Virus record (IMG/VR): IMGVR_UViG_3300024265_001017
Span: 1 to 59,520 of that record
Strand: one strand, 5' to 3'
DNA: 59,520 nucleotides
Source: a virus
Lineage: Duplodnaviria; Caudoviricetes
Shown here: piece by piece, positions 1 to 59,520 of the stretch
Numbering within the stretch: the first letter of the stretch is position 1
How the letters are laid out: each line of letters opens with the position of its first letter
Program-made: the position numbers and the translations under genes
The notes under the pieces: model-generated
What the model was told of the DNA's origin: nothing
Database searches by the model: none
What the model saw: the letters and a program-made list of their open reading frames with translations, nothing else

Positions 1-41
1 CGTGTTGTCTTTTAGCAGTAGACCCGACTTTGGCTGGTTTG

Positions 42-185
42 TTACCTTCTTTGTTTTGGCCTGTCGAGCGCAATAGTAAACGCTTTCTTGGCCTTCGTAC
101 AGAAACGTTTTAGACCCTTGTATGGCGTGTCTCTAACCGTAAGCTCGCCTCTACATGTGAACGGGTCGTATTTTCTTTCGGTCAT
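42..185 (-). CDS. small basic hypothetical protein (47 aa, MTERKYDPF...)
   Basis: Internal ATG of ORF 42..242 is preceded by a GAGGGGG RBS. It is the first gene downstream of the RNA array. Confidence 0.6.
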   Translation of the reverse strand: MTERKYDPFTCRGELTVRDTPYKGLKRFCTKAKKAFTIALDRPKQRR

Positions 186-296
186 GTCATCAACCCCCTC
201 ATTGTTGAAACCGGGCAGTCCCAAGGCCCACAGTTGACCCACTCGCTACCGCCGTCGCGGAATCTGGTAAGCTCCCGTGTGGGGAGGGACTGCAAA

Positions 297-638
297 ATGT
301 TTGAGCTAACAAGCTACCTCCAGGTTTAATCTAGTGATAGCACTTAAAAGCTGCTCTCAGTGTAGTGGGACAGCTACTCCCAAAAGACTGCTCATTGCTT
401 TGTCGCTTACCAACCTAGCAGTTAGGTGTCCCTATTCTGACTGGGACATGTCAGCGTGTCACGTACAAACGCCCTGACACCGCGCCGCGCAACTATTGTA
501 CCCGTCTGTGGTAGTCTCGCCACTTAGACTCTCGGGGTATTTCAACCCCTGCCTCCCAAGCAGACTTACCCTCCAGTAGTATCCAGGCATTGCTTTTACC
601 GGCGTTGCCGAACGCGGGAGCTTGCTAGCTCAAAACAT
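297..638 (-). ncRNA. ~340-nt structured RNA domain with pseudoknot and T-loop-like hairpins
   Basis: 19-bp closing helix 297-315/619-638 (one bulge, one G-U on -). H-type pseudoknot at 427-454. Hairpins at 508-523 and 534-549. Confidence 0.65.
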
Positions 639-642
639 ATAG

Positions 643-707
643 AGGCGGCGCAAGGAATCGAACCTTGATTGAGGTCTGGGCGACCCCCTTTGCCAATTTA
701 ACCCGCC
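643..707 (-). ncRNA. tRNA-like element lacking a D-stem
   Basis: T-arm CAAGG-UUCGAUU-CCUUG, acceptor GGCGG/CCGCC (only 5 bp paired), hairpin GGGGUC-GCCCA-GACCUC, unpaired D region. Confidence 0.6.
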
Positions 708-2091
708 GAATCCTTGAGTACCTAGTGACCTATAGTTTCTGGTGTCTGTAACACCAGCGAACATGCGGGGCGAAAACCCCTACCACTTCCCTTCCTCAAG
801 GCAAAATCAATTGATAGCTGGCTGAGTTACACGCCGACAGAATCCGGCTCCTCTCCACTCCACATTACCTCACTCGCCACACACGGGGCAAGCTCTGCCC
901 ATCGTTCGGTCTCCGACCCCCATGTCAGAGTCCTACTAGAGAGGGCATCACTTGATACGCATGACACCGAGCTATCAAAACGCGCCGTGGGTACTCGCTC
1001 TCCACTTCCAGAGAGTTTGCCGATGCTCAGGACTTACCTTTGCGCTTTCCTCTTTGCCTGTCATCTTTTCGGGTACTAACTACAGCGCGTAGACCACCAT
1101 GAAACAAACATCTACACCCATGCGGCTTGGTCGTAGCCCGTAGAGGTTAGCATTGCCCTTCCCCACGAAAATGTATAAAATGTCCAAGCAAGCTGCCTAG
1201 CACCTAAACTCAAGGCTTTGAATCCCCATTCACCCGCTATTTAGGATGTTGGGTTGGAGAATCCGCTTGCTCGAAAACGTTCTGTCAGGAAACTATGCTC
1301 GAAACGTTGCCGTCCATACGCCGACAACACGACTCGCCGTGATGGGACGAGGAAGTGCCTGACAGTTAAAACTTTTATAAAGTGCTTGGTGGCGCTGCTC
1401 CATCTGCGAGTCCATCTGTGTAATCGGTCTCCGTTCGCATCTTGTTATGCCCAGCAGAGTGCCCGCGTTACCAAGCGGCTTTGTGCTTTTATAATCGAAC
1501 TGACCAGCGGGCCATCGTTGCACAGGTGATGTAATTTTAGGGCGCTTACCTGTTAGAAGACGTTGCCTATTATCCGCTGTTATCAGCTCGAAAGTGATTA
1601 TCAAAAGAGCAAGCGGCCCACAGTAGGTCTTGCGACCCCACCCCGGCGAAAAGTAGCTCACTTCCGCGCTCATAAACTTGGTCGAGCAGATGCTCTAGGT
1701 TACCCACTGTCGGCACCAAATCTTTGCGCTAAGTGCGGGAAACTGCATGGAACCTTCCAAGTCAAAGGGCGGTTACCCTAACCCTCGACCACTTGCCCCT
1801 CAGATAATCAGTTCTAAGCTTCAATAGATAACCCGACTGCCTACCCCGTAGCAGCCGCGGCCAAACCGGACAGCGCATAGGGCAGATTTTGTTTTCAAGG
1901 AAACTCAAGGCACCGCCTATTTCGCTCCGCGGAGCTACTTTGCGGTACTATTGTAGTCTTGCGGTCAATCGCAACACCGTCCAAGCGACCTCACGTTTCC
2001 GACCAGCTTCGTCTGTTTCAACTGCTTGGTGGCCGTTGCTTGGTTGTCGAGCTATCAATTAAAGCTCAGAACTTTTGTTATTGACTAGATT

Positions 2092-2519
2092 GTTTAGCAG
2101 GCAGTCTCCCGAGGTGCCCGCATCTCTATGTCAGGCATATTTTGTGCGGTATGTCGGTGGTCGCCGTCCTTACGTGTCAGCGGTTCAAAGGCGCTAAACA
2201 CATGTCAGACAATTTTCGGTGGCTTGACGGACTTACTACCTTCGCGCTTTCGCTTGAATGTGGTTGCCGTCTAAACTCTTCGACTTACTCCGCTCTGTTG
2301 CCTTGCTTTCAATGCTACCCTTGCTGCTTCACGGTCACGCTTTCAACGCTCGACCTTGCCCGCGGTGCGACGAATCGCTATCCATTATGACTTTTAAGCC
2401 AGCGGCTCTCTGTTGTAGTGTGACCACACACCGAAAACCTCGGTGCGGTCAGGAACTATCATATGGAGCTTTAGCTGGACTGCGCGAACTATTTACAGCC
2501 AAGAGGCTGCTTGCTAAAC
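2092..2519 (-). ncRNA. ~430-nt structured RNA domain
   Basis: Closing helix GTTTAGCA/TGCTAAAC. Nested helices 2109-2115/2437-2443 and 2213-2221/2429-2437. GCGA-UUCG-UCGC hairpin at 2367-2378 and two UUGAAAG T-loop-like motifs on -. Confidence 0.6.
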
Positions 2520-2694
2520 TTTCTAGTTTGTAATTCAATCGGCAGGTCAGACTTTCTTGTCAAGCCCTCTACTCAACTTTGAGGGTCTGTCCCTGTCGGG
2601 TCGCTACTAGCTCCCGATTGCCTTCCCACCGTTCCCCGTTTGTCTGGGGCTTTTCCTTCCCTTGAGCTTCTTTGGTTCTCTCTCTCTCGGTACA

Positions 2695-2700
2695 ATTATA
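2695..2700 (-). promoter_or_regulatory. candidate -10 box (TATAAT) for the RNA array
   Basis: Perfect TATAAT on - just upstream of the array. No good -35 at 17 bp spacing. Confidence 0.3.
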
Positions 2701-2894
2701 TCCTATCATATCTGGCCGGGAATACAAGCCGGGCCGTTAGCGCCTGCCGTGCGTATTTTCTCGATTTTTGAAAGATTTTTCGTCTTTTTCGGTAATACCG
2801 TGGGGGGTTTTAGTAGTCCCCCCGGTGGTTTAAGTTGTCAAAGTGCGTTATAATGTATGCACTATATATATACCCGCAAAGGAGGGAAAATAAC

Positions 2895-3443
2895 ATGCTT
2901 TACACAAAAAGTTTAGCCAAGGGTGACAAAGGCCCGAGCGTTGCGGATTTACAACGTCGAATTAACCACCATCATTTCAAAGTGGTCGGCCCAGATGACG
3001 GTCACTTTGGGGAGAATACAAAGATTGCCGTGGTACGTTTTCAAGATGCGTTCGGACTCGCACAAGATGGCGTAGTTGGCCCGAAGACCCAGAACAAGCT
3101 TATGGTTGGTGGTCAAGTCTCTGCTCATTTCAACATCTTCCACGATGTTCTTTACAGTCGAGGAAACGGTGACTTGATTCTACGCGGCGAGCTTATTCAC
3201 CGCTTAGAGGTAGTGCGCTCGATACTCGGCAACAAGCCAGTGATTGTAAACTCCTGTTTTAGGGACGAACGCTATAACTACATCATCGGTGGAGCAACCC
3301 GTTCCCAGCACAAGAAAGGAGCGGCTGGCGACATTGTTGTCATTGGTGTCAGTCCTACGGGCGTGGCAAATGCTGGAAGGCAGGCAGGCTTTAAGTTCAT
3401 CCAAGTTTATTCTGGATTTACGCACCTTGACATTCGCGCTTAA
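2895..3443 (+). CDS. endolysin: peptidoglycan-binding domain + M15-type Zn peptidase
   Basis: N-terminal L.KG.KG.SV..LQ...DG.FG..T..AV..FQ...GL..DGVVG..T (PG_binding_1). C-terminal SQH...A.DI...FTHLDIR. Start at MLYTK after an AGGAGG RBS. Confidence 0.9.
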   Translation: MLYTKSLAKGDKGPSVADLQRRINHHHFKVVGPDDGHFGENTKIAVVRFQDAFGLAQDGVVGPKTQNKLMVGGQVSAHFNIFHDVLYSRGNGDLILRGELIHRLEVVRSILGNKPVIVNSCFRDERYNYIIGGATRSQHKKGAAGDIVVIGVSPTGVANAGRQAGFKFIQVYSGFTHLDIRA

Positions 3444-3541
3444 ATCGTTTATAAACGGGAAGCATCATGTATCGAGAAGGGTTGTGAGCTGGCAGAAGTG
3501 GTGGGTGGGAATGTTTGCAACCAATTGGAAGGGGCAATAGG

Positions 3542-3733
3542 ATGACACTTAAAAAGAAGAGAATAGCAATCCGCGGTTTTAAGCACAAGAAAGTGCCTAG
3601 TCACCCGGTCGGGTGCCGCGGATTTCTGCATCCACTACGGAGCGACCCAGAGCATTATGTGGTTTGTGATTTTTGTCACTGGTTAATAGCTCTGCCGGTA
3701 GCCGAAAAATATGGGTATAGGGGAGAAGTATAA
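3542..3733 (+). CDS. small basic Cys/His protein
   Basis: RBS-led ATG, CDFC motif, abuts the next gene. Confidence 0.6.
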   Translation: MTLKKKRIAIRGFKHKKVPSHPVGCRGFLHPLRSDPEHYVVCDFCHWLIALPVAEKYGYRGEV

Positions 3734-3909
3734 TGGCAAATGACAGACCACAAGATGTACCATTGACATTAGCAGAATCAGCCATTGGGTTGCATGAATT
3801 TTATACATCACTCGTTGATGCTGGTTTTGATGAAGACCAAGCACTATACTTAGTTGCCGAATTGTTGAGTGGTCAAGCGGGAGGCGGCGGGTATGTCGAA
3901 GAGTACTAA
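3733..3909 (+). CDS. conserved small phage protein (58 aa; not in ORF track)
   Basis: MANDRPQDVPLTLAESAIGLHEFYTSLVDAGFDEDQALYLV...; TAATG coupling. The HE.Y..L..AGF...QAL motif is common in phage small proteins. Confidence 0.7.
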   Translation: MANDRPQDVPLTLAESAIGLHEFYTSLVDAGFDEDQALYLVAELLSGQAGGGGYVEEY

Positions 3910-4147
3910 GGAGCTGACTCGCTTCAATACTCCCGGCATCGTTCTTTGTATGCCCTACTGTGAAAACCTGTATTTGTGGAACACCGTACTCCAACAGGGC
4001 GAACCGGCGCACGTTCTCTTTCACTATCGCTGCATAAAATGTGGCGCGAACCACTTGGGCGTACTGGATGAATACTTTCTCGGCAAGAGCTGTCGAGAGA
4101 CTACAAGGATGGGGAATAATGAAAATCCACCAAGTTGTACACTGTAA
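3893..4147 (+). CDS. Zn-ribbon hypothetical protein
   Basis: GGAGG RBS; CMPYC and CIKC motifs. Confidence 0.55.
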   Translation: MSKSTKELTRFNTPGIVLCMPYCENLYLWNTVLQQGEPAHVLFHYRCIKCGANHLGVLDEYFLGKSCRETTRMGNNENPPSCTL

Positions 4148-4406
4148 GAAAGACCTCTATGATATCTATATAGGAAGACCCTCTAAGTGGGGCAACCCAT
4201 TCCCGCTTGAGGACGAGAGCCAACGCCTGCTTGTCATTGAGAAGTACAGGCAGTGGGTACTCAGCCAACCGGAACTTGTGGCAGCATTGCCCGAGTTGAG
4301 GGGCAAAGTGCTTGGTTGCTGGTGTGCCCCGCGGCCCTGTCATGGGGATGTGCTTGTTGAGCTTGCAAATCGGGGGAAGAAAAATGATATGTCCGTACTG
4401 CGATAG
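4119..4406 (+). CDS. DUF4326 family protein
   Basis: VVHCKK..YDIYIGRPSKWGNPF...LGCWCAPRPCHGDVL signature. Confidence 0.85.
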   Translation: MKIHQVVHCKKDLYDIYIGRPSKWGNPFPLEDESQRLLVIEKYRQWVLSQPELVAALPELRGKVLGCWCAPRPCHGDVLVELANRGKKNDMSVLR

Positions 4407-4484
4407 TGACGACACGGTTGAGATATTTGGTGACTACCGCGGTTGTAATTCTTGCAAAGCCAGTTGGAAACCACTAGATAATAC

Positions 4485-4513
4485 TTGACTTTCTTTCTGA
4501 TGGCCTTTACTGT
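4485..4513 (+). promoter_or_regulatory. candidate sigma70-type promoter
   Basis: TTGACT-17 bp-TACTGT upstream of the DUF932 gene. Confidence 0.4.
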
Positions 4514-4543
4514 GGCACTCGTAACAAAATCTATGGGGGGGGA

Positions 4544-5569
4544 ATGAAAGTGAGTAGAAACCGAAGACGAAACCAGCCGAGAGTACCCTGGCCCGATGTA
4601 CTTGGTCGCAAACAGGAGAACCCGGCGAGTGCTAGGGACGCTTATGCTGACCTCGGCACGTATGATGTAAGTCTGCGGGACGTTTACGTTGACAGTGGCG
4701 CGGACACAGATGGTTTGGTTAAGTACAAAGCGCCGAATCACCGTGCAATCGTTCGTGGCCCACTAGTGAGTGACGACGACCCAGCAGAACGCATCTTCAA
4801 CGTTGTCGGGAAGAAATACCGCCTGATAACTCCAGACAAAATTGTGAACCTATGGGACGAACACATAGGACGACCAGTTACTAGCATCGGTGCGCTCGAC
4901 CACGGAGAGAGATTCTTCCTGGCGACTCAGTTACCGACCATTAGAGTGGCTGGCGACGATGATAAGGGTATCGAGAATACCTTGGTGCTTGTCAGCCCAA
5001 TGAACGGTCGAGAGGCTATCATCGGAATGCTTGTCCCAGTGCGGCTTGTCTGCATGAATGGCATGGTGACGATGGGTGACGTTGTTGAGGCGTTCACACT
5101 AAAGCACTACCAGAACAACCTCAACCAGTTGCCGGAGTGGTTGGCTGGCGTGTACCAGCGAAACGTAGCGAACCTGGAACGCATGGAGCTTACTTGGAAT
5201 CGCTTAGCTGCTAAGACGGTTTCTAGTCAAGAAGTAAATGATACTCTGGATGTAGCGTTTCCACTGCCCGTTGCTATGCCCGATATGGACTTAGAGGCGC
5301 GGCAGAAACATGAGAGGCGCTGGGATAGCGCTCAGAGCCACCGTAACTTGACCAGAGAGTTCTTTGCTGGACGAGGTTCGGGGATGGACAACAAAGCGAA
5401 CAAGGGCACCGAGTACGGTCTGTATAACTCGATTGTCGAGCTTATAGACTGGGGTGCTGAGAAGAATGAAGGCGCTAAAATGGCTACCGTGCGCTCAGCC
5501 GCAATGGGTATGGCCGCGAAGAAGAAAACCCAAGTACTCAATCACTTGGTAGAGAGGATAGCGGCGTAA
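4544..5569 (+). CDS. DUF932 family protein
   Basis: VVG..Y, G.L..G.R.F, P.RLVC.NG and GT.YGLYN...E..D motifs. Confidence 0.85.
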   Translation: MKVSRNRRRNQPRVPWPDVLGRKQENPASARDAYADLGTYDVSLRDVYVDSGADTDGLVKYKAPNHRAIVRGPLVSDDDPAERIFNVVGKKYRLITPDKIVNLWDEHIGRPVTSIGALDHGERFFLATQLPTIRVAGDDDKGIENTLVLVSPMNGREAIIGMLVPVRLVCMNGMVTMGDVVEAFTLKHYQNNLNQLPEWLAGVYQRNVANLERMELTWNRLAAKTVSSQEVNDTLDVAFPLPVAMPDMDLEARQKHERRWDSAQSHRNLTREFFAGRGSGMDNKANKGTEYGLYNSIVELIDWGAEKNEGAKMATVRSAAMGMAAKKKTQVLNHLVERIAA

Positions 5570-6126
5570 TGTTGAACCGAAGACGGTTAGTGGTTGATAT
5601 GGATAACACCCTGTATGCCGCGCCGTTTGCCGAAGCTGTCAGAGTGATGTGGGGAGCGGATGCTCCCCCATCTTCTGAGGTGCCTACTTGGTTGTGGTAC
5701 AAAGACCACGTTAATAAAGAGCAGTGGCGAGAGGCGATTAACTTTGTGCATGATAGGCAGAGCTACTATCCGCCGTTTCCAGGGGCAGTACAGGCATTGA
5801 GAATGGCGAGCAAGCATTTCCATATCATTGTAACTAGCCAACGACCTGAAAACATGAAAACGGGGGTTGATTGGTGGTTAGCTATTAACGGTGTATGGGC
5901 AGATGAAACAAGTATCACCGACAAACCGAAAACGTTCAAACCTGGGGATATCGTGGTAGACGATGCTCCGCACAACATTGTGGAAGCGATTGAGAGCGGC
6001 GCACAAGTAATCTCCTTGGTATACCCCTACAATAGACATACATCGGCGCTAGGAGCTACGCTAGTGAGCGACTGGGCCGGTATTAGAGCAGCATTAAAGG
6101 AAGTGATGGAACGTGACACGAAATAA
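5569..6126 (+). CDS. HAD-family 5'(3')-deoxyribonucleotidase
   Basis: VDMDNTL (DxDxT), P.PGA..AL, IVTS, IVVDDAPHN, YPYN motifs. Confidence 0.85.
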   Translation: MLNRRRLVVDMDNTLYAAPFAEAVRVMWGADAPPSSEVPTWLWYKDHVNKEQWREAINFVHDRQSYYPPFPGAVQALRMASKHFHIIVTSQRPENMKTGVDWWLAINGVWADETSITDKPKTFKPGDIVVDDAPHNIVEAIESGAQVISLVYPYNRHTSALGATLVSDWAGIRAALKEVMERDTK

Positions 6127-6316
6127 TGACCACATCGGCAAATCGGTGGTTGATAATCGAACAATCCGCTATCAGTGTGACCATTGTGACAATAAACCGG
6201 ATACCATAGCGGTTATCATGCGCGGCGGGTACGTTCAAAAGCAGTTATGCTCTAAATGTTACACAGAGCAATACCCGAAAGACCCAATATTTGACAAGGG
6301 GGTTATCAAGCAATGA
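6113..6316 (+). CDS. small Zn-finger protein
   Basis: CDHC...LCSKC; overlaps its neighbours. Confidence 0.6.
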   Translation: MTRNNDHIGKSVVDNRTIRYQCDHCDNKPDTIAVIMRGGYVQKQLCSKCYTEQYPKDPIFDKGVIKQ

Positions 6317-6669
6317 GAAGTCGAAGACTATTGATTGGGAAGAAAGCGCCCAATATAGAGGGAGACATTCCCGACTATGAACAAACGTGGTACTGCATAC
6401 CTCTGAGCAGTGATGACACTTTTCCAGACGGTTCAGAGGTTCCCAGCAGAGCCGGTTGGAGCAAATCAAAACCGCCTTACTGGATTAAGCTAGGTGAGGG
6501 TGTAAGCTGGGCGGGAGCAATCACGTTTGGCGCTACTAAGCGCGTTTTGGTAGATGCCGCTAAATCGTTTGGAGCCAAGCGAATCGTTTGGCTTGACAGA
6601 AAAAATAAAACCGCGGTTTCGGAAATTTTCGTAAATACTCGGTCTGAGAAAAAGAGGGGGGTGGCCTAG
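6313..6669 (+). CDS. hypothetical protein, paralog A
   Basis: Shares WYCI...FPDG...WIKLGEG.SW..AITFG.T with 6856..7125. Confidence 0.75.
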   Translation: MRSRRLLIGKKAPNIEGDIPDYEQTWYCIPLSSDDTFPDGSEVPSRAGWSKSKPPYWIKLGEGVSWAGAITFGATKRVLVDAAKSFGAKRIVWLDRKNKTAVSEIFVNTRSEKKRGVA

Positions 6670-6854
6670 TGCCTAGTGGTAACCCAGGAAAGAAGCATAC
6701 GCAAGAACATAATGACAGAGTAGCGGCAGCACATAGGGGTTTGCATCATTCAGAAGAGACCAGGAACAAACTGAGCGAAGCAAACATAAAAACATGGAAG
6801 AAGAAAGTAGCCGATGGCTATGTATCGCCGTTAAAAGGAAGGAGAAAATGTTGA
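6669..6854 (+). CDS. stand-alone NUMOD3-motif protein
   Basis: GKKHTQEHNDRV and GLHHSEETRNKLSEA repeats; GAGGGGG RBS. Confidence 0.7.
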   Translation: MPSGNPGKKHTQEHNDRVAAAHRGLHHSEETRNKLSEANIKTWKKKVADGYVSPLKGRRKC

Positions 6855-6855
6855 T

Positions 6856-7125
6856 GTGAGAAAAAGATATGATACTGTACAGGACTATGCGGTCAATTGG
6901 TACTGCATTCTACGTGGTGATGGTGAGTTTTTTCCTGATGGGCTACCGACCCCACACTTGAGTCGGAGCGCGTTCAGACGTTCACCAAGGAAGCTTATCT
7001 GGATAAAGCTTGGTGAAGGAAAGAGTTGGCACAACGCAATTACTTTTGGCCCCACAGTTAGTACAACCGTGGAAGCGGCAGAGGACTTTGGTGCCACTGA
7101 TTTGGTATGGTTTGAACCACTGTAA
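6856..7125 (+). CDS. hypothetical protein, paralog B
   Basis: Paralog of 6313..6669; GGAG RBS. Confidence 0.75.
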   Translation: MRKRYDTVQDYAVNWYCILRGDGEFFPDGLPTPHLSRSAFRRSPRKLIWIKLGEGKSWHNAITFGPTVSTTVEAAEDFGATDLVWFEPL

Positions 7126-7187
7126 CAGGTGGTTTACTTTTGCTGAGAAGACCGTTATAATCGACTGACAAGAACAAAGGAGCCAGA

Positions 7188-7568
7188 GTGAAAAGTGAAG
7201 CAACGAGAGAATGGGAATCGGGTGCCTACCGAGACACCAACGAGGAAAAGTTGGACTATGAGGCGTTCTATAACCCCCTAGTAGTTCGGGAGTTCGCTCG
7301 GTACATGCACAAACACCGCAAACAATCAGACGGCAACCTGCGGGATGGAGACAACTGGCAGGGTCTTTTTGGCTCACCAGAAGAGCATCGAGCCGTTTGC
7401 ATGAAGTCCCTATGGCGGCACTTCCACGATTTGTGGATGTTCCACCGCGGCTATGCTGGAAGGGAAACCATTAAGGAGGCGCTATGCGCCATCTTGTTTA
7501 ACATACAAGCCTATCTCTTCTCCATCCTGGTTGAAGAGGAAGCAGCCAGAAGGGAGGGAATAGAATGA
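7188..7568 (+). CDS. DUF5664-like dATP/dGTP diphosphohydrolase domain protein
   Basis: R..ESGA.RD....K.DY...NW...S..RH....L.AI.FN pattern. Confidence 0.7.
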   Translation: MKSEATREWESGAYRDTNEEKLDYEAFYNPLVVREFARYMHKHRKQSDGNLRDGDNWQGLFGSPEEHRAVCMKSLWRHFHDLWMFHRGYAGRETIKEALCAILFNIQAYLFSILVEEEAARREGIE

Positions 7569-8461
7569 ATAGAATCCTATCGCCAAGTGAGATAAATTGC
7601 TTTACCGATTGCCGGGTCAAGTGGGACTTTGCTTACCGCCAGCACATACGCTTTGATGTTTATGCCAGAGCGCGGTGTCTAGGGTCAGTCGTTCACGCCG
7701 GTCTGGGTGCTTGGTATGCCAGAGAAGGAATGGATGCTTGCTATCAAGCAATGACTGAGGCAGCGGACAGATACGAGATGCCCGGTAAAGACTTAGTGGT
7801 TGCTCAAGGCATCTTCGAGCATTACATTCTCTACTATGCTGATGACCTAGACAAATATGAGCCACTAATTATCGAGACAAAGATTACCGAAGGGTCGGTT
7901 GGTCTCAAGTGTATACCTGACTTGGTGTTTCTTGAGAAGGCGACCGACAGGTACTTTATTTTAGACCACAAAGTCATCACCAACTTGGCTATCGACAAAG
8001 TGTTTGACACCCAGAAGATAGCTATGTACAAGGTGATTGGCAAGCGGTATCCCATCTCGGGTATCATCTTCAATCTGATACGGAGTAAGCTACCGATGAT
8101 TCTTGAACCAATCAAGAACAACACGCGGCTCAAGAAGTTTACGCCTGGTAATACTACAGAGGCAGTCTTCAATAAAGCGCTTAGTATGTATGACTTCCGA
8201 GCGCAAGACTACCCAGAGGCAGTTGAGTTCTTTAAGGAAAACGAAAACCAATTCTTTAAGCGCGTCCCGGTTGACATAACGGTCGAAGAAATGGAAGACT
8301 TTGACCAGCGCTTTGAGCTGATTCAACAAGAGATAGCAAGCGGTATCATCTACGCCAATCGCCAATGGGACTGCGAAAGGTCTTGCGATTACTATGAGAT
8401 GTGCCACACGCTTACAGATAAGAAGGGCAAGCTAGTACTCGATAAGAAAGGGTGGAAGTAA
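7565..8461 (+). CDS. PD-(D/E)XK exonuclease (RecB/Cas4-like)
   Basis: LSPSEI..F..C...W, G..VH, PDLV...ILDHK, Q...Y and a C-terminal C...C.Y...C cluster. Confidence 0.8.
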   Translation: MNRILSPSEINCFTDCRVKWDFAYRQHIRFDVYARARCLGSVVHAGLGAWYAREGMDACYQAMTEAADRYEMPGKDLVVAQGIFEHYILYYADDLDKYEPLIIETKITEGSVGLKCIPDLVFLEKATDRYFILDHKVITNLAIDKVFDTQKIAMYKVIGKRYPISGIIFNLIRSKLPMILEPIKNNTRLKKFTPGNTTEAVFNKALSMYDFRAQDYPEAVEFFKENENQFFKRVPVDITVEEMEDFDQRFELIQQEIASGIIYANRQWDCERSCDYYEMCHTLTDKKGKLVLDKKGWK

Positions 8462-8565
8462 ATGTTAATCGAAGTCGTTAGGGACGCGGCGGTTATCTTC
8501 ACGTTCATTACTGGCGTATGCTTGCTGTACCACTTTAGCAATAGAATATGAAGGGGGGAATCACT

Positions 8566-8772
8566 ATGTTTAAGTACTTTGCGGGGAGAGCTAGCCGTAT
8601 GGACATTCTTGACCTTGCCTTGACCAAGTTTGGGGTTATGGTTGGTGTGTTTGCGCTCGTAGCAGCCTCGGCACCCTTTACGGAGTTCATTCGCGGTTTC
8701 AATCCGATAGTGTTGGCGTTAGTGTCTGTGGCTATTATAGCTAGACCATTAGTTCGATTCTATCGCCGGTAA
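8566..8772 (+). CDS. small two-TM membrane protein
   Basis: Two hydrophobic helices, basic C-terminus, GGGGGG RBS. Confidence 0.65.
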   Translation: MFKYFAGRASRMDILDLALTKFGVMVGVFALVAASAPFTEFIRGFNPIVLALVSVAIIARPLVRFYRR

Positions 8773-8808
8773 GCAACCGAATACATTCTAAGCAAAGGGG
8801 GAATAAAA

Positions 8809-8970
8809 ATGAGATTCAAAGGCAAAAGAACCTACGGGTTCATCGTCGCTACTGTTCTTGTGGCAGTGATTAGTGTTCTTGACGGAGCGGTAATCATCTC
8901 ACCAGAGATAACGGCAGCGGGAATCGCCTTGCTTGGTGCAATAGCGGTTTATTTCCGTAAGGTAGCCTAA
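8809..8970 (+). CDS. small two-TM holin-like protein (53 aa; not in ORF track)
   Basis: MRFKGKRTYGFIVATVLVAVISVLDGAVIISPEITAAGIALLGAIAVYFRKVA; AAGGGGG RBS. Confidence 0.6.
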   Translation: MRFKGKRTYGFIVATVLVAVISVLDGAVIISPEITAAGIALLGAIAVYFRKVA

Positions 8971-8996
8971 CAAACTAAATTTAAGGAGGTAGTAAC

Positions 8997-9476
8997 ATGG
9001 CAGTAACAGAAGAAAGAACTGGTAGATTCGTTATCAAGCGAGTCAAGAATAAAGGCAACGACAACTACCGAACAATCGCCTTTGACGAGGACGACAAACA
9101 GGTAGGCAGCACTTTCGATGAAGAGATAGCCGACAAGCTTGCGGCATACCCAGAGGGTGCGGAGATAACTCTTGAACTTGATAAGAGCGGTCGGTTCTGG
9201 GATATTGTTGGCGCTCGCTTAGCCGATGAGGGAGACCAGAGCGGAGCTAAAGCTGAAAAGGCAGCGCCCAGTGGTGGGAGTAGCAGGCCCACATTCAACA
9301 ACAGGGACATGACCTATTTCATCGGTAGCTCAGCCCGAGTCATAGCGGCTCTTGTCCACGCATCTGAGGACTACAGAGACAAGATAGAGGACGCTACTGA
9401 CCCAGTTGAGGCAATTCATAAGGATATCGTTTTCGGGGCGAAACTCCTTTTCAATGAAGCGAACAAAGGTAGCTAA
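8997..9476 (+). CDS. hypothetical protein, possible OB-fold ssDNA-binding protein
   Basis: Strong AAGGAGG RBS, beta-rich N-terminus, lies directly before the primase. Confidence 0.5.
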   Translation: MAVTEERTGRFVIKRVKNKGNDNYRTIAFDEDDKQVGSTFDEEIADKLAAYPEGAEITLELDKSGRFWDIVGARLADEGDQSGAKAEKAAPSGGSSRPTFNNRDMTYFIGSSARVIAALVHASEDYRDKIEDATDPVEAIHKDIVFGAKLLFNEANKGS

Positions 9477-11431
9477 TGTACCCTGAATTAACTCTCTATA
9501 GAGAGCTTGGTTGGACGGCTTTTCCCCTCGCTAAGAGGGGGAAGCGTCCGACTGGTGACATAAAGTGGAAGTCATTGCAGACAACGGCACCCGACGATGA
9601 CCTATATGACCACTACTGCCGAAAGATTGAGCGCGAGGACATGAACATCGGCCTGGTCACTGGCAAACTTAGCAACCTATATGTGGTAGACTTTGATTAT
9701 GCACATGGCGGAGCAGAGACATTAAAAGAGCTATGTGATGATGGCACCATTGACTTACTCACTACGCCGAGCGTCGATACCCCACACGGCAAGCATGTGT
9801 ACTTTGCATTCCCCGCTGTCGAACTGCGAAACACTGCGGCGCGACTGCCGGGACTAGATACACGCGGCGAGGGCGGTTATGTTGTAGCGCCCCCAAGCAA
9901 GCTAGAGGATGGAGAGTACAGATGGTTTACGCCGTTAGAGGAACCAATCGACCTACCGGAAGTGCCAGTGGCGCTAGTGGAACTGTTAAACAAACCCGCA
10001 GTGGTAGCTGCCACCGGCTCGAACGAGTACGCTCCGCTGCTTGAGGGAGTAAGCGAGGGAGGGCGTAACAATTCAGCAGCTATCTTGGCTGGTCACTTCT
10101 TCAACAAGGGACTGTCTGCCGATGTGGTGCTTACTATCCTAAGAGACTGGAATGGAAGAAACGACCCACCGCTCAAGGAGACAGAGCTTGAGTCAGTGGT
10201 CGCTAACATCAAAGGCAAAGAAGTTGAAAAACGGACAGACAACCACCCCTCGCCTACCCAGTTTGACATACCCGACATACCCATACTGAGTGACTACGTT
10301 GATTTGGCGAGCGGTGCCATCCCCGCGCCGAAGAGTTACCATGTGATGTGTTGCTTGAGCTTGCTGTCCACACTGCTCTCTGAGAACGTGGCCCTATCGC
10401 TCAAGTCCGATTGGTTGTACCCCAATCTATATATTATGCTCTTGGCAGACACTACTTGGACATATAAGACGACAAGCATGAAACGCTCTTTGGCCCTACT
10501 GGACAAGGTGTACCCAGAAGCAGTAATCGGTAGTGGTGGGTCACCCGAAGGACTGTTCTATGCGCTGTCGGAAAGACAGGGAATATCTTCTCTCTTCTTT
10601 AGAGATGAAGCGGTCGGTTTCTTCTACGAGGCAGGCCAGAAGAATTATATGAGCGGGATGCTTGACAGTCTGACAAAGTTCTACGATTGCCAGTCGGAGC
10701 GTCGAGTACTCGCTGGTGACCAACGCCAGAACCAAGTCGTTCGTACTGTACACATTAGAGACCCGCGACTGTCCTTGATGGCAGGCGGCACCCTGACTCG
10801 TTTCTTCGATGTGATTGACGAGGACAAGATAATGGATGGTTTCTTGCCACGCTTCCTCTTCTCAGTTAAGGAAGGGAATGCGAGCAGTCTCCGCCCGTTG
10901 GAGATGGCAGACAATAAGTACACGCGGGACAGTGACATTCTACTCCAAAATATTATGGGCTTGTATCTCAAGGGCAAGCGGCAGATGACAACGACTCAGC
11001 CCGTGTTGGACATGCACCATGAATACATGGTCGAGCTTGTCACTAGCGAGCTTTCCAGATATGGTGGACGAGATTTCGGCGGCGTGTACAACCGGCTGGC
11101 GATAAGTGTCTTAAAGGTAGCCATGATATTGGCTTGTACAGAGGGGAAGCAAAAGGTGACATTGACAAAGAAACATTTACAGAACGCCATCTTGCTTGCC
11201 CAAGAGTGGAAGCAATCGCTAGACTTCATAATCAAAACGGTTGGTAAGCCGAGCAAAGAACGCATGTACGACAAGGTGCTTGGGCATCTTACGGACTGTG
11301 GAGGAACGACTACACGCTCCGCACTGATGAAACTGTTCCACTTGGAGAGCAGAGAGATGACGCGCATCGTTGACACCCTGCTTGACCGAGAGCAGATAGT
11401 TTGTAACGGAAAGCTGGTGAGCATAAGATAA
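9476..11431 (+). CDS. bifunctional primase-polymerase with PriCT and DUF3987-like domain
   Basis: FPL....KRP, NIGL.TG..S...VVD.D, T..G.H.YF, D.RG.GGYVVAPPS; G..EGGRNN (PriCT); KTT, SPEGL, DE, GFLPRF. Confidence 0.9.
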   Translation: MYPELTLYRELGWTAFPLAKRGKRPTGDIKWKSLQTTAPDDDLYDHYCRKIEREDMNIGLVTGKLSNLYVVDFDYAHGGAETLKELCDDGTIDLLTTPSVDTPHGKHVYFAFPAVELRNTAARLPGLDTRGEGGYVVAPPSKLEDGEYRWFTPLEEPIDLPEVPVALVELLNKPAVVAATGSNEYAPLLEGVSEGGRNNSAAILAGHFFNKGLSADVVLTILRDWNGRNDPPLKETELESVVANIKGKEVEKRTDNHPSPTQFDIPDIPILSDYVDLASGAIPAPKSYHVMCCLSLLSTLLSENVALSLKSDWLYPNLYIMLLADTTWTYKTTSMKRSLALLDKVYPEAVIGSGGSPEGLFYALSERQGISSLFFRDEAVGFFYEAGQKNYMSGMLDSLTKFYDCQSERRVLAGDQRQNQVVRTVHIRDPRLSLMAGGTLTRFFDVIDEDKIMDGFLPRFLFSVKEGNASSLRPLEMADNKYTRDSDILLQNIMGLYLKGKRQMTTTQPVLDMHHEYMVELVTSELSRYGGRDFGGVYNRLAISVLKVAMILACTEGKQKVTLTKKHLQNAILLAQEWKQSLDFIIKTVGKPSKERMYDKVLGHLTDCGGTTTRSALMKLFHLESREMTRIVDTLLDREQIVCNGKLVSIR

Positions 11432-13689
11432 TGGCTAAGAAGAAAGAGCCTGGTTGCACTGGCTGTTCCTTTCGAGGGAACAAGCGACTACTGCCTATGA
11501 TTGCCGAAGATGACGGCAACGGCATCCCTCTACGGACATTGTTTGTTGGGGAGTCACCCACATGGGACGATATGGAAGCTGGTAAGCTGGGAGAGGAAGA
11601 GCTGTTCAAGCAGATGGTCGAACGGTTCAAAATCTCCCGCTATGCGTTTACCAACGTGGCGCTATGTAACCCACCCAAGGACAAGAAGGCAAAGGTTGCC
11701 GAGGTAGAGAGCTGTTCCATATTTCTCGATGCTTTCATAGAGACCTGGCGACCGAATCAAATAGTCTGCTTGGGCAAGCTTGCTGCCCGAGCGATACTTG
11801 GGAAAGAAGTAGCGGCCCAGAAGATGTATAAGCTCCGCGAGCAGTCGCCCATCAGAATCAACGACAACACAGAGCAAGCGGCGAACGTCTTTGTCACTTA
11901 CAGCCCGAAGGCAGTATACAAGCGCCCGAAACTGATAGACGACTTTGTGGCTGACTTTGACTTTATAATGCACCCGCCTGTCCCTACGTGGATAGACCCA
12001 GCAAGCGAGTTTAAGAAGTCCCGCGCCGAGTGGCTTGCTTGGTATGGTGGATACACAGAGAATGGCGAGACAAGAGGCGATATCTTTCCAGAGGCATTTG
12101 CTGAGCCGTGCGCCCTTGACTTTGAGACAACGGGACTGCATCCGATACGCAACCGGCCAGTCACCATAGCGCTGTCTTGGTGGGCAGAGGAGTCCATTGT
12201 CGTCAACCTACACGACATGACAGACGAGGAGATGGCGCTCACTCTCCAAGAGATAGACGATTTGATAAGGCTGAGTGCTTGCGTTGTCTATCACAATGCA
12301 AAGTTCGATATGAAATTCTTCAAGCAGTGGGGTGGAATCAAACCCCCGCTGGGATGGGATACAAAGCTCGCTGATTACACGTTGACAGGAAACCCAGAGG
12401 CTAGCCGTGGGCTAAAGTATCTAGCGCGTAGAAAGATGTTTGCGCCAGCGTACAATGAGGACATAGTATTCGACGGGACGACACCCATTGAAGACATGGC
12501 AACCTATAATGGACAAGATTCATCAACCACTCTCCAGCTCTATGATATACAGCGCAAGCTCCATCCAGACCTCGACTTGTTGGAACACCTATACGAGTCT
12601 ACCGACATGCTTGTAGACGCTGAGTTGACGGGAGCGCCGGTTAAAGAAGAGTGGCTGGACGAGCGAGCAACCGTGTTGACTGAGGAGACTGACAGGCTCC
12701 AGGCAGAGTTCGATGCCGAAGAATTGAACCCAAATAGTTATAAGCAGATACGCGCATACTTTGATATAAAAGAGTCGGACAAGGAAGCGCTCAAAGAACT
12801 GAAAGACCCAATGGCAGATAAGATTCTCGCATTTCGAGCGAGCGCCAAAGAGCTTAGCACATATGTAACCGGATTCTCAGAGCATATAGTAGACGGTAGA
12901 GTCCATACGGACTACATAGTGCCAGGTACGTTGACTGGCAGGCTCGCATCACGCGGCCCGAACATGCAGAACCTAAAGGCAAGCGACGAGGCAGAGCATG
13001 ACTACCAGGCGGTAGTAGCATCGAACGACCCCAGCAAAAGGGTTGTTCACTTTGACTATAGCCAGGTTGAGATGCGAATAATGGGTATCGAGTCACTAGA
13101 TGAACGCCTGCTCGACGTATTTCAGAGCGGTCGGAGCATTCATGCCGAACTTGCTATCGAGATAAACGGTGAGAACTATACCGACCGCCAGTACACCAAT
13201 GCCAAGTCTGCGAACTTCGGTATCATTTATGGCATCAGTCCGTTCGGACTATCGCATCTTATGAAATCGACAGAAGAGGAAGCAGGCGTGTACTTGAACA
13301 CTTGGTACGACATGTATCCCCAAGTGAGCGTTTGGCAGCGCAAGATTAGAAAGCTGATTAAGGAACAGGGTTACGTTGAGACTCCGTTTGGTCGGCGCAG
13401 GCGCTTTGACCTTGAGGGCTTGGTAGTCAAGCAGTCTACCATTTTCCGAGAGGGAATCAACTTTCCCATCCAGAGTTTTGCTTGTGACGTTTATCTATCG
13501 GCTGCTCTGGCTATCTGGAAAGAGACTGGTGTCTACCCCATCCAACTAGTGCATGACGAGCTTGTCTATGAGTTGGATGTTTACGGGATAGATGATACAA
13601 TGGATTACATTAGCTGGAAGATGCGAAAGGTCGGAGAAGACTTAACTGGCAACGTGATACCTATACCAGCAGAAGTAAAGGGGGCTTGA
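11431..13689 (+). CDS. family A DNA polymerase with N-terminal UDG-like domain and 3'-5' exonuclease
   Basis: C..C, FVGESP, TNV.LC.PP, CLG..A (UDG4-like); DFETTG, HNAKFD, YN..D (exo); TGRLAS..PNMQN, DYSQVEMR, AK..NFGIIYG, VHDE (pol). Confidence 0.92.
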   Translation: MAKKKEPGCTGCSFRGNKRLLPMIAEDDGNGIPLRTLFVGESPTWDDMEAGKLGEEELFKQMVERFKISRYAFTNVALCNPPKDKKAKVAEVESCSIFLDAFIETWRPNQIVCLGKLAARAILGKEVAAQKMYKLREQSPIRINDNTEQAANVFVTYSPKAVYKRPKLIDDFVADFDFIMHPPVPTWIDPASEFKKSRAEWLAWYGGYTENGETRGDIFPEAFAEPCALDFETTGLHPIRNRPVTIALSWWAEESIVVNLHDMTDEEMALTLQEIDDLIRLSACVVYHNAKFDMKFFKQWGGIKPPLGWDTKLADYTLTGNPEASRGLKYLARRKMFAPAYNEDIVFDGTTPIEDMATYNGQDSSTTLQLYDIQRKLHPDLDLLEHLYESTDMLVDAELTGAPVKEEWLDERATVLTEETDRLQAEFDAEELNPNSYKQIRAYFDIKESDKEALKELKDPMADKILAFRASAKELSTYVTGFSEHIVDGRVHTDYIVPGTLTGRLASRGPNMQNLKASDEAEHDYQAVVASNDPSKRVVHFDYSQVEMRIMGIESLDERLLDVFQSGRSIHAELAIEINGENYTDRQYTNAKSANFGIIYGISPFGLSHLMKSTEEEAGVYLNTWYDMYPQVSVWQRKIRKLIKEQGYVETPFGRRRRFDLEGLVVKQSTIFREGINFPIQSFACDVYLSAALAIWKETGVYPIQLVHDELVYELDVYGIDDTMDYISWKMRKVGEDLTGNVIPIPAEVKGA

Positions 13690-13778
13690 TGGATATACTA
13701 ATCTATGTAGCGTTTGTAAGTGCCTGCTTATTCTGCGGGTACGCAATGGTAAGAGCTAACTAGGAAGGAGATTGAGCA

Positions 13779-14921
13779 ATGGGCAGGAATGGCAAAGAAG
13801 AAGATGAACGGAAAAATAGATTGATTCGAGAGAACTGGCAGCTTAGCTATACGGAGCTTGCTGAGATAACAGGCCAGAAAGTAGACTCCGTTCGCAAGAT
13901 GTACAGACGAATGGGCTTGCCACCTAAACGAGCAAACCCACAGTACGTGGCAGGCGGACTTTCAATGGACGAGGAAGCGATGAAAAAGTACCTTAAACGT
14001 CCGCGGACTATCGAGGAGGTATGCGACCGCTTCAACATTCCCCCGAAGAAAGTACGGGAGTTCATCGAAGAGTTGAGGGACAACCATCACGTAATAGACG
14101 TTGCCGATGATAGGATATCGCTTGGCAAAGACATTGCCCCCAACTACAAGCCAGTGGTTGTGGACTTCAACAAGTACAAGGAGACTGAGGTGCCGTTTGG
14201 CTTTGTGGCCGATGCTCACATTGGCTCCAAGTACGAACGCTTGGACGTTCTGAATGATATCTATGACCGCTTCCAAGCCGCGGGAGTAACCACTGTCTAC
14301 CAGGGTGGGAACATTATCGACGGTGAGGCCCGATTCAATAAATTCGATATCTATGTTCACGGAGTCAATGACCAAGTGAAGAATCTCATAGAGAAGTATC
14401 CCCAGCGCAAGGGCATTACAACGCGCTTTGTGACGGGTGATGACCATGAGGGCTGGTACGTTCAGCGCGAACACATTAACATCGGTGAAGTCATAGAGTC
14501 GATGGCCAACTCAGTTGGCAGACAAGACCTACATCACTTGGGGTATATGGAAAGAGATATCGCTCTCAAGCAGGGCGATAAGGAGTCCATCATTCGAGTG
14601 ATACATGCTGGTGGCGGCAGCTCCTACGCGCTCAGTTATTCGAGCCAGAAGTATGCCGAGAGTCTACAAGGCGGAGAGAAACCATCCATCATATTGGTTG
14701 GTCACTTTCACAAGTTCGACTATTCCTATCCGCGAGAGATTTACATGATACAGGGCGGTTGCACCGAAGACCAAACCCCCTTCATGCGGAAGAGGAAACT
14801 GCAAGCTATGATAGGCGGAGTCATCTTGTGGGTGAAGCAAGCGGAGAACGGAGTCATTCGCTCAGTCAAAGTCGAGTGGATGCCGTACTACGATAAAAAA
14901 TTCTACGCATACAGGTGGTGA
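13779..14921 (+). CDS. calcineurin-like metallophosphoesterase with N-terminal HTH domains
   Basis: DAHIG, GNIIDG, GDDHE, IHAG, GHFH motifs. Confidence 0.85.
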   Translation: MGRNGKEEDERKNRLIRENWQLSYTELAEITGQKVDSVRKMYRRMGLPPKRANPQYVAGGLSMDEEAMKKYLKRPRTIEEVCDRFNIPPKKVREFIEELRDNHHVIDVADDRISLGKDIAPNYKPVVVDFNKYKETEVPFGFVADAHIGSKYERLDVLNDIYDRFQAAGVTTVYQGGNIIDGEARFNKFDIYVHGVNDQVKNLIEKYPQRKGITTRFVTGDDHEGWYVQREHINIGEVIESMANSVGRQDLHHLGYMERDIALKQGDKESIIRVIHAGGGSSYALSYSSQKYAESLQGGEKPSIILVGHFHKFDYSYPREIYMIQGGCTEDQTPFMRKRKLQAMIGGVILWVKQAENGVIRSVKVEWMPYYDKKFYAYRW

Positions 14922-14925
14922 TAAC

Positions 14926-15294
14926 GTGGAAGACCTTAAAAACATACGAGCAGCAAAGATGGGCGTGATACAGTTCAAAGCTTTTAAGTCAGTGCTGCCC
15001 AAAGGCATCGGTCTCTCAGACATTGATGGAGAGCTTGAACGCCACCGCTGGTTTCTTAGACTAGAGAAGAAGAAGGTGGGTAGCGAAGTAAGCGAAGGCC
15101 AGCGTATCTTGTTGGAGCATCTGTCTGACTTACCCGAGTTCACAGTGGTACTCTTTTGGGGGAGCGAGTTCAATCCCAAGAGCGTCGAACACTGGTGCGG
15201 GAGACACCACCGACAAGTGCCATCACTGCTTGACTTCATCGGCAGCTGGTGGCAATGGGCCAACAAACAACCGAACGCCCCGAGGAGGGACTGA
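14926..15294 (+). CDS. hypothetical protein, possible PD-(D/E)XK fold
   Basis: SDIDG..E....FL.LE.K......GQ pattern. Confidence 0.55.
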   Translation: MEDLKNIRAAKMGVIQFKAFKSVLPKGIGLSDIDGELERHRWFLRLEKKKVGSEVSEGQRILLEHLSDLPEFTVVLFWGSEFNPKSVEHWCGRHHRQVPSLLDFIGSWWQWANKQPNAPRRD

Positions 15295-15296
15295 TT

Positions 15297-15632
15297 GTGA
15301 GACTAGTTTTAGTAGAGTGGGAAGACATAGTGGGGGTTGGCCATCAGGCTATCCCCAAGCATGAGAGTGACTTAAAGCAGTTCGAGCTGGTCAAGCAGAC
15401 GACCGGGTTCTTGATTGAGTTTGCCAACCACTATGTTATAGTGACGGACTACGATGTGACCCATGAGGGAGAAGGGTATTGCCATAATGACTTTACTATT
15501 ATCCCCAAGGGAGCGGTTCGTAACATTAGGGATTTGTACATGACAGAGGCCCACGGCGACCGACCGCTTTATGGGGTTGGGGGTAAGTTTGACAGAGACT
15601 TACCAACCGATGATACGGTGGCGAGGGACTGA
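15297..15632 (+). CDS. hypothetical protein
   Basis: LVLVEWED...GFL...IPKG.V pattern; GAGGGG RBS. Confidence 0.65.
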   Translation: MRLVLVEWEDIVGVGHQAIPKHESDLKQFELVKQTTGFLIEFANHYVIVTDYDVTHEGEGYCHNDFTIIPKGAVRNIRDLYMTEAHGDRPLYGVGGKFDRDLPTDDTVARD

Positions 15633-15898
15633 TGGGCATTAGAAACGTGAATTGTGAGGGACAAGTTACCGCTATGACTTCGAGCTTTCGGATGACAGAC
15701 GAACAGGTCATGGCAGAGTGTGATAAGTACAAGGACAGAAAGGCAGTTGCCGTCTTTCGTAGTGAAGACGCGACGGTCATTGTTGGGATGCTATATCCGA
15801 TAGAAAACGTTGATATAGGCAAGCACGTAAATCCCTACGAAAAAATCGACAGAATGGATGGCTTACCGTCAAGAGATGACGGCTGGCCGGAGGGGTGA
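15632..15898 (+). CDS. hypothetical protein
   Basis: TGATG translational coupling. Confidence 0.6.
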   Translation: MGIRNVNCEGQVTAMTSSFRMTDEQVMAECDKYKDRKAVAVFRSEDATVIVGMLYPIENVDIGKHVNPYEKIDRMDGLPSRDDGWPEG

Positions 15899-15904
15899 TA
15901 AGCA

Positions 15905-16279
15905 ATGTTTAGCTTAGCAGTAATAGGTAGTCGGTCATTCAAAGACTACGAGACACTGGAATATGAGATTGACAGAATCTTTCGGCGCAAGAAACTAGAC
16001 AGGCCCGAGCGTAATATGTGCATAGTATCGGGTGGGGCGCGTGGAGCAGACCGCTTAGCAAAGCGCTACGCCGACGAACATCCAGAGGTTGATTACGTCG
16101 AGCATCCTGCCGACTGGCAAAAGCATGGGAAGAAGGCAGGCATGTTGCGGAACTTGGATATCGTCAAAGACTGCCATCAGGTGCTTGCTTTCTGGAACGG
16201 AAAGTCTAAGGGCACCAAGCACACGTTGGGCCTGGCAGAGACACTTGGCAAACCCATCAAGGTGGTGAGATTCCGATGA
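15905..16279 (+). CDS. SLOG family protein (DUF2493/YspA-like)
   Basis: VIGSRSF.DY, IVSGGARGAD.LA, ADW..HGK.AG..RN, AFWNG.SKGT. Confidence 0.88.
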   Translation: MFSLAVIGSRSFKDYETLEYEIDRIFRRKKLDRPERNMCIVSGGARGADRLAKRYADEHPEVDYVEHPADWQKHGKKAGMLRNLDIVKDCHQVLAFWNGKSKGTKHTLGLAETLGKPIKVVRFR

Positions 16280-17682
16280 CAAAAGAAGAGCTAGAAGCTG
16301 AGAAAAAGAACAGCTTTGACTTAGGTCATGCTGCCGGTTACCAGGCTGGTTACATGCGGGGTTATCTGGATGATAAGATAGACCGCTTATCAGAGGCAGC
16401 AGGGGAATACAAGGAAGCGATAGACAAACTAGCAGAGGAGGGCGAATGATGTTTGGATTAAGAAAACGAATACAACAAATCGAGGGCAAGCTTTTCCACG
16501 ATAACTTTAGCAAGCAGGCCGACAAAGCACATGCTTCAATACTTGCCGAGCGCAACCGCATACTGGAAGAGCGTGTACTCCATTTGGAGAAGGCACTTGC
16601 ATGGCATGTAGGCACTAGCATAGAGATTATTCTTGCCGAAGAGAAAATCGTCAAGCTTAAATTAGAAGAGAGTAAGCAAAGACTCGCAGAGAGCGGCGAC
16701 TGTGGAACACCCCAAGAACAAATGGAAGGAATGAGGATTGATGGCCCAGGAACAGAAGTGGAGTGAGAGTTCGGTTGCCGTTAAGAAATGTTTGTGTCCG
16801 CATGGTGACCAAGATAGGAAGTATGGCAAAGGCAGGCGGCTACATAACCGCACCCAACAAAAGGCAGAGAAGGGCGAGCGTGGTTGGCGCTGTACTGTCT
16901 GCGGGAATGTGAAAAACTGATGTTTAAGAAACCGAGAGAGGCAACAGAGGGGGAGCAGTTACGGGATGCTCTCTCTCTCAAGGACACAAAGATATCGGTC
17001 ATTGCTAAGAACGGCAAACGTTGGACGTTTGTAAACGATACGATGGCTGAGTGTACAGTACAGTTAAGCGCCATCACTGTAACAGAGACACCAAGCAAGA
17101 TGGACGTTATAACGCGCTTCAAACTCGAAGCAAAGAACGGGAGGCTAGGCTGATGAAATTACTATTCTGTCCAGAGTGTACCGATGTACGAAAGCTTGAA
17201 CAAGAGCCAGAGATTACCGAATGCAAGTGTGGCAAGAGCTGGGGCTTTTATAAGTCTGATGGCTGGAACGCTGTCATTGCTGGCAAGGGTTTGGCAATCG
17301 GCATAGACAACAATTCGCTTGCTTATGCAAAGAAGCAGCGACTCACAGAAGGCAGTCCAAAGTCCGTTTGGTTGAGTGCCTGGCTGATGGCAGAAGACCA
17401 TGACACGATTGACAATCGAAGAGATACCCCAGTGAAGATAGGGAGGGACGACTGATGAAAGTTGAGTATAAGATACCAGCGAACGGTGGGCATCTTGTCT
17501 ATTGTCCGCACTGTGGTAAGAAAATGGAGCGATACAAAGCAACTGCCGTTATGTACTGCCTAGACTGTCAACGGGGGTTCGCTATCTATCACGGCTCTTC
17601 TACCGGCACCATCGGTATGTACCAGATGACAGAGGTAGAGATGATAGCAGGCGAGCTAGAAAGAATCGAGGCGGGTGACTAA
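16276..17682 (+). other. cluster of six small coupled hypothetical ORFs (16276-16449, 16446-16766, 16738-16920, 16920-17153, 17153-17455, 17455-17682), several Zn ribbons
   Basis: Mostly ATGA/TGATG overlaps; CxxC pairs in three of them. Confidence 0.6.
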
Positions 17683-17945
17683 TGTTTGGAGAGACAAAAG
17701 TACGGTGTGACCAATATAACTGTGAGCATCATGTGACGGGTGGGTTTTGCAGGGCCGAACAAGTAACGCTTGTGGAGGCACCAGGCGGGTTCTGGCTCTC
17801 TTGTCGAATGAAGACGAATGGGAAGAGATGGAAACCAGAGAAAGAACAACACGTATGCGGTAAGCAGGGCTTTGGTGTAGGCCCAGAAGGTCTCTTTGAT
17901 ATTTGCCAAGCGTGTGAAGATGAAAAAAAAGAGGAAGGGTTTTGA
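17682..17945 (+). CDS. DUF1540-like Cys-rich protein
   Basis: V.C....C.H.....C.A..V motif. Confidence 0.55.
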   Translation: MFGETKVRCDQYNCEHHVTGGFCRAEQVTLVEAPGGFWLSCRMKTNGKRWKPEKEQHVCGKQGFGVGPEGLFDICQACEDEKKEEGF

Positions 17946-17946
17946 G

Positions 17947-18345
17947 ATGAAGCAGGGAGCAGCAAACAAGCAAGCGGGGAACAGACTGGAACGACTCGCT
18001 TGCCGATGGGCGCTAGAGAATACAAGCGGTCTACATAAGGCCGTCGAAGAGATAGCCACCCCAACCGGCAGAGTCGGCAACTATGCCAACTTGGAAATAG
18101 ATGGTGTCTTTGTCGAGTACGCTATGGAGTGCAAATCACGTAAGAATCTACCCCAGTGGCTTGTGTATGGCCTCATGGAACAAGCTGTAGCTGCTGCTGA
18201 GCGGTTTCACAACCACCCTCTGCTGGTACTCTATTCCAAAACCCTTAGAAACGATTACAGGACTTGGCACTTGATTCAACCCGAGCGTCACGCGGAGCTT
18301 TTGAAGTGTGAAAAGTACTGCAAACAACAGGGGGTAGTTAAATGA
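17947..18345 (+). CDS. putative Holliday junction resolvase (PD-(D/E)XK)
   Basis: K..G.R.ER...D....E.K.R....W...EQA pattern. Confidence 0.65.
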   Translation: MKQGAANKQAGNRLERLACRWALENTSGLHKAVEEIATPTGRVGNYANLEIDGVFVEYAMECKSRKNLPQWLVYGLMEQAVAAAERFHNHPLLVLYSKTLRNDYRTWHLIQPERHAELLKCEKYCKQQGVVK

Positions 18346-18910
18346 GGTTGTGGTGGATAAGAGCTTTGGCAGGTATTTTTTACGAACGAGGGCAAGAGAT
18401 TAAGCGGCTTAACAAGGAGCTTTCTCAAGCTAAACAAACGATATTTGAACTGGAAGACGACCGAGATTTGATGGTTCGGAAGTTCGATGAAGACTTGGAA
18501 AATGCGATAGACTTCTACGGGGGGAAAGAATGAGCGCTCTTAGCTACACGGGCAAACTTAGATTAGTGGGGAGAGATAACGGTCGGTCGTTCTGCTTTAC
18601 AGAGGCAAAGATTAAGCTCTGGATGATTCCCTATCGAGCGGCAGAGGAAGAGAGAATCGACATGTGGCACACGTATCTTAGCGGCCCCCAGCTGGGAGAG
18701 TGGGGTGGCAACTTCATACTGCCTTTTGGTGCTGCTATGCACAAGCACTTAGATAGATACTGGATGGAGACTGACCATCACCGAGGGGATATCTGGCTGA
18801 CAAGCGCTGAGATATTAGATGGGCTTGTAGACGTTGAGTTACGCGGGTCAGGCGACCTTATCTCTATAGATATGGAGAACGAACTTAAAAAGATGCTCTA
18901 TAAACCCTAA
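18342..18910 (+). other. two hypothetical ORFs (18342-18533 coiled-coil; 18530-18910) ending the + arm
   Basis: ATGA overlaps and RBSs; convergent with the - arm. Confidence 0.6.
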
Positions 18911-19046
18911 GCGCTTTTTCTCTCTGCGTTGACAGCAAAGTCGAGCATACACAAACCAACTAATAGAGCAAGTGTATCCTCAAATTCTTTTTGGTCTCCA
19001 GTGCCATTGGCGTACATGCTGAGAAGTTTTTCCCGAAGTTCTTGAA

Positions 19047-19259
19047 TCACTTTATGGCTCCAATCATTAGGTTGACGGTCAGGACTACAGACGACAACAG
19101 AGCGGTAAACAAAGCTCCCATCATCCAGTTACGGAGGCTATCAAGCTTCTGCTCGATATGTGGCAGATGGTTGGTCTTTATCTCAAGGATATCTTTAGCC
19201 ATTTCCTCTTGGTATGTCTCCAAGATGGCGACTCGTTCCTTTACAGTTATCTCAGCCAT
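19047..19259 (-). CDS. XhlA-like/holin-like protein
   Basis: N-terminal coiled coil (ERVAILE...IEQKLD) plus one C-terminal TM helix; GAGGAGG RBS; lies after the tail-fibre genes. Confidence 0.65.
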   Translation of the reverse strand: MAEITVKERVAILETYQEEMAKDILEIKTNHLPHIEQKLDSLRNWMMGALFTALLSSVVLTVNLMIGAIK

Positions 19260-19512
19260 CAGTTGTTTCCTCCTCAACCCTATCTGTGTGACCGTCATGG
19301 TATCCTTTTTCGTATCCCGCGTCAAACCCCTCACCGTGTCCTAATGTGAACCCGTCCTGGCGAGCGGAATCTACCAGCTCAGTCAATTCATCGGATTTTA
19401 AGCTTACGCTTTCCCAAAAAGTGGCTTGCTTAGTTGAAGGCAGTAATTCCGCCGCTGCCGTTATGACTTCATTTAGTACCTCAACTGGTGCTTTTCCGCT
19501 TGCCTTTTCCAT
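19252..19512 (-). CDS. hypothetical protein
   Basis: AAGGAG RBS; G...G...GY..GY repeats. Confidence 0.65.
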   Translation of the reverse strand: MEKASGKAPVEVLNEVITAAAELLPSTKQATFWESVSLKSDELTELVDSARQDGFTLGHGEGFDAGYEKGYHDGHTDRVEEETTDG

Positions 19513-19524
19513 GCTTGCTCTCCT

Positions 19525-20232
19525 TTATGATGTTCTTTGTATAAAGCACAATTCATAATACAGTGGCCGGTTGTTGAATGCTGTACCGCTACCCGTAAAA
19601 CCAACCGTTATAACGTGACTATGGTTACTAGCCGAGCTTGTGGTGTGCGAGTGATTACCACTGCTCATAACGGGGTCACCACCCGACCACTCACTGCTAG
19701 CGCCCTGTCTGGGGCCAGCTCTTGATACTCCCGTAGCGAATGTGGTATCTTTCTTGATTGCATGATTGTGGATTCCTTGGCTGTCTGTAGTGTGGAAGTG
19801 ACCGCCTGTACTGTTACTGCCCCCCGTGTGATTATGAGAGGGCAGATTAGCGGTAACCAGAGTAAGCGCGTGTGTTCCGCCCGTAGTCCCAGGATTCTCT
19901 GAACCACTTGTAGCACAAATAAATCTATCTTGGAGGTTTGGCGTTCCGCCGCTGCCATTGCAGATTGAGAACCCGCTTGGTATGGAGGCATACGTGCCAC
20001 CCCACATGATGATAGCGCCAATAGGCAAACGCCCAAGTTCTATCTCAGTCAACCTATCAGCTACATCTGCTTCACTACCGGCTGGATTGATACCAAGCTC
20101 CGTTTCAATAGCCTCTATTTCATCATAAGCGTCATTAACGTCCGCCGCATCGAGGCTGTATTCATCTATGACGGGCGAGCCGGTATTCACTTGTGGTGTA
20201 AAAGATGTTATACTTCCTGGGAAATCTGCCAT
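19525..20232 (-). CDS. tail fibre/baseplate protein with collar domain
   Basis: PIGAIIMW.G...PSGF.ICNG..GTPNL.DRF and HxH repeats. Confidence 0.8.
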   Translation of the reverse strand: MADFPGSITSFTPQVNTGSPVIDEYSLDAADVNDAYDEIEAIETELGINPAGSEADVADRLTEIELGRLPIGAIIMWGGTYASIPSGFSICNGSGGTPNLQDRFICATSGSENPGTTGGTHALTLVTANLPSHNHTGGSNSTGGHFHTTDSQGIHNHAIKKDTTFATGVSRAGPRQGASSEWSGGDPVMSSGNHSHTTSSASNHSHVITVGFTGSGTAFNNRPLYYELCFIQRTS

Positions 20233-20254
20233 CTGTTTCTCCTCCTAATCATTT

Positions 20255-20265
20255 ATTATACCACA
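20255..20265 (-). promoter_or_regulatory. extended -10 promoter
   Basis: TGTGGTATAAT upstream of an AGGAGG RBS. Confidence 0.5.
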
Positions 20266-20266
20266 T

Positions 20267-22198
20267 TTAAGCGGTTCGTTTCCACATGTAGACAACTACA
20301 TACGGTTGCAAGTTGGTATGAGCATCCCCACTACCTGTCGTTTGATTGACAGCTGCGGTCGTTTGGTTGCCCGCTGTTTCTGCTTGGTTGGTGGGTGTTG
20401 CATTTGTGATAGTTATACCCACGGTGTTTGTTCTAACATCGTTGGTAAGTCCTGTAGCTGCCCAAGTCAATTTATACTGACTACCACCACTATTTAGCGA
20501 TAAGTATTTACCGTTTCCACTATAAACGACTGCCGTGTGTTGGTGAGCAGTGTTCGCATGGGTATGCGCGTTTTGCGTATGGTTATGGCTGTTCTGAGTA
20601 TGACCATGTGCATCTTGCGTATGCCCGTGTGTAGCTAGCTCTGCGATTGACAGAGCGTGTTCTTTGACACCACCAGTATCCGATAAGTCATCAAAGTCTG
20701 TATCACCGCCAGCATCCAGGCCAATCAAAACTTTTCCCTGACCAAAGGCTGTCCAAGTACCAAACCCAAGCATTGCTGGGTCAGATGGATTAGTGGCAAC
20801 CCCCGCGTTGATATAGATAGAGCCTACGGGGTAAGCAGCCTCTCGGTGCATTGATTCGTCTGATGTGTGGTCAAGAAAATCAAAGAGTGATATATTCCAG
20901 GGCTGGATAACGGCTCCCTCTTGGAGCAGTATAGCATCGAGCCAGAACTTGCCGACTGTTGGCGAGGCAGCTTGCCCAATAAGCACCTCTATGTCCACCT
21001 CAGTAGCAGCGCCCGTATTGAACGTGGTTGTTATCTCCCTTGCCCATGTCTCATTTGACCCCCATAGCATCTCAGAGGTTACTTTTTCAGTCACACCGTC
21101 CATCACTCGAATGATAGTTCCGCGCTCGCCGTCGCCTGCTTCTGAACCCTCGCCATACTCAGTAGCATCACCATACTCTATACCCGAGCCAAACATGGGG
21201 TCACTACCAAGCTTGTCACTCCGCCAATAGAATGACAGTGCATAGTCGGTGTTCGGTTGGACGGCCACTGTTTGAGTGGTTTTGGCATCGGTTGAAGAGT
21301 CGTGATAACAATATAAACAGCGTGTGCCGTAGCGGTGTTGGGTGTCGTCAGTTGTTATATTAGCAGGCGTAGACCCAGCTTTTGTCCAGTAGGAGGGGTC
21401 ACTGGTTCCAATATCCAAGCGCTCAAAAGAAGAGTTGACGATAGGGTTATTCGAGCCGGGCATAACGCCCCTGATAATACCATCAGCAACCAGACCATCT
21501 TTGTCAATTATAACGGCCTCGTCTTTGTCACGTATCTCAAGCGCTCCCTTTATAATCTTGATAAGCTTACCGTCTGGGTCGTCAGCGTCTATTATAACCT
21601 GCTTCGAGCCATCGACTGAGGAGGTAACTGATATTCCGTTGGAATCAAGCACTGTGTTATTACTCTGACTTTTGATGGTTACTTCATCAGCATCTAAGAT
21701 ACCGGCACTTATTTTTCCAGCTTCGAGAAAAGCAATGTAATCGCCTGACACGCTGGGTGGCACTCCGTAAAGAGAAGTCACCATACCATTTTCTATGACA
21801 ACAACCTCACCCTCTGTTTCATCTCTGGTGCCGTCCTCTATCAAAGACCACACCCCACTGCTAACTGGGACTTCAATGTCTCCACTACCGGGCAAGAATG
21901 TGGTTGCCATCTTTACTTCCACTAGTGGGTATAGCTGGACTATGTTTTCATCTATCGTATAGTCATTGACAAGCTCCACACCAAGCTCTAAGTAAGGCTC
22001 CACAAACTCGTCGGTGTCAAAGACTGTAATGTAGGGAGTCACTTCTCTATCCTCTGACCATATGGTTCCTATTGATAATACTCCCTCGTCACCAAAAATG
22101 GAAATATCATCCACATACAGTTGTAGTCCGTCTGTATAGTTTTGCGATAGCTCGCTTCCTATAATTTGGGTCGAGACATTAACAAGCACTCCGTTCAT
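20267..22198 (-). CDS. tail fibre/baseplate protein (CBM-like domain + T4 gp10 C-terminal-like region)
   Basis: N.I.NSSFE...W CBM-like segment; YPVGSIYI...NP...GFGTW..FGQGKVLIG; HxH repeats; NLQPY.VVYMWKRTA. Confidence 0.8.
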   Translation of the reverse strand: MNGVLVNVSTQIIGSELSQNYTDGLQLYVDDISIFGDEGVLSIGTIWSEDREVTPYITVFDTDEFVEPYLELGVELVNDYTIDENIVQLYPLVEVKMATTFLPGSGDIEVPVSSGVWSLIEDGTRDETEGEVVVIENGMVTSLYGVPPSVSGDYIAFLEAGKISAGILDADEVTIKSQSNNTVLDSNGISVTSSVDGSKQVIIDADDPDGKLIKIIKGALEIRDKDEAVIIDKDGLVADGIIRGVMPGSNNPIVNSSFERLDIGTSDPSYWTKAGSTPANITTDDTQHRYGTRCLYCYHDSSTDAKTTQTVAVQPNTDYALSFYWRSDKLGSDPMFGSGIEYGDATEYGEGSEAGDGERGTIIRVMDGVTEKVTSEMLWGSNETWAREITTTFNTGAATEVDIEVLIGQAASPTVGKFWLDAILLQEGAVIQPWNISLFDFLDHTSDESMHREAAYPVGSIYINAGVATNPSDPAMLGFGTWTAFGQGKVLIGLDAGGDTDFDDLSDTGGVKEHALSIAELATHGHTQDAHGHTQNSHNHTQNAHTHANTAHQHTAVVYSGNGKYLSLNSGGSQYKLTWAATGLTNDVRTNTVGITITNATPTNQAETAGNQTTAAVNQTTGSGDAHTNLQPYVVVYMWKRTA

Positions 22199-23472
22199 TA
22201 GCGTTTCACCTTCCTTGCTCCCAGATTCAGTAAGCGGTGTGCTTTCCTTTTCCGGCTAGAGGTTATTGACTGTGCTGCATCTGTGGTTAATGGGATAGTA
22301 AATGCTTTTGCCGGGACAGTGTAGTATTCGTCGCCACCGGGATTAGCAACCTGTATGTAGTCTCCCACTTCCAGGCGCGGCTCTGTAAACGTATCAACCG
22401 ATATTGTAAGCTCGGCTACCTGCTTGTCCTTTAAGAGTTTTTTTGCTAGAGCATCGGCAGCTTTTTTGCTTGTAGCCTCACTCTCCGAAAATTCCTCACA
22501 TATGAGCCACTTCAAATCTTCTGGTCTGTAAGGAGCATAAGCGGTAGCTTCTCCCCTTATCTGTGCTTTACCTTCTGGCTGAGCGCCCCATACAACAATT
22601 CGATTAACAAAGTTTGTCAGCTCCGCAATCGTTTCTGGCAGTCCAATAACATTAGCCTCACTCTTTGTGAACTTAGCAACTGGTGAATAGGACTGCTTAT
22701 GAAGATGGAATCGAAAATTGGAATCGAAACGAGCAACATATCCGCCTGCCCCGTTCGCCAAACGTTTGATGGCTTGCCAAGGGGTAATTACTATACCCTC
22801 TTTACGACCGGCATTATCTTCTATAATTTCTGACCCATAGTAAAAGGGCTTTAATAGCTGTCCAGGGGTCGTTTGTACTTCTGGCGTATGTGGGCCTGTC
22901 TCGCCTGGATGGGGCCATGTGTACTGGTCTCCTGACCCCCAAAGCTCATAGTCATAGTTGTTAAGGATTTGTCGTACACCCGTCGAGTGCTTGGCACCCC
23001 TCTGGATTTTCATAACAACCCCTAGTGGATACATATAGCGCTGCTCGAAACCAAAAGCGGTTATTGTGACTATAGACGAGTCTTGTTCTGACTTTCGTAT
23101 GCTTCCCGGTACAACAAGCCCAGCGAATACCGGAATAGATATCCAGCCGCCGTCTTGATGGTCATAAGCATCTGAGTCTAGTTCTTTCACGTATATCTCA
23201 TAGAACGCTTGATAAAGGTCATTTAGCCAGAGGTCTCCCGGTGAGAGAGTGGTCTTTGGCCTGACAATTGTAATCTCTAAACGTCTGTGGGGGTCGCTGT
23301 CTACATCTACAGTAACCAAGCCCGTGATTAACTCTGTCCATTTCTCTTTGACTTGTCCCGTAATTCCATCGTAGACCATCACGCGGGGGCGCATCAGTTG
23401 ATTTGGGGCAATCAGAGCAGCATCCAGACTGTCCATTATATAGTCATCGTATTGTCGGGATAGGTTTATCAC
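22198..23472 (-). CDS. minor tail / baseplate hub protein
   Basis: Position after the tape-measure module; NRIVV.G and P.LEVGD.I motifs. Confidence 0.7.
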   Translation of the reverse strand: MINLSRQYDDYIMDSLDAALIAPNQLMRPRVMVYDGITGQVKEKWTELITGLVTVDVDSDPHRRLEITIVRPKTTLSPGDLWLNDLYQAFYEIYVKELDSDAYDHQDGGWISIPVFAGLVVPGSIRKSEQDSSIVTITAFGFEQRYMYPLGVVMKIQRGAKHSTGVRQILNNYDYELWGSGDQYTWPHPGETGPHTPEVQTTPGQLLKPFYYGSEIIEDNAGRKEGIVITPWQAIKRLANGAGGYVARFDSNFRFHLHKQSYSPVAKFTKSEANVIGLPETIAELTNFVNRIVVWGAQPEGKAQIRGEATAYAPYRPEDLKWLICEEFSESEATSKKAADALAKKLLKDKQVAELTISVDTFTEPRLEVGDYIQVANPGGDEYYTVPAKAFTIPLTTDAAQSITSSRKRKAHRLLNLGARKVKR

Positions 23473-25859
23473 TTCGGCCAGCCTACTTCATAGAGAGTGA
23501 CCTGTACTTCATAATAGCGTCTGCCGTGTAGCTCTTTAATCTCTGACAGTTTCGGGTTCTTACCAAGTGCCACTCTAGTAATCATACCCTTAGAGGATGA
23601 CAAAGAGCAGATAAGGTTTCGTTTAATCATCTGTTCCAGTGCTTTAATCAGCCCCTCTTCGGCTCTTATGTAGGCGCTTATCGTTATCTTTTTAGCTACT
23701 GTGGGAGTACGGACAACGCTAAACTGTCCACCGAACGGATGATAAAAGGGTTCTCCCAGTTCGTCATATTCTATGTCCGCTACGGTCACATGTTTAGTAA
23801 ACGGTATTATCAGATTGTGGTCTTCCTCTGCCATGAGCCAATAGCCTTCGGTTGGTACGTTGATAGTCTCAATCATGCCCTGAATGTTGGCATAAAAGTA
23901 GTCTATGTCTACATCGTCTGTATCGTTGCCCGAATAGAAGACCAAGCTAACGCCTGTATCGTCTGTAATCTCCGCCTCGAAAGAATAGGACGACCACTCC
24001 TCTGTTAGCGCTAAGTCAGTATAGCCATATATGGTTCCTGGGGCACCTGTCATTCGGATGACTGCTTGAGCAACCCGGTTGCCTTCCCGCGACCTAGCGC
24101 GTACATACGCCTTAAACGTAGTGCCGACTTGCACTGCATTGAGGGGCTGTATAATATAACAATGCCCTTGGTGACTACCACCGTTGGTGATGTTTTGTCG
24201 CATATAATACCCGCCGACTGCACCATACTCTTTCTCGCGTGTCAAGGTACAGGCTGCTCCCCCAGTTAGCTCAAGCACCCAGACAGCATCGTAGGGTTGT
24301 TGGTTCATGTAGGGGTTTTGTGTCCTACCAGACGAGCTTTTATTATTGACGACCGCATGAATAGCGTACTCACTTGTGACACCGCCAGGTGCTAAGTCGT
24401 ACATATGATAAGCAGCTCCGCCATACCAAGCACCGAAGTCAGAGGGTGGCCCACTATCTATCAAGCGCCAGTCAGTGTCATCATAGTCGTGGTCTTTTCG
24501 ATAGATTTTGAATCTATCTGGCGCTGCTAGTTTATCCCATTCCAAGTGAACAATGGGTGCGTTACCATGCTCTGATACTTGAGAGGGCGTTTCTTGTGTC
24601 AACGTCAGGTCGGTCACGGGTGTTATAGTGAGGTCTGGATTGATACGCCACTCGTTTCTATCAAAAGAATATGCCGGGTCAAAGGCATCAATGTCCCGTT
24701 CCATAGAATCATAACAACGCACAATTTGGACATAGGTTTGACCAATGACAAGCGCATCGTCGGGCACCTGTACAAAAGCATTGGCAGATGTAACAATGCC
24801 TGTACCCCAACCATCTACCCACTTGTTAAGTGAGTTGCTGTAGTATGGGGGTACAAACTTGCCTTCTGCTACATTGTATCTAGCAACCGTTACCCAGTAC
24901 TTCGTTTGAAGACCGCCCTCACCGGGGATGTAGTCCCAAGTAAGCAAGGGGCTAACATCGGACGTAGTATCGCCTGCTACGTGAGTAATAGTTATGTCTG
25001 CTTTGGTAGCTATGCGAAACTCTATAGTATTCGACCAGGGACTTCTTATACCACTACCACTTAGAAAGTTGACACGCCAATAGTATGTTTTATCACTATC
25101 CAGGGCAGCGAACTCTGCGCCGGGTCTGTAGTCAATACGTTTCGGCCAAGTGCCTCCAGTATAGTCAGGCACAACACTTACATCTCGAATAGATGGGGAG
25201 AACTGAGCATTCTCCGCAACCTGTATCCTGATACCAGCTACCTCTTTCCCACCCGAGCTAGCGGTAAATCTTGGCTTGGTTAGCGAGCGAGTATCGGATG
25301 GCGCTAAGTTAAACGGGGCAGATGGTTCCACGCCCCACTCCCAATACATTCTCGGAAGTCTCGGCACTGATGTTCCGATATCGTACTCACTGAAAAAATA
25401 TAGATTGGCAGCGTTGATATTTGTATAGATACGAAACCCATAGTACTTCCAACCATAAGCAGCCGCTATGTCGAACATTGGCCCTAAATCGAACTCATGG
25501 TTATAGCCCTCTTGTTGGCCTGTTATGGCAAAGGACATTAAGGCAGATGCTTCCCCACGAACGTTCGGTGCTGTATTCCAAGTAACCCCCGGCTCTTGAA
25601 ACGGAGCAGCAAGCATTTGGAAGTAGATATTGCCAGAGTTAGTCCAAGCGCCCTTCTGAGTAAGACGGCAAATAGCTGTTACTACTTTGTTGTCGGGGTT
25701 GGCAGTGCCAGCTGGCCTTGTTGGGCGCAGATAGATAAAAGCATGATAGCCTGTAGTGTCCCTCATTTGGAGGTATTTGCGTTGATTCAAATTTGTGTTG
25801 GGCCACTCTTGCCTAACACATGTATCAATAGTTATATTTGACCAACCAGCTCGTTGCAT
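23469..25859 (-). CDS. minor tail protein with Ig/Fn3 and CBM-like domains
   Basis: DT.V....PNTN start, P.AP.NL.P, TYYWRV...SPWS; directly after the tape measure. Confidence 0.7.
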   Translation of the reverse strand: MQRAGWSNITIDTCVRQEWPNTNLNQRKYLQMRDTTGYHAFIYLRPTRPAGTANPDNKVVTAICRLTQKGAWTNSGNIYFQMLAAPFQEPGVTWNTAPNVRGEASALMSFAITGQQEGYNHEFDLGPMFDIAAAYGWKYYGFRIYTNINAANLYFFSEYDIGTSVPRLPRMYWEWGVEPSAPFNLAPSDTRSLTKPRFTASSGGKEVAGIRIQVAENAQFSPSIRDVSVVPDYTGGTWPKRIDYRPGAEFAALDSDKTYYWRVNFLSGSGIRSPWSNTIEFRIATKADITITHVAGDTTSDVSPLLTWDYIPGEGGLQTKYWVTVARYNVAEGKFVPPYYSNSLNKWVDGWGTGIVTSANAFVQVPDDALVIGQTYVQIVRCYDSMERDIDAFDPAYSFDRNEWRINPDLTITPVTDLTLTQETPSQVSEHGNAPIVHLEWDKLAAPDRFKIYRKDHDYDDTDWRLIDSGPPSDFGAWYGGAAYHMYDLAPGGVTSEYAIHAVVNNKSSSGRTQNPYMNQQPYDAVWVLELTGGAACTLTREKEYGAVGGYYMRQNITNGGSHQGHCYIIQPLNAVQVGTTFKAYVRARSREGNRVAQAVIRMTGAPGTIYGYTDLALTEEWSSYSFEAEITDDTGVSLVFYSGNDTDDVDIDYFYANIQGMIETINVPTEGYWLMAEEDHNLIIPFTKHVTVADIEYDELGEPFYHPFGGQFSVVRTPTVAKKITISAYIRAEEGLIKALEQMIKRNLICSLSSSKGMITRVALGKNPKLSEIKELHGRRYYEVQVTLYEVGWPK

Positions 25860-28800
25860 TACTTAGCACTCCATTCATCTACGGCTATCGTTTTCTCAAC
25901 GTGCTTGTGTATTCCCTCGTCAACCACTTCTACGATACCATCTCTCAAGTTTGTAATCTTGAACGTGGTGCCTACTGGCATGGCAACCGTTACATTCTGT
26001 TGTTTATTATACGCTACTCCGGCACCTTGAGCAACCTCCCCAAGCGGCCTCGCTATGCCCGAGAACCAACGATTTTGTTGCATGGTCAGAACACGCTCGC
26101 CAGCATGAAGAGTAGCCGATACTGCGCCACCACCAGCATACCAGTTCTGCCTATCGTGAGCAGCAAGCGCGTTTGTTGCGTTGCCGTAGCGTTCGGTAAT
26201 GTATCTAAACCCACCCTCTAATTGTTGTTGAAATGTACTTTGACGACCTGCCGGTAGATACTTGCCTGGCCCCCAGTGCATATCTAGGAACTGAAACAAT
26301 CCCCAAGCAGTAGAGGTCGGGTTCTGAGCTTGTGGGTTGAAGTTCGATTCCCGTCTAATCAACTCATGGAGTGGAGCAAGCTGAGCGCCACCCTGTCCTC
26401 TAGCCGAGAAGTAAGCAGCAATTTGACCCCAAACATCTCCACCAGCTCCGCCACCAGGCGGCGGTTTAGGAGCCGCTAACTGTCTGATAAAGTCAGAGAT
26501 AGACCGTAGGGCAAAGTGTACGTGGTTAAAGTGATTACCGCCAACGTTTGTTTTCCACAGTGCTTGCCCGTGGGGAGTGTTCAAGACACCCGTGAATGGA
26601 GCATCTGCACCACCCAAGAGCTGAGAGACTTTAGCAGAAACCGCATCACTACCAGGAGCAATATCAATCGCTATTCCCTTGCCGTGGTCTCTCGGGTCGC
26701 CTGGTCGGAAACCAGAAGTGATTGAGTGACCACCACCTACCTGTGCCATTATCCATGCGAACAGTGCTTGCATAAGGGGTTGGCCTGGAACCAAATCGAC
26801 ACCAGCAAGTTGTCCACCGCCCCCTGGTGGCGCTGCCGGGCCTCCTGGTGCTTTCGGTTTCAAGTAGTTAGAAAGGGCATCGTATAATCCAGCTGAGTTA
26901 CTTATCCCCAGAAAGGAATCCAAAAATTCCCAGCGTTTGTGTTCGTTCATAAAGCTCAAGAGGTTCTGAGCAAAGCCCTTCATGCCCCCAAAGTTAGCTT
27001 CCATAATTCCCATCACTTGGTCGAACGACAAGCCCTTGAGCAGACCCCTAATCATCTGGGAGCCAATGTTTTCAAACTCTTTCGACGGTGACTTAATACC
27101 CAAGCGGTTCTTGACTGCGTTGATAAGTTTGGTAGCAAGCACTCGACCAGCATCCCCCATGTAGCCAGCGTTTAGCTTGAGTACGTTGGCAGCGTGTTTT
27201 GGCCAGCCTTTTAACCAAGAGGAGAGACCCATGACTTTTTTGGTCACGTTGTTTTTCATCTTAGTAAATTCTGGAACGAGCGCGTGTGATATATGCCGTG
27301 CTTTTTGTGAAAGCATAGCCTTCCGTTGCATACGTGGCACTCTTGCCAACCACTTGTTGAACTGTTTGAATATCTTGATAACCTGACGAGGGAGTGCCAG
27401 CACTATCTTGGTATCTTCTCTTACCATAGCTTTGAAGTGTTCCCGCATTATTTCACGGACGCGAGGCATGTCTAGCCCTTCAAGCAGGCCGACCCGCATG
27501 TTTACACCCATCCCACGGAAGACACTAGACGGTGACTTGATTCCCAGTTTCTTCTTGATGGAGTTAATGACAGCGCCACCAAATTGTTGAGCGCTCTTCT
27601 TGGCTCCCTTATTCAGTCCTTGCTTGAATCCACGCCCAGCATTACGACCAGCTTTCTTACCCTCTTTGCCGGTGCCTTTTGCGCCTTTCTTGAAACCCTT
27701 CTTCAAACCCCTACCAGCGTCACCGCCTGACTTTTCAGAACCAGACTTGCCACGATTGATAAATCCCCTTATCATGCCATCGGCAAGCTTTCGTCCTGCT
27801 TCCCACATATTGCGAACGTTCTTGAGTATAGTGTTTTTGAACCAACGCGGTATGTTGGCCAAGTAGTTATCGCTGAAATTCGTTACAACGTTCTTAAAGT
27901 TACGAACCGATGCCCGTACCGGCTCGATAAACATGTTTCTTATAAAGTGAGCGTTCAATAACATCATTGCTTTGTAGAACTCAGGGATGCCGGACAGCCA
28001 TCTACCAAGCGCCAAGTGAGCATTTTGGGTAGCGCGAACATGTGCATCCCAAGCTGGTTTTAAGCAAGTGACAATTGGTGCCGAATTGCTCTTCATAGCG
28101 AATGCTTGCTTAGCAGGAACACCCGATAGATAGCCTATGATACCGCCCTGTATTCTGCGAGTCTCAGACGCTTGCTTATTATGCCCTCGTTTGACCTCTT
28201 CTGTGTGCGCTCGGTGTGAGCGTCTTAGTATCGCACCAATCAAACCACCCTGAACGTTTGTTTCTTGAACGTCTTTAGTTCTGGCACGTTTACGAATACC
28301 ACCCATAGTCCGCTGGTGTTGCTTCTCGTCCGACTGCTCTTGCCGGTGTTGTTGTCTTCGACCTCTAGCGATAATCGCCCCAGCAAAGCCTTTCTTCTTA
28401 ACTTCTTCCTCAAAGCCCATCCTGTAGGCCATGCCAGCGTCTTTTCCGCCCTTTGCTTCAAGCGCTTTCGTCTTTTTATTACTGTCTTCAAACATGCGGT
28501 ATTTCTTTTTTTGGCCCTTTTTGTTCTCGTCGTTGTCTGACTGTGCAAACGCTTTACCAGCTGCCTTGCCCCCTTTAGCGCTCTTCTTCTCGCCCTCGTC
28601 CATAAACTCGTCCATCATAGCCATTTGGCCTTCCATCATGGCTTGGAGTATACTGGCAATTTGACGACCGCTATTCATAACCATATCCTTCATAGCGCCG
28701 CCTATCTCATTGGCACCGTCTGATATGTTTTTGACTCCCTCTGCCATAAGAGCCGCGTTGCCTGTAAAGAACCCGCGCATGATTTGAGCGACACCATAGA

Positions 28801-30385
28801 TGACTTTACCCAGACCGATAAATGTTTTAATGATAGCCGTGATGATATTTATAAGGAGAATGAGAACGATAGCCAGGGCACCAAACGCACCCAGCAAAAT
28901 CATTCCAACGATAATTGCCAGCTTCTTGAGAGCTGGTATAAGCATCGGTTTCAGAATAGCCCATAGCTCACCAAAGGCTTTTTTCAGCGTTTTGAAGAGT
29001 TCCGCCAGAGCGCCGATTACAGGTTGGAAGACTTTCGCAAACTTGTCCCAGTGTTTGATAACGACATAGATAGCAGCAGCGACCGCCAGAATGATTAGAA
29101 GAATCAACCCAAAGGCAACGCCCATACTGATACCCGCGGCGTAAGACAATGCGGCAGTCTTTAGAAATACAAATTGGTATATCGCAGCAATGCCACCCGC
29201 TATCTGTCCGTACTTGAGAATAGCAAAGTTGCCGAGCCAGCCGAGTATTGTTGTCAAGGGGCCAACAAGGGCAATTAAAACTAGCATTGTGCCTATGGCT
29301 GCTAAGACGGGGCGCGGTACTTTGTCCATCGAGTCAGCCCATTTATCTGTGTAGTTGGCTGCTTTCTCTAGCACTGGTAATATAATGTCCTCAAATGCGT
29401 AAATGAATATCTTGCCGATTGGCTCAAAGAGACCAAGTATCTTCTTGCCGAGCATCTTGAAGCGGTCACTGAGCTGCATCGTAGCATCTGCCGTCTTCTT
29501 GACTGTCCCACCAGATTTCTCTAGCTTCTTCTCCCACTTATCTAAGTCAAACGTGCCCTGTCTGATAGCGCCAGCCAGTTTCGGCCCAGCTTCACGACCG
29601 AAGATTTCGATAGCAACTTTAGTAGCCGCCATCTTGTTTGGAGCTTCTTTAATTTGTTTGACGAATGCCCGTAAGCCAGCTTCTCCAGTTTTGAACCCTT
29701 CCTCAGAAGCTTTGGCAACCGCCATGCGGAGAGCGTCCGTTGTGTCTTCTGCTCGAAGACCAGCCGACTCAAAGGAGGCAAAGAGAGCAATTTGTTGTTT
29801 GGTGTTGAACCCGAGCTGTTTTAACATCTCGCTGTTGTTTGATAAGTGACCAATCAGTTGCTCAAGTGGGATACCGGACTTCTGGGCAGCATACGCCAAC
29901 ATGTCCATAGCTTCCGCTTGTTTCTTACCCTTGATTGCGTTTTGTTGAAACCACATACCAAGCTCTCGGGATACTGCCACAGGGTCAGCACCCATGATAC
30001 GTGAGAAATCAAGCACTTTCTTGGTCATTCGGTCAGCGGCCTTGCCGGTGGCATCAAACCTTTGTTCGACGTTAATCAAAACACCCGCGACAACTTCCGA
30101 GTCTTCGGGTACATCACGCCATACTTTACGGAAACGGACTTGTAACTTCTCAAGTGCCTTGCCAGTAATACCAAGCTGTCGAGCGACAAGCATGTAGCCC
30201 TTACCAATCTCAGCTGCCGCTTTGTAGCCAATGGCTCCAGCAACAGCAATCGGTAGAGTTACGTTCTTAGTCATGGCAATGCCCAAGGCAGTCATTTTGT
30301 TGCCAACCTTGGTCATTTGAGTCATAAACGTGCTATCTCTAGCTATGATATCGACCCATAGGGTTCCTAAATGTGCATCAGGCAC
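25859..30385 (-). CDS. tape measure protein with C-terminal peptidase-like and lytic transglycosylase domains
   Basis: 1508 aa; MTK.VTLPI start, hydrophobic central segment, LGIKSPS repeats; ITSGFRPGD..DH..G.A.D...H..HVH; RESNFNP.A.NP.S.A.GLFQF. Confidence 0.92.
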   Translation of the reverse strand: MPDAHLGTLWVDIIARDSTFMTQMTKVGNKMTALGIAMTKNVTLPIAVAGAIGYKAAAEIGKGYMLVARQLGITGKALEKLQVRFRKVWRDVPEDSEVVAGVLINVEQRFDATGKAADRMTKKVLDFSRIMGADPVAVSRELGMWFQQNAIKGKKQAEAMDMLAYAAQKSGIPLEQLIGHLSNNSEMLKQLGFNTKQQIALFASFESAGLRAEDTTDALRMAVAKASEEGFKTGEAGLRAFVKQIKEAPNKMAATKVAIEIFGREAGPKLAGAIRQGTFDLDKWEKKLEKSGGTVKKTADATMQLSDRFKMLGKKILGLFEPIGKIFIYAFEDIILPVLEKAANYTDKWADSMDKVPRPVLAAIGTMLVLIALVGPLTTILGWLGNFAILKYGQIAGGIAAIYQFVFLKTAALSYAAGISMGVAFGLILLIILAVAAAIYVVIKHWDKFAKVFQPVIGALAELFKTLKKAFGELWAILKPMLIPALKKLAIIVGMILLGAFGALAIVLILLINIITAIIKTFIGLGKVIYGVAQIMRGFFTGNAALMAEGVKNISDGANEIGGAMKDMVMNSGRQIASILQAMMEGQMAMMDEFMDEGEKKSAKGGKAAGKAFAQSDNDENKKGQKKKYRMFEDSNKKTKALEAKGGKDAGMAYRMGFEEEVKKKGFAGAIIARGRRQQHRQEQSDEKQHQRTMGGIRKRARTKDVQETNVQGGLIGAILRRSHRAHTEEVKRGHNKQASETRRIQGGIIGYLSGVPAKQAFAMKSNSAPIVTCLKPAWDAHVRATQNAHLALGRWLSGIPEFYKAMMLLNAHFIRNMFIEPVRASVRNFKNVVTNFSDNYLANIPRWFKNTILKNVRNMWEAGRKLADGMIRGFINRGKSGSEKSGGDAGRGLKKGFKKGAKGTGKEGKKAGRNAGRGFKQGLNKGAKKSAQQFGGAVINSIKKKLGIKSPSSVFRGMGVNMRVGLLEGLDMPRVREIMREHFKAMVREDTKIVLALPRQVIKIFKQFNKWLARVPRMQRKAMLSQKARHISHALVPEFTKMKNNVTKKVMGLSSWLKGWPKHAANVLKLNAGYMGDAGRVLATKLINAVKNRLGIKSPSKEFENIGSQMIRGLLKGLSFDQVMGIMEANFGGMKGFAQNLLSFMNEHKRWEFLDSFLGISNSAGLYDALSNYLKPKAPGGPAAPPGGGGQLAGVDLVPGQPLMQALFAWIMAQVGGGHSITSGFRPGDPRDHGKGIAIDIAPGSDAVSAKVSQLLGGADAPFTGVLNTPHGQALWKTNVGGNHFNHVHFALRSISDFIRQLAAPKPPPGGGAGGDVWGQIAAYFSARGQGGAQLAPLHELIRRESNFNPQAQNPTSTAWGLFQFLDMHWGPGKYLPAGRQSTFQQQLEGGFRYITERYGNATNALAAHDRQNWYAGGGAVSATLHAGERVLTMQQNRWFSGIARPLGEVAQGAGVAYNKQQNVTVAMPVGTTFKITNLRDGIVEVVDEGIHKHVEKTIAVDEWSAK

Positions 30386-30695
30386 TTTCTAAATCCGCCT
30401 CCTCCTTTTCTTTTTTCTTCTTGGCTGCTTGAAAGTCTGCCAACTTAGCAACCTCATTTAACATAGACGCTTTGGACATTGGCCCAGTGCTTGCGCCTTC
30501 TTTTCCCTTACCCATGAGCTTGTCCAAGTCGAGCATCTTATCGCTCTTGTATTGAACAGCTGCCCAAGTAGCGCCAATTGCTAGCAAGGGCAGCGTGTGT
30601 TCTTCTTCAAACTTCATGGCTGCGGAAAGAGCTATGTCGATTTCCCGATAACTCGCCTCCCAAAAATCCTGCTCTGTCTTCTCGCACAAAATCAT
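30378..30695 (-). CDS. tail assembly chaperone, frameshift-extended part (gpT-like)
   Basis: Reached from the upstream chaperone by a -1 shift at A AAA AAC. Confidence 0.8.
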   Translation of the reverse strand: MILCEKTEQDFWEASYREIDIALSAAMKFEEEHTLPLLAIGATWAAVQYKSDKMLDLDKLMGKGKEGASTGPMSKASMLNEVAKLADFQAAKKKKEKEEADLESA

Positions 30696-30721
30696 GTAGT
30701 TGTGCCGAATATACGACCAGT

Positions 30722-31096
30722 TTAGCCCTTCTTCTTGGGTGGCTGGTGGTCTTTGGGAGCCTTTGGGTTTTTTCCGTCATCTCCTTCGGGCATTGCAATA
30801 TCCATAGCTTTAGCGATAGCGTCTTGAAACTCAGACAAGTTCTCGACGGTAAACATACCGCCAACCGTGGCCTCAGTAATCTCTGGATGGTTGGCTTTTA
30901 AGCCAACGAACAATACCTTACGGAGCTTTCCAATCGCTCCCTTCGGGTTCTCTTCAAAGTTGAAAGCATCTTCGATATTCTCGTAAGCGTCTTCCAACTC
31001 ACAAAGCGCATTGAGGTCATAACGGAGATAAAAGATTTCTTCATCAACCGTTATCTCAACGCTTTTTTTCCGCAGTTTTGCTAGCTTGTCAGCCAT
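30722..31096 (-). CDS. tail assembly chaperone (gpG-like)
   Basis: LRYDLNALCELED; lies between the major tail gene and the tape measure. Confidence 0.85.
   Translation of the reverse strand: MADKLAKLRKKSVEITVDEEIFYLRYDLNALCELEDAYENIEDAFNFEENPKGAIGKLRKVLFVGLKANHPEITEATVGGMFTVENLSEFQDAIAKAMDIAMPEGDDGKNPKAPKDHQPPKKKG
30767..30773 (-). promoter_or_regulatory. -1 programmed frameshift site A AAA AAC
   Basis: In-frame X XXY YYZ heptamer; the -1 frame reads KKPKGSQ...RHNYMILCEK into ORF 30378..30695. Confidence 0.85.
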
Positions 31097-31119
31097 GATA
31101 GTCTCCTTTTAGTTGTCAA

Positions 31120-31521
31120 TTAGGACAGTACTGTGTCAAATGTTAGCTCGCCACTAATCTTTAAGGTAAAGCTTACCTCTGCCTTGTCATCGAACGGCAG
31201 AGAAACCTTAAAGGCAGTCAGGATACCGCTACCAGAAAAACCGTAGCCTTGTGGTGTCTGAACTGCAAATGTGGACAAGACTGTATCGCTAGAAATCGCA
31301 TCAATGACCTCTGCCATACCCGCATCACCGGGAACATAATTGCCTTCACAGTCAATCTCTCCAGCTTCAATCAAGCCTGGCAGAAATTCTTTCCAATAGC
31401 TAGAGTCGTGACTGGTAATGTCAATGTCGTCGCGCTTACACGCTGGGCCATCAATCTTCGTCAACTCTGCAACCGGAGTACCGTTCAGCGAAAAAGTAGT
31501 TCCTATTGCTACGAATGCCAT
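31120..31521 (-). CDS. major tail (tube) protein
   Basis: I.GP....D.IDIT.HDS..WKEF..GL.E.G....EGN...SFTLKISG. Confidence 0.88.
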   Translation of the reverse strand: MAFVAIGTTFSLNGTPVAELTKIDGPACKRDDIDITSHDSSYWKEFLPGLIEAGEIDCEGNYVPGDAGMAEVIDAISSDTVLSTFAVQTPQGYGFSGSGILTAFKVSLPFDDKAEVSFTLKISGELTFDTVLS

Positions 31522-31561
31522 GTCTATCATTCCTTTCTTTCAAGTACTCGTTCACTTGGTA

Positions 31562-31590
31562 ATTATACTATAAATAGGAGGCAGAGTCCA
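31562..31590 (-). promoter_or_regulatory. sigma70-type promoter
   Basis: TGGACT-17 bp-TATAAT. Confidence 0.6.
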
Positions 31591-31593
31591 CTT

Positions 31594-32010
31594 TTAGTCT
31601 TGCACCATCACTTTGTAGTCAGCGCTAAGTCCCTGGACTTCTTCTCCCTCTTCCAATTGGAGCCTGCCAATGCCACGTATCCTTTTGACAAACAGGTTGG
31701 TATATCCTGTGATGGAAAATGTTTGCCGATGGAGCAGGTCATCAAGTAGGCTGTATATGTCATAGGCGGTTGATATCTTGAACGTGTGAACATTTATCTG
31801 AAATATAGCGTCATCTTGGCGGGTATCATAGGTGTCGTCCGCAGATATACTTAGCGGATAATAGCAGATATAGGGAGGAACCGCATCTTCGGGTGCCGTG
31901 TATGCAAAAATAGCTGGCTTGGTTTCATAGGTAGCGAGCGTAGCAGCCAACGTAACATCGGCAGCTATGTGGGTCTCCAAGCCCCACTCTATTTGTTTTA
32001 GGTCACTCAC
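31594..32010 (-). CDS. tail terminator (DUF3168-like)
   Basis: AP....PPYI, FQINV motifs; synteny. Confidence 0.75.
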   Translation of the reverse strand: MSDLKQIEWGLETHIAADVTLAATLATYETKPAIFAYTAPEDAVPPYICYYPLSISADDTYDTRQDDAIFQINVHTFKISTAYDIYSLLDDLLHRQTFSITGYTNLFVKRIRGIGRLQLEEGEEVQGLSADYKVMVQD

Positions 32011-32408
32011 TTGCCTTTACCTCCAGCCATTATTCTCCAAAGTATCGGTTGTATTCTGTCTATCGTCACACGCATAAAGGGTCGTGGCTCCATCTTGCTT
32101 GTTCCATATTCAAGTTTGGGAGCATAGTCTTTGTCAGTGCCAACAACCGCCGTTAGAAACATACCAATTTTGATAACGGTATGCGTTATGCTTGCCCGTA
32201 GGTCGCCTGTCCAAACAGAAGGTGCTTGACCAGGCGCGGAAGAGCGGTGGCTCCCATAAAGATGCCCACCACCGGGCATACTGAGCGCCATCTTCACAGC
32301 AGTCTCAGCAAACGCTCCTGCATCTTCCAAGCGGCTACTAAGCTGTTTCTCTAGGTCTACTCGAAAGATAGCCATGCTCGCATAGTCGTGTTGCCACCGA
32401 GTACTCAT
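32007..32408 (-). CDS. HK97 gp10-like tail completion protein
   Basis: SAPGQAP...TG.LR.SI...YA..LEYGT.KM.PRPF. Confidence 0.85.
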   Translation of the reverse strand: MSTRWQHDYASMAIFRVDLEKQLSSRLEDAGAFAETAVKMALSMPGGGHLYGSHRSSAPGQAPSVWTGDLRASITHTVIKIGMFLTAVVGTDKDYAPKLEYGTSKMEPRPFMRVTIDRIQPILWRIMAGGKGK

Positions 32409-32737
32409 AAGCTTACCTCTCCCTTGAAGTCTTCCAACACATCAACCTCGTAGATAGTACGACCGCCAAGTCCCACTCGCGGGGTCGGTGTATACTGCAA
32501 GTGGTAGGCAACCCCGTTAATCGCCAGAACGTCCCGAGCAGTCAAAGCAACGGGGAAGGTCTCGAAAGTTACCCTAGCTCGCCTGATTGCTTTCTTTCTG
32601 TCAGCGCTCATTTGCTCATTGCCTGTAAACTTAATATGACAGTACAAAGTCCCAGCGCTTGCCCACACGGGGTTTGATTCCCCATGTTCAAAGCTCTGAG
32701 TCTTTTGGTAGACTGTTATGCTGCTATTAAAAAGCAT
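32405..32737 (-). CDS. head-tail stopper / head closure protein
   Basis: Size, beta-rich pattern and synteny. Confidence 0.65.
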   Translation of the reverse strand: MLFNSSITVYQKTQSFEHGESNPVWASAGTLYCHIKFTGNEQMSADRKKAIRRARVTFETFPVALTARDVLAINGVAYHLQYTPTPRVGLGGRTIYEVDVLEDFKGEVSL

Positions 32738-32748
32738 CTAACCATCCC

Positions 32749-33615
32749 TTAGAAGTCTGATAGTACATCAAGCAAGCCCTGGAGCAGTGTGCGAACGTTG
32801 CTTGGTAGGTCTTTCGTCATTTCGTATGCCTGGGATACCTCGTCTATAGCTTCCTTCTTTACAGACGCACCTCTCTGGAAGAAGATATCGCCCAACCAAG
32901 TCAGCTCTGCCAACTTGATTCGCTCGACAATCTCGGCATAGTCCTCACGGAGAGAGAATCCGCTAGTGTATGTAACCAGATAACGCTTGACCCCTTCCGG
33001 CCACGTATCGCCTTCTCGTAGATAGAGAATTTGGCCGGTTGTCGGAATGAGTCGGTACAGTTCGGCGCTTAGTGTCTCGCTCCAGATATCGTCGGTGACA
33101 ACAATCTCGTCGCCTGACTCTTCACTGACCGGCACTCGGGGCAATCTCAAAGACTCTCTGCCCCCGTCAAGATAAACGCTTGTTTCTTGGGCCACTATGT
33201 AGTTGCTCAAGTTCTCTTTAATGGTTGCCTCTATCCCTGACAACATAGCGTGAATAAGTGAATCCTCGTCTGTGCCTGAAACTCTGAGATAGTCCTTGGC
33301 AACCGTAAGCTCAACCAACGGGGCTGTAGCCAACGCAGTCAGCACCAAGAATGTGTCTTCAACCGTACTCTCGATTGCTCCACCACCCGTGAATTGGCAA
33401 GCATACGTTCCTGCCGTAGCTAGGGTAATGTCAATGTAGTATTGACCAACCGCATCTTTGACCAGCTCAACGTCTTCCCCGTACACAAAAGCAACGGCAG
33501 CTGCTTGGTCAACTCGATAGCCAAAATCTACTGTCGTTGGGTCAGCAAGGTCTCCGCCATCGTCGCGGAACTCTGCCGATATCCGTATCACCTGTCCTGT
33601 AAAGTAAGTATCCAT
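32749..33615 (-). CDS. head-tail connector (adaptor) with extra N-terminal Ig-like domain
   Basis: L..AKDYLRV....ED.LI; V.YT.G; extra ~95-aa beta-rich N-terminus. Confidence 0.8.
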   Translation of the reverse strand: MDTYFTGQVIRISAEFRDDGGDLADPTTVDFGYRVDQAAAVAFVYGEDVELVKDAVGQYYIDITLATAGTYACQFTGGGAIESTVEDTFLVLTALATAPLVELTVAKDYLRVSGTDEDSLIHAMLSGIEATIKENLSNYIVAQETSVYLDGGRESLRLPRVPVSEESGDEIVVTDDIWSETLSAELYRLIPTTGQILYLREGDTWPEGVKRYLVTYTSGFSLREDYAEIVERIKLAELTWLGDIFFQRGASVKKEAIDEVSQAYEMTKDLPSNVRTLLQGLLDVLSDF

Positions 33616-33624
33616 TTCTCCTCC

Positions 33625-33653
33625 ATTATAGCTGTATTATGTCTCGGTGTCTA
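33625..33653 (-). promoter_or_regulatory. sigma70-type promoter
   Basis: TAGACA-17 bp-TATAAT. Confidence 0.6.
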
Positions 33654-33657
33654 TCTA

Positions 33658-36600
33658 TCAGTCGTCGGGTAGGATTATGATAGATGACCCCGGCGTAGTA
33701 CGCTCGCTCGTTCCACTACCGGCTGTGCTATGCCCGTGGCTTTCACTGCCTGGCTGTGATTTCGTAATAGTCTGGTCTCCCTGTTGTCGGTATGGTGTTT
33801 TATCAAGCGTTGCTATGGCAGTTGAAATACCTGCCGTTATTGCTGCACAAGCTATCTTGGCTGTCAGTAAGCAAGCAACGGAACAGGCACCGTTTGACGA
33901 ACCGGACAGTTTTCTTTGGGTTTTGCAAACTGCTTCCGCAGTACTAGCTCCAACCGATAAACCGCTGAGTTTTCGGGTTATGTTTATTAAAGCATCTGTG
34001 GTCGATGCACCATTGACAACCCCAGTAAGCCCTATTGTCAACTTAAAGGATGCTTCCGCTGTCGAAGTTCCAGCACTTGCGCCTGCCAGTTGTCCAAGAA
34101 GGTCAAGCAATCCCGCTACCGTAGCGACACCATTAGACGCGCCACTCAGCTCCATTGTAAGCTTGATTAAAGCTCCCGCCGTACTCTCCCCACTACTGTT
34201 ACCCTCAAAGAGCCTCAGCAAGCTCAGTATGCTCACTCCTGCGGTGCTTACACCGTCCGTACTACCCGCTAATAGTGTTCTTGTCTCAATTAGGGCACCT
34301 ACAGTAGACACACCCGCGCTGGCACCATCAAAAGTTGCCTGGTTTTTTATAGAGGCGGCGGCGCTTGAACTACCGCTAGTCGCTCCGACTAGTTCTGTTC
34401 TGGACTCCAAATCACAGGAGACAATGGAAGTACCATTCGCCGCTCCAACGAGTTTTCGGAGTACGTTAATGCGCGAACCCGCATTGCTCCAACCGTCAGA
34501 ACTGCCCACAAGACCTCTGAGTCGCTCAATAAGAGAACCAGCAGTGGAAGTACCAGCACCAGCCCCACTTAAACCTCTTAGAACGCCTAAGAGCGCTCCC
34601 ACAGTAGAGAGTCCGTCAGCTTGACCGGCCAAAGTCATCGACAATTCTATAAGTACTGCTCCAGTACTGCTACCCGTTGACAGCCCACCCAACAACGTAG
34701 TGGATTCCCAGTCACAAGAAACGGCTGATGTACCATTACTGACACCCGCTAGCTCAGTTCTCGTTTCGATGCTTGCTTCTGCCGTTGATAAGCCATCACT
34801 AGTTCCAACTAGCTCTGTTCTTGTTTCAATAGCAGCACCCACGGTCGAGTTACCATCTGCTTGTCCACGTATTGCATGGGTCTGAGTTAAGGAAGCTCCA
34901 GCCGTAGAACTGCCGTCCGACTGACCACTCAAAGCGTGGGTCTGGGTCATTAAAGCTCCGGCTGTCGAGCTACCGTCCGACTGCATAGCCATATCAACGT
35001 CATCAAGAAAGTACTGGATATCTAAATGCAGGGTTGAATGGCGTATGTTAGCGCCAAACGTATAACCACCAACACCAATCGCCTCTAGGGGATTCGGGCC
35101 GTCACCGTTAATATCATCAATCGTCCACTTTAAGCCGGTGTCTGGGTTGATGGTTATATCATGTATATCGCTAGTGTAGCCATCAGGCGCTATAACGTGG
35201 TCGTGTGATGTGTACCACGTACCGTTGACTTTAATTAGCGTATTGGCAACGGTATCGCCAACAAAGGCCCTTGCTATATGGTGGTCTTCCACATGATGCA
35301 AGCGGGTGTTTGAACGTATATCTATATCTGCTATATCAAAATAGATAAACTCAGGGTCATTGCTTGAAGTCTGGATTATATAGCTAGCGTCTTCATCCCC
35401 GCCTTCTTCTAACTCGTCTAGCTTCGACCAGTAGTTGCTTGGTGGGGTAGGTTGCCCAAAATTAAAGTGGCCGGTGTTGCTAATGTCGGCAATCGGGACG
35501 ACTCGTAGTATCATCAAGCGACCGACTTCTACTGCCATACCAGCGGTCGAAGTTCCGTCAGAAGCGCCTGCAAACTTCATGCTCAATTCGATAGACGCGC
35601 CAGCGGTAGAACTACCGTCTGCTTGTCCCGTGAGTCCAATGATGGGGTGCATGGTTACGCCAGCCGTAGATGTGCCAGCACTAGCCATTGTTAATATAGT
35701 CCGTGATTCCCAATCGCAAGAGGCCGTGGAAGTTCCGTTCGATTGACCGCCAAGCTCTGTCCGGGTTTCAAGAGAAGCACCAACAGTTGAGCCACCGTCA
35801 CTTGCTCCGCTTACTTCGGTGCGCGTTTCTATAGATGCGCTTGCTGTAGAAAGTCCGTCTGTTGCCCCAGCGAATGTTCGTAGTATGTTAATGAGCGAAT
35901 CCGTGGTGCAAGAACCGTGAGCATACCCATCTAAGGGCATTAACAGCTCAAGGAGCGACCCAGCTGTAGCTACGCCGTCTGTTGCGGCGACAAGTTCCAT
36001 CAGCAATTTAGTCAATGCCGTGGCTGTAGACACTCCATCACTGCCAGCTGTCCAAGTTTTTGTTATATTGGCAATAGCCGTTGCCATTGAGATGCCGTTA
36101 GTGGCACCAACCAGTTCCATGTTCAATTTGAAGCTTGCTCCCGCTAGAGCCACACCGTCTGAGGAACCGCTGAACGTCATAGACAGTTTTATCGGTGTGT
36201 CGGCAGCTTCACTAGTGCCATCCGCTGCCCCACTAAAGGGCATTGACAAATGCACATGTCCATTAGCCGTGCATGTTCCAGCTGAGCTAGCAACCATTGG
36301 TTGAGTAGCAGCCAACAAAGCTCCAGCTGTTGAACCACCAGCAGTTACACCCGCTACTTCCGTTGTTGATTCAAGAGAGGCCCCGGCTGTTGAGCCACCA
36401 GCAGAACTCATAGTACCCAAGTCAGCTACGGTTAGATAGTTAATGGTTACCCACAGTTGGGTAACCCGAATCCCATGATTATCAACGCGCAAAGTGTTAC
36501 CAATTCCCTCAACTGGGTTGTCGCCTGTACCCTTAACGTCCGCTGTCACCCAAGCTAAGCCGGTATTTGGGTTTAGAGTCAGCGTTCTCGTTTTGTATTG

Positions 36601-36936
36601 ATAAGCGGTTCCAGTTATCGTGGTGCTATCTGCATACTTAGTGCCATTTACTTTTATAGACAAACGGGGTCTACTTGTACTAGAACCAGATGGCTCTAGT
36701 CTAACCCATTGATGAATTACTATGTTAGTAACCGAAGCTCCATCAGGCAACGCGCTTATACCCGAGAAACCGTAGTAGCAGTCACGTTCTTGTCCGTAAC
36801 CATCTGAGCGCACGTAGGTAGTATCATCGTCTTTTGTTGTCTCGTCAACACATGCCCACTCGGGAGAGTCACCGTTCGCTGTAAGACCCGCATGTACCAA
36901 CACGTTGCTTGTTGGTCGTACTAGTAATTCACCCAT
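33658..36936 (-). CDS. 1092-aa Gly/Ser/Thr/Ala repeat structural (fibre-like) protein with two paralogous globular domains
   Basis: Dozens of ~19-20 aa G.S.G.STAGA-type repeats; duplicated NP.TGL.W...D..G.G.NP.E.IG domain. Confidence 0.75.
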   Translation of the reverse strand: MGELLVRPTSNVLVHAGLTANGDSPEWACVDETTKDDDTTYVRSDGYGQERDCYYGFSGISALPDGASVTNIVIHQWVRLEPSGSSTSRPRLSIKVNGTKYADSTTITGTAYQYKTRTLTLNPNTGLAWVTADVKGTGDNPVEGIGNTLRVDNHGIRVTQLWVTINYLTVADLGTMSSAGGSTAGASLESTTEVAGVTAGGSTAGALLAATQPMVASSAGTCTANGHVHLSMPFSGAADGTSEAADTPIKLSMTFSGSSDGVALAGASFKLNMELVGATNGISMATAIANITKTWTAGSDGVSTATALTKLLMELVAATDGVATAGSLLELLMPLDGYAHGSCTTDSLINILRTFAGATDGLSTASASIETRTEVSGASDGGSTVGASLETRTELGGQSNGTSTASCDWESRTILTMASAGTSTAGVTMHPIIGLTGQADGSSTAGASIELSMKFAGASDGTSTAGMAVEVGRLMILRVVPIADISNTGHFNFGQPTPPSNYWSKLDELEEGGDEDASYIIQTSSNDPEFIYFDIADIDIRSNTRLHHVEDHHIARAFVGDTVANTLIKVNGTWYTSHDHVIAPDGYTSDIHDITINPDTGLKWTIDDINGDGPNPLEAIGVGGYTFGANIRHSTLHLDIQYFLDDVDMAMQSDGSSTAGALMTQTHALSGQSDGSSTAGASLTQTHAIRGQADGNSTVGAAIETRTELVGTSDGLSTAEASIETRTELAGVSNGTSAVSCDWESTTLLGGLSTGSSTGAVLIELSMTLAGQADGLSTVGALLGVLRGLSGAGAGTSTAGSLIERLRGLVGSSDGWSNAGSRINVLRKLVGAANGTSIVSCDLESRTELVGATSGSSSAAASIKNQATFDGASAGVSTVGALIETRTLLAGSTDGVSTAGVSILSLLRLFEGNSSGESTAGALIKLTMELSGASNGVATVAGLLDLLGQLAGASAGTSTAEASFKLTIGLTGVVNGASTTDALINITRKLSGLSVGASTAEAVCKTQRKLSGSSNGACSVACLLTAKIACAAITAGISTAIATLDKTPYRQQGDQTITKSQPGSESHGHSTAGSGTSERTTPGSSIIILPDD

Positions 36937-36960
36937 TTATCTCACCCCCTTAAAGTAGTA

Positions 36961-36992
36961 TAGAGGGCAGGCTATGGGATGCCCGCCCCCTA
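36961..36992 (-). terminator. GC-rich hairpin, possible attenuator/terminator
   Basis: UAGGGGGCGGGC-N8-GCCUGCCCUCUA with a weak U-tract. Confidence 0.45.
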
Positions 36993-37020
36993 GTAGATTG
37001 CTGAGTCTCTAGCTAGAAAC

Positions 37021-37416
37021 TTAGTCCTCTGTAATGTCGAGGTCACCCGCAGGAATCTTAGCAGTATCGCCATCATTGATGGTCTTACTAGCTGAGAGGT
37101 CGCCCCAATAGAGCATGTTACCGACAGTCTCAGCGTCCATCAGTGCAAACGCTACGACTTCACCCCAAGAACCTGTTGCCTCTGGGAAGGTAATATCCGC
37201 CGCATTCTCTGTAGCGTTACCAGCAGAAGTCCAACCAGCACCTTGAGCAACGGATACTCTACCATATGAGCCACCAGTACACTCTGTACCCGTAGTTGAA
37301 TCGGTCGGCGCGACAGTGTACAACGCCACCCACAACGGGTCGGGAGCTGTATAGGCAGTCTCAAAAAGATGTGCAATAACCTTGTTCTCATAGAAGTCCG
37401 ATTTTGAACCAGCCAT
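37021..37416 (-). CDS. conserved virion structural protein (fibre-associated)
   Basis: VALYT..P.D...GTE..GGSY.R...ITFP.AT.SWG....FA..DA...GN.L..G.L pattern. Confidence 0.75.
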   Translation of the reverse strand: MAGSKSDFYENKVIAHLFETAYTAPDPLWVALYTVAPTDSTTGTECTGGSYGRVSVAQGAGWTSAGNATENAADITFPEATGSWGEVVAFALMDAETVGNMLYWGDLSASKTINDGDTAKIPAGDLDITED

Positions 37417-37419
37417 GAT

Positions 37420-38850
37420 TTATTCCTCCTTTTTGTCTTCGATTTTCTCAATCAGTGCCAACGTAGTAGTCAACACTTTGAGTTCGTCTTTCTTCGTTTT
37501 CTTCTTGCCTTTGCCCTTCTTCTTGGGCTTTGGCTTAGTTGTTTTCTTAACGTCCGTATCCTTAAAAGCCTCTTTGAAACTACCTTTCTTCTTTTCGTCA
37601 ACTAAAGGCTTGGTTTCTATCTTAGCGGCTTTCTTTGCTTTCTTCTCGACACGTTTCTTGATTGTCTCTTTTACAAGCTCTTCCTTTGGAATCAAGCCAA
37701 GACGGACAGCCTCAGTCTTTGGAATCCGCCTGCCTCTGCCATACAATAGACGACCGTTCTCTATCACCGGCTTAGTCAGTCGATACCAGAGCTTATTTTG
37801 GTCTTGCATGTCATCCTCTCCCTTCTCAACTGTTATCGGTTTCGCTTTCTGTGCCTTGAGTGCCGTGGCAATGACTTTCTCAATTATCGAGAGGTCATTC
37901 TCCATCACCTGCTCAAAGCGTAAACCGGGTGGAAAACTCGGGAGTTGAATCTTCTCCAAAGTAGACCGCTTAGTGTTTGGAACAGTAATACCCCAGCCAC
38001 CTTCAACGTATATTTTAGCACAGTTCCCTGCATGAAGTCCAATTGTGGGAATGCCAGCGGCTAGATAATCCCATGTCTTGTTAGGTCGGCAATACTGGGT
38101 GTATGCGAATTGCCTAGCGTTCACGTTGTCTTTGGCATACGCTTGTAAGCCAGCGGTGTATTGACTCATTTCTTGAAGCAAGTCTTCGTAGGGTATCCAA
38201 CCGTGTGCAATTATACCCTCAGGCTTAGCAAGTTCCCGTACAGTAGAATACTGGTTCTTGCTTCCATAGATATGCACTGTCCAACCTGCTTTCACAAAAG
38301 CTTGGAAAATACTTCGATAGTTTCTGTAGCCATAGTTACCGCCACCAGTTCTAACAAGCCCACCAGCATAGACTAAGTTCTTGTCTCCAGGGTACTTGGG
38401 CTTTGGATGCCAAGCGAGCATCTGCTTGAGTGGGCGGAGATGAACAACCCCCACATTATCCATTTTGTAGTGCATGTCTTCTCGGAGATATTTCAAGTGG
38501 TCTTCACTAGTGAATATAACACCGGCTGCGTTTTCGCACATCTCTTTTTCAATCGCCAACTGTCGAACATTGAGCTTGGTTCGTAGGCTGTGAACGTCTT
38601 GCTCGATTAAAACGTAGGGGATGCCATACATCCGTGGCAGTTGGTAGTATTTTAACCAATCACCACGGCAGAAGATAAGCTCTGGCTTGAGCTTTTGAAC
38701 GTCTTCCTTCCAATCTTGAATCACCCCAACTGCTCTTGGCGAGCGTAGGGTGACTCCACCGTATCGAGCCTGTAAAAGCGTAAAGTACTTATGGGCAGAA
38801 CCAACCGCCCAACTGTGTTGCTGTAGATAGCAAAAAACGGGGTCATGCAC
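37420..38850 (-). CDS. GT-B glycosyltransferase with Lys-rich C-terminal tail
   Basis: LVYAGG, HGWIPY..L...M, PNK..DYLAAGIP.I; K-rich last ~100 aa. Confidence 0.75.
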   Translation of the reverse strand: MHDPVFCYLQQHSWAVGSAHKYFTLLQARYGGVTLRSPRAVGVIQDWKEDVQKLKPELIFCRGDWLKYYQLPRMYGIPYVLIEQDVHSLRTKLNVRQLAIEKEMCENAAGVIFTSEDHLKYLREDMHYKMDNVGVVHLRPLKQMLAWHPKPKYPGDKNLVYAGGLVRTGGGNYGYRNYRSIFQAFVKAGWTVHIYGSKNQYSTVRELAKPEGIIAHGWIPYEDLLQEMSQYTAGLQAYAKDNVNARQFAYTQYCRPNKTWDYLAAGIPTIGLHAGNCAKIYVEGGWGITVPNTKRSTLEKIQLPSFPPGLRFEQVMENDLSIIEKVIATALKAQKAKPITVEKGEDDMQDQNKLWYRLTKPVIENGRLLYGRGRRIPKTEAVRLGLIPKEELVKETIKKRVEKKAKKAAKIETKPLVDEKKKGSFKEAFKDTDVKKTTKPKPKKKGKGKKKTKKDELKVLTTTLALIEKIEDKKEE

Positions 38851-39892
38851 GATTCAGCACCTCGGCTATTTTTTCTCCAGCGTGACCATCACCGTAAGGG
38901 TTCTTGGCAGTGGCAGCGTTGATATAGTGGATGGGGCTTGTCAGGAGCATTCGCGCTACCTCGACCATCTTGTTAGCGTCTGGTGCAAGAAAGGCTCCGC
39001 CAGTAAGTCCTTCGGGACGTTCGGTTTTCTCTCTGAGTACAATGACTGGCTTGTTTAGTGCGGGAGCTTCCTCTTGCAATCCCCCGCTGTCCGTCATTAC
39101 CATATAGCACCTAGCAAGTTCCTTTAGGAACTCTAGGTAGTGCATAGGTTCGAGCAGGTCAATCCCCTGCTTGCCCTCTAATTCGTGCTTGAGTTGCTGT
39201 CCGGTAGCGTTCGGATGTGTCAGCACCCTAAACGTTTTCTCTGGAAACTCCCTGGCAAGCTTGAGGATACCGGCAGAATACATGCCAACCGGCGCGTTCC
39301 TTCTATGGAGCGTCACCAAAACAGTAGGGTCGAGAGTATGCTTGGGGGCCAACTCATTGACAGCATCAATGACTGTGTTGCCAGTTATGTGAATTTCGTT
39401 GGCATCTCCGTAAGGCATCAAGCGTCTTAGGTTGGCCGCTGCTTGCTTCGTCGGAGCAAAGTGTAGATTGGCTACTGAGGAAATAAACATGCGGTAGACT
39501 TCTTCGGGCCATGGCTCGTATCTACAGAATGACCGCAAGCCTGCCTCTACGTGAGCAATCGGGACTCCCTGGTGAAACGCAACCATGGCTGTAGCGTAAG
39601 CTGTCGCCGTGTCGCCCTGTACTATCACGCGCTCGGGATTGCAGAACTCGATAATCCAAGACATGTAACAGATAATGGCATCTACTGTAGTGAGCAGCCG
39701 TTGGCCTGGCTTCATAAGGTTAAGCTCTGTGTCGGGAGTCATCAAGCTTTTGTCCAGCAGCTCTTTGTGCTGCCCTGTACAGACCACGTACTTATCTTCG
39801 GTTGCTCTCACAACTGGGTACAACTTGATAAGCTCTGGCCGTGTTCCATAAACGAATAGGTTCTTTCCCTTCATGGGTTTTTTGGTAGTCAT
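38843..39892 (-). CDS. wecB: UDP-N-acetylglucosamine 2-epimerase (non-hydrolysing)
   Basis: GTRPE.IK, TGQH, VQGDT, HVEAGLRS, PEE, TGNTVIDA, TLHRR, TDSGGLQEEAP, TERPEG, NPYGDG. Confidence 0.93.
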   Translation of the reverse strand: MTTKKPMKGKNLFVYGTRPELIKLYPVVRATEDKYVVCTGQHKELLDKSLMTPDTELNLMKPGQRLLTTVDAIICYMSWIIEFCNPERVIVQGDTATAYATAMVAFHQGVPIAHVEAGLRSFCRYEPWPEEVYRMFISSVANLHFAPTKQAAANLRRLMPYGDANEIHITGNTVIDAVNELAPKHTLDPTVLVTLHRRNAPVGMYSAGILKLAREFPEKTFRVLTHPNATGQQLKHELEGKQGIDLLEPMHYLEFLKELARCYMVMTDSGGLQEEAPALNKPVIVLREKTERPEGLTGGAFLAPDANKMVEVARMLLTSPIHYINAATAKNPYGDGHAGEKIAEVLNRA

Positions 39893-40653
39893 CTTGTTTT
39901 GGGACAGTCAGTAAGCAGTTTGTCGTTTATCTTCTTAGCTGCCGTCAGCAACCCACGACCGATATCTGATTGTAACAAGATATCCAGGTCTTTCGGCAAG
40001 CACTTTCCACCGCCGCCCCTTCCTCCTTTATTAAATATTTCCATATATTTTCCGCTGTTGAATTTGTTGGCTCTTTGGGGAGCGATTACCTTGCTGTAGT
40101 CTATCTCCCGTTTCTCACAGAGGTCATACAGCTCATTGAAAAATACAAGCTTGATAAGGGGGTAGACATTCGATACAAGCTTAATCAGCTCAGCCTCTTT
40201 CGGCTCCACAAAGTAGCGTGGGCCTTCTAAGTTTGTAAAGAGAATCGTGTTGGCATAGCGGGAATATTCGTCATCGACTGCGCCAAAGACTATGTGGTCT
40301 GGTCTCAGAAAGTCACTGAGCGGCGAGTCTTCCCGTAAGAACTCGGGCATGAATACTATCTTCACGCCGGGATACATACTCTGTAACTGCTCGGTCTCTC
40401 CAACTTCGATAGTCGTCTTGATAATGACAAGCTTACCAACCATCTTTTCGATAAGCGTCCCATCACTAACTCGGCCATCTTTGTCATTAACACAATAGAA
40501 CAGCACATCCGCGTCCCGTACTGATTGACTGTCAGGAGATGCAACGAACCCCTTGTAGGGGTCATGGATTGTGAAGTCTGTGTGACCAAGCGCTTCGAGA
40601 CCATCATGGAGAGTGCTACCTACCATGCCGTGTCCCTGGATAAGAATTTTCAT
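39889..40653 (-). CDS. UDP-glucose/GDP-mannose dehydrogenase family protein (lacks C-terminal domain)
   Basis: G.G.VG, PEFLRE, AELIK...N, GG.CLPKD. Confidence 0.85.
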   Translation of the reverse strand: MKILIQGHGMVGSTLHDGLEALGHTDFTIHDPYKGFVASPDSQSVRDADVLFYCVNDKDGRVSDGTLIEKMVGKLVIIKTTIEVGETEQLQSMYPGVKIVFMPEFLREDSPLSDFLRPDHIVFGAVDDEYSRYANTILFTNLEGPRYFVEPKEAELIKLVSNVYPLIKLVFFNELYDLCEKREIDYSKVIAPQRANKFNSGKYMEIFNKGGRGGGGKCLPKDLDILLQSDIGRGLLTAAKKINDKLLTDCPKTR

Positions 40654-40689
40654 GTTATCGCCTATCTTTGGTTGGGTACATTACTGTTG

Positions 40690-40718
40690 ATTATACCTTA
40701 CGACCAGGCGGAAGTCCA
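40690..40718 (-). promoter_or_regulatory. sigma70-type promoter
   Basis: TGGACT-17 bp-TATAAT. Confidence 0.55.
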
Positions 40719-41428
40719 CAGAGACTCCGAACGTAAGGGTGCATCTCAATTTTCTTGCCCTTGCTTGCTGTCGTGATTGTGCTGCATCTGTTCAAAACCC
40801 AGTTGCTCTTGTGAATCACCTGTACCCACTCCCGACTCTCAAGGATGGTAAGCGGATAGTATCTCCACATCCAGGTATGGTTGCGCTCATAGACGTTCCG
40901 TAGGTCGCCTGCCCTCGAAACGAGCGTTGTGAAGGGGGATGTGCATTCTTCGTGATGAACCGTATCCTCGTAGAATGTTTTGTTGCGAACATCCAAGCGA
41001 TAGCCCAAGAACTCATAGAGTCCCGGCTCGGTCGCTAGTTCCTGCATATGCTCAATGTAGGTCGGCATCATTATATCGTCGTTATCTATACGAGTCATCA
41101 AAATCAACTCGTCCTCGTTTGCGGTATTTCTGATGAAGTCCATGTAAGCGGTTGTCATTGTAGTGGGCAGAGGAGCGTCACAATCTTCCCCAAAGAATTT
41201 AGCGCCTGGTACATCGACTTCGGGGTTGCCCAGAATCAACCAGCGGAAGTCTTGACACGTTTGTCCCAGAATAGAGGGCTTGGTAAACTGATTGAACAGC
41301 TCTATTCGGTGTTTCACATAGCCTTTTGGCCCCAGCTTAGCTCGGCCAAGAAAGTTTTGCTTGCCCTTTGCATTAGCGGCTTTTAGGTCTGGGCTGTAGT
41401 GAAACCGGGTGACAATGAAGTGCCTCAT
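40691..41428 (-). CDS. putative glycosyltransferase (rhamnosyltransferase-like, GT-A)
   Basis: HFIVTRF, R..LF..F..PS..GQT.QDF.W, TRIDNDD, QVIH..N. Confidence 0.8.
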   Translation of the reverse strand: MRHFIVTRFHYSPDLKAANAKGKQNFLGRAKLGPKGYVKHRIELFNQFTKPSILGQTCQDFRWLILGNPEVDVPGAKFFGEDCDAPLPTTMTTAYMDFIRNTANEDELILMTRIDNDDIMMPTYIEHMQELATEPGLYEFLGYRLDVRNKTFYEDTVHHEECTSPFTTLVSRAGDLRNVYERNHTWMWRYYPLTILESREWVQVIHKSNWVLNRCSTITTASKGKKIEMHPYVRSLCGLPPGRKV

Positions 41429-42003
41429 ACCAATACAACGCCAAAATTCACAGACGGGTGGAGGTACTTAACTTCAAACTTCTCAAAGTCGCCCTCAAGC
41501 TCGTCCCAGAATCTACGCATACCTGTCTTAACGCCGACTGGGTACTCTTCCAACCAAACGTCATCGAACAGCATAATGCCACCCTTTTTCATCTTGGGCA
41601 ACCAAGCGTGTGTATCTGACTTTACATCTTCATACAGGTGGTTGGCATCTATGAAGCAGATATCAACCGTGCCGTCTTCGACTTGTGCCGCGTACTCTGT
41701 AGCGTCACAAATCACACCCTCGACGTTATGGGCAAACAAGCGGTCTTCTATCTTTTGCGTTCGCTTGATATCGACGGTGATGATTCGCGCATCTTTTGTG
41801 CCGTGGCGGAAGTGTAACGCGCCGACACCCTGGTTGGTTCCCAACTCGACAATCAACTCTGGGTGAGTCTGTTGGCCGAGATGGACGAAAAGCTTGTAGT
41901 AGTGAAAAGAGTTTGGTCGCCTGATAAGGTCTCTGAGAACCTTCGGGCGCTCGTCTACTGTCTTTGTCAGCTCCACAAGCTCCATAAATCGTTCTCTGTC
42001 CAT
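41425..42003 (-). CDS. class I SAM-dependent methyltransferase (Methyltransf_24-like)
   Basis: IVELGT..G, D..FIDA.H.YE.V..D...W...M..GG...FDD. Confidence 0.88.
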   Translation of the reverse strand: MDRERFMELVELTKTVDERPKVLRDLIRRPNSFHYYKLFVHLGQQTHPELIVELGTNQGVGALHFRHGTKDARIITVDIKRTQKIEDRLFAHNVEGVICDATEYAAQVEDGTVDICFIDANHLYEDVKSDTHAWLPKMKKGGIMLFDDVWLEEYPVGVKTGMRRFWDELEGDFEKFEVKYLHPSVNFGVVLV

Positions 42004-42014
42004 ATTCTCTCCTT

Positions 42015-42043
42015 AGAAAGAGAGAGGCGGGTTACCCCGCCCC
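42015..42043 (-). terminator. intrinsic terminator after major capsid gene
   Basis: GGGGCGGG-GUAA-CCCGCCUC followed by UCUCUUUCU. Confidence 0.65.
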
Positions 42044-42091
42044 CCTTATGCGTAACTACAACGGTCTTTACACGTTGCCTCGGTTTTCAAC

Positions 42092-43438
42092 TTAGCTTGC
42101 GGCATCTTCTGTCTTGATGTCGATGAAAGCAGCCGGTCTCCAAACTATGAGCGCCAAACGTTTCTCAGCTCGGACTCGCTTATAGTTCGTTATGAAGTCG
42201 TCATTGGCATAACCAATTTCGATGTTCGTGCCGGTGCGGTCAAAGATTGCCGCGCCCATCTTGAAAGCGCCTACTAAGCAATGACGTTCGCCAGTGCCAG
42301 CGGGACTTGCAACAGCTACGGTCTCTACTACAGGGAGTCGCCATACTCTTGTACCCCCACCAGCCGGAACGGTTACCCACAGGTAGCGTTTGTCAGTGCC
42401 CTTCAACAGCTCGATTTCCTCAAAGTCTAGCGGGTGGAGAACCACACCGGAAGCTTCGAGAAACTCAAGTTCGACATTTGTACGTGACCGACGAATCTTG
42501 TCAAGCAAGGTATCGTCCGTATCGTCACCGCGAACGGCGTGGATAGCGGTCGCATAGTCTTGAATACCGACTGTGTTAAGAATGCCGGTCAAGTCATTGC
42601 TCGCACCAGTTCCCCAGAGCAGCTGGTCTTCCTCCTCTTTGTCCAGTCCATAGGACAGGCGGGAGTCGATTGCCAACTGTAGCTGCGGCGCATCTTCCAT
42701 CATCTTGTTAGAAACTCGGATGTAATGGGCGATTTGCTTCACAACAGCGGTCTTCTCTTCGTACCGAATGTCAGACTTCGGCTTGGTAGCCTCGCCTTGG
42801 AAAACTTCGGGTACGCCAGCGGCCTGGCTGTCAAATGTCTCTTCCAGGTACTCGATTGTGTCACTGCCTGTCCCACCAACGGTGAGCAGACCGCGAACAC
42901 GGAGCGGACGGTCTTCCTCTCGGATGATTTCGCCAACTCGGTCGTTGCGAATCAGGTCACCAGCAATTGATGTCGTAACATCAGAGGCTTTAATCTCCTC
43001 AAGCTGGCTCTTTGTAATCGCAACAAGCCCATCCTTGGCTTCCATCTTTGTCATCGGCGAGGAGCCTTGAAAGCTCTGCCTCTTCCCGTCTGCATACTCT
43101 TTCGCAAGGGTGTACATACGACCGATTGTGATGTGACCAACTATGGGGTCGTCTTTAATCTCTTCCTCTTCGCCCTCTGCGGGATTCTTCGGCTCTTTGC
43201 CCTCTTTGTGAGGGACGCGCATATCTAGCTTGCGGGTATGCTCGTCGATGCCAAGCAACTTCTCGTACCGCTTGACCTCTACCTGCATATCCTCAGCCTC
43301 TACACAGAGCTTATCAACAGCATCAGCTTTCGCCTCTGGCATTGCCTTCCCACTAAACTCGTCCATTATCACCTTGGCCTCGTCAGCCGCCTTGGTAATG
43401 TCCTTGTTCAGAGCGTCAATTTTCTCTTTGTAATCCAT
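42092..43438 (-). CDS. major capsid protein (HK97 fold) with N-terminal coiled-coil delta domain
   Basis: E...KP.S.I, IAH...VS....EDAPQL, EE.QLL.G.G....L.GILN, F..N....RAE.RL...V.RP.AF. Confidence 0.95.
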   Translation of the reverse strand: MDYKEKIDALNKDITKAADEAKVIMDEFSGKAMPEAKADAVDKLCVEAEDMQVEVKRYEKLLGIDEHTRKLDMRVPHKEGKEPKNPAEGEEEEIKDDPIVGHITIGRMYTLAKEYADGKRQSFQGSSPMTKMEAKDGLVAITKSQLEEIKASDVTTSIAGDLIRNDRVGEIIREEDRPLRVRGLLTVGGTGSDTIEYLEETFDSQAAGVPEVFQGEATKPKSDIRYEEKTAVVKQIAHYIRVSNKMMEDAPQLQLAIDSRLSYGLDKEEEDQLLWGTGASNDLTGILNTVGIQDYATAIHAVRGDDTDDTLLDKIRRSRTNVELEFLEASGVVLHPLDFEEIELLKGTDKRYLWVTVPAGGGTRVWRLPVVETVAVASPAGTGERHCLVGAFKMGAAIFDRTGTNIEIGYANDDFITNYKRVRAEKRLALIVWRPAAFIDIKTEDAAS

Positions 43439-43461
43439 TAGGTTTTTGCACTCCTTTCTTG

Positions 43462-44400
43462 TTATCTCAACCTGTCAATTCGTAGGTTGGTTACCCTTTC
43501 AGTCAGAGCAATTTGTTTCTCCTCTTCGCGGGTTCCTTCGGATTCAGACGGGACGGCTTCGGATTTGGTTTCTTTCTCCTCTTCCTCGCCGTGTGCCTGC
43601 GCTCCTTCAAGAAGTGCATTTAGCGGTTCGTTCGCCCTGATTATAAACTCATTGTCGTTGCCTGTCAACTTAGCGTCTTCCAGACCTAAGAGAGTCGATA
43701 GTGCGCCCTTGTAATCGTCAAGTGCCTTCTGGAGTAGCGGTGCCTTCTCTTCAACCGAATCATCTTTAAGGATGTCGGCGAGCGTTTCGTTGAACGTCTG
43801 ATTCGATTTCCAGAGCGCATCCTGCGCGGTCTCCTCGTTAAGAGTCGCCCCGTAGGTTAAGCCCTTAATCTCTGCGCCTGCTTTCTCGGCTTGCTCTTTC
43901 ACGCTCAGAGCGTCAATGGTGGCTCTATCGTTCATCCCCCAAATAACAGCGCTTACTTCCATCAGTTTCACCTCCTCAAGAACACGTACAACCTTTTCAT
44001 CAATTTCTTCAAAATGTTGTTGGACTGCTATGTAGCCTACGGACAGCGCATCAATCACGCCGTCCTGAATTTTTGTCAGTAAATCGGTGCCGTCTGCCGT
44101 GTCGCTTACAAAGATACGAACCACAAGCTTGTCTTCCAGTTCGTAAGCTGCCATGATTTTTCCTAGCACATACTTGGTGCTTGGTATCCCTGGATACTTG
44201 TAGGGGTGGGCATCTAAGAACTTGACCTTGCCTGCTTTGACTGCCCCACCTATCGAACGCTTAAACGCACCAGGCGCGAAAACGTCACCACCGTTATCTA
44301 CGTTCCCAATACCAGCAGCAACTGCATCGAAGGTTCTCTGTTTACCGTCGAATGCTTTAATCTCTAATTCAGTTTGTATGTAGTCAAGCATATAGTTCAC
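43462..44400 (-). CDS. HK97-type prohead protease with C-terminal extension
   Basis: GNVD.GGD...PGAF, H, LSVGY, L.EVSAV.WGMN..A. Confidence 0.92.
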   Translation of the reverse strand: MNYMLDYIQTELEIKAFDGKQRTFDAVAAGIGNVDNGGDVFAPGAFKRSIGGAVKAGKVKFLDAHPYKYPGIPSTKYVLGKIMAAYELEDKLVVRIFVSDTADGTDLLTKIQDGVIDALSVGYIAVQQHFEEIDEKVVRVLEEVKLMEVSAVIWGMNDRATIDALSVKEQAEKAGAEIKGLTYGATLNEETAQDALWKSNQTFNETLADILKDDSVEEKAPLLQKALDDYKGALSTLLGLEDAKLTGNDNEFIIRANEPLNALLEGAQAHGEEEEKETKSEAVPSESEGTREEEKQIALTERVTNLRIDRLR

Positions 44401-44409
44401 CCGTTTCGT

Positions 44410-44438
44410 ATTTTATCATAGCTGGCGGTTATTGTCTA
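44410..44438 (-). promoter_or_regulatory. sigma70-type promoter with extended -10
   Basis: TAGACA-17 bp (ending TGA)-TAAAAT. Confidence 0.6.
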
Positions 44439-44612
44439 TTCTTCTGCCTGCTCAAACGTAATTCCACCATCCCCTTTTATGGGTTTCGTGTGGTCGGCTC
44501 CCTCAAAGTAAATCTCCTGTGGTATCCCTTCTGGAAAAGCTTCACACGTTCTGGGAGTCGTTGGCAAGTGGTGGAAATGCTTGCACTCTAAACATTTGGG
44601 CGGTAGAGTCAT
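44436..44612 (-). CDS. small Cys/His protein downstream of MuF (58 aa; not in ORF track)
   Basis: MTLPPKCLECKHF...TCEAFPEGIP.EI.....DH.KP..GDGGITF; coupled to the MuF stop. Confidence 0.75.
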   Translation of the reverse strand: MTLPPKCLECKHFHHLPTTPRTCEAFPEGIPQEIYFEGADHTKPIKGDGGITFEQAEE

Positions 44613-46213
44613 CATGGTATCAAGCCTCCTGCTTGTAGTACAAATTTCAGTTCTCGCATGTCTTTTCTGCTTTCATCAAAACCCTGTTCGTGGAATTTAG
44701 TAAACAGTTCCGCAAAATATTCATTATGGTTTCTTGTGGCGTAGTCACTTATAACTTTCTCTCCTGGTTGTCTTAGATTAGTGTAATCAATCCCCTGGTT
44801 CTCTAGGTACGTGTGAACCACATGCCCGAACTCATGGGTAGCTGCTTCATCAGCATTCCTTATGGTCGTATACCCATCTCTATACGCTTTGGCATATTCC
44901 CTATCTAATTTGGCCCGTGTAAAGTTGCTATTAAAGCGTATGGCCTCTTTGCTTCCTGTCGGATAGGTTTCTGCCACATTGTTGCTATACTTTAGCGCGA
45001 ACTTTTCATCTTTAACCAGTGTAAGCAGCTTGGTGGGTTCTGGGTACGCTTCCGCTATGCTGCCAAACTTATCTACCCATGCTGCTTTGCTGGCTGCATC
45101 TGAAAATGTAAAGACGGTTGGTTCTGCTACTGCTTTCGATGATAAGGAGACCAGACTACCAGAGTCACCAGCTAAAAGACGAATGCTGACATTGCCTGCT
45201 CCTTGGGCATCAGGCAACCAAGTGTGGAGGTCACCATATGCAAGCTGTCCTACCTCTCCGGCCCAGTTTTCGGCAGTTGGGACAGAGGTTCCCATGTCTT
45301 TCAAGAAAACGCTCATTCTGTCTCCGTAACGCCGTATGGTTATTTCGGCGGTTCCATTTTCAACCGTTCGAGTGATTACCGTGTCTCTAAGCCCATTCCT
45401 CATGTGACTAAACTCTCTGGCAGGGTCTAGCTCGCCAAACATACCCATTACTTCGTTTATGCCATCCGCGCTCTTTTTGCCCGACTTCACGGTCATATAA
45501 CTTCGCTCGTCAACCATGCTGCCAGGAACTCCGCCGATAGTACAACGGCATCTCGGGTGGATGGGTGGCGCTGGCATAGACATGTAGCCGTTTTTGAATG
45601 TCTCAGTAGCCGTATTAAGGCTGTCTCCTTTAGCAAGAAAGGTATCCTTGAGTCTATAGACCTGTTCGTGTATAGCCAAGCAAGTACCACAAGCGTCTGG
45701 GGCGGCTATAAACTGCTTATAATCAACACCGCCCTTCTTCAAGACTTCAAGCGAACCCATGTTGGCTGCTCTAAGTGTCTCGGTACGTGCTACCATCTCT
45801 GCTCTGTCAGCGCCCCAATCGGCAAACCGCTCTTCCAAGAGCTTTCGAGTCTCTTTAACTGGCCGACCGTTCTTGATTCCGTCTGTGATGACCTCTCTTA
45901 CGGTTTCCACGGAGTTCTCTGCTATCTCCCCTGCGAGGGCGGATGTGTGTTCACTAGCGAACTTCACAGCCTCGTCATTTGTCAATCCAAAAGATGTGCC
46001 CACCACTGAGCGCGTTCCCTCTGCACCTTCTTTGATTACGTCCGTGATGTTGGCCTGCATATTGCGCTTGACTATCTGCTCTATATGCGGTCGGAGTTTA
46101 CGAATGCCAGTGATTTGTGCTTTGATATCGTAGCCCTTGATTCCCTCTTGGTTCAAATAAAGGCGAAACTCCTCTGCCATCTCGCCAAACATGTGAGCAG
46201 CTGCCGCTGTCAT
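44612..46213 (-). CDS. MuF-family minor head protein with C-terminal zincin metallopeptidase
   Basis: RA..VARTE..RA.N, C..C, PP.HP.CRC; HEFGH...YA..N..EYFAE. Confidence 0.88.
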   Translation of the reverse strand: MTAAAAHMFGEMAEEFRLYLNQEGIKGYDIKAQITGIRKLRPHIEQIVKRNMQANITDVIKEGAEGTRSVVGTSFGLTNDEAVKFASEHTSALAGEIAENSVETVREVITDGIKNGRPVKETRKLLEERFADWGADRAEMVARTETLRAANMGSLEVLKKGGVDYKQFIAAPDACGTCLAIHEQVYRLKDTFLAKGDSLNTATETFKNGYMSMPAPPIHPRCRCTIGGVPGSMVDERSYMTVKSGKKSADGINEVMGMFGELDPAREFSHMRNGLRDTVITRTVENGTAEITIRRYGDRMSVFLKDMGTSVPTAENWAGEVGQLAYGDLHTWLPDAQGAGNVSIRLLAGDSGSLVSLSSKAVAEPTVFTFSDAASKAAWVDKFGSIAEAYPEPTKLLTLVKDEKFALKYSNNVAETYPTGSKEAIRFNSNFTRAKLDREYAKAYRDGYTTIRNADEAATHEFGHVVHTYLENQGIDYTNLRQPGEKVISDYATRNHNEYFAELFTKFHEQGFDESRKDMRELKFVLQAGGLIP

Positions 46214-46299
46214 AACCTTAACGTGGGTCTCTTCATTATTGACTAGTTTCTCAAGCAGGAGTTTTCTTTGCTCGATAGTGGGGATAGAGTCCAGTGCCT

Positions 46300-47745
46300 T
46301 TATTTCAGTTTTTTTTTACTTAGGCTCCGCGAGGCATCGGAATCATCGTCATCAACATAGTCGCCGTCTATGCTAGTTTTCGCTTCCTGTTCTGGTTTGG
46401 GGGCCGCTTTCTTAGGGCCAGTGTCAGCTTCGGCTGTCTTTCCGCCATCTTCTAGGTTCTGTGATTTCTTGACACCCGCCTCTATTTCTTGTACCCGTGG
46501 TTGCATCTCGCCGGTCTCAAGGTTAGCTGCCACTTTGTTGGCATCTATAAAGACAGCACCGTTCGATTCTTTCTTATAACCCAGCTTGAGCCGCTTCTCG
46601 ATAAGTGAGAGAGAATCCGCTTGGCGTATCCTGTCCCAAAGTGCTTGCTCGGACTCTTGGAGAGCTTTAATCTGTGAAGTATCGAACCTAGCTCTCAAGT
46701 TCCCTTTGGTATATCCGAAGTCTAGAAGCAACGCACCGCCGAGTTTGTCTGCTATCATTTGCCACTCGGGGGCGATTGTGTTTTCATACATGTATTCCCG
46801 TGCTTCTCTGACATTGGTAAACGTCGAGCGGTCGAGGCCGACCTTGGCCCCAACGACAATGGCTGGTACGTGGAGAGCCAAGCAAATACGACTCTCTACA
46901 ATAGCGGCCAAGTTACCAACCTCTAAATCTTTCATCGTCATAGAGGTCTGTTCCCACTTCATGCCGTGCGAAAGAACCATCGGGAGACCAGCGCGTATCG
47001 CGCCGACATAACGACTCGCCATTTTGTCTTCCATAATCGCTCGCTCTTCTGGGTTGAGCTTCTTGTCGGTAACAAAACAACCACTAGTGACTGCCATGTT
47101 CAAGAGCAGCTGCTTGGTAAACGTCCCAAGTTCGCTGTCTGCATCAATGCGCTTGGCAGCTGCTACCAGTGGAGATATTCCATAGTAGTCATCCGCTGGG
47201 TCGATATATAACAGATGGACTACATCCTCTACTGGAAGTGGGTATTCTACGGAATCAACCGTGTATATGTAGTGGGAGATGAAGGTTGTAGCGCTTGGAA
47301 CGATTTTGACTAGGTGGGGTTGCATTGTCCAGAGTTCTCGCACCCTGCCACTTGTGTCTCTAACTTTGCGAACAAAAGCGTTGCCGGTAAGTGCTAGGTG
47401 TTGCTCAATAGTCTCAAGCAGTTCGGCCTCGTCGCGGAATGCGTTTGGGTTTCGCATCAAAAGTTCGACGGGGTTGTCTTCATCCCATTCATCCGCTTTT
47501 TCGTCAAATATTTTAAGAGGAGCCTCCTTGAGTGCCCGGCTCCTTTCATCCATACAAGAGTGTACAAGCTCGTTGCCTCGGTAGGCCCATTTTGTGATAG
47601 AGAGAAAGTCTACTCGGAGACTCTTTGCTTGCCCATCTCTGGTATTTGATAACGGAATTGACAAACCCCCAGGATTTTGCAGCCTGGTGGCTTTGGTTTC
47701 TTTCTTTCGATTGAACCTCTTATTAACTTTGTCAAGAAGGCCCAC
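46300..47745 (-). CDS. portal protein (HK97 family)
   Basis: L.LTGNAF, V.H......D...GISPL, G......GM.W, I..A.HVP...VG, NV.EA; AAGGAG RBS with GTG start. Confidence 0.93.
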   Translation of the reverse strand: MGLLDKVNKRFNRKKETKATRLQNPGGLSIPLSNTRDGQAKSLRVDFLSITKWAYRGNELVHSCMDERSRALKEAPLKIFDEKADEWDEDNPVELLMRNPNAFRDEAELLETIEQHLALTGNAFVRKVRDTSGRVRELWTMQPHLVKIVPSATTFISHYIYTVDSVEYPLPVEDVVHLLYIDPADDYYGISPLVAAAKRIDADSELGTFTKQLLLNMAVTSGCFVTDKKLNPEERAIMEDKMASRYVGAIRAGLPMVLSHGMKWEQTSMTMKDLEVGNLAAIVESRICLALHVPAIVVGAKVGLDRSTFTNVREAREYMYENTIAPEWQMIADKLGGALLLDFGYTKGNLRARFDTSQIKALQESEQALWDRIRQADSLSLIEKRLKLGYKKESNGAVFIDANKVAANLETGEMQPRVQEIEAGVKKSQNLEDGGKTAEADTGPKKAAPKPEQEAKTSIDGDYVDDDDSDASRSLSKKKLK

Positions 47746-47781
47746 TTGGACAGCTCCTTTATAGTCATATCACTAAGCGTA

Positions 47782-47811
47782 AGTATATCACAAATACTTG
47801 TCGCCTGTCTA
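47782..47811 (-). promoter_or_regulatory. sigma70-type promoter with extended -10
   Basis: TAGACA-18 bp (ending TGA)-TATACT upstream of portal. Confidence 0.55.
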
Positions 47812-47812
47812 T

Positions 47813-47889
47813 TGGGCCACATGCAGGCATCGAACCTGCGACCTTCCGCTTACAAGGCGGATGCTCTGCCGGGTCTGAGCTAATGTGGC
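47813..47889 (-). tRNA. tRNA-Thr(UGU)
   Basis: GCCACAU/AUGUGGC acceptor, GCUC/GAGC D-stem, UCCGC-CUUGUAA-GCGGA, GCAGG-UUCGAUG-CCUGC. Confidence 0.92.
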
Positions 47890-47953
47890 ACAATGCTTGG
47901 TAGCCGCTTCGCCAACTTTCCCCTGGAGGATAGGCGCGTGTACCAAGCACTTG

Positions 47954-48024
47954 TTCTAGGTGCTGGGGTCGAACCAACGTTACCGGATTCAAAGTCCAGC
48001 GTCCTACCATTAGACGAACCTAGA
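47954..48024 (-). tRNA. tRNA-Gln(UUG)
   Basis: UCUAGGU/ACCUAGA acceptor (U1-A72), CUGGA-CUUUGAA-UCCGG, GUUGG-UUCGACC-CCAGC. Confidence 0.9.
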
Positions 48025-48030
48025 ATATAG

Positions 48031-48098
48031 CGAGCCTGGAAGGGATTGAACCCTCTGCTGGAATTTTGGAGACTCCTGCCCGGCCCACCAACAGACTC
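48031..48098 (-). tRNA. tRNA-Trp(CCA) with shortened D-arm
   Basis: GAGUCUG/CAGGCUC, G73, GGAGU-CUCCAAA-AUUCC, GAGGG-UUCAAUC-CCUUC; only 15 nt in the D region. Confidence 0.7.
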
Positions 48099-48396
48099 AT
48101 TTCTTTTTCTTCTTCTTCTTGTGTACAGTACGGTGACAATTGGCGCAAACAGGGATGCACTTCTTTAACTCTGCATGAAGTGCCTTATCGCTCGTACTAG
48201 TAGCGACATATAAAGCGTGGGGCCGTGATGCTGGTTTCGGCGTGTGATGAAAGTCGCAACACTCCGGTCGTCCCTTAAACGAGAAATTACAAATCTTACA
48301 CTTGAGCGTTTCCTTGTAGTTCGTGAGCCAGCGTCTTCGCCCTTGCTTAGCTCTTCGCCGTCCTACAACGTCTTGGGTAGGTTTCTTCTTACCCAT
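48097..48396 (-). CDS. HNH-like endonuclease (terminase-associated)
   Basis: C..C...DFHH...C..VCANCH..VH. Confidence 0.75.
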   Translation of the reverse strand: MGKKKPTQDVVGRRRAKQGRRRWLTNYKETLKCKICNFSFKGRPECCDFHHTPKPASRPHALYVATSTSDKALHAELKKCIPVCANCHRTVHKKKKKKK

Positions 48397-48408
48397 ACCT
48401 CCCCTTTC

Positions 48409-48603
48409 TTAAACCATTGTTTTTATGCCCTCTATGCAAGCTTCACAAAGATAGAGCGCTCCCATCGGGCCTTCGATTTTGTGAATGGCTATTCGACTTA
48501 CCTGCTTGTTGCCTCCACAGGCTGTACACTTCTCGCCTACTGTTATTCGTTGAGCGCCCGCTTGTGGTAAAACCGACTTGAGCCATGCTATGTACCAGTT
48601 CAT
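48409..48603 (-). CDS. small Zn-ribbon protein
   Basis: CTAC...LCEAC; AAGGAGG RBS. Confidence 0.65.
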   Translation of the reverse strand: MNWYIAWLKSVLPQAGAQRITVGEKCTACGGNKQVSRIAIHKIEGPMGALYLCEACIEGIKTMV

Positions 48604-48614
48604 TGTAAACCTCC

Positions 48615-50129
48615 TTAGTTAGCTGGATACCAATAGTCTATCTGTTCATTAGCGACTTCCTTTGGCTGTCTCTTTGAGCCGCCTGGCACTATTATATCAT
48701 TAACTGCGGTCATGTTGTCAATCGGCGCGTAGACCAGCATTAAGCCGTCAGCCTTATCGGGAGAGCGCCCAATCTCTTTCTTTATCTGGTCTTTCTTTAG
48801 CACCCTCACCTTGCCGTTGATAATGTTGTACTTGGTAGCGCATAACTCCTCTTTTGTTTCCTCGTCAATGTTCGCGGCTATCTTGTCGTTCACGTAAATT
48901 TTTCTGAGATGCCAGTAGAACTCCGACCGCTGATTGGCACAGTCGTCATCCCCACTCTTTCCGTTCCCTGTATACTCGAAGACGTTGAGCTTTTTCTGTA
49001 TCCGTAACATATCGGCAACTCCCGCTCCAATACCAACCGCATCTACAGCGACCGGGGCTGAGGGGTCAACTCTGCGTATAATATCTCCAGCCCATTCGGT
49101 CAAACTCACCAAGTCAAATTTATGGAACTCTTTTGTAATCTCTAGTCGCTCGCCGCGGCGGTATCTCAGAATTGAGCTATCGCGTCCCAGCCGTGCAACG
49201 TCAAGCCCCCACTGATTTGTGCCGTGTGTCGAGCCGTTCCTCTTCTGAGCTTGTATGATTTTGTCAAGGGGGATAAGGGAATCGACCGCGCCGGTCGGGA
49301 ACTCACCAAATACCTTGGCTATGAAGAGGGGATTGCTCTCTCCGCCCCACTCGATGTACTTTCTACCGACCCATGCTGGGTGAATGAGCGCCGGGAAGGG
49401 CACTTTCTTACCTTCGAGCTTGCCTTCCCAGTCTCCAGTCCGTATATCGTCCATTGTTATACCCATCTCCAGAAAGTTCGGGGTATCGAACGCGCTGATT
49501 GTGAATTTTTTGAAGTGAGCCATTTCATGTGAGTGGAAGAAGTAGCCGGTAAGTGAATCTGGGTTGGATATCAGTAGCATCCTCGAATGCTCACCAGTCA
49601 TCAGTGTGGAGAGCGCATCAAAGACGGGCATTGGGATACCGGCAGCTTCATCGGCAACCAAGAGAAAGTTCAAAGAGTGGAATCCCTGAAAGTTTATCTC
49701 GTCATCCGATGCAAACCCCAGCGCAAAGTGGTCAGGGGCGATTTTAAGCCCTTTAGTAAGCACCCGCCATATCCAAGGGTAGGGTGGATTCGCTTTAGCG
49801 AACTGTGTATTGATTTCAGCCCACAATAAATTCTCTATCTGATTATTAGTTGTTGCCGTTGTCATAACTTTGGAGGGAACGTAGCCCTGGAGGAAAAGCA
49901 GAACAACGGTCGCCGCGAGAAATGTCTTACCGCTCGCGTGACAGGACTTTACGGTTACAAAGGGGTTATTGAAACAAGCTTCTATAATCTCTTGTTGGAT
50001 TTGCCAGTACTTATACGGAAAGCGGGTCTCTGCATACTGAACCGGCGTTTGTCTACATGCCCTGCGGTTCAACAGTTCCCGCTTATACTCCGTTATCTTT
50101 TGCTGTTTTTGTTTTTCACTCAGATTCAT
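48615..50129 (-). CDS. terL: terminase large subunit
   Basis: VKSCHASGKT (Walker A), VADEA (Walker B), ISNP, GLDVAR.G.D, VDA.G.G, SPD.AD. Confidence 0.93.
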   Translation of the reverse strand: MNLSEKQKQQKITEYKRELLNRRACRQTPVQYAETRFPYKYWQIQQEIIEACFNNPFVTVKSCHASGKTFLAATVVLLFLQGYVPSKVMTTATTNNQIENLLWAEINTQFAKANPPYPWIWRVLTKGLKIAPDHFALGFASDDEINFQGFHSLNFLLVADEAAGIPMPVFDALSTLMTGEHSRMLLISNPDSLTGYFFHSHEMAHFKKFTISAFDTPNFLEMGITMDDIRTGDWEGKLEGKKVPFPALIHPAWVGRKYIEWGGESNPLFIAKVFGEFPTGAVDSLIPLDKIIQAQKRNGSTHGTNQWGLDVARLGRDSSILRYRRGERLEITKEFHKFDLVSLTEWAGDIIRRVDPSAPVAVDAVGIGAGVADMLRIQKKLNVFEYTGNGKSGDDDCANQRSEFYWHLRKIYVNDKIAANIDEETKEELCATKYNIINGKVRVLKKDQIKKEIGRSPDKADGLMLVYAPIDNMTAVNDIIVPGGSKRQPKEVANEQIDYWYPAN

Positions 50130-50538
50130 CGTCGTCGCTCCTGAACTGTGAGCAGTCGATACCCTCTGCTTCCAACATGTTCATAATTTCGTCGTCGGTG
50201 GCCTCTGCCTTCCGCTTATCGTCTATAGCAATGTTCTGGTCAACCTTGAAGTTACGGGTATCTTTCCAGTCCTCGGGATAGCGATTCTGTAGATAATACA
50301 TGATAGCAAATCGGTCGCCCTCGACAGCCAGAGTAGCTAAGCGAGACTCAATAGCGAGTCGAGCGTTCGCCTCCGCGTCTTCGACCGCCTTCCTGAACTT
50401 CGGGACACCTTTCATCCAGTCGTAAAATGTTCGCCGTCCGATTCCTGCCGCTCCGAACGCGGCTGAGCGCGTACACCCAGCTGCCAGCGGAGTAGTGATA
50501 GCTTCTTGTACTTGCGGTGTGAGCTTATAGGGAACCAT
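50116..50538 (-). CDS. terS: terminase small subunit (HTH); start uncertain (50538 or 50598)
   Basis: KLTP...G.....A...AGI...TFY.W.....F..AV..AEA...A...L..R.P..W; directly upstream of terL. Confidence 0.75.
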   Translation of the reverse strand: MVPYKLTPQVQEAITTPLAAGCTRSAAFGAAGIGRRTFYDWMKGVPKFRKAVEDAEANARLAIESRLATLAVEGDRFAIMYYLQNRYPEDWKDTRNFKVDQNIAIDDKRKAEATDDEIMNMLEAEGIDCSQFRSDDDESE

Positions 50539-50600
50539 GCACAAGGCCACAGTAGCCCTTGCGTTGGACAGACACGTTATGCTTGCTTTTAAGTTCATAG

Positions 50601-50667
50601 AGCGTCCAGGTCGGAACCGCACCGCCTCACTTAGCTGGAAACCAAGCTGCTGCTATTAGCTAGACGC
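50601..50667 (-). tRNA. non-canonical D-arm-less tRNA-Gly(UCC)-like RNA
   Basis: GCGUCUA/UGGACGC + U73; CUUGG-UUUCCAG-CUAAG; GGCGG-UGCGGUU-CCG(A)CC; 67 nt. Confidence 0.75.
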
Positions 50668-50674
50668 GAATACT

Positions 50675-50703
50675 ATTATATCACTTGCCACCCTTACTAT
50701 CAA
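50675..50703 (-). promoter_or_regulatory. strong sigma70-type promoter for the tRNA-Gly-like RNA and terminase
   Basis: TTGATA-17 bp (ending TGA)-TATAAT; predicted +1 at about 50668-50667. Confidence 0.7.
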
Positions 50704-51463
50704 TCTTCCGCTTCGGATACTCAACGGTGAGCGGTTTCACGTATGTCATAATCCGCTCCCGCTCCTTGCCAGTCGCAAGAACATAAACGTACCGCCACTT
50801 GGGGTTGGTTCGGTTCTCCTTCCAACCGGCTGCAAGGAACTTTTGCCGTAGTTGGCTCCACGATAGGTTCGGGCATTTGTTAATCTTCGTGTCGTGTATA
50901 ATCTTCTGGTCGTAAATTTTGCCGTTTGGATGTATGAGCTGAGTGGTACGCCCGCCCTTCCCTATACAAATCCAATTGGTCGCTTGATATAGGGTTCCTA
51001 TTTCGCCTGCATCGGTGTCCGAGTAGGCTATCGCTATTTTGCGGCCTTTCTTTTTCTCCATCTTCAATGAGTAAGAAATGAGCTTGCTTCCCGTGCCCTT
51101 CGGTGTCCAATGGGTACATGCACCGCGGGCAAGGTAGGCCATCTCTCGCTGGTCAACCCCCAATTGCTCCGCTACCCGGTTCCCAGCCGGGCTACCAAAG
51201 CAGCAAACACCACCGCAGTAGTACTTATCGAAGAATATACCGTAGTATGTACGGCAAATAGGTAGTGTACCAAGCCATTCGTAGTGCAAAATGATTTTCT
51301 GGGCCACTTTACGGGTGGTCTGCCTCACTTTCGCTGATTTAAGGTGAGGTTCACCGCTTGGACGGGGGGCAACGTCCGCTTTCGACGGGTCTGCGGCGAT
51401 TTGCTCCCGTATTTGGCGCTGATACGCCTTATTTGACGCTTTCTCCCTAAAAGTCTGTCCCAT
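50681..51463 (-). CDS. mom: Mom-family (GNAT-fold) DNA adenine hypermodification protein
   Basis: G...FG.P, L.R......P....S.LI..SL, AYSD...GE.GT.YQATNW..IG, K.RYVY.L, YPK. Confidence 0.8.
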   Translation of the reverse strand: MGQTFREKASNKAYQRQIREQIAADPSKADVAPRPSGEPHLKSAKVRQTTRKVAQKIILHYEWLGTLPICRTYYGIFFDKYYCGGVCCFGSPAGNRVAEQLGVDQREMAYLARGACTHWTPKGTGSKLISYSLKMEKKKGRKIAIAYSDTDAGEIGTLYQATNWICIGKGGRTTQLIHPNGKIYDQKIIHDTKINKCPNLSWSQLRQKFLAAGWKENRTNPKWRYVYVLATGKERERIMTYVKPLTVEYPKRKIDSKGGK

Positions 51464-52011
51464 TAGCCGATATCCGCCTCTATTTCATACTTTTCGAGCA
51501 ATTCAAAGAGGTCTTCCCGTACAGCGTCAAAGTCAGCGACCGCAAATGTAAGAATCACCGAGTCGTCCGGTGAGGGTTCGGCCCCACCACCAGGCAACAT
51601 GCTCTGGTTGAACTGGGCAGTGAGCTTTTGTATCTCCTTCGTGTCAAAGCCCGTCACCTCTACATCCGGCAGCTTCACCTCAAGCTCTGTAAGCAAGTCT
51701 GTGAGTTTCGGGATATCCCAGCCGCCCCCTATCTTGTTTAGAGCGAGGTTGAGTGCCTTCTCCTTCTCCACTGTCAGGCTAACGATACTAACGGTCACTA
51801 CCTCGTCGCCCCGAGCCTGCAATATCTTGAGGCGTTGGTGACCGCCCACAAGGTTGCCGGTCTTCTCGTTCCAGATTAGAGGCTCAACCAAGTCGAACTC
51901 TTCCAGTGACTTCACCAACTTGTCGTAGTCTGGGTCACCAGGCTGTAGGTCTTTGCGCGGGTTGTACTCCGCTGGATTGATTAGACCGATTGAAATATCC
52001 TTTATCTCCAC
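51463..52011 (-). CDS. ParB/Srx-like N-terminal domain protein
   Basis: PA.YNPRK.L.PGD..Y.KL..S..EF..VEP..WN..TG.LVGGHQRLK.L...EKALN.ALNKI.G.WD. Confidence 0.88.
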   Translation of the reverse strand: MEIKDISIGLINPAEYNPRKDLQPGDPDYDKLVKSLEEFDLVEPLIWNEKTGNLVGGHQRLKILQARGDEVVTVSIVSLTVEKEKALNLALNKIGGGWDIPKLTDLLTELEVKLPDVEVTGFDTKEIQKLTAQFNQSMLPGGGAEPSPDDSVILTFAVADFDAVREDLFELLEKYEIEADIG

Positions 52012-54204
52012 TGCTTTTCCTCCTCCAATAGACTTAATAGCTTAGCGTAGGTAACTCCCCTGATTGGTGTGCGCCCACAAATAGTGCATTTCACCGTATA
52101 CATGTGCTGGATAGGCGTGTCATCGAGACACATGTGGTTGGTTACCTCTTTACAGCCCTTACAATAGTAGTTATCCGCAAAATTACTCATTTTCCGCTCG
52201 CTTCCTTGCAAAAAAGACTTTTATCCACTCAGAATGTGCTTTTCTGCCAATTTCATCAGCTTTTATGTTTTCATAGAATATTACCGAACCATGTAGGCGC
52301 TCTGTCACGGTATCGAACTCTTTCCAACCGTCTTTGGGTGCGACCTCTATAAGAGCTAGGTTGCCGTTGTCGTCTAAAATGTAGCAATCAGCCCAGCCTT
52401 CATCAGAATCAAAGCCAAAACAGCGGTTACTTACGTCGTTACCGTTGACTATTACGGTAAATGTCTTTCCCTGTTCTCTTGCTTCTCTCACGCTCGACCG
52501 CATTATCTTATCCTCTCAACCGCAGTAGCCAAAGCAACCAAGTCTTTGACTCCTTTTGGATTTTCCAGATGGTCGTTTATCTGCTTAGCAAGTTTCAGCC
52601 TTGCTATCTCAATTTCCTCATTTGCCGTTGTCTCTTTTTCCTCGTCGTGTTTCATCTTAACTCCTCCAGTCGAAAAAGTGTTTGTACCGTAAAAACCGCC
52701 TTTAGCCATTGCTTCTTAGCTCCTCCTTGAACTCCTTTGCTAGCGCTCCTATCTTCTGGCAGCATTTTCTTACTTTCTCTGTTGGACAGCCACCGCACCC
52801 TTCGACCAGCTCACAAAAGATAAAAGTCTCAAGCCGATGCTTGTTTACTGTTACCGTGACTTGCTCTTCTGGTATTACCTCCGCTGGTTTCAGTTGTCGA
52901 TAGTCTAACACGCTTCCTCCTCAGTGGTAAGGGCATAGTCGCCGTTTGAATAATTTCACTAACCAAAAGCAATCGTTTTTCAGTGGGCAGTTTTGACAGT
53001 TGACTTCCACAATATAGAACACCGGGTCGTCGGGTTTGGCATCGACTCTGCACTTATTACGAAAATCAACATAGATTAACTCGCCCATGTTATCTGTTGC
53101 ATTCTCAGTAGCCATCAGGTTTCTTCCCTCCATACAAAATAAATATTGAGTCGGCCAGCTTGTTCTGTACAATGCCCAGCTCTTCGGTCAGGTCACAGAC
53201 CGTTTCCCAGCTGTTGCTTTCCTTGCGTTCTATTTCAAGTATCCGGTCGGCCATCTTCTCTGCGAGCTTTATCATGCTACTCATATTGTCAGCTGCTTTG
53301 CGCTGATTCGATTCGAGTATTTCTAGCCGCTCTTCATAGCCACCGAATGGAAAATGAATGCCAGCCTTGTTGTCAACTAGAGGGTTGTTTAGAATCCTTG
53401 TAGTCAACGGCAGTGGATACGGGCCGCGCATCATTTCAGTGTGGTCATGCTGCGGCCAGTCAACACCGTCACCAGGCGTTAGGGGGGTGGGGGTCGGTTC
53501 TTCTGCACCAGCCAAAATATCATCCGACCGCATCGTGGTGCCGAAAGGTCTCAAGCGATTTTCCGAACCCGCTCGGGCCTGCGTAGGTTGCGATTGCTTG
53601 CGTGTGTCAGTGCGTAGAAACTTCGTTGACCTCTTGACAGCATGGGCAAGCAGGATAGCACATCCCACCAGCCCTACAGAGCCGATTATCAAAACTGGCA
53701 TGTATAACCCGTCAATCAGCATTACTCGACCCATCTCCCTCTGTACGTGCTACCCGGCCACTAGCAAAGGTCGTCGCACCGCCGTTGGTGTGACCGTTGG
53801 CGCTGCTTCGATAGTCGATGCGCTCATACCTTATGAGGTTCATTGGCACATCGTAAGCCATAGCCACTCGGCGTAGGTAAGCCACCCGGCTCTCGGTTGG
53901 CGTGTCATGTACTGGCATCAGTGTATCAGTCATCTAGTCTGTCCTTCCCATCTATGTACGCATCCAGCTGCCCACTAGCCTCCAGCTTCCGGTACTGCTC
54001 GTCCGTCAGCTGTAGCATAGACACATCAGCATCTATGCCCAGTAGCTCCGCGAACGCTTGGCTTGCTGCCAATGCACATGCACTAGTGTACTCACTCAAT
54101 AGCTCTGTGAACTCAGTGATTGCTCGCTCGCTGTTCGTGTACGCTGCGTACTCTTCTATCAGCTTGTCATGTAGTGCCACCACACGGTCAGTATTGTCCG
54201 CCAC
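52002..54204 (-). other. cluster of small coupled hypothetical ORFs (52002-52190, 52183-52503, 52503-52709, 52702-52911, 52921-53115, 53105-53734, 53712-53933, 53926-54204)
   Basis: Overlapping starts/stops and RBSs. 53105-53734 has an N-terminal TM helix and a coiled coil. Confidence 0.6.
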
Positions 54205-54250
54205 TATGCTCAGCTCCTTTATAAGATGTGCGCGTTGTGCGCGTCTACAC

Positions 54251-54280
54251 AGTATAGCACCCAGATACCCAGCTGGTCAA
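54251..54280 (-). promoter_or_regulatory. sigma70-type promoter with extended -10
   Basis: TTGACC-18 bp (ending TGC)-TATACT upstream of an AAGGAG RBS. Confidence 0.6.
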
Positions 54281-54494
54281 CATGGCCCACTACCCACTGG
54301 GCACCCATACCCTACGGGCAACCATACGGCTGGGTACATAGCTGGCTGGTCTTCATGCCCGGCCACCCATTCCAATACAGCATATGTTGGCCTGCACTGC
54401 TCCACCCATACTGGTAAGTACCTGGCTAGGTAGTAGTACGATAGCATAGCTATCTACTTCCCAGATAGTGTACTGTACTGCGTACACGTATCAG

Positions 54495-54683
54495 CTACCA
54501 TTCATGGTCATCTCCCATTGGGTACTCGTCCTTGTATACTGTATCGTCAAGCTCTGGCCTACACTGATATGTGGCACAGTGCGCCCGACCAGCGTATCCC
54601 ATAATCATCTTTACATCCTCTGCCGTACACTCACCAACCACACACTTGGTACAGTAGCACTCTTCACACCAGATAGTAGTCAT
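54495..54683 (-). CDS. DUF1540-like Cys-rich protein
   Basis: I.C....C......C.A..V motif. Confidence 0.5.
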   Translation of the reverse strand: MTTIWCEECYCTKCVVGECTAEDVKMIMGYAGRAHCATYQCRPELDDTVYKDEYPMGDDHEW

Positions 54684-54840
54684 CAGTAATCCCACTCCCC
54701 ATACATATCTGGCACTGCATCCTCTGGCTCATATATCTCACAGTAATGCCCAACATCCATATCATGCACTATGCTTATCTCTTCGGTAGCACACCAACTG
54801 TCAACGTTGTTGGCACAGTCAGTCAGTTCACAACGTACTT

Positions 54841-55083
54841 TCATCGACAAGTCTCCCCGAAACTATCAGCCCAATTCTCTTCCGCGAATAGGTCATCGTC
54901 ATCACTGTCATCCCCATCGTACCAATCGTCCCGATGCTCGTATGTATCACAGACAAGCTCGTTCGTATCGTCCAGTCTCTTCTCTACCTCTAAGCTAATA
55001 CGCAGAGCTATACAGCGGCCACTCTTCCAATGAGTACACGTATATTCTCCGCATGATACTATCGTCCTTGGCTCGCCTATCAT
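54841..55083 (-). CDS. DUF1540-like Cys-rich protein with acidic tail
   Basis: VSC....C.HW..G.C.A..I; C.TY. Confidence 0.55.
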   Translation of the reverse strand: MIGEPRTIVSCGEYTCTHWKSGRCIALRISLEVEKRLDDTNELVCDTYEHRDDWYDGDDSDDDDLFAEENWADSFGETCR

Positions 55084-55894
55084 GTCTTCCCCTTCCGTAT
55101 GCAAGCGCGGCACTTGTGTCCGTCTTCTCTCCCGAACTGTCCAGCATCAGTGACATGCCAACCAGCTGCTTCTATCGCATCCCGTAGTGGGTTACCAACC
55201 ACAGGATTGAGCTGTCTCGAATAGAACTTTAGACTGCTGGCACAGGGGTCACAATACACAATAAGCAAGTCCCTGTTCTGCTTCGCATCAATCATTATCT
55301 TTCTCCTCCTCACAACATGTATCCTCCTTAGAGATAGCTTTGCATTGCTCGTCCGCTGCATGTCTACATGCTCCCACGTACATGTCAATGGCTCTATCTA
55401 CTCTGTCCTCCAAGAACCCATAGTCTCGTTGCGCTTGTATGCTGGTATATGTACGCCAACAATCAAAGCACACTCGCTCAGTATCCAACTGGGGTGTTCT
55501 GCAATTGTCACTCTGGAAATCCCCTGGTGGACAGCCAAGCCCATCATCCACTGCATGTTCAAACAATACTCTAAAGGCACGTTCGTTCAATGCGTTCCAC
55601 ATCATAGCTTAATCAACACCCGAGCAGCACAACAAGCAACAAAACCCGCAACTATCCACGCCAGCAATACTATCCACACACTCATATGCGTTCGTTGTCC
55701 TCTCTGCATCTCTCGGCAGTAGTCATCTGACCACGACGATTCGCATTGATTGATTCGCTCTGCTCAAGAGCATACAGGCGATTCATAATATCCTCGAACT
55801 CGTCAACAATCACATCCACTAGCTCTTCCACATCAACGTCACCGTCCGAGTTGTAGTGAATAGCCTCGTTAATTCTCTCGGCAAAATCACTCAA
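55080..55894 (-). other. small hypothetical ORFs (55080-55295, 55288-55605, 55682-55894)
   Basis: Coupled ORFs with Cys motifs. Confidence 0.55.
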
Positions 55895-56256
55895 GATATC
55901 CAGTCACCCTCTTCGTTGCGCCTTTTGTACTCACCATCAGGCTCATGCTCGCGGTCGTAGTTATCAGCCAACATCATGGCGTAATTGCTAGCGTCAAGGA
56001 AGTGTTTGCGTACAAACTCAGTGCTTGCTCCGCCTTCGATACCTTTACGCCCATTGTCCATATGACTGTACATCTTTTCAAGCAAGTAGGAGGCAGTACA
56101 CCCTTCCCATCCGCCTCTATCTTGATTCTCGTCCAGTCTACCCAACAGACCGTCCATCCATCTAGTCAACACAAGAACTGGGCGCATCATTGGATATTTC
56201 TTAGCATCTTTCAACAGGTCATCTCTTAAACCAGCCAACGCTATCTCTCCCCTCAA
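55891..56256 (-). CDS. hypothetical protein, possible MazG-like all-alpha fold
   Basis: L.EN...GGW...YL....DA.NYAMM.AD pattern. Confidence 0.5.
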   Translation of the reverse strand: MRGEIALAGLRDDLLKDAKKYPMMRPVLVLTRWMDGLLGRLDENQDRGGWEGCTASYLLEKMYSHMDNGRKGIEGGASTEFVRKHFLDASNYAMMLADNYDREHEPDGEYKRRNEEGDWIS

Positions 56257-56289
56257 GATATGTCCCTTGGGACATTCATTTACAGACTT

Positions 56290-56568
56290 TCACAATCTGT
56301 CTGCATCCATCCTCAATAGTATCTCCGCTACCTTATCACGCCCAGCTTTATGTTTCAAGTACTCTTCCAGACGATGCTCAACTTGCCAACAGTTGTTGCA
56401 TCTCTTCGACACACTGGACGTATTGTTTCCGCATATCTCACAAGCGGTTTGATAAGGCTCTCTCCTTGGAAGCTTGCGATTCAAAGCTTCCTGCGCCTGA
56501 GAAAGTGAACTGCCTTTCTCACAGTCTGGCTTACCAACCAGCGTCAAATACTCTTTACCCTTCGCCAT
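56290..56568 (-). CDS. Zn-finger hypothetical protein
   Basis: CEICG...RCNNCW. Confidence 0.6.
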   Translation of the reverse strand: MAKGKEYLTLVGKPDCEKGSSLSQAQEALNRKLPRREPYQTACEICGNNTSSVSKRCNNCWQVEHRLEEYLKHKAGRDKVAEILLRMDADRL

Positions 56569-56968
56569 CATTATCCTCTACTATCTGCCTAAAGTTCACA
56601 GTCTCAGAGTACCAACCATTCGACTCCCCGTACCAACGAATTGTCACATGATGGTGCATGGTAGATAACTTGTAAAACGTCCAAGTACTCGACTCACCTT
56701 CACCCTCGTCAGTAGCCATCTCAGCAAACAGCAACTCACTACCGAGCAAAGCACTCAAAGCCTCAGAACCCTCACCAGCACTGCCAACGATATCCTCAAT
56801 AGATACACCCTCGCAACAGTCCTGCACATGATACATCAAGAAACGCTCGCCATCCATAGTAACGAACTCAATCTCGTCAGCACCATCACTATCTTGACCG
56901 ACCCTAATCTCCGCCAACGTCTTGCCATGCAAGTTCTCGAATGGAACTTCGTTGTTAAAACCAAACAC
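56555..56968 (-). CDS. conserved phage protein of unknown function
   Basis: MYH.QDCCE.V.IEDI.G...TWTFYKL.T....VTIRWYGESNG.YSE; GGGGAGGG RBS. Confidence 0.8.
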   Translation of the reverse strand: MFGFNNEVPFENLHGKTLAEIRVGQDSDGADEIEFVTMDGERFLMYHVQDCCEGVSIEDIVGSAGEGSEALSALLGSELLFAEMATDEGEGESSTWTFYKLSTMHHHVTIRWYGESNGWYSETVNFRQIVEDNDGEG

Positions 56969-57167
56969 CCTTATCCCTCCCCTTTATATAATAGTGCAAC
57001 AGTGCTAAGCGCTCCCACGCCAACCACAATTCCGATTGCAAAGCCTACAAAGAACTCTACCCAAACCACGTTGATATCACCTCCAACGTCAATATAAACA
57101 AATACCACGTTGCTCCCAACGCTATCATCATGGCAACATACAAACCAAACAGATTAGCATTCATCTA

Positions 57168-57533
57168 TTAGTACTCCTCCGTTCTATGTCGTCCACAACT
57201 TGAACATCTAAAGTACCGCTTGTCATCTCCTCTTGTAGTAACGTCATACTCGTCCAAATGGTTACATACCTCTATATTCTTGATAGTCTCAAGAACCCTA
57301 CTCGAACGCTGCCTAATATCTTCCACCAACTCAGAGATTCTGAAATAATCATTACAGTTCTGAGAATCAGCTCTACCAAGCTTCCTGTTACCTAAAGGAC
57401 AATCATCACACTCTTCGTAATAAGTACAAAGGTCACATGGTCGATGGACAGCACTAGACAAATCAATTAACATAGCGGAAACATGCTCCCACTTCGTTGT
57501 CGCTTTCTGTACCGCTTCCTCTTTCGTCAGCAT
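57168..57533 (-). CDS. Cys-rich hypothetical protein
   Basis: C.LC....C..CPL and C..CG motifs. Confidence 0.65.
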   Translation of the reverse strand: MLTKEEAVQKATTKWEHVSAMLIDLSSAVHRPCDLCTYYEECDDCPLGNRKLGRADSQNCNDYFRISELVEDIRQRSSRVLETIKNIEVCNHLDEYDVTTRGDDKRYFRCSSCGRHRTEEY

Positions 57534-57997
57534 TCGTCAATCAACCTCTCTTCTTCTTCCTCAGTCAATAGTAACTGGTCTGGAATCTTTAGAAACTTAG
57601 CGACCACTTCTATGTTCTTCATCTCAACAGGCTCAACGTGTGAGGCCATATCAATTCCGAACACAACACGGCTTGCCACACGGCGTTCGCGCCTCTTAGC
57701 GCGTTGCTCCTTCATGTCATCATTATGTTTCACTTTCCCCATAGCCCTCTTCCGTACCTTCGCTGAGAGCGTATCGAGAGCGCGGCACAAAGCTAAGTTG
57801 TCACCAACATAGTCATCGTTTCTATCGCTACGTGTACGCTTGGCAACACCCTCTGCAATGATTTCCTCACTGACAAAACAAGACTCATGCGGAGACCGAT
57901 GCCATCTACCTATCTCTAAAGAGACACGGCAAAAGCTATGGCCTGCACAAGTGAACTGCTCGACTTGGATTGGTTCTGCATCATATTTATTCTGCAT
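57527..57997 (-). CDS. hypothetical protein
   Basis: GGGGG RBS before MQNKY; G.AK....D......G..LA..RA pattern. Confidence 0.6.
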   Translation of the reverse strand: MQNKYDAEPIQVEQFTCAGHSFCRVSLEIGRWHRSPHESCFVSEEIIAEGVAKRTRSDRNDDYVGDNLALCRALDTLSAKVRKRAMGKVKHNDDMKEQRAKRRERRVASRVVFGIDMASHVEPVEMKNIEVVAKFLKIPDQLLLTEEEEERLIDEC

Positions 57998-58190
57998 TGC
58001 TGCACCCCCCAACGTTTCGATGTAACAGCCACAGTGAACGTGGTTGCTTACCGAGTACATAGTGTCACCAGCACAATTAGAAAACCGATGTACAGCAAAG
58101 CAACTGCTATATACTCAGCACCATCTCTATACCTAAATCCTTTCATACGTGCATCCTATCACATTGTTACGTTTTTTGCACCATAAAAAA

Positions 58191-58408
58191 CTAACTATTA
58201 GATAGATTTGTGAACTGCCAAATCGTATCCATTACTGGCATAATACAACAATCAAGCACCTGCACAATATATCGAATGCTCTGCACGTTAAGTCCACGAT
58301 ATTTGCCTGTTCCCCCCTGTCCCTTTCGGTAGCTTGTCTGGTGAGTTACGCTTTGTCATCACACAAAGCTAACTAAGAATAGGCTTGTGAACTGCCAAGT
58401 CGTATTCA
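58191..58408. repeat. two-copy ~40-bp motif (58191-58231 and 58369-58408)
   Basis: Identical TTGTGAACTGCCAA core; shared CTAACTA and TCGTAT flanks. Confidence 0.8.
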
Positions 58409-58450
58409 AAGCGACAATAAAGTCGCGCTCTAAAATGATTAGTGTAATGC

Positions 58451-58659
58451 GTACTGTAATCTGAGAACAACCGTTCTCAACTATAGATATCCGTGACCAG
58501 ATGTGTTTAAGGGGAAGTAGTCGCTACGCTGTTTCTCTCTGGTAGCGCGTAAGCTCGAAACGAGCTTGCTATCTCTTTAGGACATGATTGTCCTTCCTTG
58601 GAACCCTGCGGCCAGTGCTTCCTCCGGCATTCTGGTCAAGCAGTACAATGTGGGATTGC
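58451..58659 (-). ncRNA. structured leader or sRNA downstream of promoter
   Basis: Nested helices 58451-58456/58641-58646 and 58494-58501/58631-58638, plus three hairpins. Confidence 0.5.
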
Positions 58660-58665
58660 TAGCTA

Positions 58666-58695
58666 AGCATAACAGGACTCAACCCTCAGTGTCAA
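58666..58695 (-). promoter_or_regulatory. sigma70-type promoter with extended -10
   Basis: TTGACA-18 bp (ending TGT)-TATGCT. Confidence 0.65.
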
Positions 58696-58698
58696 GGG

Positions 58699-59099
58699 TC
58701 AGCTATTTGGGTGTCCCTCCTCATAAGCATCATAGCCACGCGGCTCTGCCGCAGGCTTGCTTGCTCTAGCATACGTTCCACAGTGCGGACAGAGCCATCG
58801 ACCCCAGTGACCACGCGCTACTGTGAAGGGTATGCCACCAGCCTTATTCTCTATCCAGTGTGCAACTGCAATCACTTTGCCATGCTTCGGGCAGTATCTC
58901 ATAACGTTTTCCTCCAACACTTTTTATGAGCAAGTACATACTCTGGTTCATCTAGGTAGTTATCCCAACCCATACCTTGTGGTGCTTGGTAACTGTCTAC
59001 CTTTCTCCAATCAGGGTAATGGGGTAGAAACTGTCCACAAACATAGCATCGGTATTCAGCCCAAAAAGCTTTTAGCTCAGCTTCCCGCATAGGTGCCAT
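58699..59099 (-). other. two small Cys-rich ORFs (58699-~58902, 58899-59099)
   Basis: CPKH/CPHC and C..CG motifs; GGGGGAG RBS before 59099. Confidence 0.5.
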
Positions 59100-59520
59100 T
59101 ACTCTCCCCCCTTACAGTTTTGTGACTCTTTGTAACCAATGTAACACATAAGGCAAGACACCTTACAGTCAAAGCACTTGCAATCGTCGCAAACGTCACA
59201 CTCTATGCCACAACAGTAATGCTCGGGCGAACAGCAGACTTTCGCTTCCTTAGTCATTTTGATTCCTTTCTAACCACGTAGGTTACTGCTTCTTTGTATT
59301 CTCCGCACCACATAGCTCCGCCTACCTCTGCGTGTCTGTCGTGATTAGGCCCAAACACGGGTGGGTAGCGACGACAAAATATGATAATAGTGCGCTTGCT
59401 AAATCGGCAACTATCACAGTTCTCAACCATGAAGACTCACCACAAGCCAAACAATGCACCATACAATGCTGGCGCTCCAAGCACCCCAGAAAAGGCCGTC
59501 CCACTTAGTTTTCATAATCT

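Follow-up and report, generated by a model that had tools for sequence, protein, structure and literature searches.

A 2.5-kb gene-free tract near one end of the genome of an uncultured phage as a probable locus of several new structured RNAs

Background

Polycistronic operons of stable RNAs are represented in bacteria by the rRNA and tRNA operons and, among phages, by the tRNA cluster of phage T4, which also includes two extra stable RNAs. In the early RNA of phage T7, RNase III processing sites are located at stems that separate the mRNAs. GOLLD, ROOL and OLE are large ornate RNAs associated with phages and bacteria. Phage genomes consist almost entirely of coding sequence, which makes a conserved non-coding tract of 2.5 kb, maintained by compensatory mutation, a rare find. 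Large ornate RNAs of phages and bacteria are treated in two publications (PMC12286853, PMC5737381).

Here we describe a gene-free tract of ~2.5 kb (positions 215-2690) that is located near one end of the genome of an uncultured phage and accounts for ~4% of that genome. The window, that is, the whole stretch of DNA analyzed, consists of 59,520 nt (positions 1-59,520) of the IMG/VR record IMGVR_UViG_3300024265_001017 (Duplodnaviria; Caudoviricetes). The results support the view that the tract has structure at the level of RNA, that it is modular and reads mostly on the minus strand, and that it belongs to no curated RNA family. The sequence data indicate that several new structured RNAs are most likely encoded here. 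A literature search that included PMC10690425 yielded no description of such an array in full-text search listings and abstracts.

Results

The tract is non-coding, as an initial annotation of the sequence had proposed. Every frame contains 24-49 stop codons (32, 24 and 33 in the plus-strand frames; 44, 49 and 38 in the minus-strand frames; ~840 codons each), the longest ORF comprises 126 aa (1293-1673, minus strand), and the five longest ORFs of the tract show no Pfam match at E<=0.01. Recoding was rejected given that every single-stop and two-stop reassignment leaves the tract closed, the longest opening under any single-stop reassignment being at most 256 codons. In L011, a related locus described below, no ORF corresponds to the tract; a candidate 'ORF' at 2-256 of L011 was dropped, similarity to the window being absent. 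In a tblastx comparison of the window with the L011 tract, conservation is equal across all frames, so it is not at the protein level. Accordingly, there is no protein-coding gene here, standard or recoded, with an open frame conserved in relatives. The first downstream ORF (42-185, minus strand) encodes a basic protein of 47 aa with no Pfam match and is preceded by GAGGGGG; the contig ends 41 nt past its stop codon.

A clear structural feature of the tract is a set of four closing helices of 19-34 bp that are far beyond chance expectation. These long imperfect minus-strand helices, each with a score of at least 38, define four modules: B (2073-2046/1837-1810, score 55), C (1820-1787/1618-1585, score 54), A (2527-2499/2112-2084, score 42) and D (634-616/318-300, score 39). 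The maximum score averaged 32.6 over 40 shuffles, none of which exceeded 45, and each of 44 control strand-windows from the same genome has at most one helix scoring 38 or more (top score 46), compared to four per strand-window in the tract. All four modules possess the enclosing stem of about two helical turns, formed by the 5' and 3' flanks, that is characteristic of stable-RNA operons, and the closing helices of two of the four are kept in L011.

The initial annotation had parsed the tract into about 15 self-contained modules (16 listed units), each closed by its own end-to-end helix. Such helices are present in the nine units checked (215-293, 297-638, 811-978, 1183-1275, 1282-1365, 1384-1476, 1495-1591, 1679-1791 and 2092-2519), whereas the short closing stems (7-9 bp) of the proposed units occur at near-chance frequency. 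The count itself is not supported: the global minus-strand fold predicts 9 exterior domains, with no conserved inter-domain helix. In particular, the units 1837-1885 and ~1900-2045 are sub-domains of a single unit closed by 1810-1837/2046-2073, and 1607-1671 and 1679-1791 are sub-domains of another, closed by 1585-1618/1787-1820. Seven units are backed by the long-helix statistics, by the comparison with L011 or by both. A proposed GCAAGC/GCUUGC core shared by the closing helices was dropped (6 found, 3.8 expected).

By thermodynamic z-scores alone, the tract cannot be told apart from one of three coding controls. The whole-tract minimum free energy corresponds to z = -3.5 on the minus strand and -3.1 on the plus strand (13 shuffles per strand), and one of the three coding controls reached -2.84. 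Folding beyond chance is seen only in part: arbitrary 150-nt windows do no better than shuffles. Among the 16 proposed units, z is -2 or lower in 7 on the minus strand and 9 on the plus strand, compared to 2 of 40 random control segments, a comparison that is biased because the units had been picked for their stems. Perfect inverted repeats of at least 8 nt number 17, as against 10.8 +/- 3.2 in shuffles, 8 of 200 of which reach this value. In a separate observation that is suggestive only, TTGAAA occurs five times on the minus strand of the tract, compared to ~0.9 expected from the genome-wide rate.

The tract scores below the gathering threshold for every curated Rfam family, in agreement with the failure of the initial annotation to match it to a known family. 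The Rfam library includes GOLLD, ROOL, OLE, raiA, 6S, tmRNA, RNase P, riboswitches and self-cleaving ribozymes. At the gathering threshold, the scan of the whole window detected only two tRNAs, at 47.8-48.0 kb; at E<=10, the tract yielded four sub-threshold matches, the best with 22.6 bits (gathering score 42.5). Separate scans of modules A and D gave nothing better than these whole-tract matches, the L011 tract gave 0 matches, and none of the ribozyme models in the library matched the tract. Nor was a group II intron identified, the sole match of this kind (group-II-D1D4-6, 2182-2394, minus strand) having 12 bits against a gathering score of 49 and the other intron models remaining unmatched. 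ARAGORN in standard mode found 0 tRNA genes in the tract, and in relaxed or mitochondrial mode called only the element at 642-707; the cloverleaves with anticodon arms that would define a tRNA gene array were not recognized there. A tmRNA or two-piece tmRNA was dropped as a candidate, ARAGORN having found none. The tract is not a repeat array either, as had been noted previously: direct repeats are limited to families of 11-16 nt in 2-3 irregularly spaced copies, with no array of the CRISPR, TIGR or ToxI-type antitoxin kind. No RNA-handling proteins, Ro/TROVE included, were detected in the 44 of 85 predicted ORFs that were scanned against Pfam.

Of the 10 loci found in a single metagenome scan, L011 alone extends into the tract, and L009 overlaps just its first ~110 nt, so that covariation rests on two or three sequences. 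L011 covers window positions 989-2700, with ~616 nt alignable and about two thirds of the shared range not. No homologue of the tract was found in GenBank phages by blastn, in IMG/VR using the endolysin, the DUF932 profile, the prim-pol, two exact module motifs and a degenerate leader pattern as queries, or in GTDB genomes using the DUF932 profile; the sole 20-mer match in GTDB (L013) shares only those 20 bases and was discarded as a chance match. BK063673.1, the closest GenBank phage by terminase (33% identity), contains no comparable tract in its first 20 kb.

Blocks of the tract are 72-91% identical to L011, compared to 43% identity at third codon positions of the endolysin gene and 46% at those of the DUF932 gene, both of which flank the tract. 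The minus-strand consensus folds of four tract blocks have column-shuffle z-scores of -8.2, -3.7, -5.2 and -3.9, none of which is reached in 100 shuffles, compared to -2.03 to +1.86 for seven coding control blocks on either strand. Modules A and C both have a counterpart closing helix at the homologous position in L011, and in the case of module A its sequence is unrelated. Compensatory substitutions exceed the null expectation, as seen in two or three sequences. Both sequence blocks and helices are under selection in this relative. Furthermore, L011 lacks module B (1810-2073) and the unit 1495-1591, in each case precisely the helix-closed unit, indicating that whole domains are gained, lost or replaced between relatives. 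Contigs from the source sample match single modules, with jumps at 801, 1383 and other places; for variants placed on the predicted minus-strand fold, among the single changes listed, 6 keep the pair and ~10 break it, the contigs being unlinked. Among sequencing runs, the sequence was traced only to its probable source run and to no RNA run.

Most of the structural signal is minus-strand specific, which upholds the earlier assignment of the array mostly to this strand. The G.U pairs (23 G.U cells on the minus strand vs 1 on the plus strand in module C), the base skew and the strong sigma-70 promoters of two relatives point to the minus strand, and so do the tetraloops. The minus-strand fold contains three GNRA loops and one UUCG loop among 16, and the plus-strand fold none among 10; as originally described, both the GCAA loop (1633) and the UUCG loop (2374) are minus-strand motifs. 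The GC and AT skew of the tract match those of the minus-sense gene block. Among the exceptions in the window, scoring better on the plus strand, are the unit 1384-1476 and the closing helix of module A.

The initial annotation placed the start of a polycistronic precursor at a TATAAT at 2695-2700. This hexamer is indeed present on the minus strand, within a putative leftward promoter region (2695-2727) that consists of TTGTAT (2727-2722), TAGGAT (2705-2700) at 16-nt spacing and the overlapping TATAAT (2700-2695). The promoter of the window itself is poor: the TATAAT is separated by a 21-nt spacer from the only -35-like hexamer, TTGTAT, and lacks an acceptable -35 box, and a promoter scan of the window did not list the site 2695-2727. 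The minus-strand promoters of the relatives, TTGACA-16-TATACT in L011 (1242-1215; 11 of 12 consensus matches) and TTGACA-16-TATAAT in L009 (146-119; 12 of 12), fall, in a three-way alignment, at the TATAAT region of the window and point into the tract. Leftward transcription into the tract is therefore plausible on the strength of this alignment.

From right to left, that is, in the direction of the putative transcription, the tract would begin with a 5' leader block P (2528-2694, minus strand) that opens with a purine-rich stretch (GAGAGAGAGAGAACCAAAGAAG...GGAAGGAAAAG) and then contains two hairpins, of which the first is located at 2649-2634. This block is 72% identical to L011 1075-1211 and has a column-shuffle z of -5.2. 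In the alignment of three sequences, both hairpins are kept with changes on both sides; of the 16 pairs, 7 have double changes and 7 are unpaired in one sequence. Together with its T-rich tail, the first hairpin can be read as a plus-strand terminator in the window, L011 and L009. Module A (2084-2527, minus strand) spans ~444 nt within its 29-bp imperfect closing helix, which scores higher on the plus strand (51) than on the minus strand (42); the corresponding place in L011 is occupied by a 30-bp helix of unrelated sequence (1047-1018/668-639, score 47). The conserved core of the module (2332-2416), which comprises a GCGUUGAAAGCG hairpin and the UUCG hairpin, is 78% identical to L011, where a fully compensated hairpin with four double changes takes the place of the UUCG hairpin. 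The column-shuffle z of the core is -3.9 on the minus strand and -2.6 on the plus strand, and the z of the unit is -2.9 and -4.1, respectively.

Module B (1810-2073, minus strand; 264 nt), with a 28-bp closing helix scoring 55 on the minus strand vs 38 on the plus strand, has a minus-strand fold z of -5.45, a value reached by 0 of 40 shuffles. It is wholly missing in L011, in which the arm of module A directly adjoins that of module C (639/637). Module C (1585-1820, minus strand; 236 nt) is closed by a helix of ~34 bp (score 54 on the minus strand vs 25 on the plus strand), the homologue of which is found in L011 at 637-601/493-457 (score 45), and contains an internal hairpin (1640-1627) with a GCAA tetraloop that is GUAA in L011. 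Among its 55 consensus pairs, 5 are changed on both sides, 6 on one side and 0 are broken, with a modest shuffle control in which 10 of 500 shuffles reach the observed values; the alifold energy is -63.9 on the minus strand vs -33.0 on the plus strand, and the column-shuffle z is -8.2.

Three smaller helix-closed units follow. The first (1495-1591, minus strand; 97 nt) folds end to end on both strands (z = -2.9, minus), forms an exterior domain in the global fold and is absent from L011, where only 12 nt correspond to window positions 1470-1596. The second (1384-1476; 93 nt), with z = -3.25 on the plus strand and -2.18 on the minus strand, is ambiguous with respect to the strand. Its closing helix is kept in L011 with two double changes, and two G.U pairs conserved in both sequences are possible on the plus strand only, in line with the plus-strand preference noted for this unit at the outset. 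The third (1282-1365, minus strand; 84 nt) has a perfect closing helix of 8 bp; according to our own mapping of coordinates from the alignment, its place in L011 holds a 10-bp helix of different sequence (265-274/343-352), with four double changes in the closing helix and two in the inner hairpin.

The domains at 700-1275 (minus strand) are less certain. The closing stems of the units 712-801, 811-978, 980-1090 and 1183-1275 have 7-11 bp and are individually near chance frequency, the unit z-scores range from -0.9 to -2.9, and the global fold merges these units into two larger domains (1132-700 and 1480-1135); within this region, only 989-1021 is conserved in L011 (91%). Next is the tRNA-like element (642-707, minus strand), with a T-arm (CAAGG-UUCGAUU-CCUUG) and a 5-bp acceptor-like stem, but without a D-arm or a 7-nt anticodon loop; its best Rfam match is the model of the tRNA-like mascRNA. 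Module D (297-638, minus strand; 342 nt), with its 19-bp closing helix, has a helix score of 39 on the minus strand and 34 on the plus strand and z-scores of -2.6 and -2.9, respectively. The last unit before the first gene (215-293, minus strand; 79 nt), closed by a perfect 8-bp helix, has z = -3.69 on the minus strand (reached by 0 of 100 shuffles) vs -1.58 on the plus strand.

Discussion

The reading that we favor, and to which we give an even chance of being correct, is that the tract is expressed as a leftward early transcript that consists of ~9 independently folded mosaic RNA domains and is probably cut into stable RNAs. Under this model, a sigma-70-type promoter beside the divergent early region would drive transcription leftward, and ~2.5 kb of untranslated RNA would be made before the first small ORF (42-185), so that the leftward transcription unit of the phage would start with the non-coding RNA locus. 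The RNA would fold into ~9 independent domains of 80-450 nt, each with paired 5' and 3' ends. The long imperfect closing helices could function as stems for processing by a double-strand-specific nuclease of the RNase III type, by analogy with rRNA operons and T7 early RNA, and the A/U-rich linkers along with the tRNA-like element could provide entry points for RNase E/Y and RNase P/Z, so that the precursor would be converted, early in infection, into several stable RNAs with protected ends. The mosaic module content, similar to that of phage tRNA arrays and accessory islands, suggests that these RNAs might function in trans, serving as decoys or scaffolds that engage nucleases or RNA-binding proteins of the host in the course of host takeover or counter-defence; this trans-acting step is the least supported part of the explanation. 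A more specific version, which we offer tentatively and with considerable doubt, is an early, mosaic 'RNA island', that is, an operon of at least eight unrelated and so far undescribed structured RNAs that would be helix-excised, exchangeable and active in trans as decoys, sponges or self-assembling scaffolds directed against host RNA-binding defence or housekeeping proteins.

The single promoter region and the terminator-like sites, which are no more common in the tract than in shuffles (3 vs 3.3 expected), could also be accommodated by one giant ornate RNA in which all or most of the 2.5 kb is a single molecule and the modules are swappable peripheral domains, comparable to expansion segments or to the half that varies in the very large RNAs of bacteria and phages. 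Such an RNA would be compatible with the overlap of neighboring closing-helix arms, positions 1810-1820 being common to modules B and C, and with the presence of GNRA and UGAAA-type loops that could form tertiary contacts. We nevertheless consider a single molecule unlikely, given that whole domains are absent or replaced in L011 with their neighbors retained, that the global fold is a string of exterior domains without a conserved inter-domain helix, and that most of the range shared with L011, about two thirds, is unalignable.

Another explanation that appears improbable is a cis-acting 5' leader for the downstream genes that yields no trans-acting RNAs and instead provides a shield from Rho or RNases, timing or attenuation of the leftward operon, or antitermination elements. 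The location of the tract, between the promoter and the first SD-led ORF on the same strand, is the one expected of a leader, and the minus-strand RNA is rich in G (0.29), poor in C (0.23) and, in the predicted fold, heavily paired, a combination that disfavors Rho loading. However, at 2.5 kb, it far exceeds the length of any leader known to us, and the mosaic of modules between relatives with the same flanks fits accessory cargo better than a tuned regulator.

Rightward transcription of some or all modules, ending at the T-tailed hairpin 2634-2659, would account for the conservation, with covariation, of this terminator-like hairpin in the window, L011 and L009, for the plus-only G.U pairs of the unit 1384-1476 and for the better plus-strand score of module A in the window, and a promoter-like plus-strand site with 10 of 12 matches is present at 1468-1495. 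Given that modules B and C and the core of module A favor the minus strand, that skew and tetraloops do so as well, and that no plus-strand promoter was found in the L011 tract, we regard this direction of transcription as quite unlikely.

Numerous inverted repeats, repeat-bounded units inserted or deleted between relatives, and several helices that score alike on both strands might instead reflect an element acting at the DNA level, such as an origin of replication, a region for packaging or recombination, or an accumulation of defunct MITE-like inverted-repeat mobile elements. This possibility is very unlikely in our view: there are no iterons and no direct-repeat families beyond chance matches of 11-16 nt; no MITE-like element was recognized, and no flanking direct repeats were seen when the tract sequence was read; and the homologous modules, as in the case of module A with its unrelated closing arms and conserved interior, differ in the terminal arms and share the interiors, the reverse of what is seen in transposon ends. 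Moreover, the helices require G.U pairs that are A.C mismatches on the opposite strand and so are not true DNA palindromes. A neutral spacer or decayed genes with chance stems would fit the near-chance short stems and the unremarkable local z-scores but is highly improbable in view of the excess of block identity over that at the synonymous-like sites, the compensatory changes that maintain helices and the equal translated similarity of the two tracts in all frames.

The tract implies RNA functions for which the phage pays. If the modules are separate stable RNAs, this single locus would add several new RNA families and would present a natural case of helix-guided processing, with many RNAs derived from one precursor. 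On the island interpretation, two of the new families would belong to the 340-440 nt size class, and modules A and D are of sufficient size for complex tertiary folds. If these RNAs counter host systems, RNA-based counter-defence would extend beyond tRNAs and repeat mimics, and the island would be an RNA counterpart of the protein anti-defence islands.

Comparison with known RNA systems

Among the systems outlined above, stable-RNA operons share with the tract a row of unrelated structured RNAs on one strand, with one promoter region and paired ends. In length, the long flanking stems of the tract match those cleaved by RNase III in rRNA precursors, and, similarly to the tRNA cluster of phage T4, the array includes a tRNA-like element and varies in content between related phages. 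Unlike these operons, the tract contains neither rRNA nor a functional tRNA, none of its modules belongs to a known family, the array is an untranslated leader before protein genes, and its processing is a proposal. The tRNA-like element resembles mascRNA and the tRNA-like domains of bacterial Y-RNAs in having a canonical T-arm and an acceptor-like stem but, unlike mascRNA, attains only the 22.6 bits given above against the gathering score of 42.5 and, unlike Y-RNA systems, has no Ro/TROVE protein among the scanned ORFs. As in T7 early RNA, imperfect double-stranded stems punctuate a polycistronic phage transcript that we propose to be early; in T7, such stems separate mRNAs, whereas here they enclose non-coding structured domains. 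With GOLLD, ROOL and OLE, the tract has in common that it is large, ORF-free, multi-domain and phage-borne, contains GNRA loops and has no assigned role. It differs from these RNAs in that it matches none of their covariance models even at E<=10, is 3-4 times longer, and is made of exchangeable units rather than one conserved architecture.

Genomic setting

The tract, an ORF-free stretch at about 215-2690, is a non-coding locus downstream of a conserved promoter position; it is under selection, structured and modular, and its signal lies mostly on the minus strand. The window is a tailed-phage genome, recorded in IMG/VR as linear, 59,520 nt long and 88% complete by estimate, with a plus-strand gene block at 2.9-19.3 kb and a minus-strand block at 19.5-59.5 kb. 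The large terminase (48615-50129), portal, prohead protease, major head protein and tape measure are encoded on the minus strand, and the replication genes, prim-pol (9476-11431) and a family A polymerase (11431-13689), on the plus strand; a lysin with PG_binding_1 and Peptidase_M15_3 domains is encoded at 2895-3443. The 752-aa polymerase unites an N-terminal domain of the uracil-DNA-glycosylase superfamily and a 3'-5' exonuclease domain in one protein. The tract is flanked on one side by the plus-strand block and on the other by a small minus-strand ORF (42-185), where the contig ends; if read on the minus strand, it would stand at the start of the leftward genes.

Between the head and tail genes, a cluster at 37420-42003 contains glycosyltransferase-like, UDP-glucose/GDP-mannose dehydrogenase-like, rhamnosyl-transferase-like and methyltransferase genes, which suggests glycan modification of the virion or the host surface. 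A Mom-family protein (E = 1.8e-23) and a ParB_N-like protein (50681-52011), suggestive of DNA modification, adjoin a small-terminase-like gene, and two minus-strand tRNA genes, Thr-TGT and Gln-TTG (47814-48024), lie between portal and terminase. By terminase, the closest GenBank phage is BK063673.1 (33% identity), the host label of which is Methanosarcinales; despite this label, the peptidoglycan-binding M15 lysin, the SD-led genes and the sigma-70-type promoters of the window's relatives point to a bacterial host. A further ~640 nt poor in ORFs (58060-58700), amid small minus-strand genes, have no Rfam match at E≤1. A 30-nt sequence occurs there twice as a direct repeat (58202-58231 and 58379-58408; 87% identical, 177 nt apart), and these copies could be operator or promoter repeats.

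Coding status and sequence conservation

The tract is non-coding, as the initial annotation had held: no ORF exceeds 126 aa, all six frames contain 24-49 stops per ~840 codons, no stop-codon reassignment tested opens the tract, and none of the five longest ORFs has a Pfam match at E≤0.01. Neither did the tract match any Rfam family at gathering score, in agreement with the earlier failure to recognize a known family; at E≤10, the tract, as well as modules A (2084-2527) and D (297-638) searched alone, gave sub-threshold matches only. No standard tRNA or tmRNA was detected in the tract; tRNA-like is the best description of the element at 642-707, which combines a canonical T-arm with an acceptor-like stem (22.6 bits with the mascRNA model, against a gathering score of 42.5). 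A direct-repeat search showed that the tract is not a repeat array, in agreement with the initial reading. Among the 44 of 85 predicted ORFs that were scanned, none encodes a reverse transcriptase, a Ro-like protein or another RNA-handling protein.

Searches of GenBank phages, IMG/VR and GTDB genomes found no homologue of the tract. For the DUF932 protein encoded nearby, a profile made from 20 homologues matched 10 metagenome contigs, of which only L011 (3,970 nt) enters the tract beyond its start; the overlap of another, L009, is limited to the first ~110 nt. The lysin, DUF932 and the genes between them are common to L011 and the window. L011 also has an ORF-free tract, 1,215 nt or longer, that extends to the contig end, has no ORF longer than 61 aa at positions 257-1450, and yields no Rfam match, even sub-threshold. 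BLAST aligned window positions 989-1021 (91%), 1302-1469 (74%), 1597-1672 (88%), 1723-1808 (75%), 2125-2156, 2332-2416 (78%) and 2561-2696 (72%) to L011, so that ~616 of 1,712 nt of the shared range are alignable. The translated similarity is at the same level in all frames, which indicates conservation of nucleotide rather than protein sequence, and the identity of the blocks (72-91%), compared with that of third codon positions in the lysin (43%) and DUF932 (46%), implies purifying selection on the aligned blocks at the nucleotide level. This selection stands against the weakest alternative, that the tract is neutral sequence. For the left ~800 nt of the tract (215-988), the databases and metagenomes searched yielded no homologue.

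Long-range helices

Folding energy by itself does not set the tract apart: the whole-tract MFE gives z = -3.5 (minus) and -3.1 (plus; 13 shuffles per strand), and one of three coding controls reaches -2.84 (the others, -0.70 and +1.31; 8 shuffles each). Arbitrary 150-nt windows of the tract fold no better than shuffles. Those of the closing stems reported earlier that were read in the sequence do exist, but the short ones are, as a class, unremarkable against shuffles; perfect inverted repeats of at least 8 nt number 17, a count reached in 8 of 200 dinucleotide shuffles (shuffle value, 10.8 ± 3.2). Of the 16 units initially delimited, 7 on the minus and 9 on the plus strand have z≤-2, against 2 of 40 random segments, a comparison biased because the units were chosen for their stems.

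The tract is distinguished by long-range helices that are long and imperfect. Those on the minus strand close module B (1810-2073) at 2073-2046/1837-1810 (score 55), module C (1585-1820) at 1820-1787/1618-1585 (54), module A at 2527-2499/2112-2084 (42) and module D at 634-616/318-300 (39); the maximum score averaged 32.6 in 40 shuffles (top 45), and each of 44 equal-size strand-windows of the same genome contains at most one helix scoring 38 or more (top 46). With these helices the unit map is redrawn: 1837-1885 and ~1900-2045, read as separate units, both fall inside the 264-nt module B, and 1607-1671 and 1679-1791 inside the 236-nt module C. Both closing helices use the same 11 nt (1810-1820), B in its 3' arm and C in the outer portion of its 5' arm, which makes the two partly mutually exclusive; this overlap is absent from L011, which lacks B.

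Conserved structure and modularity

The RNAalifold consensus energies on the minus strand, compared with 100 column shuffles per block, gave z = -8.2 for module C (1580-1825), -3.7 for 1276-1482, -5.2 for the leader (2535-2700) and -3.9 for the core of module A (2290-2440); for none of these blocks did any of the 100 shuffles reach the observed energy. Coding controls, seven blocks taken from the same pair of sequences, ranged from -2.03 to +1.86 on either strand. All covariation evidence comes from two or three sequences. All 55 consensus pairs in module C are intact, 5 of them with changes on both sides and 6 with a change on one side (per-pair shuffle control, 10/500, modest with two sequences). 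L011 has helices at the places of module A (1047-1018/668-639, score 47), where the closing arms have no sequence in common with those of the window, and module C (637-601/493-457, score 45). The 8-bp closing stem of unit 1282-1365 corresponds to a 10-bp stem of other sequence (by our coordinate mapping from the BLAST alignment), the UUCG hairpin of module A to a fully compensated substitute, and a GCAA tetraloop to GUAA, with GNRA kept. Both leader hairpins show covariation in an alignment of three sequences, although 7 of 16 pairs are unpaired in one sequence.

In L011, module B is missing and the arms of A and C adjoin each other. Unit 1495-1591 is also missing, together with its linker (window 1470-1596 corresponds to 12 nt), and unrelated sequence replaces 1022-1301. 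In the probable source run, 49 contig pieces match the tract at ≥80% identity, 29 of them only partly, with joints that skip parts of it (35>1383, 801>1030, 1058>1512 and others) and uneven depth (bin means 9-94). This fits related genomes with single modules in common; coming from one sample, these contigs are not independent support for modularity.

Strand and promoters

Several lines of evidence favour the minus strand. The alifold energy is -63.9 (minus) against -33.0 (plus) for module C, with 23 versus 1 G.U cells, and -24.5 against -15.1 for the core of module A; single-sequence z is -5.45 against -3.73 for module B and -3.64 against -0.65 for C. The minus-strand fold has three GNRA tetraloops and one UUCG, the plus-strand fold none of these, and the GC and AT skews agree with those of the minus-sense gene block. 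The G.U pairs, which are A.C mismatches on the other strand, also count against the alternative of a DNA-level element. The only sequencing run with tract sequence is the probable source DNA run.

Minus-strand promoters lead into the tract in L011 (TTGACA-16-TATACT, 11/12) and L009 (TTGACA-16-TATAAT, 12/12, with TG), both at the window's TATAAT region in a three-way alignment, and upstream of these, each contig carries another strong promoter on the minus strand. The position initially assigned to the precursor promoter thus agrees with the relatives, but the window's own site is poor: TATAAT (2700-2695) is 21 nt from TTGTAT, or alternatively TAGGAT has 16-nt spacing, and a promoter scan of the window did not list the TATAAT site.

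The minus-strand preference noted initially holds for modules B, C and the core of A and, as was also noted, is not unanimous; plus-strand transcripts are an alternative. Three features speak against reading the minus strand alone: two G.U pairs of unit 1384-1476, conserved in both sequences, exist on the plus strand only; the closing helix of module A in the window scores higher on the plus strand; and a plus-strand terminator-like hairpin (window 2634-2659, L011 1149-1172, L009 48-74), followed by CTTTTCCTTC or CTTTTCCTCA, has covarying stems in three sequences, lies ~50-60 nt inside the right end of the tract and faces out of it, towards divergent promoters. On the minus-strand model, we can account for it only as a hairpin near the 5' end with a conserved GAGGAAAAG before it.

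Possible processing and function

The 19-34 bp closing helices, the A/U-rich linkers and the tRNA-like element lead us to propose that a precursor transcribed from the tract would be cut into end-protected RNAs of 80-450 nt; such processing, and a function of the tract, are what we infer. The alternative of one giant RNA has to accommodate both a global minus-strand fold with nine predicted exterior domains and the absence of entire modules from a relative. The position at the head of the leftward genes is compatible with a cis-acting leader; the mosaic content between relatives with shared flanks favours a role in trans, and the processed RNAs might, tentatively, act in host takeover or counter-defence. 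Similar mosaic content is found in phage tRNA arrays and accessory islands. Double-strand-specific RNases cut mismatch- and G.U-bearing helices of this form in rRNA precursors and T7 early RNA, and the closing helices of the tract, with their mismatches and G.U pairs, resemble those stems.

Follow-up and report, generated by a model that had tools for sequence, protein, structure and literature searches.

Does the minus strand of positions 297–638 of a subsurface phage genome encode a functional RNA, and if so, of what kind? The stretch lies in IMG/VR record IMGVR_UViG_3300024265_001017, a linear sequence of 59,520 bases whose completeness CheckV estimates at 88%. We analyzed the whole record, which we will call the window. 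A preliminary description of this DNA had proposed an elaborate RNA domain with a 19-bp closing helix, a pseudoknot, overlapping pairings, and two T-loop-like hairpins, and had suggested that it was a ribozyme or a tRNA-binding RNA. All of the sequence strings that it quoted are present on the minus strand, at the right coordinates.

The record is from a novel tailed phage whose source is uncultured and from the subsurface. Pfam searches with 30 of its proteins identified a capsid protein, a prohead protease, a portal protein, and Mu-F-like, tape-measure-like, and Gp10-like baseplate proteins, as well as a glycosyltransferase/epimerase cluster, a Mom-like protein, a primase-polymerase, a PD-(D/E)XK nuclease, and an NT5C-like nucleotidase. 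The endolysin has PG_binding_1 and Peptidase_M15 domains. This set is ordinary for a tailed phage, and no RNA-related family was found among the 30 proteins. By sequence comparison, the phage has no close relative in GenBank. A 752-aa ORF (11431–13689) matches the annotated family A DNA polymerases of GenBank phages, with at most about 31% identity among the best 25 places listed, and a blastn search of 1–4500 against GenBank phages gave zero DNA matches. (Elsewhere in the window, the minus strand at 37420–42003, directly downstream of the capsid gene, has a sugar-modification cluster: a glycosyltransferase-like protein, a UDP-GlcNAc 2-epimerase, a fragment of a UDP-glucose/GDP-mannose dehydrogenase, a rhamnosyltransferase-like protein, and a methyltransferase. 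Also on the minus strand, 50681–51463 encodes a Mom-family protein (E = 1.8e-23), which is a candidate DNA-modification enzyme, beside a weak ParB_N-like protein.)

The stretch 297–638 is non-coding. Across 243–1253, none of the six frames contains an ORF of at least 50 aa, and on the minus strand from 2693 to 243, there is no credible ORF under three genetic codes. (Reading TGA as tryptophan or TAG as glutamine opened no convincing frame in the ORF-free stretch.) The longest ORF within 243–2834 would encode 126 aa, and in our own reading of the alignment, this frame is interrupted by a stop codon in L010, a related locus from metagenome contigs. The main features are:

42–185, minus strand: gene for a strongly basic protein of 47 aa, downstream of the domain
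297–638, minus strand: the flagged domain, multi-branched and closed by a long helix (MFE of −126.7 kcal/mol)
644–707, minus strand: degenerate tRNA-like element, with a T-arm at 667–651 and 5 acceptor-like base pairs (707–703/648–644)
708–2693, minus strand: ORF-free structured RNA made up of helix-closed modules (no credible ORF; consensus fold with L010)
1810–2073, minus strand: helix-closed module of 264 nt with a closing helix of ~27 bp, absent from L010
2700–2727, minus strand: candidate sigma-70 promoter, with the −35 box at 2727–2722 and an extended −10 box at 2708–2700
2895 onwards, plus strand: endolysin gene, the first of the plus-strand genes
47.8–48.0 kb: two ordinary tRNA genes (Thr and Gln), found by both Rfam and ARAGORN

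The −35 box, the 16-nt spacer, and the extended −10 box of the candidate promoter are common to the window and L010, as read by eye from their alignment; the promoter scan did not report the site at 2727–2700. At the other end of the ORF-free region, the 47-aa protein has two homologues of 47–49 aa at 57–67% identity, a net charge of about +9 (by hand count), and no family in Pfam. It is a candidate RNA-binding partner.

Most of the comparative evidence concerns the sequence upstream of the domain. The DUF932 protein encoded at 4544–5566 has 20 homologues (43–100% identity), and a search of metagenome contigs with the 20-sequence alignment of this family gave 10 loci. L010 is the only one of the 10 that reaches the ORF-free region; its positions 1–1500 correspond to 930–2895 of the window, and it ends near window position 930. 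Islands of 70–88% nucleotide identity alternate with stretches that cannot be aligned; the identity is 70–88% in the upstream RNA blocks versus 66–76% in the neighboring genes. Between the window and L010, hairpins vary on both sides, and GNRA-type loops are kept (for instance, GCAA becomes GUAA). The consensus fold of the two sequences, across five blocks, has an energy of −151.7 kcal/mol, as compared to −58.7 ± 7.1 for column shuffles, and none of 100 shuffles reached it. The fold includes 24 compensatory pairs, as compared to 14.2 ± 3.2 in shuffles (0 of 100 reached 24). Since both the consensus energy and the number of compensatory pairs exceed those of shuffles, the ORF-free stretch upstream of the domain is a conserved structured RNA, read from the minus strand. 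The consensus energy for the plus strand is only −115.9. The minus strand also agrees with the GC skew, with the direction in which the T-arm motif reads, and with the gene that lies downstream.

This upstream RNA appears to be modular. The strongest thermodynamic signal in the region is from the module at 2073–1810 (z = −4.55). The distance from a conserved CTGACATA match to the next conserved block is 319 nt in the window (2127 to 1808) versus 51 nt in L010 (682 to 631), and by eye, there is no flanking duplication around the module. Its gain or loss would resemble that of the expansion segments of structured RNAs. A search of sequencing runs listed no RNA run with this sequence and one DNA run, X1, from a subsurface metagenome that may be the window's own source. 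In X1, the summed contig depth peaks at 1901–2000 (94, versus about 11–15 nearby), so the center of the module is common to more abundant relatives.

Several other observations concern the same region. The adjacent module at 1596–1809 (minus strand) has the best long-range helix in 1–3000 (gapped score of 57, which 0 of 60 shuffles reached); this module is conserved in L010, which lacks a 42-nt hairpin insertion that is present in the window. The word CTGACAYR has 8 matches in the window, on both strands, with 5 of them on the minus strand at 447–2208; the copy at 2127–2134 is conserved at 682–689 of L010. We considered recurrent words as a signal and rejected them: the repetition of short words in the ORF-free region is no higher than in 7 coding controls. 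We also set aside the z-scores of sliding 300-nt windows as uninformative. Just 1 of the 17 was below −2, and the two that cover the domain had scores of +0.19 and −0.21.

The domain shows local similarity to two of the upstream modules. The alignment to 2527–2084 has a score of 34 (reached in 0 of 100 shuffles) and the alignment to 2078–1805 has a score of 28 (1 of 100). These similarities suggest that the domain belongs to the same RNA system. No convincing common structure emerged when 392–322, its look-alike at 2444–2372, and L010 were aligned three ways. (On the minus strand, 385–349 and 2437–2401 are similar over about 37 nt, which hints at the duplication of a sub-element within the RNA.)

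Within the domain, which we number on the window but which would be read from 638 down to 297, the following parts can be distinguished:

619–638, minus strand: 5' strand of the closing helix (P1), within a block that is kept in the contigs of three relatives
583–641, minus strand: conserved core block 1, with the 5' strand of P1, the 5' strands of the inner helices (617–611 and 608–604), and a hairpin at 602–583
501–582, minus strand: variable arm with both of the "T-loop-like" hairpins, bounded by a joint (500 to 583) in a relative
402–500, minus strand: conserved core block 2, with the 3' strands of the inner helices, the hairpin region at 480–427, and the start of the 3' arm
427–458, minus strand: variable hairpin and pseudoknot candidate, from shuffles and the substitutions in a relative
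316–422, minus strand: long irregular 3' arm in the MFE fold, including the overlapping pairings at 362–382
297–315, minus strand: 3' strand of P1, from the inverted repeat and the MFE fold

The predicted energy of the domain corresponds to a z-score of −2.74, and none of 100 shuffles was as stable. The plus strand has a z-score of −2.89. Both strands fold alike by this measure, so energy does not choose the strand. We tried to use wobble-compatible substitutions in relatives to choose the strand, and we rejected this test as well: the results were mixed, with about 4 substitutions for the minus strand versus 2 for the plus strand (hand counts).

The fold of the domain is robust. In the MFE fold, P1 has 6 + 13 base pairs and a 1-nt bulge (638–633/302–297 and 631–619/315–303), and inside it are the junction helices 617–611/486–480 and 608–604/493–489. 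Across five contexts of 356 to 1001 nt, the mean pair probability of P1 was 0.90, 0.89, 0.88, 0.87, and 0.68. P1 is also the longest inverted repeat in 1–3000, with arms of 19 nt (300–318/616–634) that are 89% complementary. As a bare helix, P1 is within chance for 3 kb. With gapless Watson-Crick scoring, it was equalled in 7 of 100 dinucleotide shuffles of 1–3000, and with gapped scoring, the best helix in a shuffle averages 44.2 ± 4.4, while P1 scores about 39–41 (by hand). So the closing helix of the preliminary description is stable in every context that we tried, but its length is not beyond chance.

Is the domain conserved? Our comparative data are from run X1, whose Logan contigs were compared to the window at 80% likeness, with changes as listed. 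A contig with a depth of 21.5 covers 402–500 and 583–641, and it skips or replaces 501–582. The joint (500 to 583) skips 82 nt and has a side of 59, although at 80% likeness joints can be artefacts. The skipped segment matches a predicted arm, which is closed by 581–578/502–499, to within 2 nt. The match to this contig ends at 402 and at 641. Within 402–500, nine changes are listed for the contig, all of them inside 438–457. Block 583–641 is covered by three contigs, and the only changes listed are at 589, 593, 597, and 607. Thus, blocks 402–437, 458–500, and 608–641 have no change among those listed, and the relatives' flanks are at under 80% identity. The retained blocks hold the 5' strand of P1 and both strands of the inner junction helices. 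A conserved core with a variable periphery is what a functional fold predicts, and the contigs are consistent with this. None of the listed substitutions in the domain form a clean compensatory pair: two break stem 1 of the proposed pseudoknot, two break its stem 2, and those at 589 and 597 disrupt a terminal pair.

Beyond run X1, we found no homologue of 297–638 among the loci from our searches of viral, genome, and metagenome contigs. Viral contigs gave no relative with the endolysin, the DUF932 protein, or the 20-sequence DUF932 alignment as the query. Among five DNA patterns that were searched against viral contigs, four had 0 hits and one had 2 hits, in L012 and L013. Both hits (L012:48–65 and L013:10873–10890) are exact 18-mer matches to the domain with nothing beyond, and we treated them as chance. 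(L012 and L013 are IMG/VR contigs, and in the region that was read, they hardly differ from one another.) Two scans of genome contigs gave 0 relatives.

We then compared the detailed elements proposed for the domain to the data. The putative H-type pseudoknot at 427–454 has two crossing stems, of 5 bp (stem 1) and 6 bp (stem 2), with loops of 1, 1, and 4 nt, which is the pattern of an H-type motif; the loops look sterically feasible, judging from the geometry of known pseudoknots. Compact pseudoknots of this class appear in just 10 of 1000 shuffles of the domain. When the nine substitutions in the relative's contig were applied to the window by a script, stem 1 went from 5/5 pairs to 3/5 and stem 2 went from 6/6 to 4/6, with no compensatory change in register in this single relative. 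Another helix, 479–474/454–449, has 6/6 pairs in both the window and the relative, and a register-shifted hairpin, 458–452/443–437, has 5/7 pairs in the window and 7/7 in the relative. The region has many GUGUCA- and UGACAC-like words, which are mutually complementary and permit several alternative folds. We read 458–427 as a variable hairpin region, with the specific pseudoknot unsupported in the one relative. The complementarity is real, and rare by chance, but in the one relative that can be read, both stems have lost pairs.

Similarly, UGGGA/UCCCA and GUAG/CUAC, the overlapping pairings at 362–382, are both present, but the loops are 0 nt on two sides, so we judged these pairings to be mutually exclusive alternatives and not a knot. 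The MFE fold adopts GUAG/CUAC and not UGGGA/UCCCA. As for the two "T-loop-like" hairpins, 549–534 is in the MFE fold, but 523–508 is not, and both are in the arm that is skipped or replaced in the relative. A T-loop is defined by the geometry of five loop nucleotides, with a reverse-Hoogsteen U-A pair and a gap for stacking; the loop of 549–534 could equally be a GAAA tetraloop that is closed by a U-U mismatch.

The adjacent tRNA-like element (644–707) turned out to be weak. It has a good T-arm, whose hairpin has a 7-nt UUCGAUU loop and lies 13 nt upstream of the domain, and it has 5 of the 7 acceptor pairs, an anticodon-like loop of 5 nt, and no room for a D-arm. Both ARAGORN and the Rfam tRNA model (RF00005) miss it, even at E ≤ 10 in a search of this genome alone; they find only the two genes at 47.8–48.0 kb, which are 47 kb distant from the domain. 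The element's best match is to mascRNA-menRNA, across 644–694, with 22.6 bits (E = 0.035) as compared to a threshold of 42.5. The z-score of its fold is −0.86. Since the tRNA model and ARAGORN miss it, the element is a degenerate relic or mimic of a tRNA. The match to one relative's contig ends at 641, and the element may therefore be absent from at least one relative. Processing at this element to form the 5' end of the domain is possible.

We compared the domain to known families of RNAs. Across the whole record, Rfam at gathering scores identified the two tRNAs only, and with cmscan at E ≤ 10, the sole match near the domain was the mascRNA-menRNA match on the adjacent element. Searches of the 59.5-kb record at E ≤ 10 gave no matches to the models for GOLLD (RF02032) or the group I intron core (RF00028), and the domain is in ORF-free sequence and not inside a gene, where a group I intron would be expected. 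There were also no matches to ROOL (RF03087) at E ≤ 10, in a search that was silent for all 14 control genomes as well and therefore carries little weight. The model for bacterial RNase P (RF00010) had no matches and no first-look candidates, whereas 8 of the 14 control genomes scored above the cut-off for this family in the same search. There was no tmRNA, including permuted forms, according to ARAGORN or the RF00023 model (0 matches at E ≤ 10), and no match to the group-II-D1D4-1 model (RF01998). The domain does not match any known family, whether in Rfam at E ≤ 10 or in the single-family searches; a confident hit would have refuted the preliminary description, and there was none.

By layout, the closest analogue would be GOLLD, although membership in that family fails the model test. 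As described in PMC12286853, GOLLD RNAs are found in phage and have a variable 5' region, a linker that sometimes contains tRNAs, and a conserved 3' region. Here, a 5' part that is variable and modular is followed by a tRNA-like element and then by a 3' domain whose core is conserved, and both RNAs are phage-borne, large, and multi-branched. Unlike in GOLLD, the linker element is not a recognizable tRNA, and the ORF-free stretch has about three times the length. PMC12286853 also describes ROOL as an ornate RNA of phages and prophages that is frequently located close to tRNA islands, has predicted pseudoknots, and is not known to have a protein partner; in our phage, the real tRNA genes are 47 kb away. 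A tRNA-like element also lies between long structured segments of RNA in MALAT1/MEN-beta with mascRNA (RF01684). In such a layout, a tRNA-like element would allow the ends to be formed by RNase P or RNase Z. But the mascRNA family is from vertebrates, and the similarity here is limited to the T-arm and the acceptor-like stem. Finally, the stable RNAs of phage T4 are co-transcribed with a tRNA cluster and are matured from a common precursor; their function is not known. They are small, at about 120–140 nt, whereas the structured RNA of our phage extends over about 2.4 kb and has a single, degenerate tRNA-like element.

Our literature searches turned up no account of such an RNA. A 2023 survey of structured RNAs in IMG/VR (PMC10690425) reports candidates that average 67 nt and that were required to match at least three IMG/VR regions. 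Because we found no relative in viral contigs, our RNA is unlikely to be in that survey.

What, then, is the domain? We lean towards the view that it is the 3' module of a new, modular non-coding RNA of phages, or of a long leader. A narrower reading, which is unlikely but deserves to be weighed, is that the domain, or perhaps the whole 2.45-kb stretch, is a cis-acting leader: a structured 5' UTR of the leftward operon that controls read-through, stability, or translation of the 47-aa gene and beyond. The 47-aa protein might possibly bind it for autoregulation, by analogy to the leaders of ribosomal-protein operons. The end of the domain and the start codon of this conserved small gene, which is on the same strand, are 112 nt apart, with no terminator-like site found between them, and another hairpin arm (293–215) directly precedes the gene's ribosome-binding site. 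However, the domain itself does not reach or overlap the ribosome-binding site, and the competing pairing that might act as a switch (628–612 with 280–264) has an ensemble probability of 0.00. A leader of 2.45 kb would also be very unusual. We consider it equally unlikely that the domain is a chance fold in a fast-evolving spacer, with the sort of pairings that any G-rich sequence of 340 nt offers. This would fit with the chance-level length of P1, with the domain's moderate z-score, and with the abundance of complementary words that permit alternative folds. It would not explain why the blocks at 402–437, 458–500, and 608–641 have no listed changes while the relatives' flanks have fallen below 80% identity, or why the replaced segment coincides with a predicted arm, and the surrounding region is demonstrably structured RNA.

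Two other explanations seem very improbable to us. In one, the fold is incidental and the selected or mobile unit is DNA: a small mobile element with inverted repeats, an inverted repeat that is bound by a protein, or a block from mosaic recombination. An inverted repeat of 19–23 bp does bound the domain, the cores of its arms are in part palindromic, the z-scores of the two strands are equally good, the relative's match stops at the arm's outer edge (641), and the relatives carry differing modules. Near-identical short blocks amid divergent sequence could come from mosaic recombination between phages. But we did not see a target-site duplication at either end of the domain, and the module that is missing from L010 also lacks a duplication, by eye. 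Furthermore, a search of the window for the 21-nt arm, allowing up to 3 mismatches, finds no second copy, the 13-nt core of the arm is found at the two arms only (and in 0 of 10 other loci), and conservation inside the domain tracks the predicted junction and not the ends. The other explanation, which we rank as the least probable, is the original proposal: a ribozyme, or an RNA that binds tRNA, with a 5' end that is created when the tRNA-like element is processed. Core blocks that are almost invariant in sequence, and not just in pairing, are as expected for a catalytic or ligand-binding core, and the rarity of the compact pseudoknot and the nearby T-arm-like hairpin with its UUCGAUU loop would also fit. 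However, the features that supported this proposal failed: the pseudoknot is not kept in the relative, the proposed T-loops are within the replaceable arm, and the tRNA-like element fails the tRNA model and may be missing from the relative whose match ends at 641. Nor did we find matches to ribozyme or intron families.

In our preferred reading, as the 3' module of a larger RNA, the minus strand from 638 to 297 would fold as a self-contained module and would form the 3' end of a protein-free RNA of roughly 2.45 kb. This RNA would be transcribed leftward as a single transcript from the promoter near 2727–2700, divergently from the endolysin gene, and transcription would run into the gene for the small basic protein. 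P1 would link the two ends of the module. The junction core (583–641 and 402–500) would be the selected and presumably functional part, while the arm at 501–582 and the hairpin at 458–427 would be replaceable periphery. By analogy to the ornate RNAs of other phages, the molecule probably acts as RNA, either as a scaffold or as a platform for binding a protein or RNA partner, with a cis-acting role as the main alternative. Processing at the degenerate tRNA-like element upstream might free the domain from its precursor. Against our reading, the listed substitutions are not compensatory, P1 alone is within chance, the plus strand folds equally well by z-score, the two sliding windows over the domain score near zero, and the comparative data for the domain come from one run.

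We also considered a more specific version of this proposal, which we regard as possible but doubtful. There might be a class of giant modular phage RNAs, of about 2.45 kb and not described before, in which the domain is the conserved 3' core. Their helix-closed modules would come and go as whole units from one related phage to another, with a degenerate tRNA-like processing signal in between. Such an RNA would act as RNA (for instance, it might self-assemble, serve as a scaffold, or catalyze a reaction), possibly with the 47-aa basic protein as a partner. According to PMC12286853, recent work has shown that GOLLD and ROOL form cages made of RNA only, whose function is still unknown.

If our proposal is correct, then this phage from a subsurface community would provide a further, and much longer, example of a large phage RNA. 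Very few RNAs of this kind (large, structured, and non-coding) have so far been described from phages. If the RNA is instead a leader, then it would be an unusually long and elaborate one. As a non-coding RNA, a protein-free stretch of 2.4 kb in a 59.5-kb phage would be a new subject for studying the structure of such RNAs and their role in infection.

What the first reader, a model, noticed from the sequence alone, without database searches (positions are those of the whole stretch)
50601..52011. Mom-type DNA hypermodification enzyme paired with its own D-arm-less tRNA-Gly(UCC): candidate dedicated glycyl-donor system
Seen: the Mom-like gene (50681-51463; AYSD...G.IGT.YQATNW) ends inside a near-consensus promoter (TTGATA-17-TGA-TATAAT). 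Its predicted +1 coincides with a 67-nt RNA: GCGUCUA GCUAAUAGCAGCAG CUUGG UUUCCAG CUAAG UGA GGCGG UGCGGUU CCGACC UGGACGC U. This RNA keeps the bacterial GlyRS identity elements (G1-C72, C2-G71, G3-C70, U73, C35 C36). It lacks a normal D-arm and the D-loop GG, has UGC in place of UUC in the T-loop, and has a bulged A in the T-stem where EF-Tu binds. It lies 2.5 kb from the other tRNAs. Established: Mu Mom is a GNAT-fold enzyme making N6-carbamoylmethyl-adenine, and staphylococcal non-proteinogenic tRNA-Gly species evade EF-Tu to feed GNAT-fold Fem ligases. I recall recent work reporting Gly-tRNA as the Mom donor; this should be verified. Inference: the phage encodes a translation-incompetent glycine carrier that channels Gly to DNA modification, with the ParB-like gene as a possible third component. 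Standard tRNA finders would probably miss this RNA.
Basis: partly seen in the sequence, partly recalled or inferred. Interest (0 to 1): 0.92.

Follow-up and report, generated by a model that had tools for sequence, protein, structure and literature searches.

The report
Mom enzyme with its own tRNA-Gly-like RNA
A phage DNA-modifying enzyme of the Mom family sits next to a conserved, oddly shaped glycine-tRNA look-alike, and the same pairing recurs in well over a hundred other viral and bacterial sequences, which suggests these enzymes bring their own glycine carrier.

Summary
ORF 50681-51463(-) is a Mom-family GNAT (Pfam PF25680, E=1.8e-23). The 67-nt RNA at 50601-50667(-) is missed by ARAGORN and by Rfam's tRNA model. 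A covariance model built only from RNAs next to other Mom homologs finds it at E=1.6e-7.

The pairing is general. 58 of 107 Mom loci carry this RNA on the same strand, abutting the Mom core. Conversely, 74 of 80 viral loci picked by an RNA-only motif carry a Mom homolog on the same strand.

The cloverleaf covaries: 97.5% of cells pair against 67.5% in shuffles. Conserved are G1-C72, C2-G71, U73 and C35C36, the bacterial GlyRS identity set, plus a bulged A in the T-stem. U33 and N34 are not conserved.

Mom is published to use Gly-tRNAGly (PMC13219725). Best reading, about 0.6: a dedicated, probably non-decoding glycyl donor. Expression, charging and EF-Tu evasion are untested.

"D-arm-less" is overstated, because a mini D-arm and a covarying A18/G55 elbow remain. 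The ParB link is weak. My searches found no report of this pairing.

The parts
50601..50667 (-). 67-nt tRNA-Gly-like RNA. Acceptor 50667-50661 with 50608-50602. Mini D hairpin 50660-50649. Anticodon arm 50646-50630 with U34C35C36 at 50639-50637. 3-nt variable region 50629-50627. T-arm 50626-50609 with bulged A at 50611. Discriminator U at 50601. No CCA is encoded.
   Evidence: Sequence. R1 covariance model, not trained on it, gives 38.5 bits, E=1.6e-7. Conserved with compensatory changes in L128 and L129. Missed by ARAGORN and by the Rfam tRNA model.
50675..50703 (-). Sigma-70-type promoter-like site: TTGATA, 17-nt spacer, TATAAT, with an extended -10 TG. The predicted start is at or next to G1 of the RNA, 7 nt after the -10.
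   Evidence: 11 of 12 matches, TG present. (4 such sites in the window against 0.9 expected). The -10 and its 7-nt spacing to G1 are kept in L128 and L129. Function is inferred, not shown.
50681..51463 (-). Mom-family GNAT, 260 aa. The presumed reaction is glycyl transfer from Gly-tRNA(-like) to N6 of adenine in dsDNA. R113 and S126 align with the catalytic R111 and S124 of Mu Mom.
   Evidence: Pfam PF25680 E=1.8e-23. PHROG 1384. hhalign against Mu Mom gives 96.9% probability. The profile hits PDB 8bv8 'Methylcarbamoylase mom' at E=6e-8.
51463..52011 (-). ParB-like N-terminal domain protein, 182 aa. Its stop overlaps the mom start. It is a neighbour, not a demonstrated part of the system.
   Evidence: Pfam ParB_N E=6e-4, below the cut-off. 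PHROG 620 at 2.7e-38, and the N-terminal part of the phage DNA methyltransferase PHROG 498. tblastn relatives lie in 12 of 107 Mom loci.
50116..50538 (-). Terminase small subunit, first gene downstream of the RNA. I chose the ATG at 50538 as the start. The mechanical ORF beginning at the GTG at 50622 would overlap the RNA.
   Evidence: PHROG 4102 at 1.5e-14. Pfam Sf6_terminase, weak. terS relatives follow the RNA in 10 other loci.
48615..50129 (-). Terminase large subunit. It provides context: the Mom-RNA module sits directly upstream of the packaging genes.
   Evidence: PHROG 2 at 1.6e-30.

Best explanation
The window is part of a phage genome. Its Mom-family enzyme is paired with a dedicated, structurally altered tRNA-Gly.

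Proposed mechanism:
1. The RNA is transcribed late, from the extended -10 promoter that overlaps the end of mom and/or by read-through from mom.
2. Its 3' end is trimmed after U73 and CCA is added.
3. The host's bacterial-type GlyRS charges it with glycine through G1-C72, C2-G71, U73, C35 and C36.
4. It carries a bulged A in the T-stem, where EF-Tu reads tRNA, and in most relatives a closed 5-nt anticodon loop without U33. The glycyl-RNA is therefore probably kept out of translation and reserved for Mom.
5. Mom transfers the glycyl group to N6 of adenine in double-stranded phage DNA.
6. The adduct rearranges to N6-carbamoylmethyl-adenine, which protects the DNA from restriction just before packaging by the terminase encoded immediately downstream.

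Shown here: Mom family membership, a conserved covarying tRNA-Gly-like fold, and tight two-way gene-RNA linkage.
Taken from the literature: the Mom chemistry and the GlyRS identity set.
Inferred: expression, processing, charging, exclusion from EF-Tu and the ribosome, and use by Mom.
For: Enzyme:
- Pfam Mom E=1.8e-23.
- hhalign against Mu Mom gives 96.9% probability, with R113 and S126 aligned to the catalytic R111 and S124.
- PDB 8bv8 at E=6e-8.

Chemistry:
- Mu Mom uses Gly-tRNAGly. Gly-tRNAAla does not work, so the tRNA body matters (PMC13219725, abstract and sections 10 and 14).

Linkage, forward direction:
- Of 35 viral Mom loci, 24 have the RNA on the same strand within 200 nt of the Mom core, and 3 more have it further away.
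- Of 72 genome Mom loci, 34 have it so placed.
- In 3'-type loci the RNA starts -8 to +7 nt from the codon equivalent to window R252 where the Mom match reaches the C-terminus; two loci with truncated matches extrapolate to -18 and -29, and the window's own offset is 40 nt.

Linkage, reverse direction:
- The 26-nt RNA-only motif gave at least 120 viral stretches.
- Of the 80 fetched, 74 have a Mom homolog, all 74 on the RNA's strand.
- 5 of the other 6 have the RNA at a contig edge.
- The sixth has a different GNAT beside it.

Whole genomes:
- In 5 of 5 genomes the top model hit is the Mom-adjacent RNA (67-83 bits).
- The six next-best hits that I fetched (51-61 bits) are the hosts' canonical tRNA-Gly genes, without the bulge.

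Structure:
- RNAalifold on a plain MAFFT alignment gives a cloverleaf in which 18 of 22 pairs show compensatory changes.
- On 53 RNAs, 97.5% of cells pair against 67.5% in shuffles and 36-44% in slid controls. Double-change cells number 310 against 72.6.
- An independent 78-RNA set gives 98.3% against 72.1%.

Identity:
- G1-C72 in 52 of 53, C2-G71 in 53 of 53, U73 in 51 of 53, C35C36 in 52 of 53.
- These are the determinants listed for bacterial GlyRS in PMC10464925 (passages read).

Non-decoding features:
- U33 in only 18 of 53.
- N34 is A 24, U 21, C 5, G 3.
- Positions 32-38 are Watson-Crick paired in 45 of 53.
- The loop is 5 nt in 37 of 53.
- The bulged A is present in 49 of 53.
- L128, whose Mom is 90% identical to the window's, has the loop AGACCAU.

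EF-Tu and precedent:
- EF-Tu reads three T-stem base pairs (PMC3239215, abstract in the search listing).
- S. aureus non-proteogenic tRNAGly bind EF-Tu poorly and are preferred by FmhB (PMC7826273, abstract).
Against: - No expression data exist. No RNA run holds this sequence, which is a blank and not evidence either way.
- Mu Mom works with all three host tRNAGly isoacceptors, so a private donor is not required in principle.
- None of 13 cultured phages examined, including Mu, has the RNA within 1.5 kb of its Mom-like gene.
- About half of the Mom loci lack it within the DNA fetched.
- The window's RNA is a low-scoring member (38.5 bits, below the hosts' true tRNA-Gly against R2). It has a shortened D-arm and no nucleotides 8-9.
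- PMC10464925 reports that a bacterial GlyRS needs the arms and the L-shape, so charging of this copy is uncertain.
- Its anticodon loop is canonical (U33, U34), so decoding of GGA/GGG by this copy is not excluded.
- In most relatives the RNA lies inside the Mom reading frame (26 of 30 3'-type and 16 of 18 5'-type loci are open through it). This is odd for a free-standing tRNA gene and fits a cis-acting role as well.
- The covariation counts come from model-fitted alignments and related sequences, so they overstate independence.
Confidence: 0.62

Rival explanations
1. The element is a cis-acting tRNA mimic. It stays in the mom mRNA and acts as a regulatory site. For example, Mom or GlyRS could bind it to throttle translation of mom or of the coupled terS, or it could act as a processing or stability signal. 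In this reading it is not released as a glycine carrier.
For: - The RNA is usually embedded in the Mom reading frame. The frame is open through it in 26 of 30 3'-type and 16 of 18 5'-type loci, against 21 and 13 of 30, and 12 and 9 of 18, in the other two frames.
- In 3'-type loci the Mom stop often overlaps the next gene's start, as TGATG.
- In 5'-type loci such as L160 no start codon lies between the RNA and the Mom core.
- Mu mom is known to be under translational control by Com (annotation).
Against: - C35C36 and the whole GlyRS identity set are kept, and CCA is encoded in 33 of 53.
- The G18/U55 to A18/G55 elbow covariation argues for a complete L-shaped, chargeable tRNA.
- The element works on either side of Mom and, in the window, L023 and L137, outside the ORF, sometimes with its own promoter-like site.
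- L206 has two tandem copies.
Confidence: 0.15
2. It is an ordinary, somewhat divergent phage tRNA-Gly(UCC) that supplements translation of GGA/GGG codons. Its position next to mom would be synteny within a phage lineage.
For: - The window's anticodon loop is canonical (U33, UCC, A37).
- The phage has other tRNAs (Thr, Gln).
- In L128 the RNA heads an array of canonical tRNAs (Asn, Ala, Leu).
- In L027 a canonical tRNA-Gly lies in an array near Mom.
- ARAGORN calls a few family members tRNA-Gly: L017/18, L021, L069, L084.
Against: - The linkage holds across the whole Mom tree, on both sides of the gene.
- It also holds in bacterial genomes that already have canonical tRNA-Gly genes.
- U33 is present in 18 of 53, and A34 (anticodon ACC) in 24 of 53.
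- The T-stem bulge is conserved in 49 of 53 and is absent from the host tRNA-Gly genes.
- The Rfam tRNA model passes only 2 of the 18 loci in that search that carry the RNA.
Confidence: 0.08
3. It is a decaying tRNA remnant or a recombination or attachment site (a tRNA-gene integration scar, or the joint of a mobile Mom cassette) with no function of its own.
For: - Phages often integrate at tRNA genes.
- The window copy is truncated in the D region and lacks CCA.
- L024, sister of L023, has lost the RNA.
Against: - Full-length copies show compensatory changes in all four helices.
- The RNA lies inside phage genomes between mom and terS, not at prophage ends.
- The same special features recur in at least 129 distinct sequences.
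Confidence: 0.03

Closest known systems
Phage Mu Mom with host Gly-tRNAGly (Silva et al., Nat Commun 2026, PMC13219725)
   Same: The enzyme family is the same (Pfam PF25680), and the catalytic Arg and Ser are conserved. The presumed chemistry is the same: glycyl transfer from charged tRNAGly to N6-adenine in dsDNA, followed by rearrangement to carbamoylmethyl-adenine.
   Different: Mu has no such RNA near mom, and the paper describes scavenging of host tRNAGly. Here, and in at least 130 other loci, the enzyme gene carries its own atypical tRNAGly-like gene, often inside its reading frame. The window protein is only about 21% identical to Mu Mom over the aligned region.
Non-proteogenic tRNAGly of Staphylococcus aureus feeding FmhB/FemA/FemB (PMC7826273)
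   Same: The logic is the same. A tRNAGly is charged by the normal GlyRS, binds EF-Tu and the ribosome poorly, and is preferred by an aminoacyl-tRNA-dependent transferase of the GNAT-related fold. Its special determinants lie in the D and T arms (abstract).
   Different: The acceptor there is a peptidoglycan precursor, not DNA. Those are chromosomal genes of one bacterial genus, not a virus-borne gene-RNA module. The structural devices here are not those described for staphylococci: a bulged A in the T-stem, a closed 5-nt anticodon loop, and an A18/G55 elbow. EF-Tu evasion is untested here.
Ordinary phage-encoded tRNAs and tRNA arrays
   Same: It is a tRNA-shaped gene in a phage genome. In L128 it heads a canonical tRNA array.
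   Different: It is not recognised by ARAGORN or the Rfam tRNA model. U33 and the wobble base are not conserved. It is locked to one enzyme gene on the same strand.
Aminoacylatable 3' tRNA-like structures of plant RNA viruses (recalled, not checked here)
   Same: It is a tRNA mimic that forms part of a longer viral RNA and ends in or near CCA. In 3'-type loci it lies at the 3' end of the mom message.
   Different: Those belong to RNA genomes, use pseudoknotted acceptor arms, and serve replication and translation. This one is a true cloverleaf in a DNA phage, can also lie 5' of the gene, and is tied to a tRNA-dependent enzyme.

Membership tests
Mom family (Pfam PF25680; Mu Mom, PDB 8bv8) | Profile match above the curated threshold | tested here: met
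   83.7 bits against a cut-off of 27.1, E=1.8e-23, residues 45-236. PHROG 1384 at 3.1e-32.
Mom family (Pfam PF25680; Mu Mom, PDB 8bv8) | Homology to the characterised Mu enzyme and its solved structure | tested here: met
   hhalign of A1 against Mu Mom gives 96.9% probability, E=2e-10, over Mu residues 37-241. The A1 profile hits 8bv8_A at E=6e-8.
Mom family (Pfam PF25680; Mu Mom, PDB 8bv8) | Catalytic R111 and S124 of Mu Mom (PMC13219725 abstract) | tested here: met
   Window R113 aligns with R111 and S126 with S124. R113 is invariant in 39 homologs.
Mom family (Pfam PF25680; Mu Mom, PDB 8bv8) | HTH-like insertion (Mu residues about 175-209) needed for activity | tested here: inconclusive
   The region aligns with few gaps, but I predicted no structure.
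Mom family (Pfam PF25680; Mu Mom, PDB 8bv8) | Makes N6-carbamoylmethyl-dA from Gly-tRNAGly | not testable with these tools
   Needs an enzyme assay, or LC-MS or SMRT analysis of virion DNA.
Bacterial tRNA-Gly (substrate of alpha2-beta2 GlyRS) | Identity set G1:C72, C2:G71, U73, C35, C36 (PMC10464925) | tested here: met
   All are present in the window RNA. In the family: 52 of 53, 53 of 53, 51 of 53, and 52 of 53 for CC.
Bacterial tRNA-Gly (substrate of alpha2-beta2 GlyRS) | Cloverleaf with covarying acceptor, D, anticodon and T helices | tested here: met
   The hosts' tRNA-Gly genes are the next-best hits of the family model. The window copy has only a 3-bp D stem.
Bacterial tRNA-Gly (substrate of alpha2-beta2 GlyRS) | Recognised by standard tRNA detection (ARAGORN, Rfam RF00005) | tested here: not met
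   The window RNA is not found. ARAGORN of 34 genome copies. RF00005 passes 2 of the 18 RNA-bearing loci in that search.
Bacterial tRNA-Gly (substrate of alpha2-beta2 GlyRS) | Regular 5-bp T-stem | tested here: not met
   An extra A lies between pairs 51-63 and 50-64 in 49 of 53 RNAs, including the window (50611). The flanking pairs covary. Host tRNA-Gly genes lack it.
Bacterial tRNA-Gly (substrate of alpha2-beta2 GlyRS) | U33 and an open 7-nt anticodon loop (a decoding tRNA) | tested here: inconclusive
   The window has U32 U33 U34 C35 C36 A37 G38, which is canonical apart from a possible U-G closing pair. In the family U33 is present in 18 of 53, positions 32-38 are Watson-Crick paired in 45 of 53, and A34 is present in 24 of 53.
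Bacterial tRNA-Gly (substrate of alpha2-beta2 GlyRS) | G18G19 with U55C56 elbow contacts | tested here: inconclusive
   The window has a D-loop AAUAGC and a T-loop UGCGGUU. Across 129 RNAs: U55 with GG 40, U55 without GG 9, G55 without GG 67, G55 with GG 11. This suggests an A18/G55 substitute pair. The geometry was not modelled.
Bacterial tRNA-Gly (substrate of alpha2-beta2 GlyRS) | Is aminoacylated with glycine | not testable with these tools
   Needs a GlyRS assay.
Non-proteogenic tRNAGly (staphylococcal type) | [quoted passage not shown] | not testable with these tools
   Inferred only from the T-stem bulge and the loop features.
Non-proteogenic tRNAGly (staphylococcal type) | Member of the lineage described as confined to staphylococci (PMC7826273 abstract) | not tested
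   I made no sequence comparison with the S. aureus NP tRNAs. The hosts here are diverse and non-staphylococcal.

The most novel reading that the evidence does not exclude
Across the whole Mom family, including a Mu-like clade, the ancestral unit may be a self-contained enzyme plus co-substrate cassette. Its parts would be a GNAT and an orthogonal, non-decoding tRNAGly whose bulged-A T-arm and A18/G55 elbow are read by Mom and rejected by EF-Tu.

The RNA gene is threaded in frame through the enzyme's own ORF, at the N- or the C-terminal end. Each transcript would then either be translated into Mom (and coupled TerS) or be cut by the tRNA-processing enzymes into the glycine carrier. That would be a built-in switch setting the enzyme-to-donor ratio and the timing of DNA hypermodification before packaging.
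Probability: 0.2. Interest if true: 0.95.

Novelty: new variant of a known kind. Interest (0 to 1): 0.88.

Why it matters
The glycine source of Mom was settled only recently, and it was described as scavenging of host tRNA.

If many Mom enzymes carry a private, non-decoding tRNAGly, three things follow:
- tRNA-dependent DNA hypermodification becomes a two-gene, enzyme-plus-RNA system.
- It would be the first viral counterpart of the staphylococcal non-proteogenic tRNAGly/Fem partition.
- It would be a natural example of an orthogonal tRNA-enzyme pair.

There are practical consequences as well:
- It explains why gene callers extend Mom ORFs by 20-50 codons.
- It explains why tRNA finders miss a common phage RNA.
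- It provides a covariance model to annotate that RNA.
- It defines clear experiments on how an aminoacyl-tRNA is kept away from EF-Tu.
- It may matter for expressing metagenomic Mom homologs, which might need their RNA to be active.

Tried and rejected
- Single-sequence thermodynamics: the 67-nt RNA folds no better than shuffles (z=-0.41). The 152-nt intergenic stretch gives z=+1.03. This was uninformative.
- Rfam at E<=10 on 50300-50900 gave only two chance hits, to a snoRNA and an sRNA.
- The search for related loci with the single Mom protein in viral contigs found no relative.
- An exact 25-nt piece of the RNA found nothing in viral contigs.
- blastn of the 2-kb region against named phages hit only ParB-like genes at about 70% identity.
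- 13 named phages with Mom-like genes had no RNA within 1.5 kb, best E=1.6 with filters off. They were Mu, A511, LP-026, Thornton, Riggi, JeffCo, HGTV-1, Lifes, Lupine, CRP-902, P12002L, f2b1 and Vibrio 501E54-1. No cultured model phage was therefore found.
- A second model, R2, was run with filters off on 20 of the 45 Mom loci in which R1 found no RNA at all. It added only L054 (E=1.3e-6, about 620 nt upstream) and L033 (E=6e-4). The other 25 were not re-searched.
- ParB as a partner: 12 of 107 loci. Rejected as a core component.
- The integration-site idea was rejected because the RNA lies between mom and terS inside phage genomes.
- Sequencing runs: no RNA holder is listed. One DNA run may be the source sample. 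I did not lay reads.
- One Rfam call was over the size limit and was repeated with fewer sources.
- One paper reading 'find' call failed on a 2-letter term and was not repeated.
- Literature: searches for Mom with bacteriophage Mu and glycyl-tRNA; 'momylation'; Mom with tRNA-like, GNAT and phage; 'Mom-like' with tRNA; and carbamoylmethyl with adenine, phage and tRNAGly turned up no report of a Mom-linked tRNA.
- In PMC13219725 I saw the abstract, sections 10 and 14, and 'find' passages. 'Phage-encoded tRNA' and 'encode tRNA' had 0 hits.
Full report
**1. What is in the window**

The window is a 59.5-kb IMG/VR virus record. On the minus strand the order is as follows:
- a ParB-like gene (51463-52011)
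- a 260-aa ORF (50681-51463)
- a 142-nt gap
- terminase small subunit (50116-50538) and large subunit (48615-50129)
- an HNH endonuclease
- tRNA-Gln and tRNA-Thr

The 260-aa protein is a Mom-family GNAT:
- Pfam PF25680 gives E=1.8e-23, and PHROG 1384 gives 3.1e-32.
- A profile of 39 homologs aligns with Mu Mom at 96.9% probability. It places window R113 and S126 on Mu's catalytic R111 and S124.
- The same profile hits the Mom crystal structure 8bv8.

The promoter-like site TTGATA-17-TATAAT with an extended -10 TG is present at 50703-50675. The mom stop codon forms its TG. It is one of 4 sites in the window with at least 11 of 12 matches, against 0.9 expected.

ARAGORN and Rfam's tRNA model do not see it. 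Its folding energy alone is unremarkable.

**2. The RNA is a member of a large conserved family that travels with Mom**

An alignment-based scan for Mom homologs gave 35 viral loci.

ARAGORN called a tRNA-Gly(UCC) touching the 3' end of Mom in L017/L018 and L021. A simple stem search then showed a tRNA-like element at the same place in nearly all closer homologs.

RNAalifold on a plain MAFFT alignment of 12 of them, without the window, gave a four-arm cloverleaf. In it, 18 of 22 pairs carry compensatory changes, and a single A is bulged in the 3' strand of the T-stem.

The covariance model built from these 12 (R1) finds the window RNA at 38.5 bits, E=1.6e-7.

In the forward direction:
- 24 of the 35 viral loci have the RNA on the Mom strand within 200 nt of the Mom core. 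Three more have it further away, and 8 have none.
- 34 of 72 Mom loci from bacterial and archaeal genome assemblies have it so placed. One more has it on the opposite strand.

Placement is precise:
- In the 3' type the RNA begins -8 to +7 nt from the codon equivalent to window R252, the end of the conserved PYPKR motif, in loci whose Mom match reaches the C-terminus. Two loci with truncated matches, L101 and L105, extrapolate to -18 and -29. Mu Mom itself ends at PYPK.
- In the 5' type the RNA ends 1-34 nt before the conserved core, or 100-170 nt in a few loci.
- The window is a 3'-type locus with an unusually long offset of 40 nt, which holds the promoter.

Of the 80 fetched:
- All contain a full-length match to the model.
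- 74 contain a Mom homolog, and every one of these is on the RNA's strand.
- 5 of the remaining 6 have the RNA at a contig edge.
- The sixth (L137) has it beside a different GNAT and upstream of terS/terL.

These 74 include clades whose nearest query in my 97-protein Mom panel is Mu itself (32-40% identity), JeffCo, Riggi, CRP-902, HGTV-1, LP-026, Thornton or P12002L. The RNA is therefore spread over the whole family.

On a FastTree of 97 Mom proteins the presence and side of the RNA cluster by clade: 14 changes against 42.7 in shuffles. Rows shorter than 150 aa, rows with stops, and identical rows were dropped first. The window's clade is 20 of 22 3'-type.

None of 13 cultured phages examined, including Mu, has the RNA near its Mom-like gene.

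In 5 whole genomes the best hit of the family model is always the Mom-adjacent RNA (67-83 bits). The six next-best hits that I fetched are the hosts' canonical tRNA-Gly genes (51-61 bits), which lack the bulge.

**3. Anatomy**

Pairing on 53 distinct RNAs:
- 97.5% of helix cells are standard pairs.
- Column shuffles give 67.5%, and slid partners give 36-44%.
- 310 cells changed on both sides, against 72.6 expected.
- 20 of 22 pairs covary.

An independent, motif-selected set of 78 RNAs gives 98.3% against 72.1%. These alignments are fitted to the model and the sequences are related, so the numbers are generous. The RNAalifold result does not depend on the model.

Conserved features:

| Feature | Count |
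|---|---|
| G1-C72 | 52 of 53 |
| C2-G71 | 53 of 53 |
| 3-70 as G-C | 48 of 53 |
| 3-70 as C-G | 5 of 53 |
| U73 | 51 of 53 |
| C35C36 | 52 of 53 |
| A37 | 42 of 53 |
| bulged A in the T-stem | 49 of 53 |
| encoded CCA | 33 of 53 |

The first four of these identity positions plus C35C36 are the determinants given for bacterial alpha2-beta2 GlyRS in PMC10464925.

Features not conserved:
- U33 is present in 18 of 53.
- The wobble base is A 24, U 21, C 5, G 3.
- Positions 32 and 38 form a Watson-Crick pair in 45 of 53.
- This leaves a 5-nt loop in 37 of 53.

Host tRNA-Gly genes in the same genomes have U33, the D-loop GG, UUCGA T-loops and no bulge.

Across 129 distinct RNAs, T-loop position 55 and the D-loop covary:

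| Position 55 | D-loop | Count |
|---|---|---|
| U | GG | 40 |
| U | no GG | 9 |
| G | no GG (..AGC..) | 67 |
| G | GG | 11 |

The window RNA (AAUAGC with UGCGGUU) belongs to the A18/G55 class. The 'missing GG' and the 'UGC T-loop' are therefore one tertiary covariation, and the elbow is probably intact.

The window RNA lacks nucleotides 8-9 and has only a 3-bp D stem. Similar truncations recur in relatives such as L003, L010, L014-L016, L023 and L037.

Its two nearest relatives have Mom proteins 90-91% identical to the window's. Both keep the mini D hairpin, the T-arm and the promoter spacing. L128 has changed 3 acceptor pairs and the whole anticodon stem compensatorily. Its loop reads AGACCAU, which is not a decoding loop.

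**4. How it most likely works**

Mom is published to take glycine from Gly-tRNAGly and not from Gly-tRNAAla (PMC13219725).

The RNA keeps what GlyRS needs and loses what the ribosome needs. It also carries an insertion in the part of the T-stem that EF-Tu reads (PMC3239215, abstract in the listing).

The closest precedent is the staphylococcal non-proteogenic tRNAGly, which avoids EF-Tu and is preferred by FmhB (PMC7826273, abstract).

I therefore read the RNA as a dedicated glycyl donor for Mom, made together with the enzyme just upstream of the packaging genes. My confidence is about 0.6. Expression, processing, charging, EF-Tu exclusion and use by Mom are all inferences.

**5. What does not fit neatly**

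- Mu needs no private tRNA, and about half of the Mom loci show none within the DNA fetched.
- In most relatives the RNA lies inside the Mom reading frame:

| Locus type | Mom frame open through the RNA | Other two frames open |
|---|---|---|
| 3' type | 26 of 30 | 21 and 13 of 30 |
| 5' type | 16 of 18 | 12 and 9 of 18 |

- In 3'-type loci the Mom stop often overlaps the terS start.
- In 5'-type loci such as L160 the only start codons lie upstream of the RNA. A transcript can then hardly be both translated and processed.
- This leaves room for a cis-regulatory reading, or for a translate-or-process switch.
- The window avoids the conflict. Its mom has its own stop, and the RNA has its own promoter-like site.

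**6. ParB**

The neighbouring protein is a ParB N-terminal domain, of the kind fused to phage DNA methyltransferases (PHROGs 620 and 498). tblastn relatives of it lie in 12 of 107 Mom loci, 3 of them without the RNA. It is a frequent neighbour of DNA-modification genes, not a demonstrated third component.

**7. Novelty**

My literature searches and the text of the Mom papers that I could read contain no mention of a Mom-linked tRNA.

- The enzyme is a new member of a known family.
- The enzyme-plus-private-tRNA module is a new variant of the 'non-proteogenic tRNA feeding a tRNA-dependent transferase' theme. It is the first such case for DNA modification and for viruses.
- It is evidently common, with at least 129 distinct RNAs seen here.

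Noticed in passing
L002-L020, L037-L104 (3' type); L051-L099, L160 (5' type): The Mom reading frame usually runs straight through the tRNA-like element, adding 20-50 codons. In 3'-type loci it often ends in a TGATG overlap with the next gene (terS). The frame is open through the RNA in 42 of 48 loci, against 33 and 22 of 48 for the other two frames.
   Followed up: partly
L206:6277-6420 (-): Two tandem copies of the Mom-type RNA, 55.1 and 54.6 bits, at a contig edge.
   Followed up: no
L137:35-631: The same RNA (60.1 bits, TCCA end, TATAAT 13 nt upstream) lies convergent to a 173-aa GNAT. That GNAT hits Pfam Acetyltransf_1, not Mom, and is followed by terS/terL. The RNA may therefore serve another GNAT subfamily.
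   Followed up: partly
L128:2302-2611: In the phage whose Mom is 90% identical to the window's, the Gly-like RNA, with CCA encoded, is followed at once by canonical tRNA-Asn, tRNA-Ala and tRNA-Leu. ARAGORN calls those three but not the Gly-like RNA.
   Followed up: partly
L030/L031:3897-3971 and 2145-2220: A canonical tRNA with anticodon CAU sits directly upstream of Mom, at the place where the sister locus L034 has the Gly-like RNA. The Gly-like RNA of L030 lies 1.8 kb further upstream.
   Followed up: no
L055:1979-2092: This family member is 114 nt long, with an insertion of about 38 nt in place of the anticodon loop. It could be an intron-like insert or an extended arm.
   Followed up: no
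window 48097-48396 (-): An HNH endonuclease (PHROG 2255, 6.4e-13) lies just downstream of the large terminase, the common HNH-terminase pairing. tRNA-Gln and tRNA-Thr follow at 47814-48024.
   Followed up: no
window 3427 (+), 33653 (-), 43668 (-): Three further near-consensus sigma-70-type promoters, with 11-12 of 12 matches and 17-nt spacers. With the one at 50703 that makes 4, against 0.9 expected from shuffles. This hints at a host with classical sigma-70/sigma-A promoters.
   Followed up: no
L102 (genome contigs): The highest-scoring RNA (91.1 bits, with U73 and CCA) lies on a contig binned as a Woesearchaeota archaeon MAG. U73 is the bacterial type, so this is either a mis-binned phage contig or an interesting exception.
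   Followed up: no
window 51463-52011 (-): The ParB-like protein matches the N-terminal 33-179 of the 633-position PHROG 498 (DNA methyltransferase). It is therefore the stand-alone form of a domain otherwise fused to phage methyltransferases.
   Followed up: partly
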